Under the pieces are notes generated by a model that saw only the letters and a program-made list of their open reading frames with translations, did not search any database and had not been told where the DNA came from. Made by a program: the position numbers and the translations under genes. A stretch of DNA of 55,366 bases from Choristocarpus tenellus KU-1152 (taxonomy: Eukaryota > Protista > Phaeophyceae), in the NCBI GenBank assembly GCA_964200185.2, contig CAXNAD020000007.1, positions 1-55,366 on the forward strand, in the 5' to 3' direction. This document shows positions 1 to 55,366 of the stretch, piece after piece; position 1 is the stretch's first letter; every line of letters starts with the position of its first letter.

Positions 1-915
1 GACACTTTCCGCGCACCATTTTGGGTCAAACCCATCCTCCATAGTATGCTCCATCCTCAATTTTGGTGAGAGGCTGTTCCTTGTGTGAGAGGTGATCTAT
101 TGAACTCCATGTCAACGAAAAGCTTGGAAATGCTTTCAATTTGTTCACAAGGATGTAAAAGCATCAGTATTGCGAATAGAAAGAAATTGGGATTAAAATC
201 ATAGTAGCAAGAATTTTTTCGATTAACTCGATTGAACTGTTGGTGGATGAGGTTCCATGTGAAGAATGAGCAAAGATCGCCGAGTGGGGCATTCCTCCAC
301 GACACAGAAAAATATTTTCAACTGGAACAGGGCCCCCTGGATGCAAGAAATTTTGAATTCCACCTCTGTTCTGTGTTCTTTTTCCATCGCCAGAGGCATG
401 ATCTCCTGGGTTAGTATCTGAGATGGACTAATGCTTATTCATGTCTTTATGACTGAAGAATAATAACCGGCTGAGGGGTTGACTGTGAAAAGTGAAGATA
501 GATTCATCATGGCTATTATAATACACCTCTTTTACTTCTATAACATTCTTGAGATGTGAGAGAGAGGGTGTCATTCAAATAAGAGAACAGACATACACAA
601 CAGTTGTTAGTGGTGACACCTTTGTGGTGATGAACGCTCTACAATAGGTTGTGTGACACATTGTGTTTTCCATAAAAAACAAAAAATAACCGAACAATCG
701 AACTTCTTCAGGTATGATCTCGGTTATTCTCAATAGATTGAACTAAAGCCAATTAAATATAGTTCACTTCACTACATAGATTTACAAAATATTCCAGTAT
801 CAACTAAATGACTTGGGGCAAATGCTACTTCATTGTGTGCATTTCATCAAAGCAGTCCTTGTATCTACTCAAAGGATTTCATTATTCCTTCCCATCCCAG
901 GAGAATATCATGGAG

Positions 916-1048
916 TCATGATATTATGTTTCTCTCAAGAAAAGAGAGGAAACGTTCCTTGTACTCTTGCGGTGGCACTGCAGATATCTTGTGCCTATTG
1001 TAGGCCACTCCCTTGACTCGCGTCTCTAGATCCTTTCGAAGATTATAC
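916..1048 (-). CDS. PIP5K terminal exon (activation loop and stop codon)
   Basis: ttttag| acceptor; (R)YNLRKDLETRVKGVAYNRHKISAVPPQEYKERFLSFLERNIIS*; joins exon 7031-7098 in phase 2. Confidence 0.9.
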
Positions 1049-4000
1049 CTAAAATTCCAGGGATAACGCGGTGGATGGAAGGAAAAATGTATTTTTGTGT
1101 TACTTACAAGTCTTAGACCTTACGTACCACCGCAATAATGTATAATTTCGTCCAAAACTGTACATACTGGTCTTAAAACTTTGGAAGTACTCAGTTTGTT
1201 TCCCCGACTTCCTCCTTTTCTATTTCACTTTCTTCTGTCATCGACGGTCAGCTTAACACTTGGCAGGTGCATGTGCGGCAGTTTGCGGTCACAATCAAGT
1301 GTAAGGTATAGCAAAAAAATGCTTACATGATTGGCCTCAGAATATTATTTGTTGGCAGTATAACACAATCATGTTGTGAACATAAGGGTGACAATACAAC
1401 ATAATATAATGCAACATAACACATCACTGAGTGGTATAATGTCCAGAGTGTGCAGCATTCTCCAAATGAACTCATTTCAATTGTTACGTTCTACCTTACA
1501 GATATTCTAAAACTTGTATCAGAAAGCTTCATTCAACTTTTGAGGTTGAGAAAACACTTAAGAGAAGAAAGGAAGGAGAGGTGCTTAGCTGATGGGATTG
1601 GCATCTTCATCTCTACCGAAAATGGAGCATACCACCAACTCTGATAGCAAAATCAAAGGCTAAGCCTGCACACAGGAAACATGCTTCTTTACTTGAAATC
1701 CCCAAAAGAAAGGGAATGAGGTGAAGTAGGGAATTGAGGGCAATCACACATCTTGCTTGTCCTACGTCCAATCCTAGTGACAATACCAAAAGTATGATTG
1801 TGTTGGTTTTTCAAAAGCAGTCAGAGGTTGTGTGATACAAAGCAGGACGAAATAGCTGTGTCTTTGTTTGGGCTTTGACATGAACCTAAACGCAATGACT
1901 GATGTGATGGGTCTTCACTACCCTCTGCTGTGTAGTTGCTCAAGCAACGCACTGTCATTCGTGTACATTGGTATGTAGAATGGATATATTTGGTTCTGTC
2001 TGATGGGCATACTGAAGTAGTTACTGGCACCTGATATACACGGATAATCATGTGCATGTTTTGTGATACCGTGCAGCAACTGATTGTGGAAGCCACAATG
2101 TGTGAATATCATGAAGATACACTGTAAACTTCTATCCTTGCTCCCTGTGCAAGTATCAATTCCAGGAGCTTACAGATTCAATGTCAGCATCAAAAAATAT
2201 AACTTTGGTGTAGTTTGTGGGATGATGTTCACGTAGGAAAAGTTGGGTATTTCTGGATTCGGCAACAAAGCAGTCACTGTGTGACATACAAAGGCACAAA
2301 AACATTGTGTATCAGAGTAGTACTATTATTACACTACCGGCCATTACTCACTCCACGTGTTTAGTCATACATACTACTTTGTTGCATGCTAAACAGTGGC
2401 ATAACATGTTTCCTGATTGCCACTTGATGGCGTGCAGAATGCTTGCACAACACACCCTTGTGCTCTTGTCCTCATCTTGTTCATGTTGTGATGGGGTAGG
2501 ACAGTGGTTCAAAAACTTCCCTAAGTTCTGAGCTTCAGTCTCGATATAATAATAGTCTGGCTAGAAAACAAGATCCAGACCAGCTAGACCCTCAGAATGA
2601 TATATATATATATATATATATCCCTGACCTTAGGAGGAGAATATCCCACTATCTCGCACAAGCCAAACCAAGTGAGAGGTAGACAGGGTTGCATTTTAAG
2701 GATCCTGAGAAAGGGCAAAAATGCATCTTGTACAATTGCAGCAAGAGTCCTTCCTTAACTGTGATGCCACATTGTGTATGGAAAGGGGGAATATTGATTT
2801 TGTTTGTGCTATTGAGCACATAAAGCAAAGGAATAGAGTGTATAGCACAAGGTAAAAACAATGGCTTAGAATGCAAATGGGTTCAAACCATCCTACCTCT
2901 CAATTGGTTTGCCTCCATAGATCTTTACCCTGAAGACTGTGGATGGTGTGAGGCAGACAGTAACCATGATGGGAAAATGCGTAGAGACAAAGGATTCGTA
3001 TGCAGCAATGACTCATGGAGCTGGTACAAAATGTATGACTGTCCATGCAAGGTCACAAGAAGACTTTTTCGCCCGTAAAGATTTGACTGTTGAGGAGGAT
3101 CTTGGCTGCTGGAAGTCCTCGTTTTGGATATTGTGTTGATCTTTGGCATGACCAGTGAAGTAATTTGTGCCAGACAAATTCCACCCAATGATTTTACTGG
3201 AGGTGGCATTTGACTACTCTTTTGGCCTGATCAATATTGTTGTTGATGATTTGGATGGAAAAACAAAAAAGAGCAATTATCCTTGATATTGAGACTGGTA
3301 GAGTTGCCCAAGCTAAGACAGAATTTAACCTTTCGAGTAAGCTTCAGTTCAAAGGGGGCGTGTACAACGATTTCATGACTAAGCTGGCATTATTCAGAAC
3401 CCACAACTTGTACGGATCGATGCGCAACCGACATAATGATCCCAATTCTCAATGCCTCTGCAACTACAATACGAATCTTGGTTCTTGTGAACTCCTCAAA
3501 AGGGAGGTGGTCTGCTCGGATTATTGCATACAAATCAGATCTTCTGGAGATTGCCTGGAGGGCACCTGTTACCTATGGTCAACTACCAAGCCATACAATC
3601 CCATTACCCCAATCTTGCAGCATTCAACTGACAAGATTTCATTGCTGTATCACCAGATACTTCCACTGTAGCATTGTAATTCACTGGCAATATGCCACAA
3701 CCACATCACATAAGTTAAGTCATGTCACTGGCAAACAGACACAGCTGTGAAAGGGCGTGGTCCTTGTCCATGCATGGTGGCAGGGTGTGTGGGGGAGTAC
3801 GGGCGGACTATCACTATGAAGAGTCTAATTGTAATCAAGATGGGCCCATACCCTAAGGAATACTTCATCTATTGATGAGGGAGTGAATGTAGCAGTTGAC
3901 ATTCCTCAAACAAGCAACCCTACAAAATGGGCTACGTAGCAAAAGCAATGGCATTCCTCCAAGCATCTTGTTGACACCCAAACACATGATCGTTGAAGAA

Positions 4001-7000
4001 ATTGCAATGTCCATGTGCCTTTTCATATGCCTCCACGGTATCGCAATTGCTGTTCGTCAAATGAGGACACACTTGAATGTATCAATGCAGGCAATTTAGC
4101 AAAAGTGTACAACTGAGGATAGGCCAGCTGTACACCCAAACGTATCACTGTGTCGCCCAATGTTGCCACACCAGTGTCACACACACCAACTGAATCCATG
4201 GGAGACAATCAAAGGGGCATGGCAATATATACCTCATACATATATATAGTTATGCCTGAATACAGACAATCTCCTAGCCTGTACGCTACTCTGGCTAGTT
4301 TGCTGATATAAAAGCGCTTGAAGTGTAGGAGGCTCAACTAGCAAAACGACTTTGTTAAACCGATGTATTGAGTAGTATCAGGACTTTCATTGGGGCATGC
4401 AAGAGGATTCGCCTGCATGCTGGATTGGTTCCAATTATTTCTGACATATCTGGATGAGGGCTGTCAGAGACCCTGACTGGGCCAGAGCCAGTGTGAGGCC
4501 ATGCTGGAATGTATGGGTAGAAGGCCGACCAAGTCCAACTCTTTAAAAATTTTGTGACTGAAGGTGGTGCCTGAAGGAAAAAATGAAAAGCATGGGTTAT
4601 TCCCACATGTATGGGGGATAAATTGGGACACATTTTGACCAGGTCGAACAGGAAAATTCTTCTATTTTTGACCCTGGCCATCAACATTTTCAACACGACT
4701 GAGCATGGTTCCAGTACATTCTAAGAGGGACAGTCCATGACCATCAAGTGATGTCCGGGCCATAGGCTGGACCATAGTCATGACCTGAACCCCAACCATG
4801 CTAACTGCCCGGACTAATGAAATGTACTGACCACCATCCCTAACCCTAATTGGGATATATCAAGCAAAGAGAGGGCGGTACATGATAAAGGAGTAAATGA
4901 CCGTTAGATCAAGTGTGCCAACACAACCAGTTGGCAAACTTAAACCAACATTTCCTTGTCTGTGTAACTTCACATACTCAACAAGTTCTTCCACACCACA
5001 AATCAGAGTGTGAGGAGGCGATGATTGGATTCCTTGTGAAAACTTGGCTGGGAAATGCTTCCAAGCACAGCCTCAATATTTCACAAGTTTATCTGAGGTG
5101 GATATGTGCAAAATGAGCGCTCATGGTGTGTGAGCAGAGGAAGTGTCAGAGGGATGCACAGTCCAAGGAGGAAAGAAGGCACGAAGGCATGGCATGAAAC
5201 ATGTGGAAGCTACTCATGGTGATTATGGTGGTTGTAGTGGTAGTGCTTCGAAATCTGCGCTGCTCATTGCAACAATGAGACTGCAAGAGAGACAGAGCCA
5301 TTGCTGGTGGTTGGTGCTGATGCTGCAGCGGATGGAGAATCACAGTACGACAGAGCTGGAGTGAGTCAACCTTCTTAAAAAAAATGCCATCAATTAACCC
5401 AAGCGACTCTAGGAGAATATGCTTGATGTGTGCTGCTCAGTCAGAGGGACAACATGCCTCTAATGAGACTTTTGCATGATGTTATAACTAGATCTCATGC
5501 CAAGCGATTGGCCCAGTTGGCTGAGCATGTCAGGCTTTGTGTTGCTACTATGCTGTGGCACAGGAGTAGGCAGCTCAGTATACCATGGTCATGCAGGTGT
5601 AGCGTGGTTTATACCTATCATATGTATGAGTTTGGCACACTCCATACGTATTGCCCTCAAAAAACGCATATTTAGACAGTGTTTTGGAGCATGCTACCTT
5701 GGCACACTAGATCATTGATAGGCTTCAACTATCCTGTCTCAAGTGTGACTTTTTGTTCCACATTAAAACATAATTCGGTACTCTGAATGGAGTTGAAATC
5801 TACAGGAGGATTCAAACAAATGCGATTGAGATGATGGGCAGCGCATGACCAAACTGGGGGCAGGCTGATCTTACATGACCAAGGTGAGGCGGAGATGACT
5901 ACAAGGAATGCAAAGCAGTGGAAGGGGTGAAGAAGGCAACCCCCTAGCAGCCCATCCAGTAGCCATCTACAGTAAGGTCTATCCTGCCATATCCCACCCA
6001 CCAAGCTCTACACAACCTATCTAAAACATGTTACCCAAGATCATTAATAAGACGCGGACACCTCAACAAACCTCTGCACACCTGTTGCTATGAGATGAAT
6101 CGAACTGAGAAAAAACACCCACAGGCGACTCAAAATTCCAACTACATTTTTTCAATGTCAATGGTAAAAGTTTCAGAGTCACTTTACCTTGATACTACAA
6201 AAAAAATCATGCCCACACCTTGAAAAACATTGTTGGTGAAAAAAATGGAGTTTCCTGAGTTTCCAGCTTACGGACAGACAAAAATAATAATTTTTCAAAG
6301 TCTATCCAAATCAATTCCTTTTTTCTTGAAATATCAGGATGAAGCAACCCTCAAAATTTGTTAGTTGAACCTTGAAGATTGTAATGGGAATTTTGATTCT
6401 AGTTATGAGGTTCAGTACAGCACTCTGTTCAAGACAGTGAGGCTCTACACTAGTTGGGAGCTGTAACTTGAGGTGTACATAATCTCTCTGACTGAATAGG
6501 TGCAGAAATTTCATCACCTACAGGCATTATGCACAAACAGCAACATTGCAAACATCCGATCAATGTAGAGCCGTATCAACGAGCAGAAACTGGTGCAACA
6601 AAACCCTTGGTGTTGGTGACTCAACAATGTGTTGTAGGGTTAGGGCTATTGTTGGTGCTGAAGGTGCTGTAGGAGGATGGCATGAGCCCTCCTATAGGAT
6701 ATTACAAATAGGGTGACTACAATTTTATTCCCATCACTTTATTACCCATTGTCAATATTTTGTTCTAGGACCAACTGTTCAATTTTCCTTCTGAAAAATG
6801 CTTTTGCCTGGAGTCTTCATTTCAATAGTAGATTCTCCCCAGTCCAAGTCATTCTTTTGTGCTGATTTTCAAATTTATATACGTAAGGTACATTGAATGT
6901 TCGTAGTGCCCAGGGGTTCAGGGTGCCAGGACTCTTGCAAGAGCTAGAAAATTCAGTGCATACCAGAATTGGCTGGAATAAGTATGTTTTCATCTCAAAA

Positions 7001-10000
7001 AAATTTCATAATCTACTAAGCAGGACTCACCTTTGCAGTACATCTATGATACCTGCATAAACAACCACACCGGGCTCCTTTCCCATGTATATCCCCGCCT
7101 GATGAGGATTTCACAACATAAGTAACGGGTGTGATCGTCAAGAGGAAAATGGGGAAGGTAGTTATGGGAGGATTCGGATCACTCTTGAATTGATAAGGAA
7201 CAGCAGAGTGTGGAGTCTGAGGTGTTTATTTTAACCTTGAAAAATCACTTCTGGTCTAGAGTTGTAGTGCACATGGTTGACCAGAGATAAATCCGCATCG
7301 TAGTCGACAAAGCCTGCAACTGAGTGAATCCAAGAAGTGAAAAAAAAAATCCAACATTCAATGGTATGAATCTTGTAGAGTGAGGGACACACACATGCAT
7401 TTGCGTTCTGTTCTTGGATATCTCTATCTGAAGCTGTCTTGTGGTACAAAATATTTGGTTGTGACAAGAAGAGGTAAACCTTACCCAGCTCAGGACAAGG
7501 ATAGGTGCCACCTGCAGCCTTTGTTGACCCCCAGTACAACTAACCAACTAGACTACTATCAACCATACTAGAGGCAGCAGCAATTCCTTTATATTTCTAA
7601 CCTTGTAACAGGGCCACAAAATTTGGAGAATTTGTCAGAAGTTGGGAATAACAGCATAAATAGTGATCATAATTAAAATCTTAGACTATAGGTAGGAACC
7701 TTAGATTGGGCAATTCTACAGTAATCTAGCACAGACAAGTTTTCCTACGTTGACAGTGCATCTATGATTACCTATACGTTAATGCCACTAATATAAAAAT
7801 ATTTAAACACAATTTTTGACATAATTTGAACTACTTCTGACATGTCCCATCTATGAGAACATTCTATTGCAATTCAAACAAGCTCAAAACAGTACTTTCT
7901 TGAAGAATGGTTCTCACACCAACTAGGTCTGTATTCCTGTCAGTCACTATATATTCTAATACTATTCATCCTGTGGCCACTAATTCCTTCACAAGGCGGT
8001 TTCGTACACAAGTGTGCTTTGTGTTGTGGAGAAAGCATTGTTACTGACTAGGTGGAGCATTTTCCCAAGTTGTCCTCTTTAGTCATGATTGATATACACT
8101 CTGGAAATCCAAATTTGTTGAGAGTTGTCCAAGATAAAGAACCTCTTGAGCAGTAGTTGACAAGCGTCCAGGGTCCTTGAACATACCTCGTTCAATATTT
8201 AGATACCCACATTTTCTGCATGGAAGGTGCATTTATGTGATTATGCTTTATCAGACCATGTGCACGGAGCATGATACATGAGACTCTCATAATTTCCTTT
8301 CTGTAGCAGATTTCTTCAGTATCTGTAACCTTATGTTTTGTGAATGGGTTTGCTACACCTATTAGCTGGGCCTTGTTACTATCAGTTGAATCTAATTTAG
8401 CAAGGATAGACCTTGCATAGATACACCGATGAAGCCCAATTCATCCCTCAGAGTGTCTATTCTAGTCCTACCTTGAGAGATGTACCAGGAACCACCTTGA
8501 CATAGACATACAGATCAGAGACTGTGACTTTCAGCCCAAACTCTAGCAGCATTTTGTGTAGATAGTCAAACCAGTTGCATGAAGACTGCTTCAGTCCAGG
8601 AAAATATTTCCTCAGCCTGCAGACACAACACCAGACACTTGCGAAAACCTTTGTCTTACCAATATGGCTTTGTGACGATCAGCTGTCAATGTTTTCAACA
8701 ACTGGTTGAATTGTTGTGTTGACAGTTTTCCAGTCTTCATATATTTCCATGCTGTCCAGCTCTTTTGCAAAGCTCTTCTCCAACCTTTTGACCCTTCTAC
8801 AAATTTTTCTTCACTCATTTGATTTGGGTTCACCCCCCACTGGTACAACCATAACCTCACATGCACGTGATGGAGTTTCATTATAGTTCCTTAGAGAAAT
8901 GAGGGAGGGCCTCTTCCTGTCATCTGTATATTGCAGGTGAGTTGGCAAATATACTTGTGACCAGTGTGTCAGTAAGGTTTGTATCAGTATCATTATCTTC
9001 TGAAGGATTGATCTTCTTGATTCCTTCCTCTTTCTCAGATTCTGTATATCAAAGATTATTTTTGTGTCCAACTTGCCCCCAAAGCATTGAGAAGGACTTG
9101 GACTTTATACTGCCTGTGAGGGCGATGATTTTCATGCCTCATTACCATAAAACCTTACATATGACTCCTCACCATACCTCACAAGGCAGCCCTTCCAGGC
9201 CTTGAATTAACTTGTTTTGATGTTCCATGTATATAGAGGCTCTACTATTCCATACACGCAGATGCTTAAGTGAGGCATGACTGCTATGCATGACTGCTCT
9301 CAACCAAAATGGGGCGGCCCACACTTATCTATGATTCCGTCCCCAAAGGCCTCAAAAACTCCATTCTAGCACGGTATTTTGGTGTATGCACCAAGGAATC
9401 TAGGGGGAGCTTGCCTTGCCGTCTCTGCCTTTTCCTTGCCAAGACGGGGAATTTTGAAGGAATTCCAGCACTTCACCGTAGACTCTAAAGAGGCTCTGCC
9501 AGATGCGCTCTAGTATCTCCCAGTGGTACACATTGAACACCTCCATTGTGGCCTCCACCAGCTCCTCCGTGTTGGTCACCCCCACGTCTTCCTTCAGTTG
9601 CTTGATGGAATGAAAGAATCCCAGGTTGTTGATATTGAGCTCAGGTGAGTTAGCTGGCTGGCTCTCCATGGCAATGTCATCCCCCGCTGCCTCCTTGACT
9701 GTCTCCATGATCCCCCCCTTGGTGTGTGGCTTTGCCCCATCCTGCTGCACGAAGATGGTGTGTCCTTCCAGCCTAGTTATGCAGGCCTTAATTACCCAAA
9801 TGACATCCTCAATCACGAACCTCTTACACCACCTCTCCCCATCCACCATGGCTGGCACAAGCACCTTGGTGCCCTTGGGGTGGTGTTTGCTGGAGTGCTG
9901 AGCGACGTTAGTGTCCATATTTGACCAGATCTCGATTTTCCCATCGAATCACACCCCATAGGAGAGCTTCCCAGAGCAGCCCACAGCTGCAAGGAACATC

Positions 10001-11024
10001 ACCTTCATAATGTAATACTTATTCTATGCCTGTGGCGGTTTGGGGGGGTCCTCAGTGGGGTGCAGGTACACACCTTGCCCGTCTTTGATGATGTAAAACC
10101 ACTTCTTGTCCCCATGCACCCAGTCATATAGATCATCCACTAAGACTCAACTTCCCCCCTTCCTGTGCGTGTGGCTGATGACGAAACCCACCCTGTTGAC
10201 TTTCTGCCAATCTGAGAGGATTGACTTGACCTTCACCTTCTCGTGCTTGCACAGATCCCAGAACAAGGCAAGGGAGACCCCAGCTTTGGCTGTCCTTTTG
10301 CGGAAGGATGTGTGGTGTACTGATGGGACACACTAAACATTGAGGATACTTGTGCAGTGGCCACATTACCCTTTGCGACATCATACAATGTCCAGGCATT
10401 CGCCCCGTGCGATCTGACTGTCATACTCCTTCAGATGATGGAACATAGTGATTTGGGAAATTCCCAAGTCCTCTGCGATGGTCACTGCCGTCCCCCAAGG
10501 CATCCAAGTCTCACACCCTCTTGACAGGCAAAATTCCACCACGCTGTTCTTTGTCGGGGTGTTTGAGTCTGAACCCCAGACACACACATCTGGACCAAAA
10601 AATTGGGACCAACTGGCAATGACAGGATGAGCGAGCTGGTTGAACAATGGGAGGCCTTTATCCTCGGCATCCCAATAAACACCCGCTTTGACAATTCCAC
10701 AAGGTTTCGAACCCCTTCAAATATGACTCAGTCAACTTTGCACTGGTGATTCCTCCACAGTCATGACAGCCCACCATCTCAAACTTTGCACACCTCCCAA
10801 TCTCTATGAGAACTAAGCCCCGTCCAGAGAGTTTATCACGTGGGTCGTTCCCGGGTGAGAACGGGGCTTGCAAAAGTTACATTACATTAAATTCCAAATG
10901 GAGGAAGTAGGAAGTAAGGCAAATATTTGTCCTGATGGGATCATACCCTGGAGAGAGCCCAGAAATGATGATGCCTTCATCCGTGCTTTTGAAATTGTCT
11001 CACCCATATCAGTGAGCTTTTCAA

Positions 11025-11070
<46 letters not shown>

Positions 11071-14000
11071 TTATGTGTATGTGACTCTTAAGTAGTAGGC
11101 ATCAGCAACTTCACCCTCTTCCATCCACCATTTCTGATAGTTGGTCAGGTAGGTCCATCGTCTGTCCTAGAGTATGTGACTCATACCTATCTTGGAAGCC
11201 TTGACTATTCCCATGCTCTCCGCATGTGATTTTTCTGAGGAACCAAATTGTCCCAAAATAATGTATGTTGCTCCCTTACAATTTACAGTGAGGTTTGCGT
11301 AAGGTTTCTTGTCAAGTGCGTTCCATGTGGATCCATGTAATTGCCATGTAGGGTGGAGATGCATGTCTTCTCAAGAATTAGACTTTCCATCTCACAAAAA
11401 GTGCCAAATCCCCACTATAAAAGGAAGCTGTGTTCAATTCCTCTTGAAAGTACATGGTCATTTTTGAATGTATTGTCATGTATTATCACGGCAGGATCTT
11501 CTTGAGGGGGGGGGGGGCTCCATGGCCTGATTAGTCATTGCCTGAGGTAACACAGAGAAGGGAATGAATGAACAAATTCAAAGAAATGTACCAGCAAATG
11601 AACACAAAGGCGACAGGAAGTGCAGTTGAATACAGCAAGGAAGAGTTCAGCTAGGTGTAAGGCGTACCAACCAGTTCCCGTCTACACCAGCATCAACACC
11701 AAGGTCCATCACTGCCTCTCGGTTCATTTGGAAATAAGTTGAAACACGACATAGAAGCACATCACTAAAGAACAAATAGAGAAAAATAAAATAAAACACT
11801 CCTGAAACGATGACAGTTGACAGACAACAGCAGCAATAGTGCTAACGAGGTGTGCTTGTACCTCTTCCATGCGTCAAGCTATTCACTGATGTTCTTGACT
11901 CTTCCTAGACTTGGTCATTTATAGGCATCCCCACCACCAATGCAGTGTGAACCTCATGCCTAGGTCAATGCCCCTGTAGACATTGTGATCAATTCTCTTT
12001 GGAGAAGCCAGCCACAGGGTCCTGATGTAAGTATCCCATCTCCTATGCAAACATCGCTGGTACTGGTGGGTTGCTAGGGCATACACATCCCCCGAGCCAA
12101 AACACTGGTCAGCGTGTTGAGTCTATATTGGAGGCCTCCTTTGAAACCTCAAGATGCAGCAACATCAAGTGGAACTGATGCCTTGTATCATGGGTTCAAT
12201 CCTATGAACTCGCAAGCCAGCCGTATGACCTCCATAAAATATTTTCTATACATATTTTTCAGGATCAAATTTACCTCTGGGCAACTTAACAGGAATGTGC
12301 TCTACAAACCTGTATTTGATAAAGATACAGTATGATTAACCAATCCCCCAAAAACAGTCAACCAGTTAAACAGCACTTTTTTTTTTGGGGCAGGCTGGCG
12401 ACTAAGACCAGGCAATCCCAGGTTTCCAGCGGTATGAATCATTGTGAAACCATTGGCTCAATTGATGTAGTAGGAACTCAACATCCCACTTTGAAAAATA
12501 CAATGGTATACTACAATAAAAAAAGTCACCAGCGAATAGCTCTGGGGTAATCAAACACTTACTGAACCAAATACCCTGACTGTCAGGTAGAGCATTTTCA
12601 TGGGCATGAATGTGCCTTGGGATTCTTACGACAATGGGGGCAAAGGTACCTAAACCATGAGCATGAAAGTATCCACATAAGGATGAGGACAACTAGGAAG
12701 ACGAAGGGGGAGAAGCAAGCAGAAGGAACAAGAGTTCGAGGTTAAGCATACAATCCAACATCCAGCAGCTCCAACAGCGGATCCTCAATTTCCATGGGAG
12801 GGATCAAGAGATTATGTCCAGCGGAAGCATCAGGTGCATCAAGACAAGCTCCCTTCTGTACAATACTCTGCACCTTCACCCCTCCTTCCAGTCCCCCTTT
12901 CTCAAACAAGCACTACCCTTACACTCTCAGCACTAATCTTATGGCACAGCCCTTTTGTTGTCAGGGATCGTCTAGACATGGTTTTGGGGTCTCCTTATTT
13001 TAGCACTACAATTAATTCGTCCTTGGTGGGTTCCTGCTGCATGATTGTTCTACCCAGCCAACATTTTAATAGGAATATGATCGTCACCACTCCACACAAT
13101 GATTCCTCCTGACAGAGAGGCTCTTCAAATCATCAGGGCAGATATATACAGATGATAACAAATTTCACATTTACTGCATGTATCAACATGCTTTCCTTGC
13201 ATAACGTTGAAAGTCTGTCTCAGATATGACAAGCTGTTGCATGTGGTAGTGCAAAAAGAGCACACAAAATAGAAAACCTAAAATCACCCACCTCTGATGG
13301 TGTCCTTCGCTACTTAGGGGGGATTTTCACCCTTGTTGCTATACACACATGTTTCGATCCAATCAAGTGGGTAAAAAAAATCAATTGCTCTAATACCTAC
13401 TAAACAAATTTCTCAATTCACGACCTTACACACTCCTGTTGACAGAAAATGGACGGTAAATGCGACCTTATGGCAATGGAAAAACGTATTATCGTGTTAA
13501 AAGCTATACTAAAATACCACCAACCAACTTTTCTACCAGATGCAAGATAAATGATAACATTTCTTGGTTTTATTAGAAGTAATTAAAAGTACTGGGTAGC
13601 CTCATGGGGCAAAATGAGTATAATCCCCTGAAAGAACATGAGTTCCACTCAATTCAAATACTACAGTAGAGATAATGAAAAGTTCGAAATGTTACAGCAC
13701 ATTGAACTTTCACAATTCAAATCATTCGCAAGTCACAACTTAGTGAGGTAGGGCCTACAAATCAGTCAAATACAAGAGCCAGAAGTTAAAAAATGATACA
13801 ACTCATCTGTGGCCGTTGGCTTGACCTATAATTCCCGTTTCCACTATTATATGTCCATGATTGTACCTACAACTTGAGTTGGGAAAAAATCTACTTAGCC
13901 AAGATTGACTAGGGCACACATTGGATTGCCTCCTTCCATAGAATGACATATTGTGCAAGTCCCAGGAGTTCACATTGGGGGGATAGTACTTCCTCTGGAT

Positions 14001-17000
14001 CAAGTCCAGGCTAAACATATATGCCTCCAACCCAGAAGTCTGGATAGAGGTTGCAATAAAATATTAGGGTGAAAATCTGGGGAAAGAATTGATACAATTA
14101 TTGGAATCGATAGGCATAATATAGGTATTGAAATGTGTCTCAATTCTAGTTATTAAATAAAAAAAAACAAGAGCCAGATGGTGCACATAAATGTGGGTTT
14201 GGGTTTGTCATCTCCATAGGGTCACAAAATCAGATACTAACACAAAACCAGAGGTTAACACGTAGATATGGAAGATTGAAGTTGAAGAGTCGGTATTATG
14301 GTGACTTCAACTCTAGTTGTTAGTATTTATCTCCCACTCTAAAGCATCCTGGAAAAGGGTACGAGATATGTATTTGACCCCATTTTTGACCAGGTCTATC
14401 TGGACAAAAAATGGTTTGATCTGCTTTCCGACTGGAAAAGGGTCTACCTCAGGCCCAGGGAGGCACCACCTAAGTGTCCTTGACATCATAAGCAAGTCAC
14501 AGGTGCCAAAAGTGATGTTTCTGACTGAGAACACATACCATCATGTATTGGAGGATGAAGCTTCGCGGGACAGGAAGATTGATATTTGGCCACTGACATA
14601 GCGAGTTGAAGCACACAATCCTGTGATCGCCCCTGATGGAGATCAAGACCGACAATATGACAGGTGATCCCTGGAACCTCAATCCCTAGAAGGAAAAGCT
14701 TAAGAACCTCAATTCTTTCATCACAAATTTTGCATGTACAACAGGCATATCCCATGTTTAGACCATGAAATAGCACACACAACAAAGGTGACAACCAACG
14801 TTCCATGCACAAGTCTATACACTCAGTCAATACACAAGGACAAAACATACACTATATGCTGTGGGAAACACACATACCTTGGCATGGTGCCCACCCCTTA
14901 CAGATCCCAGCAGCAACCTGGTGATGTGGCACCCTACCCACCACACAGGCATTGATGCAGCAAGAATAGCATTCGATATGCAATGCCTCCTCCTGCAGGG
15001 GTGGTGCACTCCAACCTTCCACACCAAAAAAGCGCATCGTTGTTCAGTGCCTTCTGAAGGCGCATAATTGCATGAACATCATCTCAAACTTCTACTTATC
15101 TGGCAATAAAACACTTGGAATTAGAATGCACCAGAAAATCAGTCTAATATACAATTGGCCTGTAACATACAGTACCAGGAAAACAACGAGAGCCAATTGC
15201 TCTGTCAGATCTATTGCCAGCACAACAATTGAGGGCATATTTTGTATGACATCAAGTTTTACATCAACAATGCAAATCCATTTGTTGGTAACATCTGTTG
15301 CCATGAACGCAGTCGAGGACATTTTCTCTACAGTGTCCATTGTAAAGGAAACTTTCAGAACAATTCACTCTGGAACAAACATTATCATACATAACATGGG
15401 AGTGATTATTACTCAGAACATAGTGGAGCAACATCCCCAGAGTTGTGTCGTAAGGCAAAAATATATTATATTCCAGTCCCTGTTCTATAGACCAGAAAGA
15501 TTTAAAGGAACATAATAGAGAAGTGTGATACGACTTTGTAAGGTGTTAAAAAAAAATTTGATGTTGCCCAGGCAAGTGTGGACTGAAACTACGAGACAGC
15601 ACTGTACATCCTTGGACGTTGTTGCCCAGCACTGGCAGATTGCTTCCACTATCTCTCTCTTGATCCCATGTCTTACCAACAGAGGAGTCTTCTATGGTGA
15701 TTTAGCGTAGATGCCATATTGACATACTTACTTTCACGCTTGTTTTCTAAAAAAGACCACCTGTGGGGGTGACTTCTTCCAGGTTTCAGGAATTTCTATT
15801 CAAAATAGGTACGAAAGGGAGTTCACATTGAGAAATAGAGCCATTTTCCATTGAGAATGTGAATATTCACTTACACCTTTGCACCCACAGGTTTATAGAA
15901 TGTTTCTATTTAAAAAGAAAAAACTAATTTAGCCTGCTGATTCTTGACTAGCATATCATGAAACCAAAAGAGACACCGTCAAACCTCCAGTTCATACCTT
16001 GTCACAGTAAGCAACGTCATAGAAACCTCCCCTGAAAGTGAGAGAAGAGAGCAAGAGGGGAGACACAAGGCATGCACCAAGACAGAGACAAGGAAAGCCT
16101 GGAGTGTGCCAGTGCCGGGCTAGGCTGTCCTTACCAGAGCAAATGTGCACCATACTAAATGTGCCAGAGGTGTGGGGTCCAGCATTATTCTCATGAGGAC
16201 CTCAACTTTAGGTATGCTACACTGAAAGAAACAACACAGACTGGGCTTTTGGTTTGTTGCTCACGCATGCATTGGTATATCCTCTGCTGCAATCCTGGGT
16301 GCACCATCACATTTGAAGCAATAACAATGTCCAGAACAATGCTAGGAGTCCATTTGTCTTCAACACTTGGATATCTTCTGTGTACATCTATTGTCCAGAC
16401 AAAACTTTCTCACAATATCTTGTCCAGGAAAACGTTCATGGTCATTTGCCCAGTGACTTTGGTTTTCAGGAAACATTCATGCCCATTTGCTCTATAATAT
16501 TGGTTGTCCAGACAATGCTTTAACCTGTTAAAATTAGATAAATCATGTTTTGCAAGTGCTACACTGTCAAAGGTGTGTGCAAGTGATATTCCAGGCATCT
16601 GGTGGGTAAATAAACCACAGCATGTATACCCCAACACAGCCATTTTCTACTCAAAGTACTGAAACTTATCCCAACCCTAAGCCACAGGGGTGTAATGGGA
16701 ATCATACCAGCAGGCTGTAGTCCATGATCTTGAGCCTGCAGAGGAATTCTGTGTCTGCTCTGAGGGCCATCATAAGACTTTGCTTTTCCCCTGCACCCAG
16801 ATGGAGCCCCTTCAGTTGTCTTTGAGCCCTATTTACATCTCCAGATATGTCCTCCAGGTCCAGGTCTTTCATCATCTGTACAAAAAACACATGCCGTCTC
16901 AATAAGATAAACAACAGGGACAATCATAAAACACACACCAAAAACATTCTTATTTCCACAGCATGTGTTGCGGACAAGTATACATGAATCTTTGCGTAAG

Positions 17001-20000
17001 ACAATAGATGCTAGGAACGAGCAACCGAGATGGATATTATAACGTTCCATGCTTGAGGAAATGACAAGACTAACGTTCCCACATTTTGCTCATTGCACAA
17101 CCAATGACAGTGTTGCTTCCCACCAACTGAATCAATGGATTTCATTTGACAAACTCAAATATGCCCCTTGCCAGCATGGTTAGAATGACCACTCACTCCA
17201 GTAGGCTTTTCACTGTGCGTTTGTGATGCCCTCCTTCCAATAGTGGAGCCCTTGAGGTCATAGCGTTCCTCCACCCAGCGACTGGTGGAGAACACATTGG
17301 AAAACACCATGTAGATAGTCGACCTGGTTGTGTGCCCAAGGTGGTTGAACGGGGTTGGAACCCACTTCATAATGCAGTATTTGCCTTCTGTTCTACACAT
17401 TTGGCCTAGACTACTGGGAGAAGTTTCATGGTGTGAAGACTGAGTAACAGCACTGCGATAGCCACCACGATACATTTTCACTTTAACCCTTGCCCTAACC
17501 ATCAAGCACCAAGTCGCAAATCCAGCATCCATTGTAGATCATAGTAGCACTGGAATTTTCTTGGGGTATTATGCATATATTGTTCCGCGAGCCTCCAATT
17601 TTTCGGAGTTGAACTAGAGCAAATACAAGAAAAAATAGTAAACCATACTAGTTGAGGTGGGCATAAAGTCAAAAGATAATTTTCTCTCAAGGATAGGCCA
17701 AAGAAAGAATGATGCCAACGTTGACAGCATACAGGGTAAGTTGAAGGGTAAATGCTTTCAACCAGCTGAAATAATACATAGGGCACACAACCTAAACATG
17801 TTATATTATTCTTGTGTTGTGTCTAACGCACCCGTACCATGTCTTTTGCTAAACACAGAGTCTCAAAACTAGTAAAATTGGTCATGCTGGGAGGAGAATT
17901 ACAGTGCAGCAAGGTCACAGAGAAAAAAAAAAGGCAAGTTAGGGTTAGGGTCAACACAGAGGACACCACTACTTCACTGCAATATCAGTCTCTTCTGTAT
18001 GTGCCATACCGATTTGTCCTGGAGTCAGTTATTCGGTATGCGCCATAGCAACGTGAGATAAGAGACCCCCTGTTATGTGCAAAATGCTCAGCAAACTCTG
18101 GAAGGAAGCACAGCAGGGACTCCAGTTCATCCTCAGACTGTTGGAGCTCAAGCAAGCGCAACACCAGGCAAAGGTCGGGACATGAGATGAGGGGAAAGGT
18201 GGGATGTAAATGGGCGCGAATGAGCATTTTTGCACCACATTTTGCGTAGGAAATTGCCTTATTTTCACACGAATGAGAATGAATTTGTAAAAATTGATTA
18301 AGGGAAGGAGGTGTTGTGACATTCGAAAAAGAGGTAGAGGAGAGTTTAATGCTCTTAGTAGCCTTACCACAGGATTTCATTTCATAATTAACCACATCAC
18401 TTCACCACAATCACAACACCCAACACACAGTTTGGAAAGAGCATGGGGTCATGCCAGCAAAAGATACTGGAAATATTTTGATGTTTTCTGACACGATTAT
18501 GTGAAAGACAGTTATTGGCCTATTTCAAATGGTGGTCGTCACCACATCATGGCACTTCAATACCTATCAGCAAGCCCAGCAAAATTGAAGGGCCATAACT
18601 CAGGATACCGTGTTGAAAAAAGGGTGGAAGGCGATAGCTTCTGTGCCAGTCAAATCCAGAGGCAAACACTATCTTTTACCATGTACCTACTCTAGACCAT
18701 GAGTATATCTTCGTGCAGGCAACAAATAATATTTGGTGCATTCCTGATTGAGGCAATTAGGAGCATAATCCCTGAAAACAGCTCCACAAAACCATTGCTG
18801 CATGAGTTGCATAAAAGACTTTGAAGTAAGAAAATAACAATCTATCAGAGTTCATATGCTACACCCAGCTCACTTGTTTTCCTTACTCAGGCTGACAATA
18901 CTCTACTACAGTATGCTGATATTGAGGAAGCTAATCCAGCTTGATATCCATCCACACTCATGATCATATCAGATATTGAGATGCCACTACTCCACCGGGG
19001 CAAGCAGTTGTGGCAATTGTCTGCCCCGGTGGAGTAGTGACATCTCAACATTTGGAACAGGATATTGCTAACTCTCAACACAATATTTTTTCAGTGCCAC
19101 AACCTGTCAGACTTGTGATGCGAAACTGTTCTGATATGAAGATGGTCAATATTTTTAGTCTGATAGTTGCAGTTTGTGACACTCTCTGAATCTATGATGC
19201 AAGAAGTAAACAGTCTTTGCATAGTTTCAGGCACACCAAGTTGTGGTATTCTGTCTACCACTTAGAGGCAAAGAAGTTCAGTGTAGGACAAATTAGGGCA
19301 CTCTGTCCTTGATAATGTGCTCTGATGTTTATGAAACAGGAACTAATCACAATTTTTGTAAATAGTGTCAACAGATACTCATCACTAATTCTAGCCAGGG
19401 TGTGAACACAACCAACTCATGATAGTCAAATGACTATCTTCTCTTGTAATTCAATATTTGCTAATCTACACTTTATGCAATATTTACATTACCAATTTGC
19501 AGGTTATCCAATTTCTTCTTGTCAACACATTCAGATAAAATCACAACCTCAGGTATCAAGCCTTGCTCAGGAAGGAAAACTTCAAGGGAAGTATAGATAT
19601 TTTTTTATGGCTTGATGCTTAGCCTGGTCCGAAAATCATAAAATTATCAGTGAACCTGCTTCCATTCAATAATGATATTTGTTGATGGATATTAGCTCAA
19701 AGCAAAGCTTGGCATGACCAAATCAACACTGACTGTATATATTACAGGATTGCCCCTCTGATAGCCTATTCTGTTGGATAAAGGAGGGATGCATTGCAAA
19801 GTGCTGTACATTTTCAGGGAGTAGTGGTTCTATTAAAACACATGTCACAAGCCGCGCACCACACTTCCATCTAACCCATTGTTCCACATCACATCTCGAG
19901 AAAGTCTGGAGGTGATTTCTGTGTCCCTGATGCGAGAGTAATTTAGTACTCCCAGAGATGTGTACTATGTATCAAGTTGGTCAAATGGTGATAATATGTG

Positions 20001-23000
20001 CCTGGTTCCCACCAATGACACATATACTTCTAGACCTGGTCAACATGAGGTTCTCGTGATTGTGCACTTCACAAAAGGTGGTCCACACTTGTTACTGGGC
20101 AAATTCGCCAATGGGGGTTTCAATGCCTTGCAGAGGGCTTGCCCGCTACATGCATATATTTCAAACACTTTAAAGTACAAAGTGCTGTAGCAGAACCCCC
20201 CCCCACAAGATTGTTCATCAACCCCCACCTTAAGCACCATTATACCATTAAACCTGCCCCAAGATTTTTTTTTGTAGCAAAGGGTAGACCCAACTAAGCA
20301 ATGGGCATTTCAAATATGTCAAGACCTGGCCACTGTTTTGAAAACCTGAAGTCTTGCCACCATTTCCTACACTGAATCAACAATTAAGCAGTCCAAACAC
20401 TACCTGTGCCCACCTCGTTGTCAGAGCCCTTGTGTTCATCTCTTAACTATCTCAGCACAAGCTTACCGCACTCTTCAGCATGTATTTTCCATCCTCTGTA
20501 AAGAGAAAGCGTTGACGACTCTTGGAGTTGGGCGTCAGCTCTATGAAGGAAGAACCTTCTCGGAATGAAGAACAAAACGTTTCTGAAGATATCCCATGCA
20601 GGCCCTTGAGATGGGCTGATCATATATATGGACAGATAATGTAATTCCACAACAAGGCACAATAGAGAAAAAAAGAAGAGTTAACAGTATATTGAAATAT
20701 TTGCAATGAAAAGTAGCTGTACAAACCTTTTGGAGCTAATGTGCCTGTGAAAATAAACATCGAAACAGTTACTCTCAAAAATAGACTGTGCATTCTGAAC
20801 AAGTGCACAAACTGTGTGCTTGTCCCTTCTCCGCATTGCATTTGCTTTCCTCCACCTTACTAACCATCCAAATGACCCAATCATAGCACAAGGCTACTAA
20901 AATTACGATGCCAATTTTTCATGGATAGCCATGGGAGGCATACAGTATGTCCCATGCATGACAAGATAGAAACCATCATTCCTCTTCCGACAGAATATAA
21001 GGAATTAGCAGGTGTACAAGTCATAAAGTGAACATCATCACATTAACATTACAGGTTCACCACAACGGTAAATACTATACTCTTAACATATTAAAAACAA
21101 TCAAGACTTTCAAGCATACAGTGCTTTTTAATATTGCTTGTCTTAAGGTGCAGGTAACTTTGTTTCTGGTATTGGCTCCCTCAAAAACATTGTACAATAC
21201 TACGATGGAGTACATTGGACTAGACTCCTCTCAAAATCATAGTCATATCCTTACTATATTCACCATCAAACTGCACTAAAGTACATCATTGAACGCTGGA
21301 TACATTCTTCCTCCCACAACAGTAGAGTACTTCATGGAAGTCATTCCTCCTAAGCAGGGGCCTACTTTGCAGTCTGTAAGAACAGGCAAATGGCTTTTGT
21401 CAGACGAGGTGGTCCGGGTTGACACGATACCCTTTGAAAGGTGCCTACCCCATTGTCAGTGGTGTTGCTAGGGTTAGGGTCCTGATACTACAAAGTATAT
21501 GTAGGTTTCTGCGTGCCTCATCCCTAGCCTGTCCATCATCCAATGAGGAATTTGAAGAACAACTAGTATCAGGATGTTATGGACACAGAGTGAGTGGTGC
21601 CAACGGTAGTGATAACATTCAGCAGGTAGCCATTAAATGGATTCACAACTTACCCTACACATGAATGTTAGTGTTAGTCATCTTCACACTCATGACACAT
21701 CACATACTTGCAACTACGTGCCTCTTATGTAGAGTGGAACATACCGAAGGCAGGTGCTGCAAACTCCTCAAAGATGAAAGTGTTCTCTTTGCCATTGTGT
21801 CCTGATTCTTCTTCCCCTGACCCGTTGGACTCAGAGGTACACATTTCAGTAAGGCACACCTGCAAACACCATGTACAAGAAGCATACTCTTTGAGCTGGA
21901 AGAAGAGTCGGGCGCTATCTGGGTGGGGGGGAAGAATCTTGTTTTTTCTATCCTTTAGCGAAGCCAAACCTTGCACGTTGTATCTATATGATATCGATGC
22001 ATTTCTCAGCCAGTAGGAGGTGACAAAATGCAGGTAGGCACATGCAGAATATCCTCTCATACTATAGTATAATTTCAATCTTGTGTTGGAATGCTTTGTA
22101 TCAGTATTCATGGACACCCACTTATATCAATGATTCATACTGTACAGGGGTGTTCGTTGTTTTGAAATGTGCTTGTCCGAACAACCTTTCTCCTATCTCT
22201 ATCACAATAATGATGCACTTAGAGGCTGACAAGACCCAAAGTGGGGGACCAAGGATTACTTCAGTATACATCAAGAGATAGAATCTCGAAATTAATACCC
22301 AAACTGCATGCCACTCACACTTTGAACAGGATACATCGAGTGTATTGATTGTTAGACACAGGAAAAAGCAGCACTTACACTCCAAAAAAGGTTAGATGCC
22401 ACAATGACCAAATAGGATCCTTTTCACCTTGCAACATTTCTCAATGACAGCAGAAGTAAAAATAGTTGCTAGAGTCTTCCTAAGTTAAGATGCAGGTACG
22501 GCAGAAGCGGAGTGTTAAAGAACTCCACATGTAACATGTAATGAACTTGTATGACCAAGAGGGGCAATGGCTTTTGTGACACGGATGAAATCAACTGATA
22601 GGGCGATCTTGAGAAAAATATTGTATGCTTTGTAAAATGGCAAGTTCATTTGGTGCAAAAACTACGTAGTGCTAACACAAGGGATTCCGCAACGTCAGGG
22701 GCTACATTTATCTTAGATGTATGTCCCTCCCACCTTGGAGAACATCTCTGGAGTTGGCGATTGTTCAGAGTGCAAATAAACTGTGTTGAGTCCATTATGG
22801 ATTCCCTTCATCAAGACCTGGGTTTCTACCCATCTCGTGTTACTCAGGTCTCTCACAAGAGGTACAGCCCCAAGCTGCAAAGCAAGAAAATGGAAAAGTG
22901 AAGATAACAGTGGAGGGGGATGGGATGATGCAAAAATGTGTTCGTTGCTTGATTGGACACGCTGCTAACACCATTCAGAACAAATCCCAACATACTGTGG

Positions 23001-26000
23001 ATTCTTATCCGAAAAACTACCGAGTGGAAAATTATGGGTACTTGCTATGAAGAACGTTTCATGCTATGAAGAACGTTTCAAAGACAAAAGGAGCGTGCAT
23101 GCGAGGTGGTGATCGTGATCATTGGATTCCTATTGGAAAACAGGTCAAGTAGGCCCTTTCAATGGCCACACTTTACTAAACACGGCTCCATTCCAGCATA
23201 GAACGAAATGGTCGTGACCATATGGTCCTTCTGTGTCCCTGCCAACCAAAGGGTTGTCCAATGTATGGAATATCAACATACTGTGTGTTCTACATATGAA
23301 TATGCGGACCATGCAGGGATATTGTTCTCGTTCAACCTGGATATATTATCTTAGCAGTCACTTGTTTCTTGCCATTTAGTAGTAACCTATACTTCACGAT
23401 AACCGGGATGCTCAGCAATTCAAAGTGAACATTTGATTGATAAATCACCTCTCTGAGAATGCTGTCATTGGATACTAACCCCTGCAAAGTGTTCAGCTAG
23501 TAGACATTACCAGTGTCTTCAACAGTGTTAACAGAACCTAATATCCAGAAAGGAGGATTGTTCACCTCACAAGAAAGGGAAGGAGAAGACAAGAGGCATC
23601 TTGAATGGGATTCATGCAACCTACTGAGCATTTCTGCTATGTGTACCCCCTGTTGTGTTGGTCTCTACTGAAGTTCAGCCCATTTTTTTGCCACCAAATT
23701 TTCCCGTTTCCCACCCTTCAAAGGACACATGCATAGAGGGTGTTGGGTGTTTCAGTGGCTTACAGCCATATTGTTGATCTGACCAAAACATCTAACAACT
23801 ACTACGCACCACAAAACTAGATTGGTAATACCATGACTGAACTCGACCATATCAGATCGACTAAAATTTAGTGGTCAATTTATAACAGGATTTGCAGCTT
23901 TGATAGTTGATGCGTGTAGTAGCTGACCCCTTACCACGGGAAGATGCAACTGTGCCTAATTCAAGTATGGAACATCCCAAACCATCACCCAGAGTCTTCA
24001 GCAGGGTTCAGGTATTGCCAGCAGTACGGTATGACTAAGAAAGAAACTGTTTACTGCGTATGTGAAATTTCTCGTACCACTCCGCTGATTGGCGAATTCT
24101 TAGTGGAAAGCAGGAGATTCTGGATAGTCAGCAGCCCTCACAAAAAAAATGCTCTAATTTAAAATCTTGCTATCGACACTTGCTCAAATCAAAGTATTGC
24201 TACCTTGAACGTGAAGGAACACTGACACAAGAGGACCACTGAGGCAAAACATTTGTGCAACACAAGGATTCGTAAGTTAATACTTCAATCACAGCCTTAT
24301 TATAGACAAGAAATCCAATAGTCACATGCTCGAGTCATGATGCCTCATCAGTTAAGCTGTGTGCCCTACCAGCCGCCAATCTTGCCTAGCATTTGCATGA
24401 AAGTACAAAAATATGTGTCATAAGATTGTACCATGTACCTGTCACATATGGGGCTTCTAGTATCTTCCTTTGCATACTTTATTATGGTTAGCATAAAGTT
24501 ACAACAAGAAATAAAAAGTGAAGACATACACCACCTTCAAGACTACAGCGTATTGGTATGCCTTTTCAACTATTCAGCCCACTAAAACGTCTACATGATC
24601 CTGCTTCTCATATCACATCACATTCCAAATGGTGTTAATGATAGGATGGGAAGTCCATCTACAAAGTATCCTATCATCTGATGAGTTTACACATCACAGA
24701 AATACTTCAACAGTACGATTGAGGGGCTATCTTGAAGCCAGGAATAAAAAGTAAATTGGCTCTAGCCCAGATCAATTTTTGAGAAGTACTTGGTAATGAA
24801 GAACAAACATTACACATGTTATCCTAAGAATGATCACTTTCTACTATTCTTACAAACGATTCAAAGTTGCCCGCTCCATCAATGAGCACGTGAGTGTCAC
24901 AAAAGGTATGCTTGGCAGGGAACCAGGTATGAATGGAAGAGCGATGGCCACTGCCAAGAAGAATTGGAGGTGGTGCCGTTCAGAACAGTGTTTCTAGAGA
25001 GCCAATATGTCACATTTTTGTGGACAAAAGTAGCAGAGAGAGTGGAAGTACGGTCAGTATTGCAATGGCAAAGGCATTTGCATACCCACCATTACGGTCA
25101 AACTAAACAGGATAGACTAATTAGGGCTAACCATTCAAAGGATAATCAATTTGCATCACCTGATCGCAACTTATTGTACTTGAAAAAAAGTCTCCGTCTA
25201 TGCCTCCGTACATTTTATGGTACAATGTCAACAGACTGACAAGTTTCCACTATTACCAATGAACTGTACCTTACATTGCACACATGGTGTAACAAGGTTT
25301 ACTTCTCTTGACCACCCAACTCATATATTCACTACGGCTCACATTCAAACAGTTTCAGGTAGGTCGAAAACATTTTAAAATTCAAGACAAATAATGACTT
25401 TCTCAGTGAGCCTCTCAGTCCTTAGGAGGGTCTTTCTAGGGCAAGCACTTCTTGATTCTGTTGAATATCATTCGACCAATGGAGAGGGGAGAGCATAGAC
25501 ACCAAAGCTAACTTCTCCTAAAGTGGGGTCTTGAAATGCTGACTTCAGTTAAGCATGGGCAAGTTCAGGCCACCAGGTGGTTCATCAACAGTGGCATACA
25601 ATTGTATGGAGCATGCCAATTTGTTTGAGGTATATCCAACACAACTGCAAACTAATCACAGTGCCATTATCCATACTCAATATTGCTCAGTCCAAGGCCT
25701 TCCCAATGGTGTAAAACAATAAATAGGCACAAACTTCAAAGCCTAGTAGACACATGTTTGAGCCTCAGCCTTAGATAGTCAATCTCCAGGTGACAGGTTT
25801 CTGAGACACCTTGCAACACATCCTCAGCACAGCCCTACCCTTTGGCATATACTTCTATCTCAACTGGGTATATAGAATCTGGTCCTTGGGGAATGTTGTG
25901 ACATTCGGTACAAACAACACCTTCCCTTGATATGGGGAAACGTCTGTACTTTTCGCCTAATATCCATATGCAAGACCAATCACGATTGGGTGCGTGTGCG

Positions 26001-27042
26001 AATACCCTTTATGAGGCCTTTTCCTACCTAGTCCCAAACATGAGAAAATTGACATGGACAACATTCATGGCTTCAGCATGTCGCTGAACCACCAAGAATG
26101 GAAGTGAGGGGTGGAAGGCAATATGGATAATAACCAGCGGTCAATACACTCATACGCTTTAATGCAAATTGGTACGTGATTACGTTGCATCCTACAGTTG
26201 TATCGTACAGATGGACGGAATACCGAAAGGCAATCAACAGAGCAAAAGAAGCAATATAGAAAAAATATATCAATTCCTCTTGTCTCTCATCTGAATACCA
26301 TTCCGACAAATTCGGCATCCATTATGAGAGTATTACATTCATGTTCACTCCAAGGACAGAATGACTCGAGCGAGTATGTAGAAATCTTGTCGTAAGAGAA
26401 AACGACAAGGCGTATTCCACATTATGAACAAAAAACGATTTCATTTTTAGCGGTCGAGTTACGCATAGAACTAGCAGTCTCATATACTCATTACAATGTT
26501 TTGTGCTAGCAGCACAGATCGAGGCACAGGAGGCAGGGGTACAGGGGTCTAAATGCAACTCGACTTGGAACCATGGCTTTACTGTGAAAGGGTGCCTGGC
26601 ATTGTCGATTGTACTACGTGTCTAAAATAAAACCCAGTCTGTTATCATCCAACCTAATGTGTTACACATAACCCCTCTACAAGATAGGAAGGCCAGGAAA
26701 GCAAGATGTCAGTCACTACGATAACATCATACTGACGGACTCGAGTGCCCTGTTGGAATAACTGCATATATATTGCAGTATAGACCAATCTCTAGGTCCA
26801 AGAGGTGACATGTATCCATAATATGACTCTCGTAGATATTGGAGTAACAGAGCATACAAATCATAACCTCAACTCGAAGATGCACACACCTGTTGCGCTG
26901 GATCCACACGACCACTTTTTGCCATCCCCGTTAAAGTCGACTCCAGGAACCGCTCCGCAAAGATAGTCCATACCATACATCGTGCTATACCAAAGATGCT
27001 TGGCTTTTTGAAAGATGGCGCAACAGCTTCCATCCCTCTCAT
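916..27042 (-). CDS. Phosphatidylinositol-4-phosphate 5-kinase (PIP5K family), multi-exon gene; variable-insert exons not fully resolved
   Basis: Hand-spliced exons in transcript order: 26890-27042 (or 26890-26980), 21745-21859 (or 21745-21918), 20467-20615, 18010-18137, 17197-17323, 16708-16875, 16135-16154, 15998-16031, [unresolved insert exons], 7031-7098, 916-1048. All have AG/GT ends and matching phases. The product carries PIP5K motifs in canonical order: FEEFAAPAFAHLKGLHGI, NSKSRQRFLFTEDGKYMLKS, LPEFAEHFAHNRGSLISRCYG, RYDLKGS, KDLD, MDYSLLYGAH, GIIDVLQRY, KDLETRVK, ISAVPPQEYKERF. Glu in the activation loop indicates type I (PI4P 5-kinase) specificity. Confidence 0.9.
2599..2621. repeat. 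(AT)n microsatellite
   Basis: direct. Confidence 0.9.
7031..7098 (-). CDS. PIP5K exon with the GIID motif
   Basis: catcag| acceptor, |gtgagt donor; AGIYMGKEPGVVVYAGIIDVLQ(R). Confidence 0.88.
9400..10650 (-). mobile_element. Decayed mariner-like (plant DD39D-type) transposase in a PIP5K intron
   Basis: HTH-like TIAEDLGISQITMFHHLK, then HGDKKWFY, YIMKVMFLAAVG, FDGKIEIW, IFVQQDGAKPH, QPANSPELNINNLGFFHSIKQL; interrupted by stops and frameshifts; no TIRs identified. Confidence 0.85.
11025..11070. repeat. Compound (AT)n(GT)n microsatellite
   Basis: direct. Confidence 0.9.
14340..14950 (+). mobile_element. Second, more decayed mariner-like transposase remnant
   Basis: DKKWF at 14403, VPKVMFL at ~14505, RDRKIDIWP at ~14570; same motif order as the 9.4-10.6 kb element, opposite strand. 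Confidence 0.65.
15998..16154 (-). CDS. PIP5K micro-exons 16135-16154 (20 nt) and 15998-16031 (34 nt)
   Basis: tttag|TATGGTGCACATTTGCTCTG|gtaagg followed by ctttcag|G GGA GGT...AAG|gtatga; gives DYSLL-YGAHLLWGGFYDVAYCDK with phases 0->2->0. Confidence 0.7.
16708..16875 (-). CDS. PIP5K exon with KDLD and the catalytic MDYSLL motif
   Basis: MMKDLDLEDISGD...LRADTEFLCRLKIMDYSLL; tgtacag| acceptor, |gtatga donor. Confidence 0.92.
17197..17323 (-). CDS. PIP5K exon with the DLKGS motif
   Basis: STIYMVFSNVFSTSRWVEERYDLKGSTIGRRASQTHSEKPTG; phase 2->0. Confidence 0.92.
18010..18137 (-). CDS. PIP5K N-lobe exon
   Basis: SEDELESLLCFLPEFAEHFAHNRGSLISRCYGAYRITDSRTN(R); phase 0->2. Confidence 0.88.
18440..20260 (-). 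mobile_element. Highly decayed Ty3/gypsy pol remnant (RNase H then integrase, possibly a chromodomain)
   Basis: Fragments in the expected order on the minus strand: EIYA..ALK..TNHENL (RH TDH-like), CAACDMC (integrase zinc CxxC), SVDLVMP (SMDF-like), DRxP, HPFFN (HPVFH-like); many stops. Confidence 0.45.
20467..20615 (-). CDS. PIP5K exon with the G-loop region and ATP-binding Lys
   Basis: (A)HLKGLHGISSETFCSSFREGSSFIELTPNSKSRQRFLFTEDGKYMLKSA; phase 1->0; this frame is not shown in the ORF track. Confidence 0.88.
21745..21918 (-). CDS. PIP5K N-terminal exon (acceptor at 21918 or 21859)
   Basis: ...LQVCLTEMCTSESNGSGEEESGHNGKENTFIFEEFAAPAF; |gtatgt donor, phase 1. Confidence 0.78.
23043..23080. 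repeat. Perfect 19-bp tandem duplication
   Basis: TGCTATGAAGAACGTTTCA x2. Confidence 0.9.
26890..27042 (-). CDS. Probable first coding exon of PIP5K
   Basis: CAG|gtgtgt donor at 26889. ATG 27042 (phase 0) splices in frame to acceptor 21859, and ATG 26980 (phase 1) splices in frame to acceptor 21918. No homology support from the sequence alone. Confidence 0.55.
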
Positions 27043-27470
27043 CTCTCCTCCAGAGTCTGTCAGTGTAGATAAGAGTGTAGTGGTAGTACTCAATGAATAG
27101 TTACCAAAAATGAGTAGAGAAAAAGGATTAAAATTAGAGTTAGGGAATAATATTCCGCGCGAATGTAGCGCGGGTGGACAACAGAATGAGAGGCGGTGAG
27201 GGAAAGGAAAAGTTGGTATCAGGTAAAGTGGAAGGTTTGCATAGGAGGAGACATATTGTCCAAATTTATAATCTCTCTCTGACGCGATCGTCCCTGAGCG
27301 CAGAAAGTCAAGTGCTAGGTTCTTGGATTGATTTCGTGCATTACTACCTTCAACTAGAAAGTTAGTAAGTAATCAAAAGTTATCATTAAAGGAGGCTTCC
27401 AACCCCGCGCAATTGTGTTGACGGGGATACTTGGGAAATCTTTGTGCGGTGAAGGGAAATAAGGAGAATT
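27043..27470. promoter_or_regulatory. Putative bidirectional promoter / 5' UTRs between divergent genes
   Basis: 428 bp between the opposed ATGs; several CGCG-type motifs cluster here, unlike the CpG-poor introns. Confidence 0.55.
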
Positions 27471-27601
27471 ATGGCCTATAATGCTGGAGCAATGCTTAAG
27501 AGATCTTTAGAGGATACCCCATATTCCGGCGGGTATACGGATTCATCGATGGACATGAAAAGGGCCAGACCGGATGGCATGACTTCTGGGATATATGGTG
27601 G
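27471..27601 (+). CDS. Exon 1 of the CCCH-Pin1 gene, with basic NLS-like motifs
   Basis: [43 protein letters not shown]; the GG|gtgtgc donor gives phase 2, matching exon 2. Confidence 0.78.
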
Positions 27602-30600
27602 GTGTGCTGTACCCATACCTACCACCGTCACTCGATGCTTACATCATCTCCTTTTGGAAACGTGAATGTTTTGAGATTCTAGGGCACTCTGATAATTTTA
27701 CTCTCTGCTTTGTAGTTGTTCTTTCGTCTTGGAGTTTCTTTCTCGCACCATCGGAGTTTAAAATATCTGGTATCTATTTCGTCATAGTGAACTGACTAGT
27801 GCTACTCAGTGTTGCGCGATATTTGCGATGCACTTTTGATCCAGGTTTGTTTATGGGTATGTTTTATTCAAGATTCATTTGAGGGTGAAGGAGGAAGGAA
27901 AATCAATTTTTGTTTTGAGAGTCCCGAAGCAATCCATAGTAGTCTTCTTTCATAACAATTTATGATGGCATATTCACTGCCTGAGGTATTTTCCCATCTT
28001 CCCCCCCCCTCGCACCTCTCCCTACACTTCCCTCTTTAGATGCGGCATAGAGAGGTTTGTTAGTTATCCTTGATTGCAGTTCGAGAGAAACAGTGCCAAG
28101 ATGGTAGGCCTGTACATGCCTTGCTTACTTCCTCCCCTAAATGCTTTCCTGCCGGTTGACACCGCTTCAATACTGTGAGTCCGTTTTTTTTACCCATTGG
28201 ACCCCATCTCCCTCTTACTCGTCATCGACCAAATGTTTGGTGTCGATTTACTGACTAAACAGGTTCCTCTGGAGCCACAGGCTCATCTGCCCCCATTGGA
28301 GTCACCCAGCCTTACCCTCGCCGCCCAGGAGCGGATGCGTGCAGCTTTTACTGGCAGACCGGAACATGCAAATTTGGCCTGAGTTGCCGGTGAGATTTGG
28401 AAGGAGAGAGATGGTGGAAAGGTTACCCCAACTTACCTGCCACAACTGAAACATATTTTATCCCTACAAATTTGTACCACAAGCATTGTCAAACCTCATC
28501 GCGGTATGAACAACTGCACAAAGTATCTTCAGATTCCCAGGTTGATAAGACTATCAGATGTTGGGTTCATTTGAAGGTCGGAGAGCAGATGTTCTATATA
28601 CAACTCAGAAACCTACCTGGGTTCATTAGGGGGTCCACAGTGAAAGGGGGATGGCATAATTACAGGGATATGGGATGTGATAGGGACTCATTACTACTAG
28701 AACTGGAAAGACAGTCTCTTGTGCTAGATACATTGAATATCTGCACTATCACTAGGCTGATCGCTTGAACACCTGTCCATGTGCAAGGTGGTTACCTGAA
28801 CTGCTTCTCCTCAATGGTCATCATATCTAATTTGTGCAACATATCCTCTTGATGACATTTTGTACATTTTCAATCTCCCAAGTCAATTCATTTTTTTCTT
28901 TTGAAACAGGGGTATCCCTAGATTCAACCTCATGAACACAATGTTTTAACGGCTCAGAAATATGTCTATACCGCATGCTATTTAAATATGAACAAAATGC
29001 CACAGCAAAAAAGTTGTAGCATGAGGCTGACGTCATGCAGAGATAGGCCTTTGACCTCATTTATTTCCATGTTCTATATCAGAGGTTCTTGAGATGTCAA
29101 TGTGTTTGTAGGCTTTTATACCAGGTTGGTGTTTCATCTCAGCATCAATGATGTGATGGATGGGTTAACATATGGATTTCCCACCATTTTGAGAGGATTT
29201 TTCTGTTAGGGAATTGTCAAATATTACCTTCTGTTACATAGTTTGCAGGGAGGCATGAATATATTCTCACTTGATGTGATCTAATTATCCATCTGATCAT
29301 TTGTGTTTACAATGAGCCTCTACAAGGTATGTGTCAACTATGCACAGGTGATTAGGTGTTACTGTGTTTATTTGTGGATTTCTCCTGTTACTGAGGTCTG
29401 AGGTGTTTCACCGTTTCTTGCTTCCTTGGCAAGTGCGTGCCTTCTGCTCTCTCAGATGTAGTTGACTGTTTTTTAATTTTCCTCTTTCCACTTGCTCTTT
29501 TCTTGCCCCCTTCGAGAAGTCTTGCGCACTCCCACTCTCCTCTATTCTGTGCCCACTCTAATTCCCCCTCTCTCGTTCCCTTTTTTCATGTCCTGCCCAT
29601 AAAACCCTTCCTAACCCTCTTGTCCACCCCTTGTAGGTATGATCACCCACCTGGAGCTGGAAGTGTTGCTACTTCTTCTGCCATGACTCAGCACTCAGGA
29701 GCTGTTCAGGGGACAGGAGCAAGCATATCGTCAACAGGTCAACAACCTGCCTATGCTACTGGGACCAGTGCAACAGCTGCAAACTCAGGTATTGGACAGA
29801 AGGCTGATAAAAGTGCACCTATTTCTGAGGTCCATCATGCCATGTGTAGGGTTATTGAGTAGCAGTTCTGTGTTCCAAGATTGCACTGACGTCCTTTTTT
29901 TATTGTTAGACCTTGTTTTTTAGATTTTTTGGTGGGATAGTAGACTACCAGGATATGTTCAAAGGGGGGGTGCGATGTTTAGTCTTATATATTTGGTCAT
30001 TTCACTGCTTCAAGTTACCAGAGATTGTGCTTTTGATGGGTGTAGACATGTTATGCTCCATATTTCTATTACGACTGCTCAGTCTGGTTGACTCTTTTTG
30101 ATAGTGTTTTGTTACGCGTAGATAGGTGAACAAAAAATGTCCTGTTAGGTATGTTTGATTGGTTACAACCTTCCTTGGTAGGAATTTTGTGCCATTATTG
30201 CTTTATGTAAATGTACATTTTGATTATTGTTATGATTTCTCGCCCATGAAAGAGGAGCAAATTCTTTTCATGGATGCTTGTACTTATTCATCATAAATAT
30301 GCTGAGCTCTCACAACAGAACTGGCACTTGCCTGATTGATGGTTGAATTATATTTTTGCAATTTCACTGGCGAATTTTGGGTGGTAATTCAAGAGATCAT
30401 ACAAACTCAGAGTTAGGTTAGGGTTAGGGTCCTATCATTTGAGAGAGACTGCCAAGCTTATTTAAAAGTCTACAACAAGGGTGTGTAGCAGACACAACTT
30501 TTAAATGTCAGGTGTAAGGAGTTCAATATATGCATGAAATTTATTCACCAAAATGCGCTTTGATTCCCCATTCTTGTTGATTACAAGTTAAAACGAGACA

Positions 30601-33600
30601 AAGACTGAGATGTAATCTCTGCTTTTGCTTGTAACTTTTGTAGCTTGGACTGCAGGAAAGCTCATGATTATCCAAAATCTGGTTTCTTAACTCCTGAAGG
30701 GTAGGGAGGATTTTGCCATGACTTACCTTGTGTCCAACAAAACTGCCCAATCTGAAAAAAAATGTTTTCTTTCATTATCAAAAGCATGCTCTATCTCACA
30801 TGTGGGATGTTTCGTGGTCTTTTGCCCTCACGTCCAAGGTTGCACACCTTGTGTGTATGTAGTTCGCTGAATCCAAGTAACATTTGTTTCCTGATATATG
30901 AAAAAATGTGGTTGGTGCCAAGACAACGTTTGGAAGTTTGTCTAACCAATAAATTAAAGTATTTTTTTGGGGGGGGAGGGTCTTCACCAGGGTATCCATT
31001 CGGTCCAAAATCAGGAATTGCACATTTTCATCATCCATCGGACGTATGCAACCAAATCACACAAAAATCACGACATAAAGAGATTGACCCCAAATGGACA
31101 GCAGCTGCCCCCCCCCCCCCCCCCCCCCCCCCCACCCCACTCNNNNNNNNNNAGCAAACAAAACACAACAAAAACACCACCCAAAAAGTTTGACCCCCAA
31201 AGGGCGCCCGCGCCCCCCCCCCCCCCCCAGACACTCTGAGCCAATTCCAGGACCCGCAATTTGATATATATGCCTGTTTCAGAACTGGATTAATACTTCC
31301 CCTTGTTTCCCCACGCCACAACCCTTTTTATCAGGTTCGTATGGTCAGCAGCAGCAGTACAGTCAGTCTGCTGTGGGGGCATCCTACGGAACTGCTGCTG
31401 TTCCCCCTGGCACTGACTATGGCACAACTGGCTCTACCTATCCCACAACTGGCTCTACCTATCCCACAACTGGCTCTACCTATCCCACAACTGGCTCTAC
31501 CTATCCCACAACTGGCTCTACCTATCCCACAACTGGCTCTGCCTATCCCACAACTGGTTCCACTGCATCCACAGGGGGGACTGGGGTATACAGTGCGCAT
31601 GCCCAAAGTGGATACTCCAACCCTGCTGAGAGCAGCTACAGTACACAGGCAACTGATGGAAGCTATGCTGCCCAACCATCTGTCGGCACTGGTATCTATA
31701 ATGGCCAGGGTCAGCATGTGTCTTCTACAGGGACAACAGGAGAAGCTGGAGCTGCTGGAAGTAGCTACACTATTTCCCAGCAGGCAGCTGGAAGTGGCAC
31801 ATATTCTGTTCCAAGCTACCCTACTAGCAGTTACTCATCACAGACAACTGGACCAGCCCCAGGGACTTCCAGCTATCCCGCATCTTCAACTCAAGTTGGT
31901 GGTACTCCTACTGGAGTTGGGGCAACACCCCAACAGGTGGGAGCTAGTAGTTATACTGCAGCTTCGGCACCACAGCAGGCAGGGGCAGCAGATGCTTCAA
32001 CTGCTGGTGCCAGCGTCAGAGCATATGGGGTTGCCACCTCAACCAGTGGCTACCCTATGCAGGCTACAGGTTCAGTCAGTGCTGTAGGTTACCCTGGCTC
32101 AGGTACAGCGCCGTCCAGCACTTATCCTGGGGCTGGGGTGGCGGCTCTGTCTTCTGATGGGACATCAGGAAGTAGAGGGTTCCATCAGCAGCATGGGGTC
32201 TCCACTGGCTATGATGGTAGTGTGTCAGGTACCAATGGCTTAAATAGGGGAGCTGCAGCGCAAGATAGTGCTCGCAATGGTTCTGCGGCAGCAGTGGGTT
32301 CCACTGCATCTGCTTCTGGTCTTCCTCAAGGACAGTTGTCGCAGCAGGGATCGATGCAGCCTGGGTATGGTGTTGTACAGCAGGGTTATGCAGGCTATAT
32401 TAGTGGTTCAGGTGGACAGCAAGCACAACAGGTGGGTTTTGTGGAATGTTGAAAGGGGAGGGATAGAAGAAGTTCCCCTCTCACAGAGTGTGATGTATCC
32501 TTTTGTCAGAGTCAAGATCATCAATCATACTGTCATCCACATCATGATGTGTTAGGCAGGTATCGCAACACCTATTTTTTTGTGTTTTACAGTGAAGGGA
32601 AGTTTTCCAAGTTCATTCAGTCTTCACCTTATTCGATTTATGAAACAGTGAGGGTTTTTTTCATCTTGGATAGGGGGTCAATGTATCTCCTGTATTTTCA
32701 ATTCTGCTTGCTATTTTTTGCAAGGACTGTAATACTTGTTTCACTGAGCATTTGTGGTGCCCCTTAACAAAATAATATAAACAGTGCGAACATAGAAGTA
32801 CTAGAATTCAATAAATAGTAAATTACAATGAGGTTTGGGAATTCTTAGGAGTACTTGAAAAAATTTTATGACCCTTGTTGAACCTACTTGTTAACACACG
32901 CTTTATGGAATTGTCAGGCATCAACTTACACGAATGGCTACGGTCCACAGGCTCAGACAAGCACTGGAGGTCAAGGTATGCAGTAGATAGAAGTAAAACA
33001 ATTTTTTGGGTGGGTGTAAGCACTATTTTGAATGCATTTTAGAAGGAAAATCACACAACTATACAGAAAGCATCTTACTGCACCAGTGTCAAGCACTATA
33101 ACTTGGAAGAGTTTAGTCGTTTGTATTCTCTGTTTCCAGAATTGAGAATACTATTCAAGAGCCATTACTAAAATTTAAACATAACCTTAGTAAATCTTGC
33201 ATTGAAGTATGTCATCTGACAAAGTAATATTAGACATCTTATTCTGTGGTTGGTAAGCTGTGTGAAAACACAGTTGTGGGAGGGTTTTGTACATCTTATC
33301 GACTTGAATTGATACATCACTACTCTATGCAAAATATATTGTGACTGATTATTTAAAGCTAGGACAAAATGAAAATATTGATCTTACTTTAAAGGCTTGG
33401 TCAAATAGTGATGCCAAATATGAGAAAAGGGAATTTTATCCAACCTTTAGAGTGGCGTTGACTCTCCATCAACAGGGTATCCTCTTAGTATGCTCTTTGC
33501 TTGGTAACAACCACAGTCCAAAAATGTAATACGTGACTTTGACTGTCACAGCCTCCATAGTTGGTATTGTTAAAATCTGCCCTCAGCAGTCACCCTCACC

Positions 33601-34650
33601 TCCATCCCACTCTTCCCTTATTGTTTACATCCTCTTGCCCTGTTTGTTGCATACGTCTTGGTATTAAAGCTTCCCAGTCATCCACTTCAGACCTTGCAGG
33701 TGCTGCAGCTGCATATGCTGCTCAGCAACGCGGCCAGCAGCCCCCATCCAATGTCACATCGTCTACTATGCAGGTAAATGTGGTTTGCTTGATTCTCCCA
33801 ATCTGAGTAAGTTGTAATTGTATATGGCATTTGGATGATTGTTGTAGTTTACTTCAAAGGGTCAAAAGTTTCAACTTTGCAGGACTGGTACCATAATTAC
33901 TTGACAAAATCTCCAGTTCCCTAAGTCCTCGTCTCAAGTTATCAGAGAGAAATATGTAGGATTACGTCAAACTGTACAATTACACTAATTTCCCACATAC
34001 AACCAAGTCACAACCAGTAGCAATAAATTGATCTTTTTTGGCAATGAGTGATGAGGAGATGTACTCTGAGGAAGCATAGAATTAATATTCTTATTTTTCA
34101 ATGCTTGCACCCATTTTTTCACTGCATTATATTTTTTGCAATGGCAATGGGACTGACAAGTAAAGAATCTATCCTATTTGGTTTAGCTGGCGAATCACTG
34201 AACTCCTAATTCTTAGTTTTTCCCCTCAAAGTAATTGTTTTGCAGATTGCATTGTTCTTTGTAGGGTACTGAACCTGAAATTTTGTCCAATAAATCTACT
34301 ATATCAATTTTCTTCTGTTAAGGTAATGGTGCTTCAAGTCATGTGCATATAAACTGTTATTGTATGCAGATTATTTTACTGTACATGGCGAGTGTTGTTT
34401 TAGTGATTTGACTCATGGCCAAGAGTGAAAGCCTACCATTATACTAGTAGTATTTGTTCAAAAAGCATAGTCCTTGGTGAAAAGAGGTAGGAGTTTGAGG
34501 CAACAAGAATACAGAGGCACGAGTCAGCAATGTCGGTGTGAGTGCTGGTCTTTACCCTATGGAATGAATAGCTAGTAGAATTTTGAACTAGGGTGATGGT
34601 TCTGTAGGTGTAAATAGAAAGTTATCTTTATGATAGGCAAAAAAACAGAC

Positions 34651-34701
<51 letters not shown>

Positions 34702-37700
34702 TAGGACATGACATGTTTAGTGGTTTTGAGTGCATTTCTGCTTCAACACATGTCTCTTTAGCTTTTTATTCAAAGGATGTCTGCTCATCAATATGCCTTC
34801 TCATATATACCTCAATTTCTTAATAGATACCGGGCTCTAGCAATGGAGCTGCAGACCAATACAGCTCAACAACAGGCCAACCTTCGTCCTCCCACCAATC
34901 AGACCCCCAAGGTGCCCCTCAAGGGCAGGCAAGCGGACAGGTAATTTGTGGGACAGAAGAGGATGAGATTAAATATTTATATTGTCTGCTTCTGGAAAAT
35001 GGGTTCATAAACACTCTTAATTGAGGGTAGCCAGATGCTACCTCTTTTTTTAATTTATGGAAAATATTGGAAAATGTGTTCACATTCATTTTTACATGTA
35101 TTTCCCAACACCAACTGCAATCACCACCTACTCCATATATCACTTCAATTTAGTTGCTATACCTCTCTTACCACTTTGTCCTCTTTGCCATGTTGAAAAT
35201 TTACCATTTCAGTCCACAGTTCTGCTCTCTGCCATCAACACCGCAATCAGAAATATTTCCCCCTTTCCAGTGTTCTTTCAAGATGCTCTATTTATGGGTT
35301 ATGTTTAAACCACTGTATATTGTTCTCAGCTAGAAGTCTGGTGTCCTCCGGTTTGTTCTTTTGATCCTTGAATTCAATCACAAGACAGAAAATTCTAGTT
35401 ATTTTCTCTTCAGTGTTGCACCACTTCTACCCCCCGATTGTTTTTTTTGTTCCTTCCACACTACCTTAAATGACTTGTTTGAAATTCTTGCCTTGGTTAT
35501 AATTTCTCCTTGCATATTAATGCCTCAAGAGTGTTTATGCTTCATACTTTAGTTCCTATTTTCTGTGTTCTTTTTTTGCGAATCTTATGTTCAACTCTGG
35601 ACAGTGAGAATTATGAAAAGGCTTACTTGGGCAAATTTTCTAGTCAATGGTATGGTACAACAACATATCCCCACTTCAATCTGAAAAACCTGTTTTTGGT
35701 TCATGCAGTACGCTGGCAGTTATGGATCACAATCTCAACACCAACCGAGTCCCTTTGGAGCACCCCCCTCCTCTCAGCAGAGCAGTGGCGCGGTGAGTAT
35801 AAAAAATATATATATTTTTGACTTTTATTATAATGTACTAGTCTGTGTTCTGTTGAAAGTTCTTGGTTTGTGTTTCTGCTTTTTATGAGTTTTGAAGAAG
35901 AGCTTCACCTATGTCTTCAAGAAATGTGCAGAGTTGAAGCGGATCAAAATTTTCTCATAAATCATCTTAGTGCACATCATGGCTTTAAGGTCCTCCAGTT
36001 TTGTGTAGAATAATAAGCACACTATGAGTAACCAGTATTCTACTTGTGTCGTGTATTATTTGTCAATTGAGGCATAGTGATGACCCCTGTCGAAAGTTAG
36101 GATTGCCCCGTGTGAAGAGCAAGAAATTCAGGTTTAGAAGCAATGTTGTCAGTTGAGTGCTTATAGAACCCTTGACTAACTCATTACACACATTACCTTG
36201 TCTGCCGACATTTCCCTGATGTTTAAGTAGTATTCTCATAATGGTACTGACTGGACAACATCAGACATTGAAAAAAGGAAAAAAAACAAAACACTTCCTT
36301 GTACATGCGGAGACATTGGCGATGGGCTAAGCCCTCCATCATATCCTTGTCAGTCTTTTGTGCCAAATTTGTGCAAGGAGAACCCTAACGTATGTTGTCT
36401 ACTGTGTAATGTTTGAGGAAAACCATTTCTATGTTTTGATTCGCATGATCAATAAAGAAACTCCAATAGAACATTGTTTCATAACTGTTCGATTCCTTGG
36501 TAGCTTCGTCTAAGAGTTTTTTACCTTCAAGGAAGGTTCTGGGCTGGAGGTTGCTAGGTTTTCAGGGTATAAGGGGTAGATTTTCTATCAAAACCTCAGA
36601 CTGGGCTGGTCACCATTGTAATGCTAAATTACGATGAATCTGAAGAGAACCATTAATCTGAGATCTGGGGGGTAGGACGCATTTTTATTGGTGTTTTTTG
36701 AGAGAGATACCTGACCAGGTTAAGTACAGTACGACAAAGGGCTGATCACCCAATAAATTATATGTTTTGCTCAAAATTACGATCTTATTCTTTTTCTTAT
36801 ACCCATACTCCTTAGCAACCTTCTACTGAGAATCTTCCTTGAAACAAAAAATTCTAAGATGAAAGGTACAAAGAAATCAAAAGGTGACAACTAAAAAGTG
36901 TAGATAATTATGAAAAAAACTCCTGATTTTTAGCCAAAAACAGTCCACCTCTTTCGGACCACATGTCTGAAACTTGAATCTCCTATCTGAATGCTATTCC
37001 ACAAATCCAAAAACTTGCAACATAAAATATAGCAACTCACACAGTCCTGTTTCTCTCACACACAATATGCAATAGGGTGGGCAAGATGAAATGGGTTTTT
37101 TATTGTTGAAATTGTAACTCCTACGTTCTTAATTGTGTCACAAATGTTTTAACATGGAGAGTAGGTGACCAGTCAATACAATTCATCTCAGACACAGTGG
37201 GGGCCCCGGCATGGAGGACAGGGTCAGGCTCAATCAGCATCTCCACATGGTGGATACGATCAGTACAATACCAACTCTTCGTACCCTGGAGGTGTGAGTC
37301 TGCCCTGTGCGTTTCTGTTGCAAGATATATTTTGACTTTGTCTCTAGAGCTACAACCGAGATTTGAAGTTTTACTTGCCTTGGAATGTGCTTTCTAAATG
37401 CATTTTTAAAATCTGCCAATGCTATGAATGGAATTTTGTAAAGGTTGAGGGTCTAGATTTTTGACAAGCTGTCCCTGCTGCGGCTAAATTATTGGTAGTA
37501 GCTAACTTGGTTTTTGTCTACACTTTTTTTGTAAACTTTTCCAGCTTCTCTCACATAGAGGTAATTTGACTTTTTACTCAGTTTTGTCCTTCCTGGTATT
37601 GTGTGATGGTTGGCATTGTGTAAGTGATTGAGGCATGCTCTTTTTTCACCATCTTCTCACATGAATAATATCATGTCTCAATTAAATCGTGATAGGTCTG

Positions 37701-40700
37701 TGACTTCCCTCTCCATTTTTGCATTACTTGGGTTTTGTTTTTGGCTTCCCACCTTTGAAGCTCTTTTCTCAGCTCCTTCCTCTTCCCCAGCACCTGCATC
37801 TGGGCCTGGTTACGCCTACAACAGCAGAGGTGCTGCTGCAGGAGGTGCAAGCATGGCAAGGTGTGCAAGATCTGTAGGTTTATCTAATGATAATGTTCCT
37901 TTTGTAAGCTACAGATATCAGGGGGTTTTTCATCTGAGTTTTTCCTGTTGCGTCATCAACATCAAAAACTCCTGAGCCTGTTCATGTGTACTCATCAATA
38001 TGTAAAAATTTGTTTTCACATAGGCGTAAGCGTAGAGTTCATGTTAAATGTATATGCCCATGGGTGGATATCAGGCAGTCTTGTCGTGACGCAGTATTTG
38101 AAACTGGATGTTCTTGCTCTCTGTCAGGGCAAAAAACTGAACCAAGGAATCATATATTGGTGGTGCTTGCGTTTGAAGATACCCTCCTGAGTGCCATGTC
38201 AGGACTGATAATGTACTTGACAAAGTTTTCACATCAACGTCCCACCCTTAAATATCTGATATCTGACTCAAATTTCTGTACAATATTGTGGTACAAGCAA
38301 ACATTAGAGAAATCTTATCTTTGCTCTCACAATGCTCTTTGCATTTCACTGGTATGGTGACTTTGAACTATTTTTATTTGCTACATAGAATAAAGGACTC
38401 CAAATAGTATGGTGCATCTCATCAAAGAATATGTTGGGTCATTGAGGTGTAATCTCTACTGGATAAGTCACTAATCCCAGAGCAGGTCACCACTTTAGTA
38501 CCCTGTGCCTCATATTCATGCTCTTATTATCTGTTTTTAACTTTGCACACTTCTAAGTCACTATTTTGTCGACCCATCATGCCACATATTCCAATACAGG
38601 CCGAACCCCACAGGGTGGCGCAATGGAGGTACAAACAGTGATGCCCTTGGCATGGGTAGGTCTGGTAGTGGAGTGAGCAGCAGTGGCTCAAATACCAATA
38701 TTGGCGGTCCATACGGCCCAGGGCCAAGGGGAGACCTAGCTCGGCGTATGGATATGCCCATTGGTGCCCGGGCAACTGGTGGCGGGAGCAATGGGATGGG
38801 TTTGGGTCCTCGTCAAGATACTCCTTACTCCTCTGGAGCTAATGCTGGTATGGTCGGTATGGGGGGAAGTCCATCGAATATGTCGACCTCAGCAAGGAAT
38901 CCTCTTGGGGGTCCAAAAGTTCAACAACCAGGGATGCCGCAGCGTCCTGGCATGCCGGAGTGTGCCTACTTCATGAAGACTGGGGCTTGCCGATTTGCTT
39001 TATCCTGCAAGTAAGTTTTGGATTTAGTTCAAGCTTGTTAGTCTTGGGTGATGAATCAGTTACCATTTTCTAGTATAGCATAGTGGTCTGTAGTGATACT
39101 CATCACTGTCAATAAAAGTGATAGCAATAGTAGATTTTTTGGTGACATAGATCCAGGTTATCCATTCTCTTTTGTTGTTGTATTTGCTGTAAAGATGGAC
39201 ATTTTTTTATGATAGTAATTTTCTTGGTTTAGATAGAAGGCTATTCAAGTTGTGTCCGTTGTCTTGCGATTTAAAACCCTTGTTAATAGGCTCATTTTTT
39301 ATGTATTTCTCATTAAGGGCTCTTCCTAACAAAACTCAACGCAACACAATTTTGTGAAATTGTAGATGAAAAAGACGACCTGGAACAGATTTATTTCCAG
39401 TACTTTTATGTAAGATGCAAATTTTACGCTCTTTGTGGGGCGTTCGTTTAGATGATTTGCCTTGAAAAGGTTGAGATAATTTTACTGCTTGTAGAAATTG
39501 CTCGAGGACATTTTTTATCAAACTTGTCCTTCAGCTTCAAAAGTCATTAATTTGGTAAGAGAAAAATGAGGAAGATGGTGCTAGAAGTCATCATGGAGTA
39601 GGCAGAAATGCTTGTTCAGAAAATTGCTATATTCTTGTGGCAGAATCTTTGATGTGACTATTTTGGTGACAATAGTTTTAAACTGACTGAACAGATTTTT
39701 AGTTACCGTATATGTTTGTGGTGTGCAGAGTAAGGGATACAAATCGTTTAGTGACCATGGAATGATGCAGATATATTCCTACAAAGTGCATAGCAAAATA
39801 GACTTCAGAATGTAACCAGTTGAATCTGATCCATGGATATGTCACTGTAATTCTAGAAATATAAGTGTTATATTTCACTTAAGTGCTGAGCTCATCAGTC
39901 AAAACCTGACACTAATATATATTTTTTCGATGTCCTTGGTATTCCTGATTTGCTACTCGTCAAGGTTCCACCATCCCTATGAACTTCGTCCCAACCCTAC
40001 TCCAGCAGCCCAACGCAGCTCTTCGGTTGTAAGCAGTCAAGAAAGGGCTCCGTGCGACACATATCTGGAGGTGAGAAAGAAGAAAATAGGGTGGTAGGTA
40101 AACTCTACGAGGTAAGTTAAAGATATTAACAATCTCAGGAGATAATACCAAATTATCCCTCTCTTTAAGCATGAGTAACAGTTTTTTCTTCGAATCTTGT
40201 TTGGGCATTTTACACAGGTAACAGTCCTGACTGCAAAATTTGTTGATGGCCTTGGAAAATGAAACAAGGCTGTAAATGATCAGATAATCCCTCTGTGACT
40301 AGGTCTGGTAAAGATTAATTTCATTTTACTGTGCTTGTTTTGGGGTAACGGTTGAAAACTAGACTATTCTATTTGAGGCCTTCCACGAATAGAAGAAATT
40401 GATGTTTTTAATAGGGCAAGACCTGAAATGTTTGTTCTAATAATTGCTCTGACTCGCTCTGGAGCTCAAGGTGCCTAGACTATGTGATCTGATCCCATGC
40501 AACCTTGAAGCCGTGGTTTATGCAGAATATTTTTCTGTCATCGCCCTTCACATACCGATTTTGTTTGGAAAAGGATGTGATATTATTCAGAAATGGTACC
40601 TGAAACGTTTCATTAATGATGTTACTCACAATCATTGCGGTAATCAACAGGACAATTGTTTCACTGTCCAATGCCCAATTTTTGTAGTTACTCACTTGAT

Positions 40701-43700
40701 TGTGGGTGTTGTATTGCCTAGAATTTTCCGTAACAGTTTCCAATGAAAGTCGAAAGAACATGGAAACAAGTCCCTTAAGATATTTTGTGGGTTTTCCTGT
40801 ATTAAATTATCACTGTACATCAGCCATTTATATGTTGTTGTTACAATCATCAGTGAGGGCAAGGTTCATTCTCTCTGAACTCAGGACAAGTCTTAATGAG
40901 GAAGTTTGGTTGATGTGAAACAAGCTACTCCAGAGAATGGCGGAGGAGAAGAATTGGACATCTACTTTAGAATTGTTCTATTTTATTAGGGTCTTGTCAT
41001 CAATCAACCCTTCGTACTTGTTTCGTCTCAAATAAGATAGGATGTGATGAGGTCAGAGAATGCATATTTTACCTGCAAGCATCAGTGCACAATGGGATGG
41101 TTTTCTCTTCATGTTACTTCTCATTACGCCCAACAAATACTCATATTTTCCGTTTACATTGGGTACTTTCATGAAGGGTGAGGGTTAGGGTAACACGAAG
41201 AATAGCATGTGTACAGCATGGTTTTTTGTCCAATTTCAAGTTCTGGAACATGGGGCAACAGTATTTTTGCAACAGAGGTGATAAATAGAATTGCAGGGCA
41301 AAGAAAGGTCTGCAGTGGTAATATTATGCGCACTGATGATTTTGGTCTAATATTTTTTGCTAAGATGATTCATTCTTGTCCCTTTGGATATGTTAGATAT
41401 TACGAGGACAGGTGTTGTCTGCGCTGTTGACTGTTTTGTCTATTTCCTTTTTAGATTGTACTGACACAATAAAGACAATCTTGGACTTGCCTTGTCTTTT
41501 CTGTGCTAACCTCCTACTTGCAGTCGGGGGTGTGCAACTTTGGAGATAAGTGCCGCTTCCGCCATGCCAGCAAGGCTCAACTTGAGGAGGTGATGAATAG
41601 AGTTGCACAAAATGCGTACATAACTAAAAAGTTGTGAAAACCAGGAACTTGCTTGTGGCTTACATTCTGAATTCTTAGTATTGCCTATTTGAAGTTAGAC
41701 GTTTTGATGTGTAAAACACTGAGGTTACCTCATGTTCCTCATTAACCTTCCACATTGTTGTACACCATCCGGCTGTAGATGAGGTTAATCTTGTGTGGTT
41801 TGCCTCTATTGCACCAATATTTGATTTCAGCCATCTTTTGCTATTACTCCCCAGGAACAAGCGATGGGCTTCAGGCACCCTGATCCCAATGATCTTCCCT
41901 CGCGTCCTGGAATGGATCCATGCAAGTTTTATGCTCGTACTGGTGAGAAGAGGAATTTCTGGTAAACCAATTGCACTTGATAGTGGGTCAAAATAATACT
42001 GCTCTAGATTTTTTACAAGGAAATTCCTTTTGATGTCATATTTAACTTATTCTCCAGCTCAACGATATATTAGCCGTACTTATATTCGCATTTTATGTCC
42101 ACTTCAGGCTAAAAGGACCTCAATATTTTGCCAATGTTTACCTAGGTATTTGAAATTTTGTAATTTTATTGGAGCTCAACATCAATATAATAGTAGATTA
42201 GTTTGGTAGGTGCAAGTTCGAATATTGCTTAGCATAACCTCAAGTGATACATGACATTGCACAAAATTGGCAGGGAAGTGTGCGTTTGGCATGAAGTGCA
42301 AGTTTGACCACCCTGAGCACCTGAAGGCAGCTGCTGCCAACATGGCAAGGACGGTGAGTAATGTGGGCGCTACCAAGGTATAGATAGTAAGGGGGGAGGG
42401 CTAATGTGATCAGAAAACATATTTCTGCTTCGTATAGTTTTTGTTCCTTCTGCTAGTGGGAGTGCGTGCATTGGAAAAGTGAGTGATACAGAGAATAGAT
42501 TGCAATGTCTTTTGAGTCTACCACATTATCTGGAGGTGACCCCTCTGTAAAGATTAATTGAGGTCTTTTCAAAGTATGACTGCTTTTAATGATAAGGTTT
42601 GTAGTGACAGCCCTAACATACCATACAACCTACTGCATGTGCAGGATAATAGAACAAGAGTGATTATTACAGAGACTTTAAGGAGATGTGATGGGTGGCC
42701 TTACCCCTATTTTCCAGTCTGCAATTCGATGTTTTAACGGCACAAACTCTACCTTGCTGTTATTTTTTTATGACCTTTCCTGTCTTCTGCATGGTCAATT
42801 GGCTGTGAGTAGGGCCTTGCATCAAGTGCCTCGTCAACAATGCCTGGGGAAAATCGGATGGTAGCATCTGGCTCATCACTGTCCTCTCACGCGCCAGAGC
42901 AGACTGGGAGCAACAAGAAGTCACCCACTCCCCTGAGCACCAGCGTTCCACAGCAGCGTAAGGTACTGCTGCAAACAAGATTTATGCTCAGGGTGCTACT
43001 TTTGTAAATAGGGCTGCGCGTGCAGAATGTCATTGGATTACTTGAGGTAGAGGTGAATGTACATGTCAATAAAAAGTCTACCATCGACTATTTTTAACAT
43101 TGTGGTCTCATTTTGTGATAAACCATCCAAGATAATAACAATTTGACCGAAGTAAATGATCTCATGGACACAGGTACGTGTTCTGATTGGTCTCAACAAG
43201 AGCAGTTGAGCTCATAGTTCAAGTCTTGAAGCATTGCCACATAATTATTCAGTACATACTTTATATGACAGTGATGAAATTTGTTTCATTTGACAATACC
43301 TTGCACAGGCAGCAACATCTGACCTCAAAGAGGTATATGCTCGCCACATTCTGATCAAGCACAAGGGGTCGCGCCGCCCAGCATCATGGAAAGACCCTGA
43401 GGGAGCCATGATCAAGCAGAGGTAGCAACTGCAAAGTAGAAGGACAAAAGGCTGCTGATGGGCCTATGTTTTTTTTCGTTTCTGATTGTCTCATGCTGAT
43501 AGTCACACTTAGAGCATGTGTAGTTTGTGAACTATGTGTAAAAAGTTGCTGGAAGTGGCAATTTTGTCATATGCTCCTGTCAAGGTTGTGCTACAAAATT
43601 GATTTGATAGTTGTATTGTGCCTTACAGAAGAAAAACTGATGTCTTTTTCAAAACCTTTGATTAGTCTGTTATTCCCTCGCATGCAAGTCCTGACTGCAC

Positions 43701-44926
43701 ACCCTCCCTAACCCTTGATTGGTATGTAATTGCACTTATGGGTCACGATTTTACTTCTGTGCCTTTGTATTTTAAGGACTGGATTATAAAAAAATATTTA
43801 TTTTCTGATCCCTTTTAGCTTGCAGTGTCTAAATGCAGCTCGTTGTTTCTACCAAAGGCTTTACTATGTGTGCTTGTACAGAGTGAAGTAAGCATGAACC
43901 CACTGCAAGGTCTGCATTGGTCACCCACCCATCCCCACCCCACCCCTCAATAGACGCACATACATGAAGCTTGTCTTACTCTGATGACAACTGGATAAAT
44001 AAATATTTGTAATGTGGACTGTAAAAACAGGACTGTGGAAGAAGCAACAAGGATGTTGAGAGACCTGAGGGAAAGTGTCAAGTCACCTGATGATTTTGCC
44101 AAAGTGGCTACCACAAGCTCTGACTGCAGCAGTGCCAAGAGGGGAGGAGATCTTGGCTCATTTGTGCGAGGAAAGATGCAGGTGAACACTATTTTATTAT
44201 TTTTGTATGATACGGACGATGTTCCACATATGTTTGGCAAGTAATGATAGGGTTCAGGGGAGTTCTATTATCCAAGGATAAATTAAGCACGTAATTACCT
44301 TTTGTTTTTTGGGTTCTTCGTGTTTTAGACCCTAACACCTGTAGAAATTATTTTTTTGGTCATCAGTTGGTTGGATATGTTTATTTGACTTACTAAAAAT
44401 AAATTATTTATTAAACCACTACATTTTATTGGACCAATCCTAGTCATAATTGCTGTCCCCAGGCAACATGACAGTTTAATGGTATTCCTTGGATGCATAT
44501 TAAGACCGAGAATAGAAATTATGTTCTCATAGTTAACTCAGAATAAAATCTTATAAAAAAATTAAATTAGATGTTGGGTAGCAGCTAATGCGACTTGATG
44601 GTATAGATGAAGACATAATTGTCCTTTCAGATTTTAGTCCAGTAGGTTTTCTAAGTTATCATATAAGTATCTTATCCGGGTTGACTTTTGGAGTATCAGC
44701 ATAATTTCATACCTCTCTTACAGGATGGCACTACAGTTGTGCTGTTAAGTATGAAAATAATGTTGAGGTACCCACAAGTAACGCCTTCTTATCCTTAACT
44801 GTTCTAACTATTTTATTAATAACGCAGCGGGCCTTCGAAGATGCGGCATTTGGACTGGCCGTGGGGGGTCTCAGCGATGTGGTTGCCACAGACAGTGGTG
44901 TGCACCTTATCATGCGCACTGGCTGA
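27471..44926 (+). CDS. Low-complexity/prion-like region + 3x CCCH zinc finger + Pin1-type parvulin peptidyl-prolyl cis-trans isomerase fusion protein (~1040 aa, 17 exons)
   Basis: Exons: 27471-27601, 29637-29788, 31335-32431, 33678-33773, 34827-34940, 35709-35792, 37192(or 37198)-37291, 37773(or 37791)-37860, 38600-39010, 39965-40070, 41524-41589, 41855-41942, 42274-42353, 42813-42962, 43309-43421, 44031-44181, 44828-44926. All are GT-AG and phase-compatible, giving one open frame of 3126 nt with the longer acceptors. Confidence 0.85.
31143..31152. other. Assembly gap (10 N) flanked by poly-C tracts, in intron 2 of the CCCH-Pin1 gene
   Basis: Ns are present; the two flanks look like low-quality duplicate reads of the same sequence. 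Confidence 0.9.
31335..32431 (+). CDS. Large G/S/T/A/Q/Y low-complexity exon 3 of the CCCH-Pin1 gene
   Basis: 1097-nt open exon (ORF 31373..32452 frame); tttttatcag| acceptor, CAG|gtgggt donor. Confidence 0.88.
31418..31564 (+). repeat. Coding 21-bp tandem repeat x7 encoding YPTTGST heptads
   Basis: Unit TATCCCACAACTGGCTCTACC; YGTTGST (YPTTGST)4 [14 protein letters not shown]. Confidence 0.95.
34654..34701. repeat. Compound (CT)n(CA)n microsatellite
   Basis: direct. Confidence 0.9.
38600..42353 (+). CDS. Exons 9-13: three C-x8-C-x5-C-x3-H zinc fingers (plant HUA1/ZFN-like)
   Basis: ZF1 [29 protein letters not shown]; ZF2 [20 protein letters not shown]; ZF3 [30 protein letters not shown]. 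Each finger is completed only across a predicted splice junction. Confidence 0.92.
43309..44926 (+). CDS. Exons 15-17: Pin1/Ess1-type parvulin PPIase domain (plant Pin1At-like, no WW domain)
   Basis: [24 protein letters not shown]...[15 protein letters not shown]...[53 protein letters not shown]. It retains the K/R/R phosphate-binding triad, catalytic Cys, both His and the plant-type DPEG insertion. Confidence 0.95.
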
Positions 44927-47900
44927 ATCAAAAAACAATCTCACACATTGTTAAAATATTACAAGACATGACAGTCAACATGCCATTTGTCTTATGGGCA
45001 ATACTCAAGGGTGCCTGCAATGAGAGGGCTGGCAGTGATGAAGATTGAAGGGTTAGAAATGAAGTTCCAGTCAAGGGGAAGGAAAGGATGTGGGAAGGGC
45101 GATGTTAGGCTTGTAACTACAGACAAGGCGAGACAGGACAAGCGTCTGACGGAGAATAATGGAGTAGGGCATCTGTATCATGAACACCTGCATTTGACAT
45201 GGATTGGATTTTTCTTGGCTTGAGGAAGGCCTACAAAGTCTATATGCTTTATCAGGATTGTTCTAAAGGAGATTCAGTGAAGTTAAGAAAGGAGGGGTTT
45301 GGGGATATAGGGAGAAGGGCAAAGACCGAAAAGCACAAGACTAAACTTATCTGAATGAAGGCTATTGACCTTTTGGGTTGCGATTTACAGATTATGTTAT
45401 CGTTAAAAAGAGGATCAAATGGAATGTGGAATGCCTTATTTTGTTAAAGGGGTTGTGGTTTGAGGATTAAGTGGGGGGTAATAGTAGCTAGCTGGAGCTA
45501 TGTATTGGGTTGCAGAGCAGGGCTTGATATAACAAGCTAAATGGTGCACAAGACTTTATATTTGAAAAAAACAGTACACTCCAAGAATTCACAAAGGTGC
45601 AGAGCACACAACTGCAGACCCCAATTGATTTTGTGGGATAATCGTTTCATACTAAGTTATGTTACTTTGCTGATACCCAGGTTACGACATGAGTTCACAT
45701 TAGGTAGTAGGGGGGAGTGGTTAATGAAAATGAGTGATGGGGTTATGGTAAAGGGAAAAAGAAACATGCAGTGGTTTGTCATTCCTGTAAAGGGAATATG
45801 TTGGGCTTCGTGTCATCTTATGATATTTGAACTACATAAAGTTGAGTCATCATGTGAAGATGCTACCTTCCTTGTACATGGCATCGCTATGCTCCACAGG
45901 ACATTCCATGCCCAATATATTGGGTACATATGATAGGTGTGGTGAAGTTGACCAGGGGATCTTACGTGTGTATGAACTTGGCTTAAGTTGACTGGCATAA
46001 GGGTATGCACTATTCCAGGTAGCCCAGTGTGCGTAGGCACACATTTAATATATAGTCATCATGCTACACTTGAGAAAGCTATGTGGAACCTTTGCTGGGA
46101 CCGGAATTACATTTTGCAATAGCTTGTTGCAAACCCCGGTTCCCGGTTACCCTAATTCTTTGTTCAATTCATGGGTATTATCTGGAACATTTGTGAGGCA
46201 AAAGAGTCTTGTTATTGTAGAATTAAAGATTCTGTTCCTCGGTGTGTTAGTGCTGGAGGCTGAGTCCATTTTATGGTAGGTAGAGATGCTTTCAGTGTGC
46301 TGATGTGATTGTGAAGTAGGATGCAAGAAACAACCTACTCTTACAGCAAGACCTTCTGCACGCCTGCATTTTGTTGGATAATAATAAATATCAATACTGC
46401 ATTTTGTTAGAGGTGCTCCTTACTGCAGTGCACACTTCTCTCTTCTTTATAAATTGCAGTCTAGGGTATGCGGACTATTTTCTTCAAAACTATGTGTTGT
46501 GCAGGGCAGTAAGTTGCACCTTCATATCTTGACAAAATAGCAGACATGATGTGTTGTCCAGCTGTAGAGGAGACAGGAAGGTGTGCAAGAATGAATTTCC
46601 AGTATCTAAACAGAGCCAGCAGTGAACTCCTGGTTTATTGGGCTTGACTTTATCATTGGCCTCTTCAAAAGTCCATCATGGTGTGGTAAACTGCTTGGGC
46701 CCAGAATTTGTGATAAAGGATAATGTTTGTGTCATGTCATCATCTTTATTGTTCAAGATGAGGTGAGGGATATGAACAGCAGCATGTAAAAGGTTGTGTC
46801 TACATATTTTTTAGTTAGGAACTTTTATAAAACATGAGATTTGAAATCCTTGCTTTGTTTGCTCAAATTCATTACATGCGGTATCAACACTGTATTAGTT
46901 TCAAATGTTGAATTTCTCAGGAAAAGACATCCTCAAACTTGGACTAGTAGAATACCCTGTGTTTTGTTGCCCAAAATGGGGCAATGCAGGTGATTTTATT
47001 GTGACAGACCTTGTGTGGGCCTTAGATCTGCCCGCTCAGATGCCTCAAAAGATAAATAAAGTTGAAATATATTATCTGTGTGCATACTGCAGACTGAAGA
47101 GCTGCTATTAACTGTGTGCTAATGGTTGTGCTACTTTTGATTCTACCCTAAATGCCAGACAGGTTAAGAAAACACGATTTTTTTCATCATAAAAAAAGGA
47201 TTCTTTTTGTTGATAAATTGCTTGTGTATAACTTTCAAATACAGTCCACTTTTATTCTGTCGAGATCATAAAGCATGCAATAGTAAGTGATGAGAAATCA
47301 TATTACATGAAATGGTTTGTGCATGAAGTATATAGAATTTGAAGGAACAAATGTAACTTAAGTAGGTGATAATCAGGAAATCTATCGAACTCCGACCCAA
47401 GAACTACCTATCAGATCATTTATTTCTAACAATTACATTACCTATCTTTCACCTCTTCTTTCTGTTTTTCAAAATGTGGGCTGGGGTCTGTCACGTTTGT
47501 AGGATGCCTGCGCCAAACAAGAACTGCCCTCTTTCTGCATCTTGTTTTACCCTTCCCATTGCTACATTCATCTTCAGTCAGCAGATCATCCAGAAAGAAT
47601 GCGCACTTACCAAATTCTACGACTTGCTACAATCTTTCCATCGCTCTGAGGGGTCTTGGCTGGACTGTCCCAGGGCAAATGAGTACTTCTTCGTTAGCAG
47701 TGGAGGAGTTAATGTTCGTGACACGAGGATGTTACATTAAGGGAAAAGAAAATTGTGCCATTTCATGGGTAGTCAGTATAGTAGTCATACTCTCCGCCTT
47801 TACTTTTCCCTATTCTTGTGCTCTCCTCTTGTCTCAGGTGATTGTCATTGTGCCCACAATCTGGAATTTGCTGATGTTGCTTTGGCTTACTCATCTTCGT

Positions 47901-48779
47901 CATCACCTTACCTGCAAATATTTGTTTTGAGGTTGAAGGGAACCAGACCTTCACATTGAGGATGAACATCAGAATTCTCCAAGTGCTCCATCATCTCTGG
48001 GCAAATACGTTTCTCTGTGGTGAGTAGAAAGTTTGAGGTAGGGAGAGATGTATTTGTGAGGACAAAGAATACAAAAAAAGAACCGCACCCTTTTTGCAAG
48101 ATGAAATTATTATGTACGCTCAATGTGAACATTTGGCATCTATATCATAGCCAGATGTTACGATGATATGCAGTGCTGCATAGCTGTAAAGGTATATCAA
48201 CATCACATATTAGTATCGGTGGTCAAGATGCTGTCCTACTTACTTTGTCCGTGGGCTATCACCCCAACATTATGAAGGGAACTAGTACTTGAGATATTTT
48301 ATACCTTACAAACTTTTTCGAGTTAGACAAAAAAAAAAGAACATTATGGTCGGAAATATGGGGACAAATCAAATCTCTTGAAGTTGATTAAGGTGATAAC
48401 TCCGCGTGAAACCCAAACTGCTGTAAAGCCTACCACATGTCAGTTCATCCCATTAAATATGTATGGATTCAGCTGAAGTCCTAACATAATGATCAAGTCA
48501 TAGTGGCACCTTCACAAAACAGCATATAATAGGGCGCATTATCTGGGGCCATTTTCTGTTTTGGAGGGTAGTTACGTTTTTCTCATATATACACGATTGT
48601 TTTACCTGTTAATGATGTAAAACCTATGTCATTGAAATGCTCACGTGTGTTTTTAGATGCTCAAGTCGTTTTGGCTGGCAGTGCAAAATACTTACAGAAG
48701 AAGTACTTGGAGTATTCTTAGTCCATTTTGAGTACTCTGAGTGTTGCTGGGTCATCTTTTGATATTCATTAGTAAATTA

Positions 48780-49700
48780 CAGGTTCAAATTTGTCAGCTT
48801 CAACATTTACATTGTTGCCATCTCCCACCATGAGTTCCATCTTACAACCCTACTGCAAAATTTCATGTACTCCCCCCACTGTGGAGCATCCATTGGTCTT
48901 GCTAGCTCATCCATATCTTTTAGATTGTCAGGAGCATTTGTGAGGTTGATCATGTCTCCCTCCAATATCTTGTCTCCTGTTTTGATGTACTTTGCCATCT
49001 CCCCTTGGGCATAAGCAACCAGCTTGCCACCGTCTGCTGGTTTTCATCCACCCCCAATCCAATCCCAGATAGTGTCACCGTACCACCCCAGCCTTGTCTC
49101 ATCTATCACTTGGGGAACATTCTCCTCTTCACTTACCAAAAGCTGGCATATTGTTCCCATGTTACCAGAAAAACTTGATGGACAACACTTGGGCATATAA
49201 GGTGGTGTCCAAATCATATCCCAGCCCTTATCACCACAACAATTCTGCTGTTTCAGACTCAGCAATCTCAGTGAGGGACTTGGAATTCCACCTGCTCTTC
49301 CTGATGGGTACTCCATTTCTTCCTTGCTGGTACCTTGCGGGCCCTTGCCTGTTAATTTCTTGCCCTCCCTCTCTTGATTTATGGCATCCCTACATCATCA
49401 GATGCCTCTGAGGTTGGCCGACCCTCTCAACCTCTTGTTTTTGTTATTCACCATCCCAGGACTCTTTGCTTGGTGCACCAATAACTTAAGATGGGCCTTG
49501 AGTCATGAAACTAAACCCTTTCAGATTTGTCTACCTACGCTAGCTCGGCCTGATCACCAAGGATGGTCTTCCCTAGTGTCCTTGTGTGGTCGGGAGAAAT
49601 CAGATAGCTAACAGGACTTCCAAAAGGACAACCCAGTTTTTATACAGAGGCCAACAGGTGAATATTTTGAGATAGGCTTCAAGTGTTTCACTCACTGACT
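48780..49700 (-). mobile_element. Decayed Tc1/IS630-like DDE transposase remnant
   Basis: IWTPPYMPK followed after a frameshift by PIKFFW, resembling the (L/W)PPYSP..NPIE..W motif; boundaries approximate. Confidence 0.5.
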
Positions 49701-52700
49701 TAAGGTTCAAGTCATAAGCCCTCACCCAATCATATCGTCAGAAGTAAACACCATACATAGAATGAGAAAGCTCTTACGACTGACCAATTGAACCAAATTT
49801 TGTTAAAAAAATAATAATTTTATCAAATGCCTAGAATATGATTACTTCCCTCCATGATAGTCCCCACAAACTTAACAAGGGAACATCTCAATCTCGAGTT
49901 TGCTTTTGAGTCATCTCACAAACAAGTGTCACTATTGGATTTTCTTCTCTCAACATAGAGTGTTGAGAAAGTTGTCAAACATGCCAAGGTTTGAACCTGC
50001 ACCTCTGTTTTGCTCAGGTATTGTGATAGGTTTACCTTTCACATTATTACAAAAAGTGGGAATGCACCAATGAGTGATAGTACCTAGACAACTGTGGAGA
50101 AACAGGGGCTTTTGCTCAGAGGGTCAGTTACATGCACAAGGAATGATCAATTATCTTTTGATATTGGGGGAACTTGCAGGTGGAACATAGGAGTAGAGTG
50201 AACAGGAGAAGCGCTGATGTGTTTTGCAAGACAATCTGATGGAAGGAAGTATTGGATAACAGCTGAGGGTTGGTGTACGAGGCCCCATAGTTAACACAGT
50301 ATGCGTATGTGGTCAACGAAAGCAAGACTTGGAAGTAAGTACTTTGTAGACAATTTGTATGCCAGAGATTCAATGATAGCAACAGTCAAGGCAGTTAATG
50401 CATGTTGGGGTGCATGCACATATGCAAGGGCCTGTTGAATGTAACTTTTTCCGTTAGTATTTTATTTTTATACGTGATGGATAGTACTTGGATGGAGTGG
50501 ATGTGACGCTTAGTGTCTTTTTCCTGCATGACCTTGGTGATGGTGATGATGACAGCATTGATGATATTCTGTCTCACCTACATGTTGGGTGCAGGGTGCA
50601 TATGTCTAAGTCTTGACTGACATTCTTACCTAAACATCGATTTTTCCCTTATTTTGTCTTGTTTCTGTATTGTTGTATTGTGTTACTGCCTATTTTTTCT
50701 CCCAACTACATTTCGACCACAGGTTTGGGACCTCTCAGACTTCCATGGTAGCAACAGTTATTTTTGTATCTGTCTCAGTAGTGTGGTGGTACCCCAATGT
50801 CTCGACTAATCCAAAGGTTGTAAATTCCATCAAACCTCAGCACAGCAAGCCACTCTCTTGACTCCTTTGTCGGGAGAATGGAAGATTGAATGAAATTTGT
50901 TTGCAAGATGGGGCTAAATAGGAGATACGAAATCACAACAACTGCTCAAGGAATAGGCAGGGAGTAGTAATGACCCACAGAAGAACAAACTTGGTGCTGA
51001 ACTTTCGATTTTTTTTGAGGTGTTGAAATAGCACTAACACCTAAGCAGTAGTACTGTATAAGATTAATGCTTCATCAAAACCATATTACGTTTGTAATTT
51101 TTTTACAATATTTTTTATTCTTCCAAAGCTCCTTGCACTGAACAATCTATTAAGTTGCTTCCATATCTTACAACAATACCACCAATGAGTGATGGGTCCT
51201 ACCCTTACTTCTAAGTTCTGTTAACTTTTCTCCAAGACAGTATTCTGTGAATGAACTACTTTTCGATTGATATATCGAGGCCAGCATTTCGCATACAGCT
51301 ATAGCATCGTGTATGTGACCTTTCATATATTGAATCTCAGTACAATTCTTGCAAGATTTCCAAAGCATAAGGGGGTTTATTATGTGCTTACATTTTTTAG
51401 ATCTAACTAAATCTGCAATATAGCTTGAACACTGAGTTTCGTCAAACAGTTTTAACGCATTGATTTTCTGAAAATATTGGTGAATTGATTTTCTGGAATA
51501 ACTGTTACATCAAATCTTTTTTGTTATTTTTTTAATCTTGATTTATCTGCGAATAAATAAGCATGTGTACCGACTATTTCCTAAATCCAGGTCTTAAACC
51601 TTACGCTGAAATCTCAGGGTTTACCCTAAAAGGAAGACCAGAATTTAGAGATAATTCTCCTAAGAAAAAAAACGTGGTACTGTTGCTTTGATGGATGCTA
51701 AACTGAGTTTATAACTACTAAGCTTATTTTTTATATTAAATCTGTCTAAATATTTTTTCAGGGCAATTTTGTTATTTTGCTTTATCTAGAACTCTGGTAA
51801 GTTAGGAATTATAGTAAAGAAAATAAAAATAATTAACTACGCCTATGAACATCACTTTCAAGAGGATAACACTAATTATACTTCATAACTTATCCTTTTA
51901 GTAGGAGTATTAAACACTAAGGGGAAGGATGTTAGTGATAGAGAAAAAGTTATTGGTGGCATCAATAAATCTCGAAATCTGTATAAATCCCATTCATACT
52001 TTTACTAGATATCAGCTCTTTATTAGATAAATCAACTTATGAACATACCCAAAACAAAACAAGGTTTGAAGCTACCTGATATGAAAGAATCGAAAATATT
52101 AATAAAAACTTTGGACCACTTATAAAAATGTCTCAAGCAGAATTGTTTTTAATAAAATAACAGCAAAATCATGGGGAAAATATTTAATGTAGAAGGAGTT
52201 AAAATCTTTGGAAATCTTTCAATTGAAGTTCATAAATGCATAAGAACCACCGACCCTTTTCATGAAAATAGCCTTGTACCACTCATGTTGGGTACTAGAA
52301 CAACAGGATAATATACTTTCTGCATCCTACCTATTGATAGTCTTTGGGACCGATCAAACCGCAGCAGACCAGACTGTTGTGCTTGTGCCACCTTTAGGTA
52401 TTTATAATGATAGGTGCTTCAAAGTGTATTCTGTTTGCAATCCATTTTGTACATGGTCCTCTCCTTCAAAGTGTGTAGCAATGGGATTCAAACCTCAACC
52501 GGGTTGAAGCAGCAAATAGCAAAGAAGCTCCAAACTTTTGCAAGGAAGATTGTTGTAACTCCAAATGGATAGAACCAGTCTTGAGGGAGGGATTTCGCAG
52601 CCTGGCAATGAGTTACTGTGCTTTCCAAGGAGTGTTTCTGCCACTATCCAAAATAATATGACAAGCAGTATTTTGATTGCTCAGGCAAATGATTGTTGCG

Positions 52701-53954
52701 GGTGCACTTTTTTTCCTTTCCCTCCGTGCAAACCCACCACGCCCAGTGGAAGCTCAACAATCGCTATGTGATAATAATTTATTCCCTGCATGTGTGTTTG
52801 AAGCGATATTTGTGGCTTGTGAGGTTCGAGTGACACGCCATATGATGAAAAATGAATAAGTTGATCTGAAATGTTTGGTTGGTACTCTACGTTGTGAGTG
52901 ATGCATCAACCTTGTGCGTGGTGGTGCTGTGTGAGATGAGGTTGTGATGTGCCACTACTGTGATGATGTTTGCATGAATTGGTAGAATTGTTATCCATCA
53001 CTCCCTGTAAAAATGCTTGTTTTACCACTGTCAGCATCCCAGCAGACCTTCACCTTGACTCTGGAGTGACTATTTTGCTTGAGTATGGGTCGAATTTTGT
53101 ACGTGACCTCCTACTTCTCAGTAAGACCCTAAGTATCTGGGAGGGGGGGGGGCATGAAAATGATAAAATAATAATAATAATAAGGGATTTTTCATCGCTC
53201 AGCGGAAGGTCGAATTACCTCTGGTCTGCTATGTCGGCTTGTCCAGGAAGAGTCCCGGAACATTCTTTCGCTCTGTAGCGTGTGGTGTCCGTCCCCCTTG
53301 CACTGGGAAAGAGCCGGTCACGTTCTGCCTAAGAATTTTTATCCTGTGGGCGACAGTTTGTTTTTTCTTTTTTGGCCTTTTTGTTTTTTTTACTCAGGCA
53401 ATTGCTTTTTTGGACTATGAAGCGTGCAGCATCGATGAAGAGGTCCTGGAACTGTCCTGAAAAAATAGTGAAAAATAGTGAAAATTAGTGTCTGCCTTGC
53501 GACTATTGGTATGTACGTACCTACAATTTTTTATTATCTGAAAAAAGTTGCTTGTGCTGACTTATTATGCATTTTTATATCCTCCCCCTCCCCCTGTCCC
53601 CCTCTCCCCCCTCCCTAAAGGTTCTGTTCTACTGCCACTTCCCGGACAAGCTGCTCTGCAGGAGTAGGGGTTCGATACTACAAAGGGCTTACCGTCTGCC
53701 CCTTGACCTGTATGTTTCCTTTACCTATATGTTTCCTTTACCTATATGTTTCCCTCCCTCTTCCCCCCCCCCCCCTCCAGCGCTTGACTACGCTGATGAG
53801 GTGCAACATTCCTTTTTAAAAGATTAAGACAAGCCCTCCCCACCCAACCTGACCAAAGTGATGGATGTTCAAAAGGTCGCAGTTAGGTGGGAAGACAAGA
53901 AGACAAGTTTGTATCTTACGACAGTCCAAGAATTGACTTTTTATGTGAATCATG

Positions 53955-53996
53955 GAGGTACAGTACCTGAGGTACAGTACCTGAGGTACAGTACCT
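53955..53996. repeat. 14-bp tandem repeat x3 with palindromic core
   Basis: GAGGTACAGTACCT; AGGTAC-A-GTACCT is an inverted repeat. Confidence 0.9.
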
Positions 53997-54048
53997 GGGA
54001 CCCGTTGTCGAGACGGCAGTGGTGCAAAGAGTACTTTCTGTGTAGTAC

Positions 54049-54181
54049 GGTGAACCTCAAAGGTGAACCTCAATGGTGAACCTCAATGGTGAACCTCAAT
54101 GGTGAACCTCAATGGTGAACCTCAATGGTGAACCCCAATGGTGAACCCCAAAGGTGAACCCCAAAGGTGAACCTCAAAGGT
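54049..54181. repeat. 13-bp tandem repeat x10
   Basis: GGTGAACC(T/C)CAA(T/A). Confidence 0.95.
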
Positions 54182-54279
54182 CAGATCTTTTGCGACAGGA
54201 CATGTTTGGATTGTGCTTGGTACTTGTCATGGTCACCGTGCTGTACCATTGCATTAGTTAATCGCTATTGTAGTTGTAT

Positions 54280-54635
54280 GTATTACAGCCATTATAAATA
54301 ATAATATATTATTGATAATGGTATTACGGGCATTATAAATGATATAATGTTATTAATGATGGCATTACAGCCATTATAAATAATATAATATTATTAATAA
54401 TGGTACTGCAGCCATTATAAATAATACAATGTTATTAATGATGGTATTACAGCCATTATAAATAATATAATATTATTAATAATGGTACTGCAGCCATTAT
54501 AAATAATATAATGGTATTAATGATGGTACTACAGCCATTATAAATAATACAATGTTATTAATAATGGTACCACAGCCATTATAAATCATATAATATTATA
54601 AATAATATAATGTTATTAATAATGGTACTACAGCC
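54280..54635. repeat. 41-bp AT-rich minisatellite, ~8.5 copies
   Basis: Consensus approximately GGTATTACAGCCATTATAAATAATATAATGTTATTAATAAT; CATTATAAAT recurs every 41 bp. Confidence 0.93.
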
Positions 54636-54670
54636 CTCCTGTACCACAAGTTCACACAAGTTCAACACCA

Positions 54671-55085
54671 GTACCTCTGTGTTATGGTACAGTGATGCAG
54701 TAGTGTGTTATGGTACAGTGATGCAGTAGTATGTTATGGTACAGTGATGCAGTAGTGTGTTATGGTACAGTGATGCAGTAGTATGTTATGGTACAGTGGT
54801 ACAGTAGTGTGTTATGGTACAGTGATGCAGTAGTATGTTATGGTACAGTGATGCAGTAGTATGTTATGGTACAGTGATGCAGTAGTGTGTTATGGTACAG
54901 TGGTACAGTAGTGTGTTATGGTACAGTGGTACAGTAGTGTGTTATGGTACAGTGATGCAGTAGTGTGTTATGGTACAGTGATGCAGTAGTGTGTTATGGT
55001 ACAGTGGTACAGTAGTGTGTTATGGTACAGTGGTACAGTAGTGTGTTATGGTACAGTGATGCAGTACCTCTGTGTTATGGTACAG
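54671..55085. repeat. 26-bp minisatellite, ~15.5 copies
   Basis: GTGTTATGGTACAGTG(AT/GT)(G/A)CAGTAGT; GTTATGGTAC recurs at 54681+26k. Confidence 0.95.
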
Positions 55086-55253
55086 GTCAATGTTGGTTCT
55101 CCCTCGAGATGCTACAGTTTGGTACAGTACACTGTGTGCTACAGTACACTGTATGGTACCATGAAGACCACGCCGGGTAACACTCTGGTACAGCTGCAGT
55201 GTCCACTACAAGCACAACTTGCAACTTTTTGGTACTCCTCATTTTCTGTTGTT

Positions 55254-55305
55254 CCTTGATAGCCTTGATAGGAGTGATAGGAGTGATAGCCTTGATAAGA
55301 GTGAT
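55254..55305. repeat. 9-bp degenerate tandem repeat (~6 copies)
   Basis: CCTTGATAG and GAGTGATAG units. Confidence 0.8.
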
Positions 55306-55366
55306 CCGTGTGTAGCTCAGACGAAACGTCAGTGTCCAAGGCGATTTCGTTTTTTTTTTCTCAATG

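What the first reader, a model, noticed from the sequence alone, without database searches (positions are those of the whole stretch)
27471..44926. One gene fusing a prion-like region, three CCCH RNA-binding zinc fingers and a Pin1-type phospho-specific prolyl isomerase
Seen: 17 phase-compatible GT-AG exons give one ~1040-aa ORF. ZF3 (ending in exon 42274-42353) is joined through a phase-0 linker exon (42813-42962) to a complete parvulin domain. The first parvulin exon has an in-frame TGA 18 nt upstream and no ATG of its own, so it needs an upstream exon. The two intervening introns are only 459 and 346 bp and contain no assembly gap. Established: animal/fungal Pin1/Ess1 use a WW domain for targeting; plant Pin1At is a free ~120-aa catalytic domain with a DPEG insertion; HUA1/ZFN-type CCCH proteins are nuclear RNA-binding/processing factors. 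I do not recall a described CCCH-parvulin fusion. Inference: CCCH fingers replace the WW module, giving an RNA-tethered pSer/Thr-Pro isomerase that could act on Pol II CTD or on splicing/3'-processing factors on specific transcripts.
Basis: partly seen in the sequence, partly recalled or inferred. Interest (0 to 1): 0.9.

Follow-up and report, generated by a model that had tools for sequence, protein, structure and literature searches.

The report
Zinc-finger-fused Pin1 enzyme in brown algae
Brown algae and their relatives carry a conserved gene, for which I found no description, that joins RNA-binding-type zinc fingers to a Pin1-like phosphorylation-dependent prolyl isomerase, which suggests an enzyme brought to its protein targets by RNA instead of by the usual WW module.

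Summary
The window matches a contig of the brown alga Choristocarpus tenellus (same length; public product CAM9103390.1). The gene has 19 GT-AG exons and encodes 1117 aa: four CCCH fingers (not three), a 717-aa Gly/Ser/Ala/Thr/Gln/Pro/Tyr low-complexity region, and a complete Pin1At-type parvulin with all catalytic and phosphate-binding residues. One RNA-like contig splices exons 1-4 across the assembly gap, so the gap lies in an intron. I did not read the finger-to-parvulin junction directly. It is supported by the public model, by Ectocarpus orthologues (six introns at identical positions), by Scytosiphon (same exons, shared PIP5K neighbour), by finger exons found upstream of a parvulin fragment where the tree predicted them, and by two unplaced eukaryotes with finger and parvulin in one uninterrupted ORF. 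Fused parvulins form one supported clade carrying the four-residue insertion of WW-less plant enzymes, so fingers were more likely added to a WW-less enzyme than swapped for WW. The genome also has a free Pin1-type paralogue; no WW-Pin1 was found. No paper describing this architecture was found. RNA binding, activity and targets are inferred, not shown.

The parts
27301..27470 (+). 5' UTR (at least this long)
   Evidence: X3 contig starts at 27301; no upstream ATG in 27301-27470
27471..27597 (+). exon 1: start codon and two KR motifs (putative nuclear localisation signal, inferred)
   Evidence: spliced in X3; homologous first exon in Scytosiphon L038; missing from the public model
28263..28389 (+). 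exon 2: most of CCCH finger 1 (finger spans 28340-29646)
   Evidence: Pfam zf-CCCH E=9e-5; joints on both sides in X3
29637..29788 (+). exon 3: end of finger 1, start of the low-complexity region
   Evidence: public model P0442 starts at a Met inside this exon
29789..31334 (+). intron 3, holding a high-copy repeat with poly-C and the N gap at 31143-31152
   Evidence: skipped as one 1546-nt GT..AG intron in X3
31335..32431 (+). exon 4: low-complexity region with a 21-nt tandem repeat (six Tyr-Pro-Thr-Thr-Gly-Ser heptads, about 31424-31558)
32918..37860 (+). exons 5-10 (32918-32975, 33670-33773, 34827-34940, 35709-35792, 37165-37291, 37761-37860): rest of the Gln/Ser/Gly/Tyr-rich region
   Evidence: phase-consistent and identical to the public model; 4>5 joint and the 33670 acceptor seen in X3
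38600..39010 (+). exon 11: Gly/Met-rich stretch and start of finger 2 (38961-39974)
   Evidence: Pfam; Ectocarpus intron at the same codon and phase
39965..42353 (+). exons 12-15 (39965-40070, 41524-41589, 41855-41942, 42274-42353): fingers 2, 3 (40053-41565) and 4 (41921-42311)
   Evidence: orthologous exons in L013, L014, L018, L038, L040
42813..42962 (+). exon 16: phase-0 Ser-rich linker
   Evidence: exact in public model P0442 aa 841-890; low pLDDT
43309..44926 (+). exons 17-19 (43309-43421, 44031-44181, 44828-44926): Pin1-type parvulin, aa about 1005-1117; His1010, Lys1014, Arg1019, Arg1020, DPEG 1026-1029, Cys1067, His1111; TGA ends at 44926
   Evidence: best PDB hit 1j6y (Pin1At) E=3e-39; Foldseek to human Pin1 E=7e-12; residue map

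Best explanation
This is a conserved ochrophyte gene (brown algae, probably a xanthophyte, and unplaced relatives) for a multi-CCCH, low-complexity protein ending in an intact Pin1At-type parvulin. SHOWN: one spliced gene across the gap; four fingers; intact active-site and phosphate-loop residues; conserved fusion. INFERRED mechanism: (1) N-terminal KR motifs take it to the nucleus; (2) the three tandem fingers, with their Phe/Tyr stacking positions, bind single-stranded nascent or processing RNA; (3) the nearly uncharged low-complexity region concentrates it in RNP condensates; (4) the flexibly linked parvulin isomerises pSer/pThr-Pro bonds of proteins on that RNA, such as the Pol II CTD or splicing and 3'-end factors, and so gates their dephosphorylation or exchange. 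The four-residue insertion would supply WW-independent phospho-recognition and the fingers supply location. The free paralogue on contig C3558 would cover untethered substrates.
For: Gene model and gap. Public joined model CAM9103390.1 with exons 5-19 identical to mine. Ectocarpus cluster of 11 sequences, five of which carry fingers and parvulin together; of the 8 introns, 6 are at identical codon and phase and 2 linker introns are also phase 0. Scytosiphon exons and PIP5K synteny. Finger and parvulin in one uninterrupted ORF in L012/L015 and L016. Starred clade (96/80) of fused parvulins; its unlabelled member P0082 proved to have finger exons 2.3-3.3 kb upstream, while free-clade loci L039 and L011 had none. 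Catalytic residues. Precedents: Pin1 acts in 3' processing via Ssu72 (PMC7229847); HUA1 is a nuclear CCCH protein that binds the CTD phosphatase CPL1 (PMC5785034); AtCyp59 couples RNA binding to PPIase activity (PMC3561992).
Against: No biochemical or localisation data. The finger-parvulin junction was not read in this species' RNA. No canonical CTD heptads or RPB1 C-terminus could be found in this fragmented assembly. TbPar42 keeps the whole basic cluster yet its FHA-truncated form showed no activity on the test peptide (PMC3416822), so residues do not prove catalysis. Finger number varies (4, 3, 4, 1) and finger 1 was not found in Scytosiphon. The model shows no fixed finger-parvulin contact (pTM 0.37, four-sequence alignment).
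Confidence: 0.55

Rival explanations
1. Same protein, but it works in the cytoplasm: a TTP-like mRNP or granule protein whose parvulin remodels phosphorylated decay or translation factors.
For: Closest solved finger structures include tristetraprolin and butyrate response factor 2 tandem fingers (E=4e-5 to 3e-4); 717-aa low-complexity region with 4.6% charged residues and 44 Tyr; WW-less TbPin1 is cytoplasmic (PMC3416822).
Against: Fingers match plant five-finger C3H proteins much better; N-terminal KR motifs are conserved in Scytosiphon and L015.
Confidence: 0.2
2. The parvulin acts mainly as a phospho-Ser/Thr-Pro binding or scaffold module with little catalysis; the protein is an RNA-binding adaptor.
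For: TbPar42 precedent (PMC3416822); a free paralogue could supply bulk activity.
Against: His59, Lys63, Arg68, Cys113, Leu122, Met130, Phe134, Ser154 and His157 equivalents are invariant in the four aligned lineages.
Confidence: 0.13
3. The fingers bind protein or DNA rather than RNA, so targeting is not RNA-based.
For: Own knowledge: some CCCH fingers mediate protein contacts. The helix after finger 3 is conserved and could be a protein interface.
Against: Aromatic base-stacking positions are kept in all four fingers; best family matches are RNA-binding types.
Confidence: 0.08
4. Two adjacent genes (a CCCH gene and a parvulin gene starting at a Met in exon 16) merged by annotation.
For: Junction not read directly; exon 16 has Met codons; an AATAAA lies in intron 16 at 43068; several public models are split.
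Against: No stop or AATAAA-type signal between finger 4 and exon 16; single-ORF fusions in L015 and L016; conserved order and intron phases in Ectocarpus and Scytosiphon; finger exons upstream of the parvulin in L040.
Confidence: 0.04

Closest known systems
Arabidopsis Pin1At (PDB 1j6y) and plant single-domain Pin1s
   Same: Best PDB sequence hit (E=3e-39); same DPEG four-residue insertion, basic cluster and Cys; no WW (PMC8716364).
   Different: Pin1At is a free domain of about 120 aa; here it ends a 1117-aa protein with four CCCH fingers. The free brown-algal paralogue on C3558 is the architectural match to Pin1At.
Human Pin1 / yeast Ess1 (WW-parvulin); TbPar42 and TcPar45 (FHA-parvulin)
   Same: N-terminal targeting module plus C-terminal Pin1-type catalytic domain; same fold.
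   Different: WW and FHA read phosphopeptides; here the extra module is a CCCH cluster. The WW and FHA enzymes sampled lack the insertion and fall outside this clade.
AtCyp59 / Rct1 RRM-cyclophilins; FKBP25
   Same: Closest in how it would work: a prolyl isomerase joined to an RNA-binding module, linked to Pol II CTD phosphorylation (PMC3561992; FKBP25 PMC5714180, abstract only).
   Different: Unrelated catalytic folds, not phospho-specific parvulins; RRM or helix bundle instead of CCCH.
Plant multi-finger C3H proteins (HUA1/ZFN type)
   Same: Pro-x-Arg-Pro-Gly lead-in fingers; three-finger block collinear with a lettuce five-finger protein (E=1e-22); finger blocks split by a low-complexity spacer.
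   Different: 1+3 rather than 3+2 arrangement, far longer spacer, and no enzyme domain in the plant proteins. Orthology to HUA1 itself was not tested.

Membership tests
Pin1-type parvulin | Rotamase/PpiC domain and fold | tested here: met
   Pfam 71 bits; Foldseek E=7e-12, rmsd about 2.3 A to human Pin1
Pin1-type parvulin | basic phosphate-binding cluster Lys63/Arg68/Arg69 | tested here: met
   Lys1014, Arg1019, Arg1020; the Arg69 position is Asn or Lys in distant members, as in TbPin1
Pin1-type parvulin | Cys113, His59, His157, Ser154, Leu122, Met130, Phe134 | tested here: met
Pin1-type parvulin | phospho-dependent isomerase activity; ess1 complementation | not testable with these tools
   TbPar42 shows that sequence alone is not sufficient (PMC3416822)
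WW-Pin1/Ess1 class | N-terminal WW domain | tested here: not met
   no WW in Pfam scan of P0442; no WW match on contig C7
Plant single-domain Pin1At class | four-residue insertion after the phosphate loop | tested here: met
   DPEG at aa 1026-1029
Plant single-domain Pin1At class | protein made of the catalytic domain alone | tested here: not met
   about 1000 aa N-terminal extension with fingers
CCCH zinc finger proteins | C-x8-C-x5-C-x3-H motifs with aromatic positions | tested here: met
   four motifs; Pfam PF00642
HUA1/ZFN-type C3H subfamily | five or six fingers, no enzyme domain, orthology to plant members | tested here: inconclusive
   finger similarity E=1e-22, but number and arrangement differ and no finger tree was built
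CCCH zinc finger proteins | RNA binding | not testable with these tools
   inferred from family
Prion-like low-complexity domain | polar, uncharged, Gln/Asn/Ser/Gly/Tyr-rich composition | tested here: inconclusive
   54% QNSGY, 4.6% charged, 44 Tyr, but also rich in Ala/Thr/Pro; no PLAAC-type score run

The most novel reading that the evidence does not exclude
Brown algae and their PX-clade relatives lack the WW-type Pin1 found in diatoms and oomycetes, and run the Ess1/Pin1 step of the Pol II CTD cycle with an RNA-tethered enzyme. Nascent RNA sequence would then choose where phospho-proline isomerisation happens, a transcript-selective route into the CTD code.
Probability: 0.25. Interest if true: 0.85.

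Novelty: new variant of a known kind. Interest (0 to 1): 0.64.

Why it matters
Described Pin1-type enzymes have a WW domain, an FHA domain or no targeting domain. A conserved CCCH-finger class would add targeting by RNA to phospho-specific prolyl isomerisation, something so far shown for cyclophilins and FKBP25, which are not phospho-specific. It occurs in Ectocarpus, the genetic model for an independent origin of complex multicellularity, so it can be tested directly. It has probably been missed because public gene models split it into fragments or leave it unnamed.

Tried and rejected
My joined spliced model was never sent to a search tool. Searches used single exons by reference or database proteins by id (P0442 is the public product of this locus); the joined translation was used only in scripts to check frame, compare with P0442 and number residues. 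One search was a frame slip and was not repeated in that form. A metagenome contig scan gave 19 loci and no further fusion (intron-rich genes escape the patterns). Atlas searches by features and by shape showed no CCCH+Rotamase cluster of 50 or more members; this does not show rarity. Literature searches for CCCH+parvulin, parvulin architectures, brown-algal Pin1 and the Phaeoexplorer preprint's main text gave no description; supplements and subscription journals were not searched. RPB1 CTD searches failed. L015 and L016 could not be placed (a 37-aa Chrysoreinhardia SAR1 fragment is too weak). Rejected: plant origin; a break at the gap; a recent duplication of the free paralogue, which has different intron positions and sits on a separate branch (my first notebook entry had this wrong and was corrected). 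The search of earlier findings returned nothing.
Full report
Observation. Reading 27000-46000 and testing splice phases gave a stop-free model of 19 exons from ATG 27471 to TGA 44926, all introns GT-AG. With three upstream acceptors taken from the public model it encodes 1117 aa. It has four C-x8-C-x5-C-x3-H fingers (aa 69-88, 818-837, 864-883, 914-933), a 717-aa low-complexity region (83% Gly/Ser/Ala/Thr/Gln/Pro/Tyr, 4.6% charged), a linker exon and a parvulin at about aa 1005-1117. Exon-by-exon Pfam scans support the fingers and the Rotamase domain.

The gap. The N run lies in intron 3, inside a high-copy repeat with poly-C. Of three runs holding the region, X3 has no kind on record but behaves as RNA: depth about 400-770 on exons and 0-8 in introns. 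One X3 contig splices exon 1 to 2 to 3 to 4, skipping 665, 1247 and 1546 nt with GT..AG ends, the last across the gap; another joins exons 4 and 5. The two sides are therefore one transcript, in frame. This used my only read-laying run, so the finger-to-parvulin junctions were not read directly. All three runs come from one study, possibly the source of the assembly.

Identity. A length-shifted parvulin search returned P0442, CAM9103390.1 of Choristocarpus tenellus, on a contig of exactly 55366 nt, with zf-CCCH and Rotamase domains. It equals my model except that it lacks the first 100 aa (exons 1-2 and finger 1) and one 7-aa repeat. Its exon-6 acceptor matches a loose end in X3, which suggests it was RNA-guided (inference). 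The host is a brown alga, not a plant.

Conservation. Ectocarpus proteins P0167, P0287-P0291 carry fingers and parvulin in the same order. Of eight introns in this part, six fall at the same codon and phase as in the window and the two linker introns are also phase 0. Scytosiphon has the same exons, a homologous exon 1 and a PIP5K gene upstream on the opposite strand, as the window does; finger 1 was not found there. A compact-genome eukaryote (L012/L015) has four fingers and the parvulin, with finger 4 and the parvulin in one uninterrupted ORF. Another (L016) has one finger and the parvulin in a 655-aa ORF. These show the architecture without any splicing assumption; their lineages could not be placed.

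Origin. In a 51-row tree of parvulin domains (118 columns, bootstrap not fully settled) the four fused domains and P0082 form one starred group (96/80) inside a weaker group (92/85) of insertion-bearing enzymes that includes plant Pin1s and the free paralogue; WW and FHA enzymes lie outside. The tree predicted fingers upstream of P0082, and they were there, 2.3-3.3 kb away (L040, GCA_017506865.1; I recall this assembly as the xanthophyte Tribonema minus, not verified). The free-clade loci L039 (8 kb upstream) and L011 (1.3 kb) had none. Forcing the fused domains together with diatom and oomycete WW-Pin1 cost 25 log-likelihood units but was not rejected (p=0.10). Addition of fingers to a WW-less enzyme is favoured by the shared insertion; it is not proven.

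Paralogues. Searches of this genome with three exons, with Pfam Rotamase and with an oomycete WW-type domain found only two Pin1-type genes: this one and a free 115-aa gene on C3558 with its own ATG and different introns. The assembly has 27,310 contigs, so the absence of WW-Pin1 is suggestive only.

Catalytic domain. The best PDB sequence match is Pin1At (E=3e-39), then human Pin1 and Ess1. The predicted model matches Pin1 structures. Equivalents of His59, Lys63, Arg68, Arg69, Cys113, Leu122, Met130, Phe134, Ser154 and His157 are all present, plus the DPEG insertion proposed to stand in for WW in plant enzymes (PMC8716364). The linker is predicted disordered and the domains independent. TbPar42 shows that such residues do not guarantee activity (PMC3416822).

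Mechanism. Best reading (0.55): a nuclear RNP-associated, RNA-tethered phospho-Ser/Thr-Pro isomerase acting on the Pol II CTD or on splicing and 3'-end factors. The fingers resemble plant multi-finger C3H proteins, the group that includes the nuclear HUA1, which binds CTD phosphatase CPL1 (PMC5785034; placing HUA1 in this finger type is from my own knowledge). Fission yeast Pin1 promotes 3' processing through Ssu72 (PMC7229847), and AtCyp59 shows that RNA can regulate a PPIase (PMC3561992). All functional steps are inference. The CTD could not be found in this assembly. Rivals: cytoplasmic mRNP regulator (0.2), non-catalytic phospho-reader (0.13), non-RNA fingers (0.08), two merged genes (0.04).

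Novelty. Papers on parvulin architectures that I read list WW, FHA, free, and one WW+Suf form (PMC11357558, PMC3416822). No CCCH form was found in my searches, and large Atlas clusters show only WW, FHA and free eukaryotic forms. The architecture is visible in unnamed public proteins, so it is undescribed as far as I could search, not unrecorded. It is a new variant of a known enzyme family with known functional analogues. Verdict: real and conserved; interest 0.64.

Limits. Distribution is a lower bound: the word-index searches are length-limited and many algal models are split.

Noticed in passing
window 16705-18395, minus strand: PIP5K exons (Pfam PF01504); the same gene lies upstream on the opposite strand in Scytosiphon L038, a conserved head-to-head pair.
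   Followed up: partly
G000:C3558 (L011 1324-2257, +): Free 115-aa Pin1-type gene with DPDG insertion and SDCGS motif; groups with P0079 and with tandem parvulins such as P0018 from a cluster that includes a Picozoa protein.
   Followed up: yes
window about 31424-31558: Near-perfect 21-nt tandem repeat encoding six Tyr-led heptads. The period is CTD-like but there is no Ser-Pro; the public model has one copy fewer.
   Followed up: partly
window about 30969-31220: Very high-copy repeat with poly-C tracts in intron 3 (summed contig depth above 100,000 in X1); it causes the assembly gap.
   Followed up: no
window 9400-9918, minus strand: Weak DDE_3 transposase-like ORF (E=0.01), probably a transposon remnant.
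   Followed up: no
L040 5821-6550: Several degenerate, stop-containing copies of the finger-4 exon downstream of the intact one.
   Followed up: no
proteins P0329, P0343, P0351-P0353, P0448, P0450: Proteins of 300-480 aa with both a cyclophilin (PF00160) and a Pin1-type parvulin domain: two unrelated isomerases fused; origin unknown.
   Followed up: no
L013, L017/L038, L018, L040: Public gene models split this gene into several fragments in Ectocarpus, Scytosiphon and GCA_017506865.1, hiding the architecture.
   Followed up: yes
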